From NCBI GenBank assembly GCA_963575745.1, contig CAUYUJ010000336.1, positions 372,001 through 436,000 of the forward strand: 64,000 nucleotides of DNA, written 5' to 3'. The DNA comes from Prorocentrum cordatum (lineage: Eukaryota). The translations under genes were made by a program, and so were the position numbers. Under the pieces are notes generated by a model. The model saw only the letters and a list, made by a program, of their open reading frames with translations. It was not told the DNA's origin and searched no databases. This document shows, one piece after another, positions 1-64,000 of the stretch; position 1 is the stretch's first letter; the number at the start of each line of letters is the position of its first letter.

Positions 1-1142
1 TTTTCTGCACGCGGACGTCGCCGTTGCATCGCCGACGTCGCGGATGCATCGGTGGTGGATCGGCGATGCGGCGCAATCCTCCGACCCCATTTACTTAGAA
101 CCCATCTGAGGGGCCTCTACGAGCGCAGGCAGTGACCCAAGCCTCTCGCGCATGGGGAAAGAACCATGCGGAGTTGTGCAGCCGATCCCCTTTTCTCGTC
201 CTTCCGCTGATCCGGGTTTGGAAGCACATGGTGGCCAGCCCAGGATCTCAATTTGCTGACCCGGGCTAGCGGCGCTGACCCCAGTTGGAACGTCCCCGAC
301 GGGGGGGGGGCGGAGGAGAAAAGCCTCGGACCCGTGGCGACTCGCAATGAACCGCTCTCGAGTTGTTTCGTCATTTTCGTCGTCGGGACCGTCATACTTC
401 CTTTGATCCAGGACGAAGAACTGGTTCCAGTGATGGGGTCGGGAGGTCCAGAGGAAGGAGGGAAACGCGGAGGAAGAAGGAGGAGGGAAGGAGGAGGATG
501 GAGGGGGGGCTGAGGACAGGCACTTGTTTTCCCAATCCTTGATGTCCTTGCCCTTTGCTGGCACTGGGACGGGTTTGGCCCCAGCCCTAGCCCAGGTGCA
601 AACTCATCAGTGCAATCTACAGTCATTGAGATATAGATATGTGTATGCCTACTGCGAAGTAGTTGCACAGAAAGAACCCCCCCTTCTCCCGTATCCGGCC
701 CGCGATCCTCGATCCTCCCCTCCCTCTTGGCCGACGAGGGCGCTGGCCGCCAGTGACGATGACGATGTCTACGCCAACAGCTCGTCCCTTCCCTCCCCGT
801 CCCCATCGAATGAAGGATGTGGAGAGGGAGGAGGACCTCTGCGCCTCAGGCAGTGCACCGTGTGTTGTTGAGTTCTGTGGTGCAACATCTCTGTGCTGCC
901 TACCACCTTCGCCGACTGGTGCAGGCAGGAGCCGCTCGCGCACGTGCATATGCTGCTGCTGCTGCCGCATGCTCTCTATCCTGTAAGTATTATTGTGAAG
1001 GCCTGACGGCCTGTGCCGCCGACCCAGAACGACGACGACGACGACCACGACCACGACGACGACGACGACCACGACGACAAAACGACAACGGCAAGCTGAT
1101 GACCCTGCCATAAGCTCGGGACATGGGGCGGGCGGTGGAGGG

Positions 1143-1515
1143 AAGAGGAGGAGGAGGAGGAGGAGGAGGAGGAGGAGGACAAGGAGGAGGAGGAGGAGGA
1201 GGAGGAGGAGGAGGAGGCAAAGGAAGCGGAGGAGGAGGAGGAGGAGGAGGAGGTGGAGGAGGTGGTAGAGGAGGAGGAGGAGGAGGAGGAGGAGGAGGAG
1301 GAGGAGGAGGAGGAGAGAAAAGCAAGGGGGAGAAGACAGTACCTTCTCTCGCTCTCTCTCTCTTTCCCCTCTCCCTTTTCAGGTCTGTCTTGAGCTGCGT
1401 GCACCCGTAGATGCGCGCTACGCTAGTGTGTCCTGCTCGGCTGGACCTCTTCATGCGATGCGAGGAGGAGGAGGAGGAGGAGGAGGAGGAGGAGGAGGAG
1501 GAGGAGGAGGAGGAG
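1143..1515. repeat. (GGA)n microsatellites
   Basis: Tracts at 1143-1315 and 1462-1515. Similar GGA/CCT tracts at 2050-2165, 7560-7750, 15755-15815, 16120-16380 and 60243-60450. Confidence 0.95.
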
Positions 1516-2658
1516 AGCCGTGTGTCTCCTCGGGGGCGGCCGTTAGGGAGGCGACGGGCTGGGGCCAGGACCAAGGCCGCGGCCGGGGCTGCGGCCGGGG
1601 CCGCGGCCGGGACGGGGGTCGGGGTCGGGGCCGAGGCCGGGGCCGGGGGGCTAAGGCCGTGGCCAGCGGAGCCAGGGGGCCAGGTCTGGGGCCGGGGCTG
1701 GGGGCCAGGGCCGCAGGGCCAGGCCGGGCCAGGACCGGGGCTGGAGCGGGGTCCAAGGCGGGGGCAGGGGTCCTGAGGGGGACCGCCACTTTTTCCGCGT
1801 CCTGCGGCTTTTCTTGGCCGCCGAACCGCCCGAGGGGGAGTCGTATCTGCCCTGCAGGACCCCCCCGGGACCCCACCCCAGGGACCCCCCCCTGGCGGGG
1901 AAGGGGTCAAAGGGATAGGGCTTCCCTTCGACTCAATTACAACGTTGCTAAACTACGAGTCGAACGAAAAAGCCTCTTCCACACGCCGACAGGGTCGGCG
2001 GACCCTTCGTAGCGTAGCGACTAGGCTTGAACCCATTTGCCGATCAACCGAGGAGCAGGAGGAGAAGGAGGAGGAAGAGGAGAAGGAGGAGGAGGAGGAA
2101 GGGGAGAAGCGAAAGGATGGATGGAGGAGGAAGAGGAGGAGGAGGAGGAGGAGGAGGTGGAGGACCTGTGCAAACCCATTACTCATCGACGATGTTGGAC
2201 TGCACCCTCCCTCCAAGATCCTTCTTCGCAGGCCACGACACGGGGTCATTTCCACAGGGAATTGCCACGTTGGGGGACAACCGTGCGAATACCTTGAAGC
2301 GTGCCAAGACACCGTTTTCAGGACTTCACACCAATTTTTGGAATCGAAAGTGCGCGAGGCGAGAGATCATCCACCCTCAATCCGTGAAGCTCTTGCCAAT
2401 GTTTAAACGAATGTGCGCGGCGCTAACGCGAGAGCCACATTTTGAAAACCACCCGCCCTCAACCCATGATACTATCACAAATGTTTAAAACGAATGTGCG
2501 CGGCGCTACGGCGAGAGCCACATTCTGAAAACCGCCCGCCCTCCATCTCTGAAGCTGCTGCCAATCCTTAAGCATCAGAGTCATCAGTGGTGAGGAAGGA
2601 CACGCGTGGAGGGCCAGGCTCCCCGTCTCTGCCCCGCCCCCCCCGCCCTGCCGACGAG

Positions 2659-2739
2659 GGCGCTGGCCGCCGCCGGCCTCGTCCTCGCCCCGGTGCTCCC
2701 CGGCCCCTGCTTGGCGGCGGGGCCGGAGGAGGGCAAGAG
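2659..2739 (+). CDS. Exon A (first visible) of spliced NTF2/SnoaL-like (DUF2358-like) gene; encodes (R)ALAAAGLVLAPVLPGPCLAAGPEEGK(R), a Tat-like signal region
   Basis: C-rich tract then AG|G acceptor at 2657-2658 and AG|GC donor at 2740. It is phase 2 at both ends and splices in frame to exon B to give GKRRGLP. This is the least conserved part of the protein, so the least certain exon. Confidence 0.6.
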
Positions 2740-3349
2740 GCCGGCCGCGGTGGGGCACGGCTGAGAGGGCGACGACGTCGACGACGACGACGACGGCGGC
2801 GACGATGACGGCGGCGACGGCGGCGGCGACGGCGACGGCGGCCCCTTTGCTTCTCAATGCACGTTCGGTTTGATAGGATTTTCCCCCCTCAGGGCATGCC
2901 CCAGCATGTGTTCATATTGGGCCCATACCGTAACACTTCATGCAGCGGGGCCACGAATCCAGAACAGCCCTTCAGAGATCCGTCCCCAGCTTTTCTCCAC
3001 GGATTTTCCTCACCTGGAGCGGTACCGACATGTGTGCGCGACCACGGCGTGCAGGCGGGGAAGCGGGCAATCATATGAACCCACCGCTGGGCATAGGCTT
3101 TGTTGCGTTTCGGGCTCGAAGAAAGTTTGTGGCACGGGTGGGAGGACGAGAGGCAGGGGGGAGGATGACGGAAGGAAGGGGCAAGGAGTGAGAACGCACA
3201 CGTGCGAGACTCCGCGAATCCGTTAATTTTTCTTGACGTTCCGCGCATCCCCACCAGCCCATCCGAAACCGACGCCCAGGCAAGCTGTGACGACAGCCGT
3301 CATCATTCGAAGGAAGAGGAGGATGGATGAGGGAGTAGGCGCGGGCCAC

Positions 3350-3956
3350 TGCGAGGCGGTGAGCCGCGCATCTCCTGCCTGAGACGGGGAAGGGTACGCG
3401 GGTCTTGTGAGCGACTCAAACTCTGCCGTGCAGTCAGCGAGCTTTGCATGCTGCAGGCGTTTGGCCAGATCGGGCGCCACTATTGCAATATCGGATGAGA
3501 ACTGAACGTTGCGTCTTACTTGGGCGAAGTGTTCCAGGACTCTGTCAAGGCAGGCCTTGTAAAGCTGGCCTACGTTTGAAGCCGCGGACCAAGCGACCGT
3601 GGACAGCGCTGACAGGCACTTGGCCAAGGCCCGAGCAGCCGCAGACAAGGAAGGCCCGGTGCGAGCGAGCCCGCGATGCTTTTCTTGGCGGCGCCAGCTA
3701 GGCGAACGCCGCATCGAAGGCGCGGGCCCAGGCCGAGGTTCCCAAGCACAGCAGTGAACTTCCGCCTTGTCTTTTTCCTGACCGAGCTATGGATTGTTGG
3801 ACAAAGGTGCGGCAGCATCGTGGTCTTGCCGCGCCGGCCCTGCCGCGCGATACTTCGGCTCGGCCGACCACGCTTCGCATCGCTGCCGAACGTGCGCGAG
3901 CTGCGGCGCGCGGCGATGCACCCCGCGCGGCGGGAGGTCCCGGCGGGGCCGTCCCG

Positions 3957-4007
<51 letters not shown>

Positions 4008-5700
4008 CTTTTTTTGGGTTTTTTTCTCTCGGCGTCTGGGCGCCCAGTCTGATCAGGTGCTGCAGGCGCTGGCGGAATGTGTTCACGCCGTTTGAGCGCT
4101 GGCTGGCATGGCCAGGAGATCGAATCTAAAGCGATATTGCACGAGCCCCGAAACCCGACGGGGGCACGAGGTTGATTGATGTTAGAAACAGTTTGCTCAG
4201 TTTTTTTGTTCGGGGGGGCGACGGCCGGTCTCGAACGAGCGGCGCGAGCATTGCCATTGCGAGGACATGTGGGGGATTCGAGCTGGACATGCTCAGACAG
4301 ACTCGGCCTTCCATCGGGGCCCCCGGCAGGAGGTGGCCCGACTGCGCGGAGAGCGCCGCGCTAGACGCGGCGGAATGGTCCGAAACTGCAGACCCCCATG
4401 CTCTCGCGCGCGACGGGCGTGCTCTGGGATTTCCCACGCGTCTCCTGGAATGCCCCGGCGCGCCAACTCCCCGGGCGCGTCTGAGCTCTTTTGCGGGCGC
4501 CCAGTGGCGCCGCTGCTCGACGAGGGGCTTTTTGGCCGCGCTCGCGCGGCCCACCTGCTGCGCCTGCTCGCGCTCAGCGCTTTGTCGAGCGCTGACCCGG
4601 CGTCGCCGACGGATGCGCCTCGGACCCTCATGGGCGAACTGGCTTAAGAGCATCGCCTGGATTTCGCGGGGCTTCAAATGCCCGCCCATCGCCGTCAAGG
4701 GCTTCGTCCAGGACAACGAGGGGCTCGGCGTGACCCACGAGGTCTCCGAGTCGGGCGGGGCCCCTGGAAAACGCGACTGAGGGGGCGCTCTCCAGGGGCG
4801 CGCGGGTTTGCCCGGGAACCCTGCAAGGCCCGCCTGAGAAATGTAGGCAACGAGCTCCTGGGACCCCGCGCGATCCGAACAATGGCGAGAAGAAGAGCCC
4901 CGCGTAATTTCCAGCACGGCGGCGCGGCCGTTGGACGGCGAGCGTCGCCCCCGTCGAGCATCTGCGCGCCCCCGTCGGTCGGCCGCGGGGCCGCCGCCGC
5001 CGTCGCGACCAGCGCTGTCTCGAGGGGGCAGCGTCTGATCGCGGCGACGGGCAGGGCCCCGGGCAGGTCTTCCACGAATGTCTTCAGCCAATCCAATGAT
5101 ATGTATGACCCCACTCATTATGCTTCTCTACTGGCGGCCCTTCGAAAGCGCCGAACGGATCTGGGACTCCAAGATTCAGCCTTCCAGGCCGCGCCGCGCC
5201 CGGGGGCGCATGCAGGCCGAGTTCGGGGGCGAGCCCACTTGGGCGAAGGCAAGGGACCTCTGGGAACTGTATGGCCCCCTCTTCGGGGGTCGCTTGGAAG
5301 CTCGGCCCTGGCCGCGCTGTCATGGGCGGTTTATCCAGCGCGCGCGACCTCCCTCGCGCCTGCCCCGGGGGCGTCAAAAAGTCGCTGGTCGGTGGCGCTC
5401 GGCCGCGGCAGCGCGACAGATGTTTAGGCCGCTTCTCCACGGTCACGCCTGCCTCGGCCCGGCCCGTCCGCGCGCAGCCCAAGTCGGCCGCGCGCGTCGA
5501 GATCGCGCCGTTCTGGCGCGCCCCGCGGGCAGATGGCATTTATGCCCCTGCGCGCTCTGCTCAGAAGGCCAGAGGCCCTTCGCGCCCTTGCCGGGCGCGC
5601 GGCAAGGAGAGCGATCATGGCTGAGGCCGCATTCTGCACGGCTGCCCGCCGCTGCTAGAAGGGCGGCTCGACGACGAGAGCAAACCCCCACCCTGGGAAC
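3350..5700 (-). pseudogene. Decayed coding-like element, possibly a KDZ/CxC-associated transposase
   Basis: Non-repetitive protein-like fragments in collinear order on the minus strand: SLAF..LEG, MLDGGDARR, SAALSAQSGHLL..MEGRVCLS, LDSISWP. They loosely recall CxC5/CxC6-KDZ motifs. Frameshifted and interrupted by a poly-T at about 3958-4016. Assignment is from memory only. Confidence 0.3.
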
Positions 5701-7289
5701 TAAACTGAAGTTCGGGAACGGCTAGTCCGCGCCGGGGAGGGCTTCGGTCGACGATCCCGGGAACAAGCTTACCTCGTCCACGGGGCCCCCGAGCCCCCTG
5801 CAGGCGTTAGCGATAGACAGGCCAGGTCTGACGTCTGCAAGCGGGAGCGCGCGGATGGGGGAGGGAGGGGGGGGGGGGCAACAGTTGCGCGGACGGCGCA
5901 GGTTCCACGTCAGTTACTGCCTTAAGCCGGGAGACCTGGGCAGAGCGTCTGCAACGTGGGCTCTGGGCGATCTGCGGCCCAGTGTCGTATCTGGTTCAGA
6001 TTGTAGGCCGCGCTGAAAGATATGCCATCGAGATGGGCATGGGTGTCCATCGGGATCGCGGCGCGTCCGCCTCGGACTTGCCCCCCCGGCCCAGGAGCGG
6101 TCTACGCGGAAAGAGCCTCTCCAACATTGCCGCGCGAAGCGCGCGCGAGCATGGCGAGGCATCTTCTCCGCGGCTCGCCATCATTCGGTGGCCGCCCTAT
6201 TGTTCAGCGCGCGCCTTGGGTGCGATCTAGCTTCGAGAGCTAATCAGCCAGGTCCAATAGTATCCCGAAGCTTTGGCATGCTGATTTAGGTATGGCCTGA
6301 ACTTTGATTTCTGATTCGGCATCCGAGTTGCGTCAGTGTTCCAGGTCAGAGCTAAATCCGAGTTTCATCTAAACCAGGGATGAACCAGAGTTTCAGGCCA
6401 GAGACAAAACAGAGTCGAATCATAGTACCATCGGAGTTGTGGCAGTTCGGGGCGGAGGGCGCGGGGCACGCTGCGCAAGTGCGATTGTTCCAACGAGCGA
6501 AGGGGGCGCGAAAAGAATGGTATTCCCTTTGGAATCCATGGGATTCCTTTTTTTGGGATTCTATTAGCAACCCGTAGGACATCCATGGGATTCCGTCGAA
6601 CATCCATAAGATTCCTCCGGGAATCCATAGGGTTCCAAAGGGAACCCACAGGGGCCCTTAGGAAATCGATCGGTTACCTCAGGACAATAATTTTCACGCC
6701 ATGAAAGAATCACGACGGGATGCGCTTCGCTCTTTTCGGCTACGGGGGCCACCCTGCCAGGTTGCGGGGCCGTCAGGAAATGATTCGGGATGGCGAGCCA
6801 GCCCCGGGGAATGGGTCGAGACCTCTGGGAGCCGACGCCATGAAAACATCATGAAGTCGGGGTCCGGGAGTCGCTGGAGCGCTGGATCCGCGCGCGCGCG
6901 GCACAAGGCGCGCTCGCGCAGCGATGCGCTTTCCCCTTTCCACGGGGGCGGCGTGGGGGCGGGGGCGAGGAGCGATTTTGCTCTCGGACGCGGCCGAGGC
7001 ACGGCGGGGGCCGGGGCGCGAGCATCGCACGGCGCGCGCAGGAGCACCCCACCCCCCAACAATCCCGTTGAGGGGGGGGATGCGCGCGCATTCCAACAAG
7101 AAACACTCTCTCTCTCTCTCTCTCTTTCTCCCTCTCTTCGCCGCTGTCTCTCCCAGCCTAGCCGCAACCCTCCTCTGCGCTTCCTCCGTGCCGTGGGCCC
7201 CGGGGCAGGGATTGCGCCCCGTGCCCCCCCCCCCCCCGGAAAATGCACCACCGCGCTTCTCTTTCCCATCCTGTCTCTCCCCTCGTCGC

Positions 7290-9400
7290 TCCCCCCCCGC
7301 GCCGGGCGCAATTTCTCGATTCTCGGCCCGGCCCTCGGCCCCTCCGCCCTCGTTTTCGCCTTCGCCCCCGCCCTCGTTCCCATCTTCGCGCTCGCCCCCG
7401 CCCTCGTCCCCGCCATTTTTCTTGCCATTGTTTTTGCCCTCGTTCACGCCCTCGCCTCTGCCCTCGCTTCCGCCTCCGCCCTCGCCCCCCCCCCCCCGCC
7501 CAGGGCGCGATTGTTTGCCCCGGGGCGCCGGACCCTGGGCGCGAGAGGAGGGGGTGGAAGAGGGGGGGGAGGACGAGGAGGAAAAAAAAGAGGAGGATGA
7601 GAGGGGCAGGAAGAGGAGGGAGGAGGAGCAGGAGGAGGAGGAGGAGGACGAGGAACGAGGAACGAGGAACGAGGAACGAGGAACGAGGAACGAGGAACGA
7701 GGAACGAGGAACGAGGAGGAGGAGGAGGAGGTGGTGGAGGAGGGGGAGGAGGAACAACGGCGCCGAGGAGGACCAGGAGGAGGGCCCCTCCGCAGGAACG
7801 GGGGGAGAGGGAGAGGCGCCCCCACTCTCGTTCCTCTTCCCCCATCCCCCCCCTCCTCTTCAGTTCGTCTCCTTCCTCCTTCCCTTGCCCCCCCTCTCCC
7901 TTATGCACCAACCCCCCTCCTTCTCCTCTCCCCCCTCAACCCCCCCAATCCTTTTTCCTCCTTCATCGGTCTCCGTCGCCCTCCACGTGCTGCCGCCCGT
8001 CGGCCTTCGGCCCCGATCCCCACTTTCGCCCTCCCATCCCCCCCCCCCCCTCGTCCTCGCCCCCCCCCCTCCTCCGCGTCGAGCGTCAGTCTTCGTTATT
8101 CGGCCTCGGCGCCCCACCCTCGTTTTCGCCCTCCCCCCCCCCCTCGCCCCAGACCCCGCGCGCGGCCTCGTTTCCGCCCTCGCCCCCGCGCCCGCCTTCG
8201 CCCCCGCCCGAGGCGATTTTCACTGCAGCCCTCTTTCTCGCCCTCGCCTTCGCCTTCGTCGTCGCCTGCGCCCCCGCCCTCGCTCTTGCCCGGAAGCGCT
8301 TACGAAGCCGCACGCCCTCGCTCCCGCCGTCGCCGTCGCTCCCCGCCCTCGTTCCCGCCGTCGCTCCCGCCCTCGTGTTTGCTCTCGTTCCCGCCGTCGC
8401 TCCCGCCCTCGTTACCGCCGTCGTTCCCGCCCTCGTTTTCGCCCTCGTTCTCGTCCTCTTTCCTGCCTTCGTTCCCGCCCTCGTTCTCGCCTTCGCGCCC
8501 CATTCGTGCTCGCCTTCGTTCCGGGGCCGCCCGGAGGCCGCCCGGGGGGCCCAAGGGCCGCCCGGGGAAATCATAATTGAAGCAAAGGTTCGGCAAGACC
8601 TCGAACAGACCTCAAACAGACCATCATAAGCAGACCTCAAACGGACCTTTCAAACAGACCTCAAACAGACTTCCCGGAGGCACCCCCCCGAGGTGCAGAG
8701 GTTGCCCGGAGGCGCCCGGGGGATTCCCAGAAACGCCCGGAGGTTCCAGAGGCGCCCGGGGGATTCCCAGAAACGCCCGGAGGTTCCACAGGCGCCCGAA
8801 GGAATCCCGGAGGCGCCCAGAGGCGGCCCCCCGCCCTCATCCCCGCCCTTGCTCCCGCCTGCGTTCCCGCCCTCGATCCCGCCTTCGTTCCCGCCCTCGT
8901 TCCCGCCTTCGTTCCCGCCCTCGTTCCCGCGTGCGTTCCCGCCCTCGTTCCCGCCCTCGTTCTCGTCTTCCTTCCCGCCCTCGTTCCCGCCCCAGTTCCC
9001 GCCCTCGTTCCTGCCCTCGTTCCCGCCTTCGTCCTCGCCCTCGTTCTCGCCCTCGCCCCTGCCTTCACCCCCGCCTTCGTTGCCGCCCTCGTTCCCGCCC
9101 TCGTTCCCGCCGTCGTTCTCGCCTTGGCGTTCGCCCTCGTTCTCGCGCCCCCGCCTTCGTTTCGGCCCCAGTTCCTGCCCTCGCTTCCGCCTTCGTTCTC
9201 GCGATCGTTCTTGCCCTCGCCTCTTGTGCCCGCCTTTGTTCTCGCCTTCGTTCTGGCCCTCTGTTTGGCCCTCGTTCCCGCCCTCGTTCCTCTCCTTCTC
9301 GCTCCCGCTCAGGGCCCTCTCGCTCGGTCCTCCGAACTCGCCCCCGCCCTCGTGCCCGCCCTCGCCCCCGCCGCCCTTCCCCTCTCATCCGTCCGCCGTC
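7290..9400. repeat. C-rich 6/12-mer minisatellites (CCCTCGTTCCCG)n plus (GAGGAAC)n at about 7650-7712
   Basis: Direct reading. Confidence 0.85.
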
Positions 9401-11789
9401 CGCCTCATTCTCCCCCCCCCCCCGCTTCGTTCGAACCGTAGACGCGCGCGCGCGCACCTCGCGCTCAAACGCCCAGACTGCCGAAGAATGCATCCAAAAC
9501 GGCCGCGGCCCCCCCCCGCAATGGCCCAAAGCTGCCTCCATGCCCTCAGCGGCCCCAGGACCGCATCAAAACTTCTCAGCCAGACCCCCTCAAACAAATA
9601 GAATTGCCAAATAATTCCGACGAGCAGCGCCGCGCGCGCTCCATATGTTCTCCTGCGTTTTCGCGCCCTCGCCCGCTCCATCGCCGCAGGGCGGCCAGCG
9701 AGGGCTTCTGAACAATTCAGGATTGCTTCAAGATTCCCCCGAAACAGCACCGAGGCACTTGACCGCCCGACGGGCCCCCCTCACATGGCCCAAGAAAGCC
9801 GCCCGAGGGCCCTGGAGAGCGCCGGGGCGTTTCCGAGACTGCGGCCCAGATGCGCCCACTCAGGCGGCCCTCGAACGCGCAGGGTGGCCCGACAGCCCCG
9901 CGGCGCCAGACGGCCCAAGACAACCCCGGCGCGGCCCAGAAGAACACCAAAGGTTCCCGTAAAAGCCCGCCGAAGCCGTTCCACAGCCAGCGGCGCCCGC
10001 GATGGCGCGGAAGCGGCCCCCAAGCCGCGGCCCTCTGCTCCGGTGAAATCGCGCCCGGCCCATTCGCACCCCGCCGGAGCTCTGGATATCTAAATCTACC
10101 AGGGCCCCGCGCCTCTTCCAACGCCGATGACCCCCCCCCGCCCCGACCTCCCCAGGCCGGCGCGGGGCCACGCGACGCGCTTTCTTGTTTCGGGCGGTTC
10201 CCCGGCCGCGACCCCCCCGCCGACGACGCAACAATGGGGGGGGTCAAAACGTGCCTGAGCAAGCGGAGGTGCCAAAGCAATGTCGGGCACAACCAGCCCG
10301 CGTACAACGCGAGCCGATTTTGACACATTTTCGCCCCCCGGCCCTAACAGCTTGGAAATTCGCTCCCGAATGCACCCGAAGGAGCTCCCGCTGCGGCCCA
10401 AAACTCCGACACCTTCCGCGCCCCTCCAAAGCCTTCCACTACCTCCGGAAACCCTTTTCCGGTGCCGTCCAGCAACTTCCGGGAAGTTCCCAAGCCAAAC
10501 CCCCCATGGGCCCCCGTGCACCTTCGAAACCCTGCCAGGCTGTCGACATTCTTCTGGAACTCTGAGCAATCCTTCCCAGCCATTCGCATTCCCCCTAACC
10601 TCCGGAACACCTTCCCGGGCCCTCGAAAACCACCCGAGTCCCTCTCGGGCCCCCCCTATTCCCCGAGGCCATTCAGAAACCTCCCAGGGCACTTCCCGCG
10701 CCCCCGAACCTTCCGAAAAGAGCGGCGTTACTCTTCTGCGCTGCCTGCCCCCGACCTGTCCCGGGCGAGCGGTGGGGATTAGGGCGGTTGCCACGCTGCG
10801 CGCCCTTGCGAGGCGCGGCGGCCGGCAGCCCGCCTCGGGCGAACCCTTTTTCATCCCAGCTGCCGTGGTGCAGTTCTGGGCAGGGCCCCGCAGGCGGGGG
10901 GCGCTGCCACGCGCCCCCCGCTTAGGCCTCAGCCAGAGCGTTGCCGCAGAGCGGCGTGCGCAGGCGGGCCTGGCTCGCAGTATTTGGCAGCTGGCGGCTG
11001 GGCCCCCAGCCATGACCTGCCGCTTGGCTCACGCATTCCTTTTGTTGCTCTTGAAAGCGCACTGGCACTGGCGCGGGGCCAGACTCACTTCTTGGCTCGG
11101 CCAGAGAAGACCCGTACTGGTTCTCTGATGGGCTTTGTTTAGCCCAGCATTCTCGGGTGGCGGTTTTCTCGAGGCCCGCCCCCTCTTGGTGCCAGTTTTC
11201 GCTGCCGCCGCTGCGGCTCTCAGGTTTTGTTGCTTTCGCGGTGCGTTCGTTTTCCCACGCACTCTTGGTTGTCCTGCGCTGCCGGGTCCTCCTGTTCCTC
11301 CCACCCCTTCCATTCCAGTTCTGGCTGGTGCTGTTGATCTCGCCCCGGCGCGGGTCAGTTGTCTGAATCCGAGTTGTTTTCATCGTTGTTGCCCCCCCTT
11401 TCCCCTCCTACAACCTTCCCCTCGCCCCCCTGTCCCGCCCGATCAGTCCGCTTTAGTTCCTGCCGTTGCTGTTCGCCCAAAGAAAAAACAAAGATTGCGC
11501 ACAACACTAAGTGGTCTTTCTGTGCGACCTGCAGGTCTGCTATGACACGCGTCCGCGGAGAGAGAAATCAGTGCCATGGGCATGGGCGGGAGGGAAGGAT
11601 CGGATATTGGATGAGACGCGAACGCCCCCAGCTTGCCCTTTTCCCCCGCTCCATCTACAATTCAACAGTGTGAATGTTACTCTCCTCTCTCCCCTGGCCG
11701 CGCCCGGGAAATATTCGGTTCCCTTCCGCGCATTTGTTTTTTTGTTTACGCAAGATTCCCGGGAAACAGGTTTTCGCTTGGGTGTTTAT

Positions 11790-12415
11790 TCAAAATGCTG
11801 TTCTCGCTGAAGCGTTGGCTTCACTTTCGGGCTACCGCTCGTTCCGAATCGCCCTCCCACTGCAGCGTTGGCCTCATTTCCGCTCGTTCCGAATCGCGTG
11901 CCCGCCGTTGCGCTGGCCTCATTATTTCCAGCGCCATGCCACGACATGGTTTCCGGTCCTTCCAAATAACCTCAAAGTCTAAACAGTGCCCCCCCCCCCC
12001 CCGAAAAAACCATCGGAAGTGATTACACCTTCGGTGCCGATTCGTTGATTTCTTTGGCCGCAGAAGCCAGCCACTTTGGGGCGTCGTCACGCCATGCTTG
12101 TCAGGCTGCGCGTCTTCATTTCCGCGCTTCCGCGCTGGAGCTGTTGTTCAAAATGCTGCTCTCGCTGAAGCGCTGGCATCATGATCGGGCTACCGCTCGT
12201 TCCGAATCGCGCTCCCGCTGCAGCGCTGGCCTCATTTCCGCGCTTCCGTTCATTCCAGAGCGCGTTCCCGCTGCAGCCGTGGCGTCATTATTTCTATTGC
12301 CATGCCACGGCATGTTTTTCGTTCCGTCCACATAGGTTCCAAAATCTAGAAAGTGCCCCCCTCCCGAAACACACATCGCAAGTGATTACACCCTCGGTGT
12401 CGATTCGTTGATTTG
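11790..12415 (+). repeat. Diverged ~265-bp direct duplication
   Basis: TTCAAAATGCTG..CGCTGAAGCG..AAGTGATTACACC..GATTCGTTGATTT at about 11790-12050 and 12147-12414. Confidence 0.8.
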
Positions 12416-12650
12416 CTGGGCCAGAAGCCACACCATGCTATGTCATGCTACGCTCTGACCTTCAACGCCATGCTACGCCATGTAATGCCATGCCATGCTG
12501 CGGCATCCGATAGTGCGAATAGAGAGGCGACATACGCCATGGTAAGGGATGGGAGGGAGGGGTAGGACATCATATATGACGCGAGCGCACCTATGTAGTT
12601 TGCCCTCCCCCCCTCCCCCCCTCCCTCGACGCCGGCGGCTCCGCCTGGAG

Positions 12651-12707
12651 GCGCGGCCTGCCCGCCGACGAGCTCGCGGCGATCGTCCGGGAGGACCTGG
12701 TGAAGAG
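12651..12707 (+). CDS. Exon B: RGLPADELAAIVREDLVK(R)
   Basis: Pyrimidine tract at 12601-12627, AG|G acceptor, AG|GC donor at 12708, GC3-rich codons, phase-compatible with exon C. Confidence 0.85.
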
Positions 12708-15542
12708 GCGCGGGCGGCGGGGTCGGCGTCGTCCGCGCCGCTGTCGCGGCCGCGGTCCACCACCTCGCCCCCCCCCTCGTGGCCTCGTGTTCCGTCTCCT
12801 CCGCCTCCCCCGCCCCCCCTCCCTCCCCCCCCCGTTTTCCTCTCTCCTTGGCGCGGGCTGGGGATCCGAGGTGGCCCGGCAGTGGTTCCGCCGAGCAGGT
12901 CGGCGTGGCGGGTCCCAGCTGAGGGTGTTCGGCGGGCCGAGGTTCGAGGTTCTGAATTCGAGAAGCTTTTTATTTGTTCGCCCTCCTCCAGAACCCCAGG
13001 ATCGTCAAAAAACCCATCCGGGACACCAGCTGGACCCTCGGAGGTGTTTGGGGACAGATCTTGAGCGGATTTGCCCCGGCCCATCCAGTTCAGACCCCGC
13101 AGCCGCCTCCAATTGCCTCGTTCTTTTTCCATCTCTCCCCCGTCTTCTGAGGGCATCGTGAGGCGGCCTGGAAAAAGCATGGTGTCGCCAGCGATACCTG
13201 GGTGCTGATTGGCTTGGTCCTTCCTCCTCCCCTCCCCGCCTTCCCCCTCCCCATCCCCCTTCCGGTTGCCCCTGCCCCTCACCTTTCTCCATGGTTCGCC
13301 TCATCCTCCGCCGTGCGCCCCCTCCTTGCTTCCCCCCTCCGCACCCTGTTTGGTTCCACGGTTGCGGGCTTTGTGCGCTGGGGTCACGCCAGCCTCTCAA
13401 CGCCCCAGCGAGCCCGAGGAGCAGGGATCCTTATTCGAGGCACGAGCCCCTGGTGTCCAGCACAAGCGTTGCGCAGCTGTCTGGCGCAGGTGAAGGTGGC
13501 CATCGCAAATGCTGGACACACTCTGGTCCAGCGCAACCCGGGGGCCCGGGGGCTCACAAAACATATCTTTTATCTTTCTGTTGCTCGTCCGTGGTGAGCC
13601 CGCAGACGCAGTGGTTCTGTACGCCCACGGGAAAGTGGGGACAGGCACGGGGTGTTTCGAGAGGATGGCACGCACGGAATGTGGATAATATGACATCCGG
13701 GATCGATCAAGACGGGATCTCCTGATTCATCTGGACCCCTCTTCCTCCTTGCGTTTCTTTTTCCCCTCGCCTCTCTCCGCAGTGATTTCTTGCAGCACGT
13801 GCACCAAACTACTTGCATGCGCAGCCCCGCTGACGTTTTGCATCACATTGACAGAACGAGGACAACTCATGCATATGAATTGACGCGTTGGCTGGTTCTT
13901 CTTGGGCTGCACCCTTCGGCGGCACCAGCCACCGACGAATACAACGCGCAGATCCACCAGGGGAACGAATTCTTCAGGCGATACCACTGTGTCTGATTCA
14001 AGATGCGCTTGCGGGCTGTCCTTCTAGTCATCATCTACGAGAGATCAAGCACACGGCGGACGAGCCAGCGCAGCGTTTGAGGCGGCGCAGCCCGTTCGGC
14101 CGTTCGGTGAGTCTGCATCCCATTCACATATACCAAGTGACTACCGGCGCGGTGCAGCGCGTTGCAGAACCCCATTCTGGGGGAATGCGCAGTTGTTGGA
14201 CGACTAGGACGCCATCTCGAAGGAGCTCCATGGCCGGCGGCGACCTGCGCGAAGCAGCTGCCGAGGTTCGCGCTGGAGGCCTGGACCGACGGCGACTTCG
14301 CGGGCGCTCTTGCGCGGGAGAGTCGACGTCCAGCGCCGTGACGTGGAAGCTGGGCGTATCGAGGCCGCCCTCGTCGCGAAGTTCACGCAGGCCCTGGGGC
14401 TCAAAGTCTGCGGAGGCCGCGGCCGCCCTGCCCTGCGGGCCGCGCTTGGAGATGAGGGCCGGTTTGGGTCGCCGCGCTCCGCTGCGCAAGTTCGAGGAGC
14501 CCCGGCCCATGTCTCTGCCGCCGGGGGGGCGCCCTGTGCGAAGTTCTCAGGAGACGCGCAGCGAGGTGCACTACCAACGACAACGACAGCGTGGACGACA
14601 ACCGACGACGACGAGCGACGACCGACGACGACGACGACGAGGTACGATGACGACGACGGCGACGAAAACACGTACGGATGTGTTGCATAGCTGATCTCAG
14701 GCAGGAGGTCGAATGCACGCGCAGCCTTGCTGACTGTTGGGCTAAGATTCCTCAAGTGACGGAATGCTTCATTCATCGCTTAGTATTCGGGCAGCCTCTC
14801 TTGCGAGTCCTTGGCTGTTTTGCGATTTGCCTCCTTCCCCCGTGTTTGCACATGCGTAAATCCAAATGTACATCGATAGGTTTCCCTCATCACGCAGACC
14901 AGCAGGCCGTCGAACAGTCGTTCCTGCGAGCCGCGTTATGTTCTGGTACGAATAATTCCTCACCTCCTTTCCTGATGTTCGTGCTGCTCTTCCCGTCCTC
15001 CACCTTGTCCTCCTCCTCCTCAATCCCCCCGCCCTCCCATTCCAGGAGATGCGCGCTGGAATGCCAGCAGCCCGTTGGCCGTCGACTGTTCGCTTGCAGT
15101 CCGACAGGAAGGCAGTTGCCTTTTTTGCAAACCTCTGATTACACGCAGCCGAATCCCCCAACTACTACTGTAGTTTTCTTCTGTCGGGCCGCGGGGGACG
15201 GGCGGGCGCGCCAGGCGCGAATCTGGCCCAAGTGAAGTAACGCTCTTGCTGGAACAGGAACAGAGTCAAGAAAACTGTCCAACACCTCCCCCATTCCTTA
15301 TCGTTCTTCTTCTCTGATTTCTCCTGATGTCTCCTCCTTCGCCTACTCTTTCCTTCTCCTGTCTCGTCGTCCTCCTCCTCCTTTTCATCCTCCTCCCCAT
15401 AATCATCTTCATCGTCATCATCCTCGTCCGTGTCTTTCTTTTTCCCCCTCCCCCTCCATCCTCCCTCATCCCCGACGGCGACGACTACCACACCCTCGAT
15501 TCCGAAGACGACGACGACGACCTCCACAACCTGGGCGCGCAG

Positions 15543-15587
15543 GCAGTTCTTGGCCACCGCGGACTTCACGCGGTCGGTCTACGATGA
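15543..15587 (+). CDS. Exon C: QFLATADFTRSVYD(E)
   Basis: CAG|G acceptor and GA|GC donor at 15588. The split GAG codon is completed by exon D. Confidence 0.88.
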   Translation, partial: AVLGHRGLHAVGLR

Positions 15588-16499
15588 GCCCCGCCCCCGG
15601 CGCACCGTCACGCGCTCCGCGCCTTTCTTCCCTCCTCCCCCAGTCCTTATTCCTTCTGCCGCTCTTCACCCTCCTACTCCTTGTGTGTGCCCTCCTCCCC
15701 CCGTCCACAGTCCCCCATCTGCCGCTCTTCACCCTCCTTTTCCTTGTGTGTGCCCTCCTCCTCCTCCTCCTCCTCCTCCTCCTCCTCCTCCTCCTCCTCC
15801 TCCTCTTCCTCTTCCTTTTCCTTCCCTCTGCTACAAATGGCCCATCATATGTGATGTTCGCATCTTGGGATCTACCTTTCAAGGCAGGTGCGTGCTAGTC
15901 CTTCACTGGAATCCCCGATGCCTTTTTTTTCCTCTTCTTGCTCGTGTGTTCGTGGGACGGTCCAGTCTAGCGGCGCGCCACCCAGAACACCGACAAGCCC
16001 TTCCCTTTGCGAATAGCCCTCTTCATCGCCCCCCCTTCCCTTTTCCTTATATCCCTCCACAGTTCCCTTTTCCATCCGAAGCTTCACTCGTATCCTTCAT
16101 CCCGCCTGCGCCTGCCGGTTTTCCTCCTCCTCCTCCTCCTCTTCCTCCTCCTTTTCCTCCTCCTACTCTTTCTCCTCCTCCTCCCTTTCCTCCTCCTCCT
16201 CCCTTTCCTCCTCCTCCTCCTCCTCCTCCTCCTCCTCCCTCTTCTCCTTGTATATTTATCATTCCCCCTCTCTTCTCTCCTCTCCTCTCCTCTCCTCTCC
16301 TCTTATCTCCCCCTCCTTCTCCTCCTCTTCCTCTCCCTGTTCCTCCTGCTGTCTCCTCCTGTTCCTCTTTCTCCTCCTCTTTTATCTCGTTGGCTATATG
16401 TTCTCCTTCCTCTCTTGTCACTCCTCTCTTCCCTTCAGCTCGAAAGGTAGTTTCCTGTATCGCCTTGCCTTCCTTGCCTTTCCCTTATCATTTGCCTAC

Positions 16500-19400
16500 C
16501 CGCTGCAATTTGGAACTGGGGCGCGCGAAGTGTACGTAACGCGCCCGTCTGGCGCCCGTTTACCGCTTTCGCTCCAGCGAGCAAAACACGATCCTTCACC
16601 CTACATGTTCGCTCATGGGTCACAGCGGGGCTGCGACTCCGTTCCGCTACCCCCCCAGGCCTCTAAAGCCCCAATTTCCAATTTCCTGGCCTACCCTTCA
16701 ACGACGCGCTGGATCGTTTGCACACTGTTCGCTCCAATTTTGCGAAAGGAAGCGCGCGTGATCACAACCACTACAGGATCGGCAACTACACGAACCTCAC
16801 GTTTGTTCCCAACCGTCGCAAGGATCACAAGCTATACGAAGAGTACGACTTCAAAAGCTACAAGGACGGCGGCTCGCTGCCCGTACCTGCCTTTTTTTCA
16901 CCCTGGGCTTACCCAGCGTAAGTTTGAGTCGCTTGCGGATCCAGTGGCTCTGTCCATTTCATGGTCTTACATATCCACAGGAGGGGAGCCAAGTGCATGA
17001 CATGATCAGTTGATCGACGCAAAGTTCGCAGCAGCAGCCTCAGCCAAGGACCCCGAGCAGCTCACAACTATGCTAGAGCCACGGGAAGTGCTGGCGGACG
17101 AGAGTTTGGATGAGAGGTGGACGTCAGTGGAGCGCATGGTGACTATGTTGTCAGTTCCCCAAGGCGAAGCAGATCGAGAACAATGTGCGTTCGAATTCTT
17201 GGAACATCACATGCCGCCACGCCCACCAGCCCCCATTCAGTCAGGCAGGGCGAGATCCCGATGCGCACTCCTTTTGACGATCGCGCAGTCGGCGGCATTC
17301 ATCACAGCGATGACACGACGCACGAAGTGCATTCCCACACCTACGTCGCGGGATGTCCCGAGCGCGGCGGGCGGCACAACGACGCACCGGAATGCCGCGC
17401 CCAACGCGCTGACGAGGAGGAACACATCCGGGGCAGGAGCTCACGACGGCTCCGAGGATCACGGTCAACGCCGTCGGTGGCGTCCCGGACTAGCACCTCC
17501 TGGACACGTGGGGGGGGCTCCATTCCGGACGGAAGGCCATCGGAGCGGGCATGCTCGCATTGGCCAGCGGCCTGACCTGCGTGGGCACGGGCGGTGGGTA
17601 TGACAGCATGCGACACCTCCGCACCTGGGGGCCCGAAGAGCAGCCTCGGCTTCCCTTCCAACGTTGGGCGCGGGCGGGAATGTCGGAATGACCTCGTCAG
17701 CGGTTAAATCGGACCTCCGCGAGTTTCGCCGGGCGGCCCGCGTCGCGCATCGCCTTGCTGGGTGGCCCGCGAGCGCGCGGGCGAGTGGTCGCCCGCCGTC
17801 GGTCGGCAGGGGGCCCCCATCAACGGCGACCCAGCGCCGCCGACGACCTCCCCGACGCGCTGTCTGGCCGACCGTCGGGGCCAACTGGGCGAGGAGTGGT
17901 TCGCCTCGGCAGCGTCGGAACTGATGAAATTCAACCGACTGCCGCAGAGGCGCACTGGCGACCACCTCGCGCGTTTCGACATCTTCCGCAGTCGCGCGCA
18001 ACGAGCTGGTCAGTTCATGGTCGGCCACGAAGATTCCAGCCACCGCCCAGCGCAGTCGGGGCGCCCGCCGAGCAGCTGTCCATTATTTTGCAGCGCTCCG
18101 ACGCGGCCTACCCGACCAGCGAAGCACAGCTCGCGCGCGCGACGGGCCAGCTGCGACGCTTTGGGCGCACGATTCAGGGGTCGCCCGGCAATCTCGCACG
18201 AGCGGTGCATCGGGCCCGACGGCGAGCTTCTGTCGCGGGCGCGCCCTCGCAAGATCGGCCTCAGAGTGTCCGCGACACAACGGCTGGATCAAGCTGGGGC
18301 GGTCTGGGCCCATCTGCGTTGGGGCGGCAAAGGCCGCCGAGCCGTCTTGGCCGACCTGTCCGAGAATGACCCCCGACAGACATTCGCGGGTTTCGGGGCG
18401 GGCAGAGACCAGAGACAATGGAAAAAATTGTGATTCAGGGCAGGCGATGGGCCGCCGAGGTAGCCCCGCGGGCCCTGGCGGGGCGCGCCCCTAATTCCGC
18501 GAGTGCGAGTCAGAAGAACACTTGATGTGCGCGATCGCCCCCCTGCGCCGCAACCGCGGTTCTCGACTTTTGCGCGACGTCGCCATCAGTGCTCGCGCCG
18601 CCCCCGCACCTGGCGCAGCCAGGGCCGCGGGGCTCAGCGGAGCAGCGGCATTTGACGGGCGCGCGCGCGCGCGGTCTGGACGGGCAGGGGCGCCGCCAGA
18701 CCTTGGCCGCCCATGGCCGCGGGGCCGGGCGACGGCGATTCCGCGCAGAGCGCTGGCCCTTGGAATGGTGGACAGCCGACGTCGGCGTCGGCAGCGCAGC
18801 GGTCTGCGGCCGCATCCGCCATTCCAAGTTCGTCGTCGGACGGCCCGCGGCAGCAAGTGGGCCGCAGCACGCGGTCGCGACGGGCTAGCGCAGCGCCCCC
18901 ATCCTCGTCGCCCAACCCACGCGACGCCGAACCACGACGACTGCGACGGGAGATGGGCGACTTCACGGGCCACGCGCGAGCCTCGACTCAGCCGACGGAC
19001 CCCGCGACTACGTCGCAGGCCCACTGGCTGCGGCGGGGGGGCCGGCACCGGCCGCGCCCGCGGCGCCGACATCTCCAGCAGACCCGCCGACGCTATCGCA
19101 GCGCGCCCGAGTTGGCGGCGCACCCCCCCCGAGACAGGCCAAGGGGCGCGACTGGTTGGGCGGCCTCAACGCGCGAGCCGCCGCCCCCTCGCCACTAGCT
19201 GCTCGCGCGCAGTTTCCGAGCTGGGCCCGCGCGCCCTGCGCGGCTGCGCTCGGCAGAAGCGCGCCGCGTGGATTGAGTTCTAGCTGGCCGCCGCAGTCGG
19301 CTCTTGCACCTGCGTCGCCCCCAGTGCGCCGGTTCCCCCGCGGACCGGCCCCGTTCGATTCAGACAGACCAGCGGGCGTGAGCCGACCGTCGGGGGGGGG

Positions 19401-21260
19401 CGACATGGGCGCCCAACGGCAGCCGATCCGAGCACGGCGCGCGCGTCATTCGCGACCGCGCCCAACGACGACGACGAGCTCCGCTGCCCGCAACTAGCGC
19501 TGGAGCTACTGCGACATCAGGACGAGCAGCTGCGGCGAGGCGCGCGGAGTTGGGCGTGGGCCCTTGCCCCCCCCCCCCCGCGCTGGCCGCGGCGCCCGCC
19601 GCGCCTCCCCGGGTGGCCGTTTTCGCCAGCGACAACCAGGAGTGCCCCGTCAGTCTTGGGGCGTGCGTGCACGCCGAGAGGGCTGCACTGAGCACTGCGC
19701 CGACGCATTCTGCGCCGCGCATGCCACCTGCAACTCGCGCAGAACACCGCCGCCAGCACGGCCCGCTGCCCGCGCGCCGCGGACCAGCCGACGCCATCGA
19801 CATCTTCCGCTGCATTGGCGCAGATCGCGCGCCCGCGGGCCCGGCCCACTGCGCCGGCCAGGGGGGCGCCTGCAGGGGGCGCGCTGGAGGAGACGCCGCC
19901 GCGACAGGACAAAGCGCAGTCTCGACGCCACGGCCCGGTCAGCAGCGGGCGCAGCGGTGCCATGCAGCGCCCGCCTGGATTTTCACGTGCATCCATTTGG
20001 GCTTACTTCAGATGGGCCTACACTCCCGTGGTGGCCCACTTCGTCAGGCGCAGGTTCGAACTCGCACGACGACCCGCCATGCTACTTGGCATGTACTTCG
20101 AGCGATCGCTATCAGTAGGCACCACCGTCGGCGCCGGCGCCTGGACCGACCTCCAGGGGGCGCGGTTCGCCCAGGACTTGGCGCGGCGAGCCGCGCGGGC
20201 GAAGTTCTGCCCCTCGGGGGGAATGTTGTCATCTCTATTGCACGCGGCAGGAGCAGGTAGCAGGTCAGGAGGCGAATTGGGAGATTGGCTGCCCCATCGC
20301 GACGACGTCGCGCGACAACTCGCGCCGCTTACGGAGCTCACGCTGCTGGCGATGGGCAGCGATAGCCAGGGCCACTGCGACGTCGACGGATGAGAATGCA
20401 GCCAGTTAGAGGTGCATCCTCTCAGTGTGGATGCGAGAGCACCTGCGCGTAGCGCCGCCGGGGCGCTGCCGGCTACGAGTGCGCGCTAGCTCCGACACTG
20501 GCATTCCGCTTTACGGTGGGGATGTGGCGCCCACGGACATAGATGCATGAGCGCCACCAGACACATAAGTACATATTGCCCCACGCTCAGGTCTCGCCCC
20601 CAGAGGCATCGGCATCGCCGGCGGCGCGGCGGGCCCCGAGCACCGCGGGGAGATCAAGGACACCGTGCACAACGCAAACCCGCGGATCCACGTTGTCGAG
20701 CAGGGCCACCACAGCGCCAGCTCATCCTGGAACGGCGCAACGACGACGCCGAAATTGTCGCCCCCACCCTACCTTCATCGTATCGGGGATCGGGTGGCTT
20801 TCGACATGCGGGCATGACGTACATCAGCCCCAACGCTATCCCGAGCGACGTGGCCCGTCCGACTTCCGAGGGCCACTTCGGCACTTATGGCGCCAACTGC
20901 CCTGGGGAGCCGGCGCGCGGGGAAATCGCATGGCCGGCCCGCCAGGCTGGCCCTGCCGCCCCCCCCCCAGCAGAAATGGGCAGCAGGACCAGGACGCCCC
21001 GCCCAGGCCCCAGAGCAGGGACGGGATACATCACGGGCACTAGAGGCTCAGCTCCGACGTCATCCGACTCGACTTCGAGTGCGCCGTCAGCTCGCTGGAA
21101 GATAGGGCCTTCCCCAGCACCATCTACATCATGTTATCATGTTGTGGATTACGTGCGACACGAGCAGGAATGAGGTTCACCGTGTCCTCGATTCTCTGCC
21201 CGCGGACTGGCGCGCCCTGGTCAAGGACGCCGGCGCCTGGATCGCGGGGGCCTCGAGCGG
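16500..21260 (+). mobile_element. Heavily decayed non-LTR retrotransposon (APE endonuclease, RT, C-terminal Cys/His region)
   Basis: Collinear degenerate motifs across frames: GQE (about 17430), GD and LARFDIF (about 17820-17990, like SRLDRIF), NQECPVS (about 19635, like QGCPLS), PADAIDIF (about 19785, like YADDI), HFGTYGANCP (about 20875). Many frameshifts; boundaries approximate. Confidence 0.6.
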
Positions 21261-21261
21261 T

Positions 21262-22094
21262 TTTGGGTCAGCTTGGGCCAGCTTGACGTGGTTTTGGCAA
21301 CCTTGGAAGCCGCCCTGGAGACACGGCCCAAGAGGTCTCCAAGAGTCCTACCAGGAAAGCCCGAGGAGGCCCAAACGAATGATTTTCGATGGCTTTCAGC
21401 AGATTTTGAGGTTCTGGCGCGTTTGGGCTTCCGACCGCGACAGGCCAAAGGCCTCTCTGGGCCGTTTCGCTGTTCTGTGGAACGCTTCAAGGCAGTCTTG
21501 GTGCCCTTCCGGGAGCCCTTGAGGTCATATTCGGACCCTCTTGGCCCGACTTGCGGCCCTCTCGGGGGCCTCTCGGGTTGTCTCAGCGCTATCTGGGAAA
21601 TCTGTTGGAGGGCTTTTGGGCCGCCCCGGGCGGTCGGAAACCCGAACTGGCGAGAATTTCAAAACCTTCCAACACCTGTTGGACAACGGCAGTTGTGCCC
21701 CACTCGGGCTCCCCAGAAAGGCCGCGTGGAGCTCTCTGCGACCGTTTTGGAGGATTCCTGGGCCGACTTGAGGCCCTCTAGGGTGTTTTTTGGATGCCTC
21801 ATGGGCCGCTGTGAGGTTGTTTTTAGTAAACGCTCTTGTTATCTGGGGCCGTCTTGAGCCGGTTTGTCGTCGCATCGGCAGTTGGCTTGGAGGCCATCTT
21901 GGCCGTCTTGGAGGCCGAACAGAGCGCCCGGGGGCATCGTCAGAAGGGGGGCGACTTTTGAACCCCAGGGGGAGGGGGTCGAAATTTGAAAACTATGTCA
22001 AAAATGTCGTTCGAATACGTTTTAAACAACAATCCCCGTGGACTGCAGGAGCATTCTAGCACGCCCCTTCCGTGCCCGAGGCACGGTGGCGGAT
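21262..22094 (-). mobile_element. Non-autonomous element with TCTTGG-rich body ending in hairpin plus GGCGGAT
   Basis: CCGTGCC-CGA-GGCACGG-TGGCGGAT at 22070-22094. The body resembles 43600-44130 and 54370-54960. Left boundary approximate. Confidence 0.5.
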
Positions 22095-22821
22095 GACGGG
22101 AAGCGCCTCCGGCGTGCACCGTTGGTTCAGGGGCTTAATTTTCTCTAACTAAGGGGTACCGATTCCATCCCGCACTTCGCTGGCGCCGTCCTGCCTCCAC
22201 TGATGACGGGAAGCGCCTCCGGCGTGCACCGTTGGTTCTGGGGAATTAAGCACCCCCAAAGGCTCCCATTTTTCGTTGGCGGATGACGGGAAGCGCCTCC
22301 GGCGTGCACCGTTGGTTCTGGGGCTTAATTTTCTCTAACTAAGGGGTACGGGCTCCATCCCGAAACTCGTTGGCGGATGACGGGAAGCGTCTTCGAGGTA
22401 CGAGAAGCAAGCGGGACGTTCTGGCTGAATCCTTGAGTAAATATATATATATATATATCTTTAACTATATGGGTTGCCGCGCTGCACGGGGTATGACGGG
22501 AAGCGTCTTCGAGGTACGAGAAGCAAGCGGGACGTTCTGGCTGAATCCTTGAGTAAATATATATATATATATATATATCTTTATATCTATGGGTTGCCGC
22601 GCTGCACGGGATTTTTCGTTGGCGGATGACGGGAAGCGTCTTCGAGGTACGAGAAGCAAGCGGGACGTTCTGGCTGAATCCTTGAGTAAATATATATATA
22701 TATATATATATATCTTTATATCTATGGGTTGCCGCGCCGCACGGGATCATTCGTTGGCGGATGACGGGAAGCGTCTTCGAGGTACGAGAAGCAAGCGGGA
22801 CGTTCTGGCTGAATCCTTGAG

Positions 22822-22856
<35 letters not shown>

Positions 22857-23128
22857 TATATATCTATGACGGGAAGCGTCTTCGAGGTACGAGAAGCAAG
22901 CGGGACGTTCTGCTGAATCCTTGAGTAAATATATATATATATATCTTTATATCTATGGGTTTTTTTCATTGGCGGATTCCCCAAAATGGCCATTTCGCTC
23001 GAGACATCCTCGAAAAATCGAGGTGTTGGAGGTTATCGTTTAAGACGTCTTATGTCAAAAATGACGGTTGACGGGAAGCGTCTTCGAGGTACGAGAAGCA
23101 AGCGGGACGTTCTGGCTGAATCCTTGAG

Positions 23129-23163
<35 letters not shown>

Positions 23164-23208
23164 TTATATCTATGGGTTGCGGGGTGCACGGGGGTTTTTT
23201 GGGCGGAT
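22095..23208. repeat. Head-to-tail array of about 80-135 bp units starting GACGGGAAGCG (3 type-A and 6 type-B units with (TA)n)
   Basis: Units start near 22095, 22205, 22285, 22379, 22495, 22628, 22763, 22868 and 23070. Most end in TTGGCGGAT. Confidence 0.9.
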
Positions 23209-26200
23209 TCCCCAAAATGGCCATTTCGCTCGAGACATCCTCGAAAAATCGAGGTGTTGGAGGCTATCGTTTAAGACGTCTTATGTCAAAAATGACGGTT
23301 TCGCTCGAGACATCCTCAAAAAATCGGGATGTTGAAAAATATCAAAAATTTTTGTTATGCATGAAAAATGAGCGTTTCGCTCGAGACATCCTCGAAAAAA
23401 TGAGATGCCGACAGAGGTGTTTTAGAACCTCTTATGTCAAAAAAGACGTTTTCGCTCGGGACGTCCTCAGAAAATGAGCAGGTGGTCTGCCGTGCTCCCG
23501 TGTGGAGCACGGCAGACCACGGCCATTTCGCTCGAGACATCCTCAAAAAATCGAGGTGTGGTCTGCCGTGCTCCTGTGTGGTCTGCCTTGCTCCTGGGGG
23601 GCAAACCAGCAACACGTCAAGAAGTTACCCAGGGGACCAATCAGCAACACGTCAAGAAGTTATCCTGGGGGGCAAACCAGCAACACGTCAAGAAGTTATC
23701 CCGAAGGGGCAAACCAGCAACACGTCAAGAAGGTGCTGATGGGGGGCAAACCAGCAACACGTCAAGAAGTTATCCTGGGGGGGAAACCATTTCGCTCGAG
23801 ACATCCTCAAAAAATCGAGGTGTGGTCTGCCGTGCTCCTGTGTGGTCTGCCTTGCTCCTGTGGTCTGCCGTGCTCCTCACAGGAGCACGGCAGACCGCGC
23901 GTAGGAACCGAGAGGAGCACGGCAGACCAAGACGAGGAGCACGGCAGACCAGGCTTAGGAACCGAGAGGAGCACGGCAGACCAAGACGAGGAGCACGGCA
24001 GACCAGGCACCAAGAGCGCCCTCAAGACGACGGAAAGGATGACCAAGACGAGGAGCACGGCAGACCAAGACGAGGAGCACGGCAGACTATGCCCTAAGAG
24101 TGCCCTCAAGACGGCCGAACAACGGCAGACCACAGAAGAGCACGGCAGACCACAGAAGAGCACGGCAGACCACGGAGCACGGCAGACCACACAAGAGCAC
24201 GGCAGACCAGGAGCACGGCAGACAAGAGCACGGCAGACCCCACAGGAGCACGGCAGACCCCACAGGAGCACGGCAGAGCAGACCCAAAAGGAACACGGCA
24301 GACCACACAGGAGCAAGGCAAACCACAGGAGCACGGCAGACCACACAGGAGCACGGCAGACCCCACAGTAGCAAGGCAGACCCCAAAGGAGCACGGCAGA
24401 CCACCGGAGCACGGCAGACCACACAGGAGTACGGCAGACCCCACATGAGCACGGCAAATCCCAAATGAGCACGGCAGACCACAAGAGCACGGCAGACCAC
24501 ACAGGAGCACGGCAGACTCCACAGGAGCACGGCAGACCACAAAGGAGCACGGCAGACCACACAGGAGCCCGGCAGACGCCACAGGAGCACGGCAGACGCC
24601 ACAGGAGCACGGCGGAACCCACAGGAGCACGGCAGACCGCGCGCGGGTACAACATAAACGCGCCTTTTTGTTGTACCCCGAACGCCGCTGGCGTTTCCCC
24701 AACAGGAGCACGGCAGATCTCACAGGCGCGCGGCAGACCCCAAATGAGCACGGCCGACCACAGGAGCACGGCAGACCCCAAATGAGTACGGCAGACCCCA
24801 AAGAGCACCGTAGACGCCTCAGGAGCACGGCTGACCACACAGGAGCACGGCAGACCACACAGGAGCGCGGCAGAACCACAAAGGAGCAAGGCAGACCCCA
24901 AATGAGCACGGCAGTCCACACGTTCGCACGGCAGACCGCACAGGAGCACGGCAGACCGCACATGAGCACGGCAGACCAAGAAGGAGCACGGCAGACCACA
25001 CAGGAGCACGGCAGGACGGCAGACCACACAGGAGCACGGAGCACGGCAACCACACAGGCAGACCACACAGGAGCACGGCAAACCACACAAGAGCACGGCA
25101 GACCATACAGGAGCACGCCAGACCACACAGGAGCACGGCAGACCACACGTTCGCACGGCAAACTCCACAGGAGCACGGCAGACCCCAAAGAAGCACGGCA
25201 GTGGTACGTGGCACTGCTGTGGTATGCCGTACTAAAAACGTGGAATAGATCATAAGCCCAGGGGACAAGAGGACGCTTCCCGTTCTTGTCCGGTCAGGTT
25301 CGCTCGAGACATCCTCAAAAAATCGGCATGTTGAAAAATATCAAAAATTTTTGTATGCATGAAAAATGAGCGTTTCGCTCGAGACATCCTCGAAAAAATG
25401 AGATGCCGACAGAGGTGTTTTAGAACCTCTTATGTTAAAAATGACGTTTTCGCTCGGGACGTCCTCAGAAAATGAGCAGGTGGTCTGCCGTGCTCCCGTG
25501 TGGAGCACGGCACACGGCAGACCCCACAGGAGCACGGCAGACCCCACAGGAGCACGGCAGAAATTTTTGTTATGCATGAAAAATGAGCGTTTCGCTCGAG
25601 ACATCCTCGAAAAAATGAGATGCCGACAGAGGTGTTTTAGAACCTCTTATGTTAAAAATGACGTTTTCGCTCGGGACGTCCTCAGAAAATGAGCAGGTGG
25701 TCTGCCGTGCTGTCGTGTGGAGCACGGCAGACCACCTGCATTTCGCTCGAGACATCCTCAAAAAATCGAGGTGTGGTCTGCCGTGCTCCTGTGTGGTCTG
25801 CCGTGCTCCTGTGGTCTGCCGTGCTCCTTTCGGTTCCTACGCGCGGTCTGCCGTGCTCCCTGAAGACGACGGAAAGGATGACCAAGACGAGGAGCACGGC
25901 AGACCAAGACGAGGAGCACGGCAGACTATGCCCTAAGAGTGCCCTCAAGACGGCCGAACAACGGCAGACCCCATAGGAGCACGCAGACCACAGAAGAGCA
26001 CGGCAGACCAACAGGAGCACGGCAGACCACACAAGAGCACGGCAGGCCACACAGGAGCACGGCAGACCACACAGGAGCACGGCACCACAAAGGAGCAGCC
26101 AACCACACAGAGAGCAAGGCAGACCCCACACGACCGCAACCCCACAGAGCACGGCAGACCCACGGCAGACCACATGAGCACGGCAGACCACAAAGGAGCA

Positions 26201-28960
26201 CGGCAGACCACACAAGAGCACGGCAGACCCAACAAGAGCACGGCAGACCCCACGGAGCACGGCAGACCCCACAGGAGCACGGCAGAGCAGACCCAAAAGG
26301 AGCACGGCAGACCACACAGGAGCAAGGCAAACCACAGGAGCACGGCAGACCACACAGGAGCACGGCAGACCCCACAGTAGCAAGGCAGACCCCAAAGGAG
26401 CACGGCAGACCACCGGAGCACGGCAGACCACACAGGAGTACGGCAGACCCCACATGAGCACGGCAAATCCCAAATGAGCACGGCAGACCACAAGAGCACG
26501 GCAGACCACACAGGAGCACGGCAGACTCCACCGGAGCACGGCAGACCACAAAGGAGCACGGCAGACCACACAGGAGCCCGGCAGACGCCACAGGAGCACG
26601 GCAGACGCCACAGGAGCACGGCGGAACCCACAGGAGCACGGCAGACCGCGCGCGGGTAAAACATAAACGCGCCTTTTTGTTGTACCCCGAACGCCGCTGG
26701 CGTTTCCCCAACAGGAGCACGGCAGATCTCACAGGCGCGCGGCAGACCCCAAATGAGCACGACCGACCACAGGAGCACGGCAGACCCCAAAGGAGTACGG
26801 CAGACCCCAAAAGAGCACCGTAGACGCCTCAGGAGCACGGCTGACCACACAGGAGCACGGCAGCCTGGGCCGGTTCCGGCGCCGGCCGGCGCCGGAAAAA
26901 TGAATTCCGAGGCGGTGCCGAAAAAAGGCCACTCCAAGACACATTTTTCTTTCAAAAATATTGATTTTCTGCTCCCGGCGCCCGGGAACCCCTTCCGGGC
27001 CGCTTCCGGCACCCGGGCCGGCGCTCGAGCCGAACGCCTGGGCCGGCACCACACAGGAGCGCGGCAAACCACAAAGGAGCAAGGCAGACCCCAAATGAGC
27101 ACGGCAATCCACACGTTCGCACGGCAGCCCGCACAGGAGCACGGCAGACCCCACATGAGCACGGCAGACCAAGAAGGAGCACGGCAGACCACACAGGAGC
27201 ACGGCAGACCACACAGGAGCACGGCAGACCACACAGGACACGGCAGACCCCACCGGAGCACGGCAGACCCCAAAGAAGCACGGCAAACCACACAAGAGCA
27301 CGGCAGACCATACAGGAGCACGCCAGACCACACAGGAGCACGGCAGACCATACGTTCGCACGGCAAACTCCACAGGAGCACGGCAGACCCCAAAGGAGCA
27401 CGGCAGTGGTACGTGGCACTGCTGTGGTATGCCGTACTAAAAACGTGGAATATCTCATAAGCCCAGGGGACAAAAGCACGCTTCCCGTTCTTGTCCGGTC
27501 AGTTCCCCAAAATGGCCATTTCGCTCGAGACATCCTCGAAAAATCGAGGTGTTGGAGGCTATCGTTTAAGACGTCTTATGTCAAAAATGACGGTTTCGCT
27601 CGAGACATCCTCAAAAAATCGGGATGTTGAAAAATATCAAAAAATTTTGTTATGCATGAAAAATGAGCGTTTCGCTCGAGACATCCTCGAAAAAATGAGA
27701 TGCCGACAGAGGTGTTTTACAACCTTTTATGTTAAAAATGACGTTTTCGCTCGGGACGTCCTCAGAAAATGAGCAGGTGGTCTGCCGTGCTCCTGTGTGG
27801 AGCACGGCAGACCACGGCCATTTCGCTCGAGACATCCTCAAAAAATCAAGGTGTGGTCTGCCGTGCTCCTGTGTGGTCTGCCGTGCTCCTGTGGTCTGCC
27901 GTGCTCCCCACAGGAGCACGGCAGACCGCGCGTAGGAACCGAGAGGAGCACGGCAGACCAAAACGAGGAGCACGGCAGACCAGGCTTAGGAACCGAGAGG
28001 AGCACGGCAGACCAAGACGACGAGCACGGCAGACCAGGCACCAAGAGCGCCCTCAAGACGACGGAAAGGATGACCAAAACGAGGAGCACGGCAGACCAAG
28101 ACGGGGAGCACGGCAGACTATGCCCTAAGAGTGCCCTCAAGACGGCCGAACAACGGCAGACCCCATAGGAGCACGGCAGACCACAGAAGAGCACGGCAGA
28201 CCAACAGGAGCACGGCAGACCACACAAGAGCACGGCAGGCCACACAGGAGCACGGCAGACCACACAGGAGCACTGCAGACCACAAAGGAGCACGGCAGAC
28301 CACACAAGAGCACGGCAGACCCCACAAGAGCACGGCAGACCCCACAGGAGCACGGCAGACCCCACAGGAGCACGGCAGAGCAGACCCAAAAGGAGCACGG
28401 CAGACCACTCAGGAGCAAGGCAAACCACAGGAGCACGGCAGACCACACAGGAGCACGGCAGACCCCACAGTAGCAAGGCAGACCCCAAAGGAGCACGGCA
28501 GACCACCGGAGCACGGCAGACCACACAGGAGTACGGCAGACCCCACATGAGCACGGCAAATCCCAAATGTGCACGGCAGACCACAAGAGCACGGCAGACT
28601 ACACAGGAGCACGGCAGACTCCACAGGAGCACGGCAGACCACAAAGGAGCACGGCAGACCACACAGGAGCCCGGCAGACGCCACAGGAGCACGGCAGACG
28701 CCACAGGAGCACGGCGGAACCCACAGGAGCACGGCAGACCGCGCGCGGGTACAACATAAACGCGCCTTTTTGTTGTAACCCGAACGCCGCTGGCGTTTCC
28801 CCAACAGGAGCACGGCAGATCTCACAGGCCACGGCAGACCCCAAAATGAGCACGGCCGACCACAAGGAGTCACGGCAGACCCCAATGAAGCACGGCAGAC
28901 TCCCAAAAGGCGTCCGTAGACCGCCTCAGGAGCATTCTGACTCACACAGAGCACGGCAAG

Positions 28961-29545
28961 CCCGGGCCGGTTCCGGCGCCGGCCGGCGCCGGAAAATTGA
29001 ATTCCGAGGCGGTGCCGAAAAAAGGCCACTCCAAGACATATTTTTTCTTTCGAAAATATTGATTTTCTGCTCCCGGCGCCCGGGAACCCCTTCCGGGCCG
29101 CTTCTGGCCCCCGGGCCGGCGCTCGAGCCAAACGCCCGGGCCAGCACCCGGGCCAGCGCCCGGGCCGGTTCCGGCGCCGGCCGGCGCCGGAAAATTGAAT
29201 TCCGAGGCGGTGCCTAAAAAAGGCCACTCCAAGACATATTTTTCTTTCGAAAATATTGATTTTCTGCTCCCGGCGCCCGGGAACCCCTTCCGGGCCGCTT
29301 CCGGCACCCTGGCCGGCGCTCGAGCCGAACGCCTGGGCCAGCACCCGGGCCAGCGCCCGGGCCGGTTCCGGCGCCGGCCGGCGCCGGAAAATTGAAATCC
29401 GAGGCGGTGCGGAAAAAAGGCCACTCCAAGACATATTTTTCTTTCGAAAATATTGATTTTCTGCTCCCGGCGCCCTGGAAACCCCTTCCGGGCCGATTCC
29501 GGCACCCAGGCCGGCGCTCGAACCGAACGCCCGGGCCGGCACCTG
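28961..29545. repeat. Three tandem ~198-bp units, with a fourth at about 26865-27045, each containing a 24-bp perfect palindrome
   Basis: TTCCGGCGCCGGCCGGCGCCGGAA at 26874, 28971, 29169 and 29366. Confidence 0.9.
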
Positions 29546-29979
29546 GGCTGGCGGCCGACGCGCGATGCGCTGCCACAAGCCAGCTTCCCGCAAGATCGGT
29601 CCAGAGTGGGAGGGGACGGAGCTGGGCGGGTGAAGGACCACCACAGCACTGCTCCAGCCTTCCCTCAGCCCTGGGTCTGCTGACCACACAGGAGCACGGC
29701 AGACCACACAGGAGCGCGGCAAACCACAAAGGAGCAAGGCAGACCCCAAATGAGCAAGGCAGTCCACACGTTCGCACGGCAGACCGCACAGGAGCACGGC
29801 AGACCGCACATGAGCACGGCAGACCAAGAAGGAGCACGGCAGACCACACAGGAGCACGGCAGACCACACAGGAGCACGGCAGACCACACAGGACACGGCA
29901 GACCCCACGGGAGCACGGCAGACCACACAGGAACACGGCAAACCACACAAGAGCACGGCAGACCATACAGGAGCACGCC

Positions 29980-30079
29980 NNNNNNNNNNNNNNNNNNNNN
30001 NNNNNNNNNNNNNNNNNNNNNNNNNNNNNNNNNNNNNNNNNNNNNNNNNNNNNNNNNNNNNNNNNNNNNNNNNNNNNNN
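29980..30079. other. Assembly gap (100 N)
   Basis: Run of N inside the satellite, so the true array length is unknown. Confidence 1.
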
Positions 30080-32042
30080 CGGCACACTCCACAGGAGCAC
30101 GGCAGACCCCAAAGGAGCACGGCAGACCACAGGAGCACGGCAGACCGTCTTCGAGGCCTCTTGGGCCGTCTTGGGGCCCTCTTGGAGCCATCTTAGCCGT
30201 CTTGGAGGCCATCTTGGCCGTCTTGGAAGACATCTTGGGCGTCTTGGAGGCCTCTTGCGCCGTGTTAGGGCCCTCTTGGGACCGTCTTGGGGACTTCTTG
30301 GGCCGTTTCGGGGCCATCTTGAAGGCCTCTTGGGCGATCTTAAAACGATCTTGGGGGCCTCTTGGGCCGTCTTGGGCCGTCGGAACGCGGCAGGCCATCA
30401 TTTAGTCTGTTCTGTTGCGTTTATGGGTTTCTCTGACGTTCTCGCCAATACGGTCTCTGACGCACGTGGTGGATAAAAAACGGCGCTTCCCGTTTTTGTC
30501 CGGTCAGGTTCCCCAAAATGGTCTGGCGTGCTCCTGTATGGTCTGCCGTGCTCTTGTGTGGTTTGCCGTGCTCCTGTGTGGTCTGCCGTGCTCCCGTGGG
30601 GTCTGCCGTGTCCTGTGTGGTCTGCCGTGCTCCTGTGTGGTCTGCCGTGTTCCGGAAAATTTGGCCGTTTCGCTCGGGACGTCCTCAAAAAATCGGCTCC
30701 GGAGGGGACTCCGAAGCAGCATTATCTTGGAATCGCTCCCGGAGGGCCTCCAAACGGCCCAAGAAAGCCCCCGAAGGCCCCCCAGAGGACCCCCAGAGCG
30801 CCCCAAGAGACCCCCAAGAGGCCCCCAAGGGGCGGCCAGAGGCCCGCCAGAGCGCCCAAAACGCCCCAAGAGACCCCCAAGAAGCCCCCCAGGGGCTCCA
30901 AAGAGGCGGCCAGAAGTCCCCCAGAACGCGCGAAAAGGCTCCAGGAGTTCCCTGAGAGCTTCATATCGCCCCATAGAGCCCCCGAAGGCCCCCCCCGGGA
31001 CTCCCCCAAGAGGCCCCCGAGAGGCCAGAGGCTACGACAGCCCCAAGAGCGTCCAAGATACCTCCAAGACGGCGCCGAAGCCAGGAAACGCAACAGGGAT
31101 GTTCTCTGACGTTCTCGCCAATACGGTCTCCGACGCACGTGGTGGATAAAAAACTGCGTTTCCCGTTCTTGTCCGGTCAGGTTCCGGAAAATTGCGGAAA
31201 AATTGTCACTCCGCTCAAAAAATCTGACCAAGACGCGCCCAAGACGGCCACCAGGGCTCCAAGACGGCCCAAGAGCGCTCCAAGACCGCCCTAGAGCGTT
31301 CCAAGATGCCCTAAGATGGCTTCCAGACGGTCCAAGAGAGCTCCAAGACGGCCCAGGAGGCCCTCAACAGGCCTCCAAGACGCCGCAAGAGGCTTCGAAG
31401 AGGCCTCACAAGAGCGCCAAAGAGGCACACACCTATGATTTTTGAATAGTTTTTGAAGGTTTTTGGGGTTCTCGCCTTTTCCGTTTCCCGACGCTCCAAG
31501 ATTGCCCAAGAGGCCCCCAAGATCGCCCCAAGACGGCCCAAGAGGCCCCCAAGATCGCCTCAAGACGGCCCAAGAGGCCCCCAAGACGGCCCCAAGAAGG
31601 CACCAGAAGGCCCCAAGGCGGCCCCAAGACGGCCCCACGAGGCTTCGCGGCGGCCCAAGAGGCCGTCAATATGGCTCCTAGAGGGGGCCCAGACGAGGTA
31701 CACGAACGGACTTTTCGGGTCCTCGGCCCCAAGTGCCCCCCCGGAGGGTCCAGGAGGCCCCCGGGAGCCCCCCAAGACGCTCCAAGAGGCCCCCAAGAGG
31801 CCCCAAAAAGGCCCCCACGATGCCCCCAAGACGGCCCGAAAAAACGGCCCCCAAGAGGCTTCAGAATTGCTTCTAAGAGGCCTACGAGAGACCGACCACG
31901 ACATCCCAAGGTTCCATTACGAACGATGACGTGGGCAGCTTCGAACGCCAGAGCTCCCAGTACGAACGCTGGCGTCCAGAGCTTTGACGACAAACACTGC
32001 TACGAGCAAAAACGGCGCTTCCTGTTCTTGTGCGGTCAGGTT

Positions 32043-33935
32043 TGGAACATCCCGAGACAATCCGTTTTCGCCGCTTGTGTTTATAATGGTAATGACGAAA
32101 GTTGTTCGAGACCGAGCGTCGCGCAGATCCCAGCGCACGAAAAGCTTCGCAAGCAGAGACATGGGCCATATGTGGACGACACGCTGCTCGTAGGGCGTGA
32201 CCACGTTCATGTGCAATCTCTCGTGGGCAACTTCCAAGTGCAAGGGGCCAGAACGTCTTCGAATTAAATTGGTTTCAGCTTCAACGCATATCTGTCCGAG
32301 CTAACATGAATCTCAAGACGCCACAGGGCGAGCCAATTCCAGCAAACGAATCATTCGTGCGTCTTGGAGCAACCTTATCGAGTTCAGTCTGGGTGTTAAG
32401 GGAATTCTAGACGCTTCGCGTATCCCCCACCAGCCATTCATTGCATGTTTTTACTGCAGGTGTGTTGCATGTTGTTGTAATTAGCCTCGCCTGCTGGCCC
32501 AGTCGACGCCTTCCGCTCCGTGTCCGCCGCCTCGGAGCCGCTGACAAAAAAGTATCCCCACCAGCTGTGTAATTAGATCGGCCCGCGGCCCGGACCTTTC
32601 ACCACGGCGCTTGCGTTTTCGCTTGCGCCCGCGAGGAAAAAGTATCCCCACCAGCCCATCCAGAAACGATGTCCAGGCGAGTTGAGGTGATCAGGGAAGT
32701 GCGGCAGCAAAGAGGGGGACGGCCGAACCGTGCAAAGGAGTGAGGAGGAGAAGGAGGGGTGGATGGATGGATGGATGGATGAGGGAGTGGGAAGAAGGAG
32801 GATGAATAGGATAAGGAGGAAGCGGAGGAGGAGAAGGAGGAGGAAGAAACGGAGTAGGAGGAGGAAGGAGGAACAGGAGGAGGAGGAGGGCAAGCACAAG
32901 GGCCAGATGTCTCTTGGATGCGTCTCGGAGCCTCTTGGGGTATCTCTTGGGCGATTATTCGTGGCCTCTTGGGACGCCTTGGGGGTCTCTTGGCGGTCGT
33001 GTGGGGCTCTTCGGCGCTTTGGGTGCCTCGGGTGGGGGCCTCTTGGAGCCGCTTGGGATCCTTCGGGGGGCCTCCTGGGGGCCTCTTGGGGGCCTCTTGG
33101 GGCCATCTTGGGGCCATCTTGGGACCTCTTGGGGCCTCCTGGGCGCTTCTCGGGGCCATCTTGGAGGAGATCGATCAAGCAAGAGGGGAGCTTTAATTAG
33201 GCCCCCCCCCAGGAGGCCAAAATGGGGCCCAAACCCAACTAACACCAATGATTTTGGCTTCTTCGCCGAGGCCGTTTTGGACGCCCTGACACCTCGCGAA
33301 ACCCCTCGTCCAGGTCCAGGGGAGGGGGTATGGGGGATGGTACACCCCTCCCCGAAGGGGAAGAAGGAGGGGTGGAAGAGGAAACGCCCTAAACCACCGA
33401 CGCCCCGAGGGCTGGTGGGATTCAGCAAGACAAACGGGTGCAGCGTTGGGTGAACGTTGCAGAAATTGGCGCGCGTGGAAACGCACAACGCTTAGGACTT
33501 CGCGCGGACTTCAAGCATCCCATGTTCTGGCCACGAGCAAAGGGCCGACAACTAGATGGTGTCCGATCCATGTGCGTCCGCGGCATCGTGCACATTCCGT
33601 CTGCGCACGTTTCCCATAATTTCGAATGGAGAAGTGTTGGCGAGAGCAAAGCCAGAACCCTACACGGCCCAGCTTCCTGGATATCAGTTGTTGAGGTCAG
33701 GGAAAGTAGGTATACCGAGTAATTACAAGTTAGTGGTGCGCCTGACGCTTCACGACGGCGCTTACGACCAGCTACAGACGTTGACTCTTGGTTTGTACGG
33801 CGGTCGAGAAAGGAATGGGCCAAGTGCCATATGAGTACGATTGACCAGCATTTCGCCCCCAAGGGGGCCGCAATGCAAAACGTCCGCGAGTCCATCGGTT
33901 TGGCGAAATATTGTGGCGAATTGTGTGTCATATGA
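32043..33935 (+). mobile_element. Decayed RTE-like LINE, 3' half (RT core to C-terminus), interrupted by an insertion at 32405-33421
   Basis: GTSRDNPFSPLVFIMVMT (like GISQGCPLSP), YVDDTLLVG with YVDD at 32169-32180, FVRLGATL (like YLG). After the insertion: ARQTGAALGE..AWKR, RQLDG..CVRGIVHIP..ISNGEVLARA and RRSRKEWAK (like GRPRxxW). Confidence 0.8.
32405..33421 (-). mobile_element. Non-autonomous element with Helitron2/Helentron-like ends (asymmetric inverted repeats plus hairpins), no TSD
   Basis: Left end: hairpin ACGC-TTC-GCGT (32411-32421) followed by ATCCCCCACCAGCC. Right end: GGGCTGGTGGGAT (33409-33421) inside hairpin CCACC..GCCC-CGA-GGGC.GGTGG. Internal GGCCTCTTGG-type repeats. Excision restores the LINE frame. 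Confidence 0.65.
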
Positions 33936-34110
33936 TTTTTTCCGTCTGCCGCACTACACGTAATTCAATATTGATTGTTGGTCGGCCGCCATTCCTGCAA
34001 AGCGGCAGTCGGCGTGCGGCGGCGTGCGTTGCCTTCTGCCCGAGCGCCCAGGCGTATGGCACGTTCGTTTGTTTGTTTGGGACTTCCTGGGGGTAATTAA
34101 GACCCCCTCC

Positions 34111-35220
34111 TTCCCGAAACATCATGAGTTAAGTTGGGTCCTCGCTTTGAATACGCATTGCCCAGCGTTCTCTCCCCCCCACCCTCCTCCCCCCTCATCC
34201 CTCCTCCCTCCTCCCATACACGGCCCTCACACGCTTCATAGTTACAGAAAAGATCTTCCGAAGGCCCGGGTGGCTGCGTTCGGATACCTGGTCCACACCA
34301 CTGGGACACCCCTCACGCGCTTCGTGGCCCCATGCGGACCCCAACCGAAGGCCCCAGTAGCTGCGTCCGCAGATTTGGTCCACACCGTCCCGGCGCACGT
34401 GGCCCCATGGGGAGCTCCAGCAGAGGCCCCAGTGGCTGCGTCGGCATACCTGGCCCACGCCGTTCCGGCGTACCCCTCACACGTTTCGTGGCCTCATTAG
34501 GAGCCCCACCGAAGGCCCCAGTGCATGCGTTCACTGGGATTCACCGGAGGCCCCAGTTGCAGGAATCGCGTGAATGACCGCGCCCGTCGTCGAACCCCCC
34601 CCCTCACATGTTTGGTGTCTTTTTAGGGGGCTCCACCTAGAGTCCCAGTGGCTGCGTTCGCATACCTGGTCCACACCATTCCAGCGCACCCCTCACACTC
34701 TTCGTGGCCACAGGGAGCTCTGTCGGAGGCCCCAGTGGTTGCGTCCGCATACCTGGCCCACACCATTTCGGCGCACCTCTCACATGTTTCATGGCCCCAT
34801 AGAGATCTCCACCTAAGGCCCAAGTGGATGCTTTCGCATACCTGGTCCACGCAATTCCGGCGCACCTCTCACACGCCTCGTGACCCCATAGAGAGCTCCA
34901 CCGAAGTCCCGGGTGGCTGCATTCGCATATTTGGTCCGCACCATTTCGGCGCACCCCTCACACGTTTCGTGGCCCCATGGGGAGATTCACGGAAGGCCCC
35001 AGCTGCAGGAATCGCATGCGTGGCCGCGCCATTTCCGCACACCTTTCACACGTTTCGTGGTTCCATACGGAGTTCCCATCGAAGGCTTCAGTGACAAGAA
35101 TCAGCCGCGCCCATTTCGGCGCACCCCTCACACGTTTCGTGACCCCATGGGTAGCTCAACCTACGGCCCCAGTGGCAGGGCTCGCATGGGTGACCGCGCC
35201 CGCTTCGCCACACCTCTTGC
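34111..35220 (-). repeat. ~80-bp minisatellite element (GGCCCCATAGGGAGCTCCACCGAAGGCCCCAGTGG core) with terminal motif
   Basis: Diverged tandem units. The terminus at 34111-34155 is the reverse complement of a TTCAAA..AGGACCCA.C..GGAA motif. Confidence 0.8.
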
Positions 35221-36123
35221 ACGTTTCGCAGATCAGCCGTAACGGTTCACATCCAGACGTAACTTGTCACGGCCGATTTCTGCGACCACATCAGCAACGT
35301 CGTTCCGTCATTAGAATGTTTGGTAGTACCCCATGTCCTCCACGATGGGTTGCATGAGGGCCCCAGTGGCTCCCTCTAGTTAGGGTCACACGAGACATCC
35401 ACGATGGCTCAAGAGGGCTCCCAACATGCCTCCAGGAGGCCCCAAGACCGCCCCAAGGCAGCTCCAAGTGGCCACGGCGCCTCCCAATGACGGCACCGAG
35501 CTCTTGCACGTCCTTGATCAAGGCAGTTCGTGTTTGCATCCTTCATAGATGGGTTGGTGGGGATGCGCGAAGCGCTAAAGACTTGGCAGCGTCCCTCGCC
35601 GCGCGCCCACGGCATCGCCGCCCAAGGTGCAGCCAAGCAGCAGCAACAACGGCTCCTCCCTTCGCCAATTCCATCTCATCACCTACCTTCCTGTGCTTCC
35701 CCATCCTCTTGCTCCATCTCCGTCCTTCTGCTCCCTCTCCGAAGCTCTCGCCGTGGCACTGCGCCAGTGTCGCGCCCGTGGCCGCTCTCGGAGGCGTAGT
35801 GTGCGAGCCTTCGGTTGCGCCTCCTCCTGCCTCCTCATGCCTCTTCACCTCCTCCGCACGGGGGGGGGAGGGGAAGGGGCAGAGGACGGAGGGAGGAGAA
35901 GACTGAGGCGCGGGGGGTGCGGGGGGTGAAGATGCAGGGGATGGGAGGGCCAGAGGAGGGAGGTGAGGAGAGGACAGGGGGGAGGCGAAGACGGAGATGG
36001 GGGAGAGGGGAGAGGACGGCCCCGGGCAGGGGGGGGGGGGGATGGCGGGGGGCGCTGCGACTGGCGGCGGGGCGGCCCGCGGCGGGGCTGCCCCCGCGGC
36101 AGGGCGGCGGGCTTCCCGCCGAG

Positions 36124-36187
36124 GTCCTGCATCTTCACGGACGAGATCGACGCCTACCCGATAGACAAGTTCGTCCAGGGGACCCAG
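36124..36187 (+). CDS. Exon D: SCIFTDEIDAYPIDKFVQGTQ
   Basis: AG|G acceptor and CAG|GC donor at 36188. Splicing creates YDESCIFTDE, resembling the Y-x-x-D/E-x-x-F-x-D motif of NTF2/SnoaL-fold proteins. Confidence 0.9.
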
Positions 36188-36214
36188 GCAGGCAGGGCTC
36201 GTGTCGACTCCGCA

Positions 36215-36650
36215 GATTCGATTTGATTCGATGTCGATCGATTCCGATCCCGACTCAATTCGATTGCAGATTCCGATTTGGATCTTTGCTTCTCAATTCA
36301 GGCCTTACTAGCCTGCCGATTTCCGCTCCATCAACTCCTCCCGACTTGGCTGCCGATTTCTGCCGACCCGAGTCGTTTCGATTGCGGGTCCAACGAATCG
36401 ATTCGATTGTGGGTCTCTTGCCCAAGAGACCCTACAGTGTCCACTTCGCTCCGATCGATCAGCTTCGATAGCGATTCTGGCCATCTCGATCCGACCCGAT
36501 TTCGATATTCTGGCGGTCCGATGCGGCCCGATGCTTGCATGACGCTGTTGCGCAGCCTGGTGGAGCCGGTCAGATTTGATTTCGACCCCGTGCAGATGCA
36601 GTCCGATCCGACGCACGTTCCGATTCGATACGATTATCCGATTCGATACT
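36215..36650. repeat. Degenerate (TTCGA/TCCGA)n pentamer tract just after exon D
   Basis: Direct reading. Confidence 0.7.
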
Positions 36651-38326
36651 GACGGATTCTGCATGATCAGTCATCTCACGAGGCCCCTGTTGGCGCCATA
36701 TGAAAACCATTACGGACGATTGTGTGTGTGTTCGTTTTGCTGTCTTCGGTTGCTTGGGCGGGCCTCAACGGGCCCCAGGGGCCGTCGAAACGCGATCAGG
36801 ATGCGAAACTGGCCTGTCCATTGGGATCTTGAGGGGCCCAGCTCGTGGGGAAAAACATGACGTCGGGGGTATGGGCCCTGCTCATTTTCCTCCTCCGCCT
36901 ACTCCTTGTCCTCCGCCTGCTCTCCCCGCCATCTCCGCCTTCTGACACCTGTCGGGTGCCGGTCGTATCGTTTGACTCGGTCCTGGCCTGTCAACAGCAA
37001 CCCAGAGTTCGTCCATCTCGGGGGGGCCCTAGCGGTATGGTGAGCACACCGTTTGGTGAGTCAGTGGGGATTCGGGGTCGCCGCACCGTTTTGGGACTTG
37101 GGTCGTTCTCTGGGGATGTCTGGGGCGACTTAGGCCTGCGGGATCTCAAAACCGTGCGGTAACGGTCCTTGCGGTGGGGTCTTGAGATCTCGAGTCACAG
37201 CACGGTGGGTGTGTCACCGCACCGTTTTGGGACCCCCAATTGTTGCATGTCCATTTGAGCGACGAAGGAAAAGTGGGTTCGTCTTCGCCGACATTGGCGC
37301 GTAATTTGCCCACGCAAGGTCGTGCCTAAGCGCCCTCGTCTCCAGTTCCGGCCCGCGTAAGCCACCGCGCAAGGTCGCTACGTCATCTTGCGCAAGGCCC
37401 ATTTCTTTTCGTCGCTCGCTTGTTGCTCGGGCTCCTGGCTCCCCCAGCCCATCTCGGCCCCAGTTGTGTTCGAGAGCACCAGGCGGGGTTGAGGGGCGGA
37501 GCGCCGCCGTGCTCGGGGCCGTCGGCGGCACCCGAGTGTGCAGTAAGACTCGAGTTCGTTGGAAATCGGGTTTGCCGACGCTTTTTGACGGTCTAGTTCA
37601 CGTGGGATGTTTGCAGCAGGAGGTCGCGTCAAATCTCGGATTGGGTCTCGTCATTTTCTTGACGGCCCCGTCGGGCCAACCCGAGTCCCCCGAACCCTAG
37701 TCTCACGTCTCCCCGAGCGAGGGATCACCAAGATATAGTGTGGGATCCGTTCGTTGGCGCTGCAAAGCGCCCCCCTCCTTCTCCACAAGACAAGGGGTCG
37801 CCCTCTCGGTCGGTGTGCGCACGGGCTCTAGAAGCGGCTGCCCTGTCGGTACCCGTTGGGCCCCGTCGTCTTTGTCTAAGCTGGCGCGTCGCGCCCTGCG
37901 GCTTGAGCTGTCCCGCGCCAGAGCTACACGAAGTTGGAAGTCAATCGCTGCCTCTCGTTCACAGGTTGGCTTTGCCTGCGCATGTCTTTGAGCGCACGCC
38001 TGCTCGCAGCGCAGAGCAGCGGGCCTGCAGCCGTACATTTCCAGCGTCATGGCGTGTTGTTCCTCTTGCCTGCTCGATCTGCTCTCCGTCCTGCCTCCGT
38101 CTCCTCTTCACCTTCATCATCGTCCGAATCTGTATATACATACGTGTATATATGATTGCCTTCCTTATCGTTGTTCTCCTCCTGCACGATACTCACGCTC
38201 CTTTTCGTTATACTCCTCTTCTCATCCATTTAGTTGCTCCTCCTCTCCCTTCGTCTCTCCTCCCCCTTATCCTCCCCCTCCCCTGTCAGCGGCCTCCCCT
38301 TCCCACTCCCTTGCCCTCTCCGGCAG

Positions 38327-38377
38327 AAGCTGTTCGTCGCAGAAGAGTCCAACGTCAACTTGGTGGGTGACGTGGAG
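38327..38377 (+). CDS. Exon E: KLFVAEESNVNLVGDVE
   Basis: Pyrimidine tract plus CAG acceptor, GAG|GC donor at 38378, 51 nt, phase 0 at both ends. Confidence 0.88.
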
Positions 38378-39056
38378 GCCTGGCGTGCATCCCGCCCCCT
38401 CCCCCGTCACCACCCCTCCTCCCTCCTCGTCCTCCTCCTCCTCCTCATCATCATCATCATCATTCTCTTCCTCCCTCCTGCCTCCCTCCTGCAAACGCCT
38501 ACGCTGATCTGGGGATCCTCCTCCTCCTCCTCCTCCTCCTCGTCTGCCCTCCCCCATCCCCATCGCCTAAGAAGAGGGAGCTGGGGGGAGGAGGAGCGGG
38601 AGGGCGAGGAGCAGCAGGCGCATGAGCACGAGGAAACGGAGGAGGATCAGGAGCAAGCGGAGGGGTAAGGGTGAGCAGGAGGATCAGGACAACGAGTTGA
38701 TGAGGACGAGGGCGGGGAGGAGGCGGAAGACGAGGGGCGGGAGGGGTGCGGCAAGGGGAGAACGCGGAGAATTTTTGGGAGGAGTGCGGGAGGGGGAGCG
38801 GCAAGGGGGGGGTAGGGGATGGGGGAGAGGCTCGGGGAAGAGGAGGGCGACGAAGAGGAGGGCAGCTCCACCTCGCTGTTCCCTCCCCTCCTCCCCCTAC
38901 CCGCTGCCCCTCCCGCATCCTTCCTGTCCATGCTTCTCTTCCCCCTCCCACGCTCCCCGTCCTCCTTCCCGCTCCCATCCCCTCATCCTCACTATGCCTC
39001 GCCCTCCCTCCCCCCGCCCTTCCCTTATTTCCCACCCCTGCCTCCCCGCCCCCGAG

Positions 39057-39202
39057 GTGCTGGACGGGGGCAGAGCCCTGCAGTTCCGCTTCGACGAGAC
39101 GCTGGCCGTGAACCTCCCGCTCGTGCACCCCAAGTGGTTGGTGAAGGGCACGTGCACCCTCACCAGGGGGGACGATGGGCTGATCACGGCCTACAGGGAA
39201 AG
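39057..39202 (+). CDS. Exon F: VLDGGRALQFRFDETLAVNLPLVHPKWLVKGTCTLTRGDDGLITAYRE(R)
   Basis: Long pyrimidine tract plus AG|G acceptor, AG|GT donor at 39203. The beta-strand pattern ends in GLITAYRE, typical of SnoaL/NTF2 C-termini. Confidence 0.92.
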
Positions 39203-40454
39203 GTCACGCGGCGGCGGCCGGGAGGGGAGGAGGAGAAGAAACAGTTCACCCGGGGGGAGGGACGATGGGTTGATCACGGGCTATAGAAGAAGATCACGCT
39301 GCGGCTGGGGGAGATACGAAGACGAACCAGAACACGAAGAAGAATAAGAAGAAGAAGAAGGAGACCGCTAGCCCACGATACCAGCGACTTACTCGTCCTC
39401 GGAGCGCTTCCTGTTAGCTACACGTGATCACGTGCGTTCCTAGCCGAGGGCAGACAGGGCTAGTGGACCTTCACCAAGACATCCGACAAAGGCAAATAAC
39501 ATAACGTTTGGAGCAGGATTGCCTTCGGATGGAGCTGATCACGATACGAAGATCATAGTCACCGATAATGCTCTCGGAGTCCAATCCAGCACGCAGGCGG
39601 TAGGAATGATAGTTCAGGCTCTCAGGTCCCGAAGCCATACTCCACAACATGCCCCTTTCCCACACTGCCGCAGCTACGGGCGCCGATGAAAGGATCTCCC
39701 CCTTCATGTTTCAAAACGGTAGCCCTGGCAAACCACACGCAGGAACGCGGTGGCCTAACGAAGCAGCCATCATCCGCGTCACGCCATGCAGTGCCATGCA
39801 CCCTACCGTCTGTCATGCATCCATCTGATTTGCTTGTGGGGTTCCACGGCGCAGCACGGCGACAAACATTGTAATTCCGTGGTGCATCTTTCCCGAGTGA
39901 GCTGCGGCAAACAACAAGATCTCCAGAGCACGCCGCATACGCAGATTTCCTTGAGCCCGAATGTTTCCAGGAGGCATCGCGGACTGTGACAATCCAGGCA
40001 ACACCTGCAGGATTCCCTGACAAACTGGTCCCCGAGGGCCGCTTCGGTAAACGTCATTCCTTCCGATACCCTGTAGGTATTCTGAGGTACATACGTGAAA
40101 GGGGGTCCATGCTTGGGACATCGTACCATAGTGAAACTGGCGATTACTGTCGTCTGCATCCTTCAAGTCTGGGGGCTTTACCCTGGTGGTGGGTAGTACG
40201 CAGATTCGTGAACATCCACCGCCCCGTCGGCTCTCAACAATTACCCAAACAGGTGTCCTGGATAGTTGCCAGAACATTTTGTCTTGGCAGCGACCATTGC
40301 ATGCAGAACCAGGCAGGGCTGCAGCGCAGATTACTGTGCGCGCCGCGCGACTTCCTGGCGCTCGGTTGTTCAGGAATCTCCTCGTAGCGGTGCAGGTATC
40401 TGGTGGTGATGCACACGGATATTTGCAGCACCCCGCAGTTGCGAATAAGAGTGA

Positions 40455-40812
40455 GGGGTCGGGCGCGGGGTGGACCACGGGCGGGTCACGGGCGGGTCGC
40501 GGGTGGTTCGCGGGGTGGGTCGCGGGAGGGTCGCGGGTGGGTCGCGGGTGGGTCGCCGGTCGGTCACAGGTGGGTCGTGGGTGGGTGGCGGTCGGGTCGT
40601 GGGTGGGATGCGGGTGAATCGCGGGTGGGTCGCGGATGGTTGGGTGGGTTGCGGGTGGGTCGCGGGTGGGTCGTGGGTGGGTCGCGGGTGAGCCGCGGGT
40701 GGGTCGCGGGTGGGTCGCGGGTGGGTCGCAGGTGGGTCGCGGATGGGTCGCGGGTGAGTCGCGGGTGGGTCGCGGGTGAGTCACGGGCGGGTCGCGGGTG
40801 GTTCGCGGTCCA
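40455..40812. repeat. 11-bp minisatellite (GGGTGGGTCGC)n
   Basis: Direct reading; G-rich and G-quadruplex-prone. Confidence 0.9.
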
Positions 40813-41628
40813 GGTCGCGAGTGGGACGATCACAACAGCAAACAAACAAGTAATCAAGCAACAGCAACAACGACCACAATATTTTTGAAAGTGTTCGATC
40901 TTACCTGTTCGCGTGCCTTTTAACACGTCGATACCAAACCCGCGATACCCGCTTTCCTCGTCTTCGATCGTACCCCCTTAGTTGTATATCTTTCGTACCT
41001 GCAGCGTGTATTTCGTGCAGTCCCTAAGGCAGGGGAAGATAGGACGGATGGAATAAACGAACAAATGGCAGGTGGGATGCTGAAGCGTGCGTCTTGCATG
41101 AATCGCGAGGAAGTCTCGAGCGATAGCGCCATTCCTAAATAAATCATGAGACAATCCACAGCGAGCGCGTGATTCCTGGGTGTCGAGGGCGCGGCGTCTT
41201 AATAAATTGCGAGGGATTCCCACGCGAGAGCGTGATTCCTGGATACATGTGAAGAGTTCCCGCGCGAGAGCGCGATTTGGGAATACATTCTGAGGAAGTA
41301 TCAGAGGGCAGCCGCTGTTGTCGTAAACCTGGGGGCCGGGGGCACAGTTTAGTGACACCTCACTTGTCCTTGCAAAACACAGAGTGCGAGTCCCCGGGAG
41401 GAGAACTTAAATTTCAAACTATACAGTGGTTATCTGGAGGAAGAATCAGTAAAACAAAATGCTTGAGGAATGACAATTCATCAACAGCAACGACAGCAGC
41501 AACACTCATGTGTATGTTTTTCTTTCTTCCCTGCTCGCTGGCCATTCTACACGTATACCTATACGACCACCTTTCGGGTGATAAGGAGATTCTTGGGGGG
41601 GGAGAGGGGGGAACCAACATCTGACTCA

Positions 41629-42445
41629 ATCGATCTCACTATCGATCTCACTCAACGGGACACCACGGGACGCCACGGGACACTTGTCGATCTCACTATC
41701 GATCTCATTATCGATCTTTTCAACAGGACATCACGGGACATCGTGGGACACCTCTCGATCTCATTATCGGTCTCATTATCGATCTCATTATCGATCTCAC
41801 TCAACGGGACACCACGGGACACCTCGGGACACCACATCGATCTCAGTATCGATCTCACGATCGATTTTACTCAACGGGACACCACGGGACACTTGTCGAT
41901 CTCAGTATCGATCTCACCATCGATCTCACTTTTTGGGACACCACGGGACACTTCGGGGCACCACGTCGATCTCACTATCGATCTCATTACCGATCTCACC
42001 ACTCAACGGGACACCACGGGACGCCACGGGACACCTGTCGATCTCAGTATCAGTCTCACTATCTACCGATTTCACTTTTTGGGACACCACGGGACACCTC
42101 GGGGCACCATCTCGGTCTCACTATCGATCTCACCATCGATCTCCGTATCGATCTCACTATCGATCTCACGATCTATCTCACTCAACGGGATACCACGGGG
42201 CACCGCGGGACACCGCGAGCCATTGGCGGACGGACGGACGGACGGGCGAGCGGGGGAGAATCATTTGTTTTGACTTCGCCCTAGCAACGGCGGACACCAC
42301 GGGACACCACACACCGTGGGACATTGCGAGCCACCGCCGGACGGGCGGGCGGGGGAGAATCATTTGTCTTGACTTTGCCCTAGCAGCGGCGGAAACCACG
42401 GGACATCACGGGACACCACGGGACACCGCGGGACACCGCGAGCCA
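41629..42445. repeat. Compound minisatellite of TCGATCTCACTA and ACGGGACACC units
   Basis: Alternating blocks of the two motifs. Confidence 0.9.
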
Positions 42446-43419
42446 CCGCCAGACGGGCGGGCGGAGGAGAATCATTTGTCCTGACTTTGCGCTAGCAACG
42501 GCGGGTTCATACCTCTCGCGCGCCCACGCAACTTCGCCTCGCCCGCACGCACGACACGAACGAAACGAAACGATTTCCCGGTTGGGGGTCTCCGTTCCAT
42601 TGCGATCTCCCCCCCCAACCTCCGATCCCGAACCCTCGGTACCCGCCCTCTTCGTCTTCGATCGTGCCCCCTTGGAGGTGTATCTTCCTTACCTGCCGCA
42701 CGTGATTGGCGCAGCCCCTGAAGCAGGGGAAGAGAGGACGGATAGAAGGGGGAGGGAGAAGGATGGAGCACGGGATGAGCAGGAGAGGGGCTAGGACCAG
42801 AGAACACGTGGCCCATCGGGCACGGAGACCTTAACGGGCGGGTCGAGAACGCGGGCCCAAGCGGCCAGGTCGAGAGGCGTGTTGTTGAAGCGTGCGTCTT
42901 GCATGAGTCGCGAGGAGAGCTCGAGCGATAGCGCGATTCCCAAATAACATGTCGGAAAGGCCAGAGCGAGAGTGTGATTCCTGGGTATCGGGGGCGCGGC
43001 GTCTGAATCAATTGCGATGACGTCCCACGCGAGAGCGCGATTCCTCTATATTGATTGAGGAAGTCCAGCGCGAGAGCGCGATTTTAGAATACATTGTGAG
43101 GAAGTATCCGTCGGGAGCCATCGTTGTTGTAGTGTTGTAGTTCGGGGCCCAACAGCTCATGTTGGTGACACCAGGCTTCCTTCATAGAAACAGGGTGCGA
43201 GCCCCGAGGGGGGGCACTTCAATTGAACACGTACAACGGTTATCAGGAGGATCAACAATAATCATCCGCAAAGACTTCGCCCCGTGCCGCTCGGTCCCTC
43301 CCTATCAGAAAGGGATATATCAGAGTCGCGTCGGTGCGTCTCGGCGCCGCCTTGGGGCAACTGGGAACATCATGCGGGAGCGGATAGGAATCATCAGCGC
43401 ATATTGAGAGTTTGGCGTT

Positions 43420-44253
43420 ATCGAAGACGCCTGCGGCGAATCACTGCCGGCCCCTGCCTTCTTGGAAGCGCTTGCGTGGCCGAAAGTTGATTTTGAGCGT
43501 GGCTAAGCTACCGGGTCACGCGCTCCCCGAGTGGGTTCCGAAAGTTTTCGGGGAACACGGAGTCGGGCGAGCTATCGGACCAGGTGGTTTCCGAGCTTTC
43601 GGGTTTCCTGGAGGACGTCTTGGAGGGCTCTTGGGCCGTCTTGGAGGCCTGGCCTTCTTGGAGGCACCTTGGAGGCCATCTTGTCCGTGTTGGATGCCAT
43701 CTTTGGGGCCTTTTGGGCCGTCTTGGGGTCGTGTTGGGGCCCTCTCGGGGGTCTCTTGGGCTGTCATGGGGCCATCTTGGAGGCCTCTTGTGCGCTCTTG
43801 GGGCGATGTTGGAGGCCGCTTGGGCCGTCTTCGGCCGTCGGAGAGCTGAAAAGACGAACATGCCAACATCCTTCAATAACCGATGGATAATCCATGACTT
43901 TCGTCCTTTCGGATCTTCCTGGTGGAGCTCTTGGAGGGCTCTTGGGGCTCGCTTGGGCAGTCTTAGGGCAAGTTTGGAGGCCTCTTGGGCCGTCTTGGAG
44001 GCATCTTGGACCCTCTTGGACCGTCTTGGAAGCCATCTTCGACCATCTTAGGTGGACTCGGAAGCCCTCTTGGGCCATCTTGCTCGTCTTGGAGGCATCT
44101 TGGAGTCCGTGTGGGGCCATCTTGGGCATGACATGTATTGACATGTGCAATTTTGGGTCTCTTCGGGTGGCCGGCGGGACGGGCCGAAACCCCAGTGAGT
44201 TTTTTTAAAGAGCCAAAATCGTCTAGGATCTAACGCGCCAGGGAGCGGCGGAT
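43420..44253 (-). mobile_element. Non-autonomous TCTTGG-rich element ending in GGCGGAT, directly followed by the left terminus of a related element (44255 to about 44760)
   Basis: GGCGGAT at 44247-44253, then GGCC-TTC-GGCC hairpin (44260-44270) and ATCCCGCCACC (44272-44282). Confidence 0.45.
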
Positions 44254-44782
44254 CTTGGTGGCCTTCGGCCCATCCCGCCACCTTGTCTGGGTTGTGGGTC
44301 TGAGACCTCTTGCATATGTGTTGGGGTGTCCTGAGGGGCCCCTCGGGGGCCTCGTGGAGGCGGTTTCGGCGCCTCTTGGGGGCCTCTTGGGGCCTCGTGG
44401 GATATCTTTTGGGCTTCTTGGAGGCATCTTTATCGCGTCTTAGACTCCTCTTGGAACCTCGTGGGGGCTTCTCGGGGATTCTCGGAGCGCTTCTTGGGTC
44501 ATCTTGGAGCCCTCTCGGGCCTTCTTGTGGCTCTCTTGAAGGCGTCTTGGGTTGTCTTTGGCCGGTCTTGGGAGCTGTTTGAGTAATCTTGGGGCGTCGG
44601 AAAGCGGAAATTGCGAGAACCCCAGATTCCTTCACATGTTTTGGTGAAATCGACGATGTTGGCCTCTTGGGGCTCTCTCGGGAGGGCTCTTGGAGTGCTC
44701 TTGGGGCCCTCTTGGGCCGTCTTGGAACCATCGTCGGGCGCCTTGGAGCACCCATGTCCGCGGCAATACGAATCTGGCGTAC

Positions 44783-45420
44783 TTTGCGAAGGTTTATGGC
44801 CACGTGGACGCGAACATTTTATAATGTACGAGGGTTTGTTGCCTCGGGGGCGCAATCATTGAGCAAGTTGCTATGGTTTGTGGCTTCGGGGACGCGAATG
44901 TTGCGTAATGTTTGTTGGATTCTGGCTTCGGGGGCGCGACTGTTGAGCAATTTGCAAAGGTTCGTGGCCTCAGGGACACGAGAATTTTATAATTTACCAG
45001 GGGTTCTGGCTTCGGGGACGCGAATATGGTTTGTGGCTTCGGGGACGCAACACCTAAGTATGTTACGACGGTTTGTTGCCTCGGGGGCGCACCAATTTCA
45101 TAATTTGCAATGGTGAATTGCTTCCTGGACGCGAATGTTATGTAATTTGCTAGAGTGTGTTGCCTCGGGGGCGCAACATTTGGTAATTTGGAAAGTTTAC
45201 TGGTTTCGGGGACGCGACTATCGAATCATTTACGAGGGACCGTGGCCTCGGGAGCGCAATTGTTGCGTAACTTACAAAAGGGTCGTGGCCCCAGAGGCGC
45301 GAACGTAGTGTAATTTTTGATGGATCGTGGCTTTGGGGGCGCGAGCATGGCGTATTTTACGTAGGATCGTGGCTTCGGTGGCGCGAACGCGGTGCAATTT
45401 ACGAGTGGTCGTGGCCAATA
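44783..45420 (+). repeat. Degenerate ~39-bp tandem repeat with conserved GTGGCYTCGGGGRCGCGA core
   Basis: Core recurs about every 39 nt. Related units at about 54228-54290, 55152-55770 and 57836-57900. Confidence 0.8.
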
Positions 45421-46394
45421 CAGCGGAATTTGCAAAGGATCATTGCGCCAGGAGCGCGGATCTCAAGTATTTGTGCGCGTCCCACGGCCCCGCAGGAATT
45501 CAGAGAACGCGACTCGGGAACGGTAGCCGGGCTTTTTTCGGCTCCCCCCCCCCTTCGCGCGGACTTCAACAATTTTCAGTAAGAAGCAGAACGCAGGAAT
45601 GTAACATTAGAGACTTGAAATTGCTGGTGCAGGGCACTGCAACCCTCAACCTCGCAGCCTGATGGCCCCACGGGCTGGCTGATTTTTCAGAAGTGAGGGC
45701 TCACCAACAACAGCAACAATAATTTTGAGACCGTTCGCTCCTTTCTGCTCACATGCCATCCAAGACGTATATCCCAAGCCACTCTGTTCCCGCCATCGTC
45801 GTCCCCGATCGTACCCACTTGGGCGTACATCAGTCTTACCTGCCACGCGCATTTAGTGCAACCCCTAAAACAGTGGAAGGGAAGACGGGTGGAAGGGTGA
45901 GGGAGAAGGATGGAGCACGAGAAGGCGTAGCAGGATGGGGCCAATGAGCAGAAAACAAGTGGTATAATCAGACGGGCAGATCGGGTGGGCCAACCCATAG
46001 CGGGCGGGTCGAGAAGGCGCGACCAGGTCGAGCAGGCGGAGTGCTGAAGCGTGCGTCCTTCATGAATCTTGAGGAGGTTCCGAGCGATAGCGCGATTCCC
46101 AAGTAAATCGTAGGAAAAGCCAAGGAGAGAGCGTGATTCCTGAGCGCCGAGGGCGCATCGCTTGAATAATTTGCGAGGGGTCCCCACGCGACAGCGCGAT
46201 TCCTCCATAAGTTGTGAGAAAGTCTAGCGCGAGAGCGCGATTCTTCAATAACCGGTTAGGAGACATCAGGCGGGAGACGGTGTTGTTGTATACCAGGGGC
46301 CAACGAAAAAATGAGATGCAAAGTTGTCCCTGTATTTTGAGATTCAAAGTTGTCCCTATCTATATATACATACTTATGTATATATAACAAAGAA

Positions 46395-46451
46395 GTGGGT
46401 TCCCTTCGGGGATCATCCGTTAAAATTGGAACGATACAGAGACTATTAGTA
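46395..46451 (+). pseudogene. 3'-truncated U6 snRNA retrocopy flanked by a 16-bp direct repeat
   Basis: TCCCTTCGGGGA 5' stem-loop, then TCATCCGTTAAAATTGGAACGATACAGAGA with the ACAGAGA box at 46436-46442. TATATATAACAAAGAA occurs at 46379-46394 and 46452-46467. Confidence 0.9.
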
Positions 46452-49118
46452 TATATATAACAAAGAAATCCGATCCCCGGGGAGGCACTTCATTTGAAAC
46501 AACACCATGTACCCCGGAGGGGGGGATCAATAATAAGTATCTTTCAGCATCGAGAGTTCAACAACAACAACAACAGCAGGAACAACAACCATGTTAAGTC
46601 TGTTCGTTCTTATCTGTTCGCGGGCCATTCATCACGTAAATCCAAACCCTCGATACCCGGCCTCTTCGTCTTCGTCTGCAGCGTGTGTTTCGTGCAGCCC
46701 CCAGGGCAAAACAACAAAGAGGACGGATGGAAGGATAGGACAAGGGGGAGGGAGGAGGATGGAGCACGAAGAAGAATAGCAGGAGGGGGGTTAGGAGCAC
46801 AAACCACGTGGCAGAACCAGACGGGCAGATCGGCTGGGTAGACCCGAGCGGGCGGGCCGTGAAAGCGGGCCCAAGCTGCCAGGTCGAGCAGGCGGGTTGC
46901 TGAACCGTGCGTCCTGCATGAATCTCGAGGACGCCTCCGAGCGATAGCGCGGTACCCAGATAAATCGGCAGGACATCCACATCGGGAACGGGGAATCCAT
47001 TGTGGGGAAGTATCAGGCGGGATCCGTTGTTTTTGTAAGCCGGGGTCCAGGGGCACAGTTTGGTGTCTCCTCGTCTTCCCTTGTAAAACACAGGGTTCAA
47101 ACTCCAGGAGAGGCGTTTTATTTGGAAAGTACAAATGGTTACTGGAGAGGAGATAATCAACATGTTTTAGAAATGAGCATTCAACATCACCACTACACAT
47201 ACCACCCACACCACCACCACCACCAACAACAACAATAACAACACCAACACCAACAACAATGACAACAACATCAGCAACAACAACACCACTAATTCTAAGA
47301 CTGTTTGCTCTTACCTGCCTGTGTGTCATTCGCAGCGAGTTCCCCACACCCACGATACCCGCCCTTGTTGTCTTCGATCACACCCCCTTTGGGGGGATTC
47401 TTTCTCTTTGCGGGGGACGGCGGGCTTAGACAGGCGGGCAAATCTGAACGGGCGGACAATCCTTCTTGTGCGCACATGTGCCCGCCATTGGAATTGGTGT
47501 GGGCCCTGCACAAAAAGGAGGGGGAGAACGAGGGAGAGCAGGAGGAAGGGAGGGGGAGGGACAAAGGGAGAGGGAAAACGCCAGGAGAGAAGGAGCGAAG
47601 AGGGGGGCGGCTGATTAGAGGCAGTGAGAGGGAAAGAGAAAGAGAGAGAGAGAGAAGGAGGAGAGAGAGACAGAGAGAGAAGAAGAGCGAGAGAGAGATA
47701 ATGACAGATAAGAGAGGTAGAGAGAGAGGGGGGGAAAAGAGAGAGAGAGAGAGAGACAGAAAGAAAAAAAGAGGTCGGGCGGGAGCCCACGACGGCCGGG
47801 CGATCCCCTGACGGGCGCGTCGGGCGGGTGGGACATTCGAGCGGGATGCTTGAGTATGGCGAGAGAGCGGTTCCTACGTAAGTTGTGGCGGCGTCCTTGG
47901 CGCAGCGTGTTTCCTGAGCGTCGAAAGCGCGATTTTTGAATACATTGCATGGAAATCGCAGGAGAGAGCGCAACTCCTGTATAAAATGTGAGGGGCTCTC
48001 TGGCGGGAGCGGGGGTCTTGATTAAATTGCGAGGAAGTCTTTGCTGAATTGCGAGGAAGTCTCAAGCGGGAGCGCCGTTCCTGAGTAAGTTGTGAGGAAG
48101 TCTCAGGCGGGAGCGGGGGCCCTGAGTCAATTTTGAAGAAGTGTGAGGCGGGAGCCGTTGTTGTTGTTGTTGTTGTAATCCGGGGGGCCAGGGGCACAGT
48201 TTGAGCATCAAGATTCCCCCTGTCAAAAAACAGGGTACGAGCGTCGAGGGTCCCATTCTGATTGGGAAAAACAGTAAACACCTGTGGGGGGGATCAACAA
48301 TAATTGTTTTTCATAAATGAATTCAACCGCAGCAGCAGCAGCAGCAGCAACAACAACAACACAACTCATCATTTTAAGGCTGTTCGTTCTTACCTGCTCG
48401 CGTGTCATTCAACACGTATATTCCAGACCCTCGATACCCGCCCTCTTCGTTTTCGATCGTACCCCCTTGGTGTATATTTATCATACCTGCAACATGTATT
48501 TCGTGCAGCCCGTAAAGCAGGGGAAGAAAAAACGGATGGAAGGAAGGGACAATGGGGAAGGAGGAGGATGGAACACGAGAGAGAGACAGAGAGAGAGAGA
48601 GAGTAGCACGAGAGGGGGCTAGAACAAGAAACCACGTGGCAGAACCAGACGGGCATATCGGCCGGTTAGATCCGAACGGGCGGGCCGGGAAGGCGGGCCC
48701 GGGCGGCCAGGTCGGGCAGGCAGGTTGTTGAACCGTACGTCCTGCATGAATCATCAAGCAGTCTCCGATCGATAGCGCGATTCCCAAATACATTTTGAGG
48801 AATCCACAGCGAAAGCGTGATTCCTGAGTGTTGATGGCGCGACTTCTGCATTACATTGTGAGGAGGTCCCGCGCGAGAGCTTGATTTTGGAATGCGCTGC
48901 GAGGAAGTATCAGGCGGGACCTCTGTTGTTGCAAACTGGGGGCCGACAAAACAATTCGGTGGTACGTCAGTTTCTCTTGTAAAAAAACAGGGTGCGCACC
49001 CCGGGAAAAGCATTGAAATTGGAAAAGATGGCTACAGCGGAGGAGGGTTCAGCAAGTATAGTTAGTTGAGAGGTGAAGAAAACAACACCAACATGTATGA
49101 TTATTACAATTACGCTTA

Positions 49119-50917
<1,799 letters not shown>

Positions 50918-51669
50918 CCTGTAACGCCCCTCGCGGGGGTAGAAACCAAGTGAGTGCAATTTATTCTGTGGAGCGTCGTGTTGTCTTCTCCTCCACTCGT
51001 GTTCTTGCGCCAGACGTCCACCCCTGAGGCTCTCAGAAGTTTCCACAAGGCTGGCAGGTGCCCCGAACATCGAAGACTAAGTTCTTCCAGGTTTCGTCTT
51101 CGACTCCGTTCCCAGAGCCCCGACGTGGTGTCTGTTCATCGTGTCGGCGCCCTTGTTGTCGTGAAATTCTCCTCGGAGGGCCTCTTTGTGACGCTCCTGA
51201 GAGAGGGGAGGAGGGAGGAGGGAGGGAAGCAGGAGGGAGGAGGGAGGAGGGAGGAGGACGGATGGGGAGGAGGCGGATGTCGCGCACGGCGTTATCGAAG
51301 CCATCGAGCCTACGGATGAGGTAGGAGGAGGAGGAAGAGGAGGAGGCGGAAGAGGAGGAGGAGGAGAAAGAGGAGGCGAAGGAGGAGGAAGAGGGGGAGG
51401 AAGGATTTGAAGCAGGACGGATGAGGAGGCGGATGACGACGACGAGCAGGAGGAGGAGAGGGAATGATGCCCGTCCTGGAGCCTCTTGGTGTCGCATTGG
51501 CTCTCCTAGAGCGTGCTGGGGGTCCTGTGGCCTGTTTGGGCTCTCCATGGCCTCTTGGGGCCTCTTGGAGCCTCCTGGGCCCTCTTGAGCTCCCTGAGTG
51601 GAATTCAAAGTTGGTCCTCCCGGGGGCTCTTGAGATCTCGTGGGCTCTCCTGGGGTGCGCGAGACACGC

Positions 51670-52330
51670 ATGATAAAGACAGGCTGCCTTGTACCATTGA
51701 TCCCCATCCCGTGCGTTAGATGAATGTAGAATTTTCGGGGTAGGGCCTCTCATATGCTGGATGGCCCACCATGTCCGGAAATCCACGACCATTCTGCTTC
51801 GCACCTTGCTACGCTGCAGCTTTCACACTGGATGCTTACCAGCGGTTCGCACCAGCCACGATGCCACGACGAGGCTCGAAAGTGGTGCTTTATCGCACAT
51901 GTGCAAGCTCACTGGCACATCGGATCTTGTTTTGTTTGTGTGGGCAGCTTCATTGTAGAGATGCCGCCCCGCACAGACCATGGCCGCGCCAATCGCGCAT
52001 GGTCGATCTTCGGAATCATTTAAGTGAGGTCAAATCATTTATGTGAGACTTTGTATCCTTTCAAAACAAACCCATCGAGGACGCCTCAGCATTATCGGGG
52101 CGGACCAGCTCCCGAAGGCGTTCGCACACGGTGCTGGCGCACCCGTTGCCGTGTCGCAGAGCAAGGTTATCCTTGACAACATAAGTACAGCTATATCTGA
52201 AACATGGTTCATGGAGTGTTGATCGCGTGCGTTGGATGGTTCAGCGTGGGGCATGACGGCTCCATATTTGAGCGTACCTCCCACAGGGCAGGCACAAAGG
52301 GACTTGATGCATCGGCAACGTGCGCATGCC
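51670..52330 (+). pseudogene. Possible decayed LINE C-terminal fragment
   Basis: Unique sequence. MLTSGSHQPRCHDEARKWCFIAH loosely resembles the W-x-T-x-x-R-x-H..C motif preceding the non-LTR zinc knuckle. Confidence 0.2.
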
Positions 52331-52946
52331 AACGCGGAGGAACAACTCTGGCGGTTCGACGCGCCTCGTGAGCCGATTGTCTTTGGATAGGCGTCGGACT
52401 CGGACGCGCCCGTCCTCGCGACAGCGCAGCCCCTCGGGCTTCAGGGCCGTCCCAGCGTCCCCTCCCCCGCCTCCGCGGAGGTTCTTTGCATCATTTCGAG
52501 CAGGTCCCGCTCCACCTGCGGCCCAGCCCGCAGGCTCGCGAATTTGGTTGGTTTTATTGTTTCCTCTCTTGGTGTTGAGAATACTCCCCTTTCCCCCCCC
52601 TCGCCCCCTCCCCTCTCCTCCTCAGCCCCCCCCCCTTCCTCTGAGGCTACGTCCTCCGCGCCATGCCCAGCCAGTCACGGGCGGGCTCCCCAGCGGAGCG
52701 CGCATGTCTCCGGCTCGCTCGCTCACTCCCTAGCCTCGGCGTCGAGCCCAGGCCTTCTCAGAAGGCGGCGGGGCTTCTCAGAAGCCCTCCGGCCTTCTTA
52801 GAAGCCGTCTGTGCCTGCGGAGAAGACTCAGAGAGATCTCAGAGGGCCGGAGGCCTCCTGAGCCTTCTGGGGAAGGCCTGCCCCTCTGCCTTTCCCCCCT
52901 GTGCTCGCCGCCGATGCTCGTGCCCCTCGCAGAGCAGCGGGCGCAG

Positions 52947-52992
52947 GTGGGACCAGACGCCGCTGGAGGTCATCCTCAACACCCGCCTGTGA
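52947..52992 (+). CDS. Terminal exon G: WDQTPLEVILNTRL*
   Basis: CAG|G acceptor. It completes the split Arg codon to give GLITAYRERWD (the G-x-I-x-x-x-x-E-x-W-D NTF2-like signature). TGA at 52990-52992. Confidence 0.9.
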
Positions 52993-54294
52993 GGCGCCCC
53001 TGGGCGCCTGCTCCGCGGCTGACGGGCCAGGGCGCACAGCGCGCGGGCCCGCCTCCTGCCGAGTGCGTACCGGGTGCATCGACCCCCGATCGCCCATGGA
53101 TCGCCGATAGGGGCCCATAGAGCCCGCCTCGCTCAGGAAAGTGCGGGACCGCCATCGGGGGCCGATCGCCGATCCATCGGAAATGCATCGTCGATTCAAG
53201 GTAGCTGCTTCCCTCCCTGGGCCAGATCCCGCCTACCGCCGATCCTCATCAGGGCCGAGACACGATGCACCGTACCGCGTTGGAGCGAAGCCCGAAGGGA
53301 GTCCAGGCACGATACGGTGCCCGGGCGCCGTTCTCGCAGCCCCTAGGTTGGGGGTGGGCGGGGGGGCCGTCCTCCTGGCGTGGGCCTCCGGAGGGTTTTC
53401 GGCAGAGGCTCAGCAAAAGAGGACTCAGCGAGTGCTCATCGAGGACGCCAGCGGCGCATCACTGGCCGCTCCCTAGGAGTGTGACTCACGTCTGGACGAA
53501 GGGTTGCTTGGCGACTCATGCATGCTCAGGGCGTCCTGGGTGCTTGTCGATGGGCGCATCGGAGGGTCGGTTGAGGGCACAGTGCTATGCGTGTGGTAGG
53601 GGGCCTTGGAGGCCGAGGGTCATTGGTGTTGGGTCCTCGGGAGATATGTTGAGACTCTGCAGGCTTCTGAAGGGGCCTCCTGAGGCGTCGTGGGGGCTTT
53701 TTGGGAGGCACCTCGGGGGCCTCGTGGAGAGGATTTTTGTGGCGTCTTGGGAGCCTCTTGGGGGCCTCTTGAGGGGGGCCCCCTGGGGGGCATGTTGAAG
53801 TTCTCGACGGCAATGTTTCAGGGAAAGGTCCCAAAGCCCTTCTTAGGCCCCTCTTCGGCCTCTCTTAGGATCCTCATGTGGCTCTCTTGGGTACTCGTGG
53901 GGGCATCCCGGACCGTCTTGAGGCCATCTTGGGCCTTTTTGGACCCTTGATAGGGGGACTCTTGGGTTGTCTTGGGGCGATCTCGGAGCCCTCCTGGGCT
54001 GTCTTGGAGTCATTGAGTGCTCACCTGAAGGGCTCCGCCCTCTACTTCCGGCCCCCCTGAGATCGTTTGCGTGGCCACGCTTGGTCGGTGGGCTGGTTGG
54101 TTTTCTTGGCGGCTGGCTGGCTGGCAACTCAGATGATTGGCTTGTTGTCTACCTTGGTGGTTTGCAGTTGAGTTGGGCTGTTCGTTGACTGGCTGGTTGC
54201 ACGCGACTGTAATGGTTGATCTGGCAAGGTGGCCTCGTGAGCGCGTTTCCAATGTAATTTACGAGGGTTCGCGGCTTCAGGAACGCACACCCTT

Positions 54295-54557
54295 AGCTAT
54301 CTGCTGGCATTCGACCCATCCCGCCACCGCGCCTGGGTTGTAGGTATTAAGCATAGTGGATGTTCGTTCAGATCTCGTGGGAGGCTTCTCGGGGGCATCT
54401 TGAAGGCAGTTTAGAGGCCTCTTGGGGGCCGTTTGGGGGTCTCTTGCGGCCTCTATTGGGCCTTTGGGGGCCTCCTCGGGGCCTCTTGGGGCCTCCTAGG
54501 CGCCTCTTGGGGCCTCCTGGGCTCTTGGGGCGGAAGGCTCGGATTTTCGGTTCGTGT

Positions 54558-54598
<41 letters not shown>

Positions 54599-55142
54599 TG
54601 GGCTCCTTTCGGGGCCGCCTTGGGGCCCTCTTGGGCCGTTTTGGGTCGTTCTTAGGCCGTCTTGGGGGGAGGCCTCTTGGGCCGTTTTGGGATGGTCTTC
54701 GGGGCCTCTTAGGCCGTCCTGGAGCGTCGGAAAGCCGAAAAGGCGAGAACCCCCAAATCCTTCAAAAACCAGTGGCAAATCAATGATGTTTGCCTCTTGG
54801 GAGGCCTCTTGGAGGCTTCGTGGGGCGTCTTGGAGTCTTCGTGTGCCATCTTGAGGGCATCTTGGGCGTCTTGGGCCATCTTTCGGCGTCTCGGGGCCCT
54901 CTTGGGCCGTCTTGGAGGCCGATTGGGGCCCTCTAGACCCGTCTTGGGGCCTTCTTGGGCCCGAAGAACTTGCGCGCCGCCACTTGGCAAAGCCCAGGGG
55001 ACAGTCGGGAAGCCCCGGGAGATTTGAGAGCGAGGGGCCTGGGCTCTTTCTAAATATTCTTCAGGAGTGAGGAATGAGGCTTAGAGGAGTGGGCACAGGA
55101 CCTGAGGACACGCACTCCTTGCCCAGCGGCACGGTAGCAGAT
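54295..55142 (-). mobile_element. Apparently complete non-autonomous element with asymmetric inverted repeats, inserted into a 39-bp repeat array
   Basis: ATCCCGCCACCGCGCC (54318-54333) pairs imperfectly with GGCACGGTAGCAGAT (55128-55142). GTGGCCTCG..GCG repeat units lie on both flanks. Confidence 0.55.
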
Positions 55143-56499
55143 GTTTTAGCAGTCGTGGCCTCGGGTCCAGGGCCGAATTCTCAAGACGCGACGGGAGGGC
55201 GAAAAAGCTTCCTCCGAGAACAGATCCCCAAAGAGAACATTGCAGGTGTTTGATCTGGAAGGGGCGTGGCGCTTTTAGGAAGCCCCCGTGGAGTGGTCAG
55301 TGGCCTCTGAAACGCGAGTTCGCCGAGATTTAATGCGAATTGTGGCCTCGGGCACGCGAATCCATTGTAATTTGCAAGGGGCTAGCCAGGAGAGCTCGAA
55401 CTCGTTGGAATTTAGTGGGGCCTGTAGCTTCGGAACCGCGGACGCGCCATAGTTTTCGTAAAATTATGGCCTCAGGAGTGCGAACCAGTTGAATTCACAA
55501 GGCATCGTAGCATCCGTAGCGCGAATGTGCCGTAATGTGCAGGGAATTGTGGATTCGAACGCGAAGCAATAGTAATTTACGATGGGTTGTGACCTTGGGG
55601 TCGCAACTTTCTTGTACATTACCAGAGGTTGTGACAGTCGTTCGCTCCCGGGGACGTCTCGCGCGTCGCTCGTGACCGCTGGTGCGCGAGTTTGTATGAA
55701 TTGCATGGCGTTGATCATCTGATGATGCTGTAATTTGCAAGGCAGTGTTGTGGCCTCGGGAACGCGGGAGGGCCGTGATCTTCGATTCAAGGGACAAACA
55801 AACACGATGAACTAGACGTTGTCTTGTGTTTTTGCCAGGCCCCACTCGAGAAAAACAGTCAGACTGGGTTTTACGTCGCACGTCGGCCATCTCAGCGTCT
55901 GCCCAAGTCGCCCCCGACCTGCGTGCAACCCGAGAGGCGCCAAGCAGCACTGGCAGGTCGCGGGAACGGGCAAGCGCGCGAGTGCCCGCCCAGCCTTGGC
56001 GGCGACTCCCGAGGGCCCGATCGGGCAGGGCCCTCTGGGCTGACCGACACCCTGAAATCTTCATACTAAGGTTTTGCGTCATTGGTGCGTTTGCTCAGGG
56101 TATAGACTTTTCTGGCCCTCGCGGGGCCCGGGGTAATTCTTCGACCAGTGTCGCGTTTTGAGGGGTCGGGGGCCGTTCGGAAGTCGTCGTTCGGGCGCCC
56201 GCGCCCATCGCGGCCGTCGCGAACGTCCTGCGCCCATCATCCGGGAGGTGGCGAGAGACGTGTCGATTCCGCCGAATATGGACTCGCAGAACACTTCTCC
56301 GAGGGAGCCATCGACGGCGCTGACAAGCCAGCGGGGCCGCTGGCCCCGAGGCGAGCCCTCCACTAGCGTTGGCACTGGAGGTCCGCGAGGTGGGAAGGGT
56401 GGGACCACGCTATAAAAAAAAACATCCTTGCGAGGAATCCCAACCATATGCAGTTGTGAGTACCCTCGATGCAGGTATCGCCTTCGGGGGATCTCCTCA

Positions 56500-57791
56500 C
56501 GGGGCCATGAAGCATGCGGAGGGTGTGCCGATGTGGGGCGGGGCCGCCATGTAGGCGCTGCCACTGGTGCTTTGGGCGGACCGCGCTACGGGGAAGTGTG
56601 ACGGGTGCGCCGCAGTGGGGCGGAGCCGCCACGGGCCTTCGGTGGAGCTCCCTATGGGGCAACGAAACATTGTAATGGGTGGGGAACGCATGCGAGTACA
56701 GCCACCAGGGCCTTCGGTGCAGCTCCACATGAGGCCACGAAGCTTTGTGCTGGATGGGGGGAGCGCATGCGAACGCCGCCACTGAGGCCTTCGTTGGAGC
56801 TCCCTATGGGGCCACGAAGAGCTGCACTGGGTGGGGGTGACGCATGCGAGTGCAGTGGGTTGAGCTCCCTATGGGGCCACGAAGCGTTGTACTGGGTGGG
56901 CGTGACGCATGCGGCCGGTGCCAGTGGAGTCTTCGGTGGAGCTTCTTGTGGGGCCACGAAACGCTGTATTGGGTGTCGGGGAACGCATGCAGGCGGTGCC
57001 ACTGGGGCCTTCGGTGGAGCTCTCTATGGGGCCACGAAGCGCTGCACTGGGTGGGGGTGACGCATGCGGGCGGTGCCGCTGGGGCCTTCGGTGGAGCTCC
57101 CTATGGGGCCACGAAACGCTGCACTGGGTGGGGGTGACGCATGCGGGCGGTGCCACTGGGGCCTTCGGTGGAGCTCCCTATGGGGCCACGAAACGCTGCA
57201 CTGGGTGGGGGATGACGCATGCAGGCGGTGCCACTGTGGCCTTCGGTGGAGCTCCCTATGGGACCACGAAGCGCTGCACTGGGTGGGATGATGCATGCGG
57301 GCGGAGCTACTGGGGCCTTCGGTGGAGCTCCCTATGGGGCCACGAAATGCTGTATTGGGTGGTGGATGACGCATGCAGGCCGTGCCGCTGGGGCCTTCGG
57401 TGAGCTCCCTATGGGTCCACGAAACACTGTACTGGGTGGGGGTGACGCATGCGGGCGGTGTCGCTGGGGCCTTCGGTGGAGCTCCCTATGGGGCCACGAG
57501 ACGCTGTACTGGGTGGGGGGTGACGCATGCGGGCGGTGTCGCTGGGGCCTTCGGTGGCCGATGGGGCCAAGAAACATGTGAGGGGTGTGCTGAAATGAGT
57601 GTGGGTGACGCATGCGGGTGGTGCCACTGGGGCCTTCGGTGAAGATCCCTATGGGGCCACGGAACGCTGTACTGGGTGGGTGAAACGCAGCGAGGACGGA
57701 GGAGGGGGAGGAGGACAGAGGCGGGAGAAGCAGAACGCGGGGCGCCGTCTTTTCAAAAGAAGGACCCAGCACCACAGGATGGTTAGGAAAA
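56500..57791 (+). repeat. ~77-bp minisatellite element, inverted relative of 34111-35220
   Basis: Units CCACTGGGGCCTTCGGTGGAGCTCCCTATGGGGCCACGAA. Terminus TTCAAAAGAAGGACCCAGCACCACAGGATGGTTAGGAA at about 57752-57790. Confidence 0.85.
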
Positions 57792-57904
57792 ACGAACAAG
57801 TTGATTCGAACTCGCTTTCTGCCAGATTAACGAGGGAGGCCTCGGGAACGCGAGCGCGTCGTGATTTACGATAATGAGTTGTGGCCTAGAGAGCGTGAGT
57901 CCAT

Positions 57905-60268
57905 ACTTATTCACTGCGGCATGGACCTGTCCGCCGTGAATGTCTAGGCGCAAGAGCTTTCGAACATACACGGGCTTCAGTTGTGACGGTTTGGACATGA
58001 ATCTAAGTGCGAACGAATCGGAGTGTGAATGAGCCTCAGTAGTACGAGCGCGTCTCTGCGCATGAGCCTGGGGCCTCCTGGGGCCTCCTGAAACCTACTG
58101 GGGCTTCCTGGGGTCTCCAGGAGCCTCTTGGGGCCTCCTGGGACCTCCTAGGGAGGTGTCGTGCCCCAGGAGAGGCCCAATCTATAGCAACATACGTACA
58201 TAAAACATTGCGGATTAGAGCCACAGGAGAATGGCAATCTATAGGAACACACGTCAAGCATCACGGGTTCGTGCCCCACGAGAGGCCCGATATATAGGAA
58301 CATAAGTAAAACATGTAGGCGCGTGCACACAGGGGGGGTATATAGAACCATACGTAAAACATCAAGGAATCGTGTTCCAGGTCAGGCCCAATCGATAGGA
58401 GTACACGTAAAACACATGGGATTGGAGCCACTCCTGCTGCCTTCTGCGGTCTCCTGCTCCTGGGCCTCTCGGGGCCTCCTGTTGCCTTCCGAGGCCTCCT
58501 GGCGCTTCCTGTTGCCTCCTGGGGCCTCATGTGGCTTCCTGAGGCCTTCTGGAGCTTCCTGGAGCCTCTTGGGACATCCTGTGGCCTCTTGAGTCTTTAT
58601 GTGGCCTCATGATGCCTCCTGGGACCTCATGTGGTCTCCGTGGGCCTCCTGGAGCCTGTTTGAGCCTCTTGTGGCAGCCTGAGAAGAATCTGCGCCCACG
58701 AGCCTGGCCACCAAAGCAGGCACACCGATCGAGAAATCCTCAAAGTCTGGCCCACCTGGGGGGTGGAAATGAGCGCCGCGCTCGAGACATCCTCCAAATC
58801 TGCTCCGACAGCGAAGGATGTTGGGACAGAAACCATGCACACCGCTTGAGACATCCCCGCAAAACGGCCGCGAACGGGACCGTGCAATACCCCATCGGCG
58901 GCTCCATTTAGGGACGTGACAATGAGCGCCTCGCTCAGGCAAACCGCTTGAGACATTCCTACAACACGGCCGCGAACGGGACCGTGCAATACCCCTCGGC
59001 GGCTCCCCTTAGGGACGTGACAATGCGCGTCTCGCTCGAGACATCCTCCAAATCTGCCCCGAAAGCGACGGGTGCTGGGGCAGAAACTATGCAAACCGCT
59101 TGATACATCCACACAACACGGCCGCGAACGGGACCGTGCAATACCCCATCGGCGGCTCCCCTTAGGGACGTGACAATGAGCGGGACGTGAAAGTGAGCGC
59201 CTCGTTCGAGACATCCTCCACAGCTGCTCCGAAAGCGAAGGATGTTGGGACAGACAACAGGCAAACCGCTTGAGGCATCCCCACAAAACGGCCGCGGACG
59301 GGGCGTGCGTGAGTCCCAGCATGAGTAAGTCTGAGTAGGAGTAGGCCTGAATATGAGCAGGTCTGAGTATGAGTAATGTTGTGTGTGAGTAAATCTGGGC
59401 ATGAGTAAGTCTGAGTGCGAGTCAGCCTGTGTACGAGTAAGTCTAAGCATGAGGAAGAGAGGAAACAAAGGGAGACGGAGGAGAAGTCGGCGGTGTCCAA
59501 GAAATTACTCGACGCGGGGCTCCCCATATGTGCATCTCATTCTCTTGGTACGTCTTTCTATTGATATCTGTCAATGAGCGCCTGTGTGCGAGGGCGAACC
59601 GCTCGCTCGAGACATTCCCACAGTCTGCAAGCATGAGTGCGACCAATAGCAAATCAGAGAGCGACTGATTCTGAGTGTGAGTTAATATGGGTGCGAGTGA
59701 GCCTGGGTGTGAGTGGGTATGCGTGTGAGTAAATAGGAGTGCAAGTGCGTCTGTGTGCGAGTGGGTCTGAGTATGGACGAATCTGAGTGTGAGCCAGTTT
59801 GTGATTGAGCGGATCGTAGCATGATGAGTCTGAGCATGAGTGAGTCTGGGCTTGAGTGGGTCTGAGTGTGAGAAAAAGTGTGTTAATGAATCTGAGTGCG
59901 AGTGAGCCGAGTGTGATTGGGTATGGATGTGAGGCAGTCTGAGTGTGAGTCGGTCTGCGTTTGAGCGGACCGAAGGATGATGAGTCTGAGCAGGAGCGAG
60001 TCTGAGTATGAGTGGTTCTGAGCGTGAGTCTGAGTGTGAGTAAGTTTAAGTATGGATATGAGCGAGTCTAAGTGCGAGTGAGCCTGCGTGTGACTGAGTC
60101 TGAGTATGAGTGAGTATGAATGCAGAAGAGTGAAGGAGAGCGGAGAGCGAAGGAGAGTGAGGCGGAAGCGTTTGAGTAAAACCTAAAGCCTTGGAACATC
60201 GAACCTCGATCGTCTGGCCCTGGCTACTCGAGTTGCCCACGTCCTCCTCCTCCTCCTCCTCCTCCTCC

Positions 60269-60299
<31 letters not shown>

Positions 60300-63005
60300 T
60301 CCTTCCTGCTTCTGCTCCTACCGTGTTCATGCTGTCCTCCTTCTCCTCCTCCTCCTCCTCCTCGTCCTCTTCCTCCTCCTCCTCGCTTCCTCCTTCTCTT
60401 CCTCCTCCTCCTCCTCCTCCTCCTCCTCCTCCTCCTCCTCCTCCTCCTCCTGGGAGTGCTGAAACCAGCAAATCGCCTGAGACATCCTCCCAAAACTGCT
60501 CCGAAAACGACAGATGCCCAGCATCATAACGGCCCAACCGCCTGAGACATCCCCGCAAATTGGGCGCGAACGTCCTCCAAATCTGCTCCGAAAGCGAAGC
60601 ATGCTGGAAGAGAAAATGGCCAAACCGCTTGAGACATCCCCACGACATCCCGCGAAAGGGGCCGAGTGAAATACCCCCCCGCCGCTCCCCTTAGAGAGTG
60701 CTGACACCAGCGAATCGCCTGAGACATCCTCCAAATCTGCTCCGAAAACGAAGGATGTTGGCACAGAAAACAGGCAAACCGCTCGAGACATCCCCACGAC
60801 ATCCCGCGAAAGGGGCCGAGTGAAATACCCCCCCGCCGCTCCCCTTAGAGAGTGCTGAAACCAGCGAATCGCCTGAGACATCCTCCAAATCTGCTCCGAA
60901 AGCGAAGGATGTTGGAAGAGAAAATGGCCAAACCAAACCGCCTGAGACATCCCCACAAAATCCTCCGAAAGGGGCCGAGTGCAATACCCCCCGGCCGCTC
61001 CCCTTCGGAGTGCTGAAGCCACAGAATCGCCTGAGACATCCTCAACATCAGTGTGTGTGAGTCATCCGATGAGTGGACCTGAGTGAGTGTAGTGAATGCA
61101 TGAGTACAAGTACGAGTGAGTCTGAGTGATGAGTGAGTCTGAGTGATGAGTGAGTCTGAGTGATGAGGGAGTCTGAGTGAAGAGTGATGAGTCTGAGTCA
61201 TGACTGAGTCCGAGTGATGAGTGAGTCTGAGTGATGAGTGAGTCTGAGTGATGAGTGGGTCTGAGTGATGAGTGAGTCTGAGTGATGAGTGAGTGGGTCT
61301 GAGTGAGAGGAGGTGAGGTGGTGTTCTGTTCTCTCTCTGTTCCTCCGGCGCGGTCCGCCAATAATTATTCACTGCGTGGAGCTCCCCATATGTGCATCTA
61401 TTCGCATGGACCTGTCCGCCGTGAATGTCTAGGCGCAAGAGCTGTCGAATATACACGGGCGTCAGTTGTGACGGTCTGGACATATCCAATTGCGAATGAA
61501 TTGGAGTGTGAATGAGCCTCAGTAGTACGAGCGCGTCTTCGTGCATCAACCTGGGGCCTCCTGGGGCCTCCTGAAACCTACTGGTGCTTCCTGGGGTCTC
61601 CAGGAGCCTCTTGGGGCCTCCTGGGACCTCCTAGGGAGGTGTCGTGCCCCAGGAGAGACCCAATCTATAGCAACAGACGTACATAAAACATTGCGGATTA
61701 GAGCCACAGGAGAAGGGCAATCTATAGGAACACGCGTAAACACCAAGGACTCGTGCCCCAGGAGAGGCCCAAAATATAGGAACATAAGTAAAAACATGTA
61801 GGATTGTGTACACAGGAGAAGGACAATCTATAGAAACATACGTATAACATCAAAGAGTCGTGCTCCAGGTGAGGCCCAATCGATAGGAGCATACGTAAAA
61901 CACATGGGATTGGAGCCACTCCTGTTGCCTTTGAGGCCTCCTGCTCCTGGGGCCTCTCGGGGCCTCCTGTTGCCTTCCGAGGCCTCCTGGCGCTTCCTGT
62001 TGCCTCCTGAGGCCTCCTCTGGTTTCCTGAGGCCTTCTGGAGCTTCCTGGAGCCTCCTGAAGCTTCTTGGGACATCCTGTGGCCTCTTGAGTCTTTCTGT
62101 GGCCTCCTGATGCCTCCTGGGACCTCATGTGGTCTCCTGGGGCCTCCTGGAGCCTGTTGGAGCCTCCTGTGGCATCCTGAGAAGAATCTGCGCCCACGAG
62201 CCTGGCCACCAAAACAAGCAAACCGATCGAGACATCCTCAACATCTGGCCCACCTGGGGGGTGAAAATGAGCGCCTCGCTCGAGACATCCTCCAAATCTG
62301 CTCCGAAAGCGAAGGATGGTGGCACAGAAAACAGGCAAACCGCTTGAGACATCCCCACAAAATCCCGCGAAAGGGGCCGAGTGCAATTACCCCTCGGCCG
62401 TTCCCCTTAGGAACGTGAAAAGGAGCGCCTCGCTCGAGACATCCTCCAAATCTGCTCCGAAAGCGAAGGATGTTGGGACAGAAAACAAGCACACCGCTCG
62501 AGACATCCCGACAAAATCCCGCGAAAGGGGCCGAGTGCAATACCCCCCGGCCGCTCCCCTTAGGAACGTGAAAAGGAGCGCCTCGCTCGAGACATCCTCC
62601 AAATCTGCTCCGAAAGCGAAGGATGTTGGGACAGAAAACAGGCAAACCGCTCGAGACATCCCCACAAAATTCCGCGAACGGGACCGAGTGAGATACCCCT
62701 CCGCCGCTCCCCTTAGAGTGCTGAGACGAGCGAATCGCCTGAGACATCCTGAACATCAGTGTGTGTGTGTGTGTGAGTCATCCGATGAGTGGACCTGAGT
62801 GAGTGTAGTGAATGTATGAGTACAAGTACGAGTGAGTCTGAGTGATGAGTGAGTCTGAGTGATGAGTGAGTCTGAGTGATGAGTGAGTCTGAGTGATGAG
62901 TGATGAGTCTGAGTCATGACTGAGTCCGAGTGATGAGTGAGTCTGAGTGATGAGTGAGTCAGAGGAGGTGAGGGTGTTCCTGTGTTCCTCCGGCGCGGTC
63001 CGCCA
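57905..63005 (+). repeat. Complex local duplication of GGCCTCCT blocks, GAGACATCC ~120-bp units and TGAGTCTGAG microsatellites
   Basis: 57905-58870 resembles 61365-62370, and 60900-61365 resembles 62590-63007. Confidence 0.85.
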
Positions 63006-63956
63006 ATAACAAGAACCCCATACTTAGGATATAGGGAACAAGAACCCCATCTCTTTGGATATGGGGAATAACAAGAACCCCATCTTAGGAGATGGGGATA
63101 ATTTGCTAAGGATGGCGGCCTCACATATCTATCGGACTTGGGAATTGGAACTGTTGCAGGGCGCAGGACAGCCTAGTCTTCGCAGCCTGCTAGCCCCACC
63201 CAAAGGGGGCCCGCAGATTCACGCGGTCCTTCGAGGGAGTCCCATGTCCTCCAGGTCTTGGCCCTGTGCCTAACGGGCCATGAGGGAGGGGGCGAGGAGG
63301 GAGGTGTAGGAACAACAGTGTCCGCGACTGTTCGATCGGCTGCGTCGCGATCGGTTGCGGCTGCAATTGGTCAGTTCGATTCGGGCCGGTTGTTGCGATG
63401 TGCGATGTTGCGATGTTGCGTCGTGTCAAGAAGACTACACTATTATGTGATTTCAGATTACTTGATGTGATATGGGGGAGAACGCTGCTTCGACAACTGC
63501 TTCGCCTCTGAGCGCTGCGGCGCTTTCTACCCACGCTGCTACGAGCGCGGCTTGGCGCGACGCAAGTGTCCTGTCCTGTCCTGTCCAGTGTCGGTCTGTC
63601 GGTTTCGTTCGGTTCAGTTTCGATATCGGGTCGGTCGGGTTTCGATCATTGTCGCCGTGGGTCGTGGGCGCCTATGAACAGGGGGATGGGGAGGAGCGGG
63701 TGGAATTAGGTGTTGGACCTTGTTGGTTGGGGAGATTTTCTGTGGCCTTTGGAGACTTCTGTTGACCTCCGGAGATTTCGAGTGACCTTCGGAGACCTTC
63801 GGAGGCCCTACAGGAGGATGAGGAGGAGGATGAAGAACGCGGAAGTGTTTTCAGGGTGGAAGGTTGGTTGGGACGACTTAGAGGATCCAGGAGACGCCTA
63901 CAGATTTGCCTCCCTGCCTTCCTACTCTTCCGTATTCCACCCTCTTCCCTCTCTTT

Positions 63957-63989
63957 CCGAGCCGTTTTGGCTCGAGCCATGGGCTCAAG
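63957..63989 (+). promoter_or_regulatory. Tandem relict dinoflagellate spliced-leader sequences and probable trans-splice acceptor of a downstream gene
   Basis: CCGAG-CCGTTTTGGCTCGAG-CCATGGGCTCAAG compared with DinoSL DCCGTAGCCATTTTGGCTCAAG. It is preceded by a pyrimidine-rich tract (about 63905-63958). Confidence 0.8.
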
Positions 63990-64000
63990 AGTCTGACCAC

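What the first reader, a model, noticed from the sequence alone, without database searches (positions are those of the whole stretch)
32405..33421. Helitron2/Helentron-like element inserted cleanly without a TSD
Seen: removing 32405-33421 (boundary ambiguous by one T) rejoins the RTE-like LINE in frame as ..LGATLSSSVWVLRE|SARQTGAALGE..AWKR, resembling ELxRRIGxAxxxF..W, with no duplicated target. On the minus strand the insert starts ATCCCACCAGCCC, which folds into a 5' hairpin. It ends GGCTGGTGGGGGAT, then hairpin ACGC-GAA-GCGT, then CTAGAA. Established: a 5' inverted repeat at the terminus forming a hairpin, a 3' inverted repeat just before a subterminal hairpin, and no TSD describe Helitron2/Helentron rolling-circle elements. 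The same 3' terminus recurs at 3225-3264 and inverted at 35548-35584, with partial copies near 32551 and 32641. Inference: an abundant non-autonomous rolling-circle family in a dinoflagellate. No Rep/helicase gene is visible here.
Basis: partly seen in the sequence, partly recalled or inferred. Interest (0 to 1): 0.78.

Follow-up and report, generated by a model that had tools for sequence, protein, structure and literature searches.

The report
Helitron2-like non-autonomous transposon, abundant family
The 1 kb stretch is one full copy of a very abundant, protein-less mobile element of marine (probably dinoflagellate) plankton whose ends look like those of rolling-circle Helitron2/Helentron transposons, but the enzyme that moves it was not found.

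Summary
The sequence features are there as described. The insert is a discrete repeat. Public contigs pile up thousands-fold over 32637-33440 and fall to single-copy depth beyond about 33440. A metagenome scan gave 34 loci with the same 3' terminus. Their similarity stops at a conserved tail CAAGAATT, then the flanks differ. Five of those loci hold full copies of 781-1686 nt. They have the window copy's plan: a 5' inverted repeat with a hairpin, central tandem repeats, a 3' inverted repeat, a GCGAAGC mini-hairpin and a short tail. This fits non-autonomous Helitron2/Helentron elements (HINE/DINE-1-like).

Corrections:
- The family span is 32403-33422.
- A 224-nt segment (32423-32646) is extra to this copy.
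- An AAT triplet flanks both ends, so "no TSD" is not shown.
- CTAG is not the family consensus.
- The "RTE-like LINE" host is not supported.

Still missing: no Rep/helicase partner, empty site or head-to-tail junction was found. The mechanism is therefore inferred, with confidence about 0.65. A dinoflagellate host is supported only indirectly. I file it as a new member of a known kind, of moderate interest.

The parts
33420..33422 (-). AAT just 5' of the element's inverted repeat. It is either the first bases of the element or a preferred target.
   Evidence: Over 7 distinct loci, T at -1 in 7 of 7, A at -2 in 6 of 7, A at -3 in 4 of 7.
33409..33419 (-). 5' terminal inverted repeat CCCACCAGCCC.
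   Evidence: 100% complementary to 32647-32657 and, over 10 nt, to 32426-32435. Identical in 6 of 6 full copies.
33394..33419 (-). 5' hairpin CCAC-CA-GCCC / TCG / GGGC-GTCG-GTGG, nested in the 5' repeat.
   Evidence: Predicted fold -6.8 kcal/mol, z -0.50, so not above shuffles. Both stem halves are kept in 6 of 6 full copies; L001 has one G-T.
33173..33393 (-). Conserved 5' body, including CCCCTTCGGGGAGGGGTGTACC..
   Evidence: Aligns with L001, L003, L009 and L015 at 71-80% over 127-154 nt. X1 depth is 6,072-25,143.
32905..33172 (-). Central tandem array (CCAAGAGGCCCC)n, period 11/22/32.
   Evidence: TRF array at 33033-33164. Present in 5 of 6 full copies, weak in L003. X1 depth up to 169,692. 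Similar arrays occur elsewhere in the window.
32736..32889 (-). (CCT)n microsatellite.
   Evidence: TRF period 3, 49 copies. CT-rich stretches lie at the same place in L001 and L015.
32644..32735 (-). Conserved 3' body block ..CTCAACTCGCCTGGACATCGTTTCTGGATG plus the family's normal 3' inverted repeat GGGCTGGTGGGGAT (32644-32657).
   Evidence: 91% identical to L001 over 78 aligned positions. X1 depth 36,035 in bin 32637-32703.
32423..32646 (-). Copy-specific extra 224 nt. It is two modules, each starting ACTTTTT and ending in a further GCTGGTGGGGAT (32554-32566 and 32422-32435).
   Evidence: Joint 32422->32647 in 2 X1 contigs, and depth of only 114-297. Absent from all 5 metagenome full copies. 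No match in the 34 loci.
32422..32435 (-). Terminal copy of the 3' inverted repeat, GGCTGGTGGGGGAT.
32411..32421 (-). 3' palindrome ACGC-GAA-GCGT, whose core is GCGAAGC.
   Evidence: The same sequence is in the X1 loose-end consensus of 85 contigs. GCGAAGC is a known very stable DNA mini-hairpin, Tm 76.5 C (PMC13037366 table passage).
32403..32410 (-). 3' tail CTAGAATT (family consensus CAAGAATT). Similarity between copies ends here.
   Evidence: Base counts over 32 distinct flanks: C22 A27 A27 G28 A30 A28 T29 T28, then T18, then no preference. Matches between copies end at +0..+12.
3222..3293 (-). Degenerate 3' end of another copy (..GGATGGGCTGGTGGGGAT GCGCGGAACGTC AAGAA).
35548..35584 (+). 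3' end of another, older copy (GGTTGGTGGGGAT GCGC-GAA-GCGC TAAAGA), preceded by CCAAG-type repeats.

Best explanation
Window 32403-33422 (minus strand) is a full-length copy of a high-copy, non-autonomous transposon of the Helitron-like element 2 type (Helitron2/Helentron; HINE/DINE-1-like).

Shown: the family has fixed ends and variable flanks. Its plan is 5' (A)AT-CCCACCAGCCC with a nested hairpin, a conserved 5' body, (CCAAGAGGCC)n and (CCT)n arrays, a conserved 3' block, GGGCTGGTGGGGAT, a GCGAAGC mini-hairpin and CAAGAATT.

Inferred mechanism: a RepHel (HUH nuclease plus Pif1-like helicase) encoded elsewhere nicks the element strand at the 5' end and peels it off as single-stranded DNA. 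It recognises the 3' inverted repeat plus mini-hairpin as the stop signal, cuts about 8 nt behind the hairpin, and joins the strand into a T-rich (..AAT|T..) target without duplicating it.

The 224-nt extra segment in this copy, and the many copies that share only the 3' end, would come from missed or alternative termination and from 5' heterogeneity, as in other Helitron-like elements.
For: (1) Discrete repeat. X1 depth is 0-7 in the flanks and 6,000-36,000 in the element. Two X2 contigs stop matching at 33422 and 33426 although they run on 31 and 179 letters further.
(2) 34 metagenome loci carry the 3' terminus, against 0 in prokaryote genomes and 0 in viral contigs. The tail CAAGAATT was not in the search pattern, yet it is kept in 22-30 of 32 distinct flanks per position, after which the bases show no preference. 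Matches between copies end at +0..+12.
(3) 5 loci plus the window hold both ends in the right order and orientation, 781-1686 nt apart, with colinear internal blocks.
(4) The TIRs are 11-13 nt. The palindrome follows the right TIR. T stands at -1 in 7 of 7 5' flanks, and T follows GAA(T) in 28-29 of 32. This is the HLE2 layout and T-T rule as published (PMC11417382). A 5' inverted repeat nested in the subTIR, central tandem repeats and very high copy number match HINE/DINE-1 (PMC4067079).
(5) The 3' terminus is shared by internally unrelated copies, and the 5' ends vary. L002 and L031 are 96.7% alike over about 630 nt, have different flanks and share a non-canonical 5' end. HLE left ends are reported to be more diverse than right ends.
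(6) The palindrome core GCGAAGC is a very stable single-strand DNA mini-hairpin, which fits a single-stranded intermediate.
(7) A Helitron2-like RepHel exists in a dinoflagellate (PMC8788227).
Against: No Rep/helicase was found. 0 of 153 window ORFs have any Pfam family, and no Rep or Pif1-type helicase appears in the 28 locus ORFs scanned out of 201 listed; the one helicase hit is Upf1-like and lies in a flank. No genome is held.

No empty site was seen, so 'no TSD' is untested. AAT flanks both ends in 4 of 6 full copies and could be a 3-bp TSD.

Only 5 of 17 loci with at least 800 nt upstream show the canonical 5' TIR. No head-to-tail junction occurs in the 34 loci or the window.

Hairpin energies do not exceed shuffles. 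There is no compensatory change within the metagenome set: the outer pair is A-T in 21, G-T in 11 and A-C in 2 of 34, and the core was fixed by the search pattern.

The 3' end is more compact than in described HINEs: the TIR lies 21 nt from the end, against 38-60.
Confidence: 0.65

Rival explanations
1. A non-autonomous cut-and-paste or recombinase element with asymmetric ends. A DDE transposase makes a 3-bp AAT target duplication, or a Crypton-like tyrosine recombinase crosses over at a short AAT(T) core. The inverted repeats would be protein binding sites.
For: AAT stands directly outside CCCACC.. and directly after ..CAAG in the window and in 3 of 5 metagenome full copies. The TIRs are perfect over 11 nt. 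No RepHel was found.
Against: The 3' TIR is followed by 15-21 conserved nt (AT, palindrome, CAAG) that have no counterpart at the 5' end, in 34 of 34 loci; cut-and-paste ends are symmetric. The 3' AAT is constant (A30, A28, T29 of 32), while the 5' triplet differs from it in L001 (GAT) and L029 (CCT), so it behaves as element sequence, not as a copied target. AAT matches no TSD that I recall for a TIR superfamily (recalled, not tested). Joining the ends would put about 18-21 nt between the repeat arms, longer than I recall for tyrosine-recombinase core sites (recalled).
Confidence: 0.17
2. A single-strand (HUH-type or other) transposon of a kind not yet described in eukaryotes. It would use the terminal hairpins as IS200/IS605 or IS91 elements do, and be moved by something other than a Helitron RepHel.
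For: There are hairpins at or near both ends, a constant short sequence at the left flank that resembles the right end (AAT), and no variable TSD. The GCGAAGC single-strand mini-hairpin is present. The anatomy alone cannot tell which enzyme acts.
Against: Every feature seen is already accounted for by HLE2. HLE2-type RepHel is known in dinoflagellates. No candidate enzyme was seen here.
Confidence: 0.13
3. The conserved 45-nt motif (..GGATGGGCTGGTGGGGAT-RCGCGAAGCGT-CAAGAATT) is a host signal or a small stand-alone repeat, and the 1-kb unit is a chance composite of simple repeats.
For: In several loci (L007, L008, L014) only about 40 nt around the motif is shared with other copies. The interior of the window copy is largely simple repeats that are common across the window.
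Against: Six copies share both ends, the order and the internal blocks over 0.8-1.7 kb, with unrelated flanks. The depth profile has sharp edges at the two termini. The 12-mer CCCACCAGCCCT upstream at 781-1686 nt in 5 loci is far beyond chance in about 58 kb of loci (my own estimate, no shuffle was run).
Confidence: 0.03

Closest known systems
HINEs / DINE-1 (non-autonomous Helentrons of mites, mosquitoes and Drosophila; PMC4067079, passages read)
   Same: 12-15 bp subterminal inverted repeats, with the 5' one 2-4 nt from the end. A short inverted repeat nested in or next to the 5' repeat. Central microsatellite or tandem repeats that can fill about half the element. A short palindrome near the 3' end. 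T-rich boundaries with TT preference. No coding capacity. Copy numbers far above any partner.
   Different: Here the 3' repeat lies about 21 nt from the end (38-60 in mite HINEs). The palindrome is a 3-4 bp stem around GAA, about 8 nt from the end. The host is probably a dinoflagellate. No partner Helentron is known, and there is no sequence similarity to the described families.
Helitron-like element 2 as defined for HELIANO (PMC11417382, passages read)
   Same: Short TIRs (12-16 nt) at both ends, a stem-loop after the right repeat, T on both flanks, and left ends more diverse than right ends.
   Different: Membership is defined in the end by the RepHel phylogeny, which could not be tested. 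Whether this is the canonical or the 'HLE2-reverse' arrangement cannot be told without the gene's orientation.
Helitron2-like autonomous element of Symbiodinium microadriaticum (PMC8788227, passages read)
   Same: Dinoflagellate host and Helitron2-type structure. It is the most likely kind of partner.
   Different: That element encodes RepHel. Its termini were not available here, so no comparison of the ends was possible.
Canonical Helitron (HLE1)
   Same: No variable TSD, a 3' hairpin, conserved 3' ends and a start at TC (TCCCACC).
   Different: HLE1 has no TIRs, ends in CTRR and inserts between A and T. Here TIRs are present. CTAG is seen in the window copy and in 3 of 32 distinct metagenome flanks only, the consensus being CAAG.
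Helentron-borne satellite-like arrays of the Pacific oyster (PMC7492417; title and start of abstract only)
   Same: Non-autonomous Helentrons that carry and disperse tandem-repeat arrays.
   Different: Different host and repeats. I did not read that paper's text.
Bacterial IS200/IS605 and IS91 (recalled, no call)
   Same: HUH enzymes acting on single strands, subterminal hairpins, insertion next to a short fixed sequence and no TSD. This is an analogy of how it works, not membership.
   Different: These are prokaryotic, have no helicase fusion and are unrelated in sequence.

Membership tests
HLE2 (Helitron2/Helentron), non-autonomous | Short terminal or subterminal inverted repeats of about 12-16 nt | tested here: met
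   11 nt perfect (13-14 nt with one indel) in the window. The 5' repeat is identical in 6 of 6 full copies. The 3' repeat is present in 34 of 34 loci, though it was part of the search pattern.
HLE2 (Helitron2/Helentron), non-autonomous | Stem-loop or palindrome after the right repeat, near the 3' end | tested here: met
   RCGC-GAA-GCGY lies 2 nt after the repeat and 8 nt before the end. It is predicted as the minimum-energy fold, but its energy does not exceed shuffles. Its conservation in X1 contigs is independent of my pattern.
HLE2 (Helitron2/Helentron), non-autonomous | Insertion between T and T without target duplication | tested here: inconclusive
   T at -1 in 7 of 7 loci, and T after GAA/GAAT in 29 and 28 of 32. 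There is no TSD of variable sequence in the 6 full copies. But AAT stands on both sides in 4 of 6, and no empty site was available.
HLE2 (Helitron2/Helentron), non-autonomous | Autonomous partner with RepHel (HUH Rep plus Pif1-like helicase) sharing the termini | not testable with these tools
There is no Rep or Pif1 hit in 153 window ORFs or 28 locus ORFs.
HLE2 (Helitron2/Helentron), non-autonomous | 3' ends shared between families, with more diverse 5' ends | tested here: met
   At least four unrelated upstream sequences carry the same terminus. L002 and L031 share a non-canonical 5' end. The canonical 5' end is present in 5 of 17 loci with at least 800 nt upstream.
Canonical Helitron (HLE1) | 5' TC, 3' hairpin plus CTRR, A-T target, no TIRs | tested here: not met
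   TIRs are present. The tail consensus is CAAGAATT; CTAG occurs in 3 of 32 flanks plus the window.
Cut-and-paste TIR element / MITE | Symmetric TIRs at the very ends, flanked by a TSD of fixed length and variable sequence | tested here: not met
   The 3' TIR is followed by 15-21 conserved nt that are absent at the 5' end. No variable TSD is seen, only a constant AAT.
RTE-like LINE (proposed host sequence) | Recognisable reverse-transcriptase domain in the flanks | tested here: not met
   Pfam finds 0 RT hits in 5 flank ORFs. The word-index search found none. The only HMMER hit in 1.84 billion proteins is a non-RT repeat protein. The flanks are single copy in X1.

The most novel reading that the evidence does not exclude
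This family is the main vehicle that seeded the dispersed (GGGGCCTCTTGG)n satellite-like arrays through a large dinoflagellate genome. It would be moved by the early-branching dinoflagellate Helitron2-like RepHel lineage, with the very stable GCGAAGC single-strand mini-hairpin as its termination signal. It is shared, possibly by horizontal transfer, among several plankton species seen in unrelated marine runs.
Probability: 0.3. Interest if true: 0.6.

Novelty: new member of a known kind. Interest (0 to 1): 0.45.

Why it matters
Dinoflagellate genomes are huge and repeat-rich, and much of their repeat content is unclassified. In the held library only 34 papers contain both 'helitron' and 'dinoflagellate' and 14 contain 'helitron' and 'Symbiodinium'. 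None of the titles and abstract starts listed describes a non-autonomous Helitron2-type family in these organisms. A well-bounded, very high-copy HINE-like family would give annotators a consensus for a large share of 'unknown' repeats. It would explain where dispersed tandem arrays come from. It would also give a structural handle (termini) for finding the active RepHel elements. The invariant GCGAAGC mini-hairpin makes a concrete, testable proposal for what the enzyme reads on single-stranded DNA.

Tried and rejected
- The whole-genome search of the window's assembly is not possible, because no genome is held.
- Earlier notes of this scan returned nothing in 3 look-ups.
- The terminus pattern gave 0 matches in prokaryote genome contigs and in viral contigs.
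- LINE host: see the observation check. The YVDD-like string at about 32172-32183 aligns to an AVDDALLDG repeat of the one HMMER hit.
- Rfam found 0 matches at E up to 0.1 in 31800-34000.
- Protein Atlas look-up of the L034 gene gave PP2C clusters only and no useful taxon.
- Head-to-tail junction pattern: 0 in the 34 loci and 0 in the window. A degenerate junction-like string in L020/L027 would escape that exact pattern.
- L020 and L027 share at least 2.2 kb with a helicase-like ORF and looked like a candidate autonomous copy. The ORF is Upf1-like (AAA_11/AAA_12), lies outside the putative 5' end, and the two contigs share the flank too, so they are one locus.
- L012 against L017 looked like a filled/empty pair. 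It is a 490-nt versus 23-nt replacement 59 nt outside the element and says nothing about this family.
- The 224-nt extra segment has no counterpart in the loci.
- Runs X2-X12 hold only small shares of the words. I draw no habitat or strain conclusion from them.
- No joint across the whole insert was among the 15 joints shown by read laying, and 105 more were not shown. This says nothing about empty alleles.
Full report
**What is in the sequence**

Read on the minus strand, the stretch runs ..CTTGCTGAAT | CCCACCAGCCC TCG GGGCGTCGGTGG TTTA.. at 33422 downwards. It ends ..AATGAATGGCTGGTGGGGGAT ACGC-GAA-GCGT CTAGAATT | CCC.. at 32403.

- The 31-nt 3' terminus is unique in the window, against 0 expected.
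- The 13-nt repeat motif occurs 5 times against 0.27 expected: at 3247, 32554 and 32644 on the minus strand, and at 33410 and 35552 on the plus strand.
- The inverted repeats 32647-32657/33409-33419 (11 nt) and 32426-32435/33410-33419 (10 nt) are perfect.
- The interior holds an (AGG)n run at 32736-32889 and an 11/22/32-nt array at 33033-33164. Relatives of both are scattered over the window.

**Is it a discrete repeat?**

No genome is held for this window, so I used public runs. Run X1 holds 0.35 of the sampled words. It contains the right flank without a single difference (records 7 and 8).

Summed contig depth in X1:

| Window range | Depth |
|---|---|
| 32101-32368 (left flank) | 0 to 7.3 |
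| 32369-32636 | 114-297 |
| 32637-32703 | 36,035 |
| 33039-33172 (array) | 169,692 and 49,553 |
| 33173-33440 | 6,072-25,143 |
| from 33441 (right flank) | 1.7 to 7.3 |

The tool warns that this is not a copy number. The contrast of three to four orders of magnitude and the sharp right edge are still clear. Two contigs of X2 stop matching at 33422 and 33426 although they run on for 31 and 179 more letters. The same profile appears in X2 and X4 (marine metagenomes) and in X8 (another organism).

**The left part of this copy is not the family norm**

- 85 X1 contigs that match from 32642 rightwards carry, just before it, a consensus ending ..TTCTTGACGCTTCGC.
- Two contigs join 32422 directly to 32647.

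So in ordinary copies the palindrome and tail sit right next to the repeat at 32644-32657. In the window copy, 224 nt (32423-32646) are extra. They form two modules, each beginning ACTTTTT and each ending in another GCTGGTGGGGAT. They have no counterpart in the metagenome loci.

**Copies from elsewhere**

A scan with RCGCTTCGCGYATCCCCACCARCC found 0 matches in prokaryote genomes, 0 in viral contigs and 34 loci in metagenome contigs.

The 3' end:
- After the pattern, the eight bases CAAGAATT were not part of the pattern. Per position they are kept in 22, 27, 27, 28, 30, 28, 29 and 28 of 32 distinct flanks. (L006/L030 and L012/L016 are the same locus and were counted once.)
- Position 9 is T in 18 of 32. 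After that the bases show no preference.
- In an all-against-all comparison, matches anchored on the 3' end stop at +0 to +12, except within those same-locus pairs and the paralogues L012/L016/L017.

The 5' end:
- Five loci also hold the 5' end in the right orientation: L001, L003, L009, L015 and L029, at 972, 781, 797, 1213 and 1686 nt upstream.
- All five begin CCCACCAGCCCT.TGGGC....GTGGT.T, as the window copy does.
- The alignment of the six copies shows one plan: 5' repeat with nested hairpin; a block around CCCCTTCGGGGAGGGGTTTACCCCTCCCC; CCAAGA(G/T)G(G/C)C arrays; CT-rich runs; the block CTCAACTC.CCTGG.CATCGTTTCTGGATG; the 3' repeat; the palindrome; the tail.

The window copy is therefore a bona fide full-length member. 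The metagenome copies align to window 32403/32404 through 33421-33423.

**Results that cut the other way**

- Of 17 loci with at least 800 nt upstream of the 3' end, only 5 show the canonical 5' repeat.
- L023 has the 5' body without its first 66 nt.
- L002 and L031 are 96.7% alike over about 630 nt and have different flanks. They share a different 5' end, CATCCGCGCC.
- L007, L008 and L014 share only about 40 nt around the terminus with anything else.
- No head-to-tail junction was found.
- Folding energies of the terminal hairpins are ordinary: -2.9 and -6.8 kcal/mol, z -0.34 and -0.50.
- The outer pair of the 3' palindrome is A-T in 21, G-T in 11 and A-C in 2 of 34 loci. The one G-C pair, at 35565-35575 in the window, is the only double change. 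The palindrome core was fixed by my pattern, so covariation is not shown.

**Target site**

Immediately 5' of CCCACC there is T in 7 of 7 distinct loci, A before it in 6 of 7, and A before that in 4 of 7. At the other end the conserved tail ends GAATT.

In the window and three other full copies, AAT thus stands on both sides. In L001 (GAT against AAT) and L029 (CCT against AAT) it does not. The 3' AAT is constant and behaves as element sequence. The 5' AAT may be the element's first bases, because the repeat can be extended to ATCCC-ACCAGCCC / GGGCTGGTGGGGAT with one indel. Or it may be a preferred target.

The data fit insertion between two T's without duplication. A 3-bp AAT duplication cannot be excluded without an empty site, and I found none.

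Removing 1017 or 1014 nt both keep the frame (my reading).

**The supposed LINE is not supported**

- Pfam finds no RT in five flank ORFs.
- The word-index search found nothing.
- HMMER over 1.84 billion representatives returned one protein (E 6.7e-07). It is 4714 aa long and carries DUF5122 and dockerin domains. The window's ..YVDDTLLVG.. aligns to its AVDDALLDG repeat.
- The flanks are single copy in X1.

**What it is**

The published marks of Helitron-like element 2 are short inverted repeats (12-16 nt) at both ends, a stem-loop after the right repeat, and insertion between T and T. Left ends are reported to be more diverse than right ends (PMC11417382, passages).

Its non-autonomous forms (HINEs, DINE-1) add further marks (PMC4067079, passages):
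- a 5' repeat 2-4 nt from the end;
- a small inverted repeat nested at the 5' repeat;
- central microsatellite or tandem repeats of up to about half the element;
- a short 3' palindrome;
- T-rich boundaries;
- copy numbers far above the partner's.

The family here meets each structural point that could be tested. Its 3' end is more compact: the repeat lies 21 nt and the palindrome 8 nt from the end.

It fails the canonical Helitron pattern. It has TIRs, and the CTAG of the window copy is CAAG in the family (CTAG in 3 of 32 flanks). It also fails the cut-and-paste pattern, because its ends are asymmetric and it has no variable TSD.

The core of the palindrome, GCGAAGC, is the known very stable DNA mini-hairpin, with Tm 76.5 C for GCGA-AGC. 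[quoted passage not shown] Nearest-neighbour energies may understate its stability. That is my inference. It fits a signal read on single-stranded DNA.

**What is missing**

- None of 153 window ORFs has any Pfam family (27, 126). These were chosen from 417 ORFs of at least 90 aa by a composition filter.
- Of 201 locus ORFs of at least 110 aa, I scanned 28. They gave host-type genes (PP2C-UBX, a sodium:solute symporter) and one Upf1-like helicase fragment. That fragment lies in the flank of a single locus, L020/L027.
- The enzyme is therefore unknown, and rolling-circle movement is inferred from anatomy.
- A Helitron2-like RepHel has been reported from Symbiodinium microadriaticum (PMC8788227, passages), so a partner of the right kind exists in the group.

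**Host**

The window itself holds no recognisable gene. The PP2C-UBX gene next to the copy in L034 has Prorocentrum, Symbiodinium, Effrenium, Durusdinium and an 'Aza..' MMETSP entry as its only named relatives. That is 5 of 5 rows with an organism name among the 120 listed, at 50-57% identity. The family is found in marine runs and metagenomes. 'Dinoflagellate' is thus a reasonable but indirect inference.

**Novelty**

In the held library 34 papers contain both 'helitron' and 'dinoflagellate' and 14 contain 'helitron' and 'Symbiodinium'. Going by the listed titles and abstract starts, none describes such a non-autonomous family. I read passages of only PMC8788227, PMC9087856 and PMC12130899. 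Repbase could not be consulted, and the supplements of these papers were not opened.

I file it as a new member of a known kind.

**Verdict**

- The LINE and clean-insertion arguments should be dropped.
- The element span should be corrected to 32403-33422, with a copy-specific 224-nt addition.

Noticed in passing
window 32423-32646: Two tandem modules (about 90 and 132 nt) sit between the family's normal 3' repeat and the palindrome. Each starts ACTTTTT, holds CTAATTACA and ends in GCTGGTGGGGAT. They could be products of missed termination or template switching. Depth in X1 is 114-297, so a few dozen-fold relatives may exist.
   Followed up: partly
window 30145-31889, 43606-44749, 53691-54963 and others: Arrays of the CCAAGAGGCC/GGCCTCTTGG type, like the element's central array, occur in both orientations but without recognisable family termini nearby. 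They may be old, decayed copies or independent satellites.
   Followed up: partly
window 24001-30000 and 29980-30079: A 6-kb block has a very strong AT skew (0.48-0.53), and next to it lies a 100-N assembly gap.
   Followed up: no
window, whole: None of the 153 longer, compositionally ordinary ORFs has any Pfam family. The window looks gene-free and repeat-rich.
   Followed up: yes
L002 and L031: Two copies, 96.7% alike over about 630 nt, lie at different loci. They share a 5' end (CATCCGCGCC) that lacks the inverted repeat. A 5'-variant therefore seems to have moved or been copied as a unit.
   Followed up: partly
L020 and L027, about 1650 nt upstream of the 3' end: The string ..TGGGGATACGCGAAGC-ATAT-CCCCACCAGTCC.. 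looks like a truncated 3' end abutting a 5'-type repeat. It is a possible relic of a head-to-tail junction. The two contigs are the same locus.
   Followed up: partly
L015, last about 250 nt of the element: The 3' block (..TTTCTGGACGGGC) is partly duplicated, with about 170 nt between the two copies. This is another case of 3'-end heterogeneity like that of the window copy.
   Followed up: no
L012 301-789 against L017 210-232: In paralogous flanks, 59 nt beyond the element, 490 nt in one contig stand in place of 23 nt in the other. It is a replacement, not a clean insertion.
   Followed up: partly
window 33330-33375 (minus strand): Internal palindromes CCCC-TTC-GGGG and GGGGAGGGG-TGTA-CC.. lie in the conserved 5' body. 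In other copies the second is a perfect 9-bp stem, GGGGAGGGG TTTA CCCCTCCCC.
   Followed up: no
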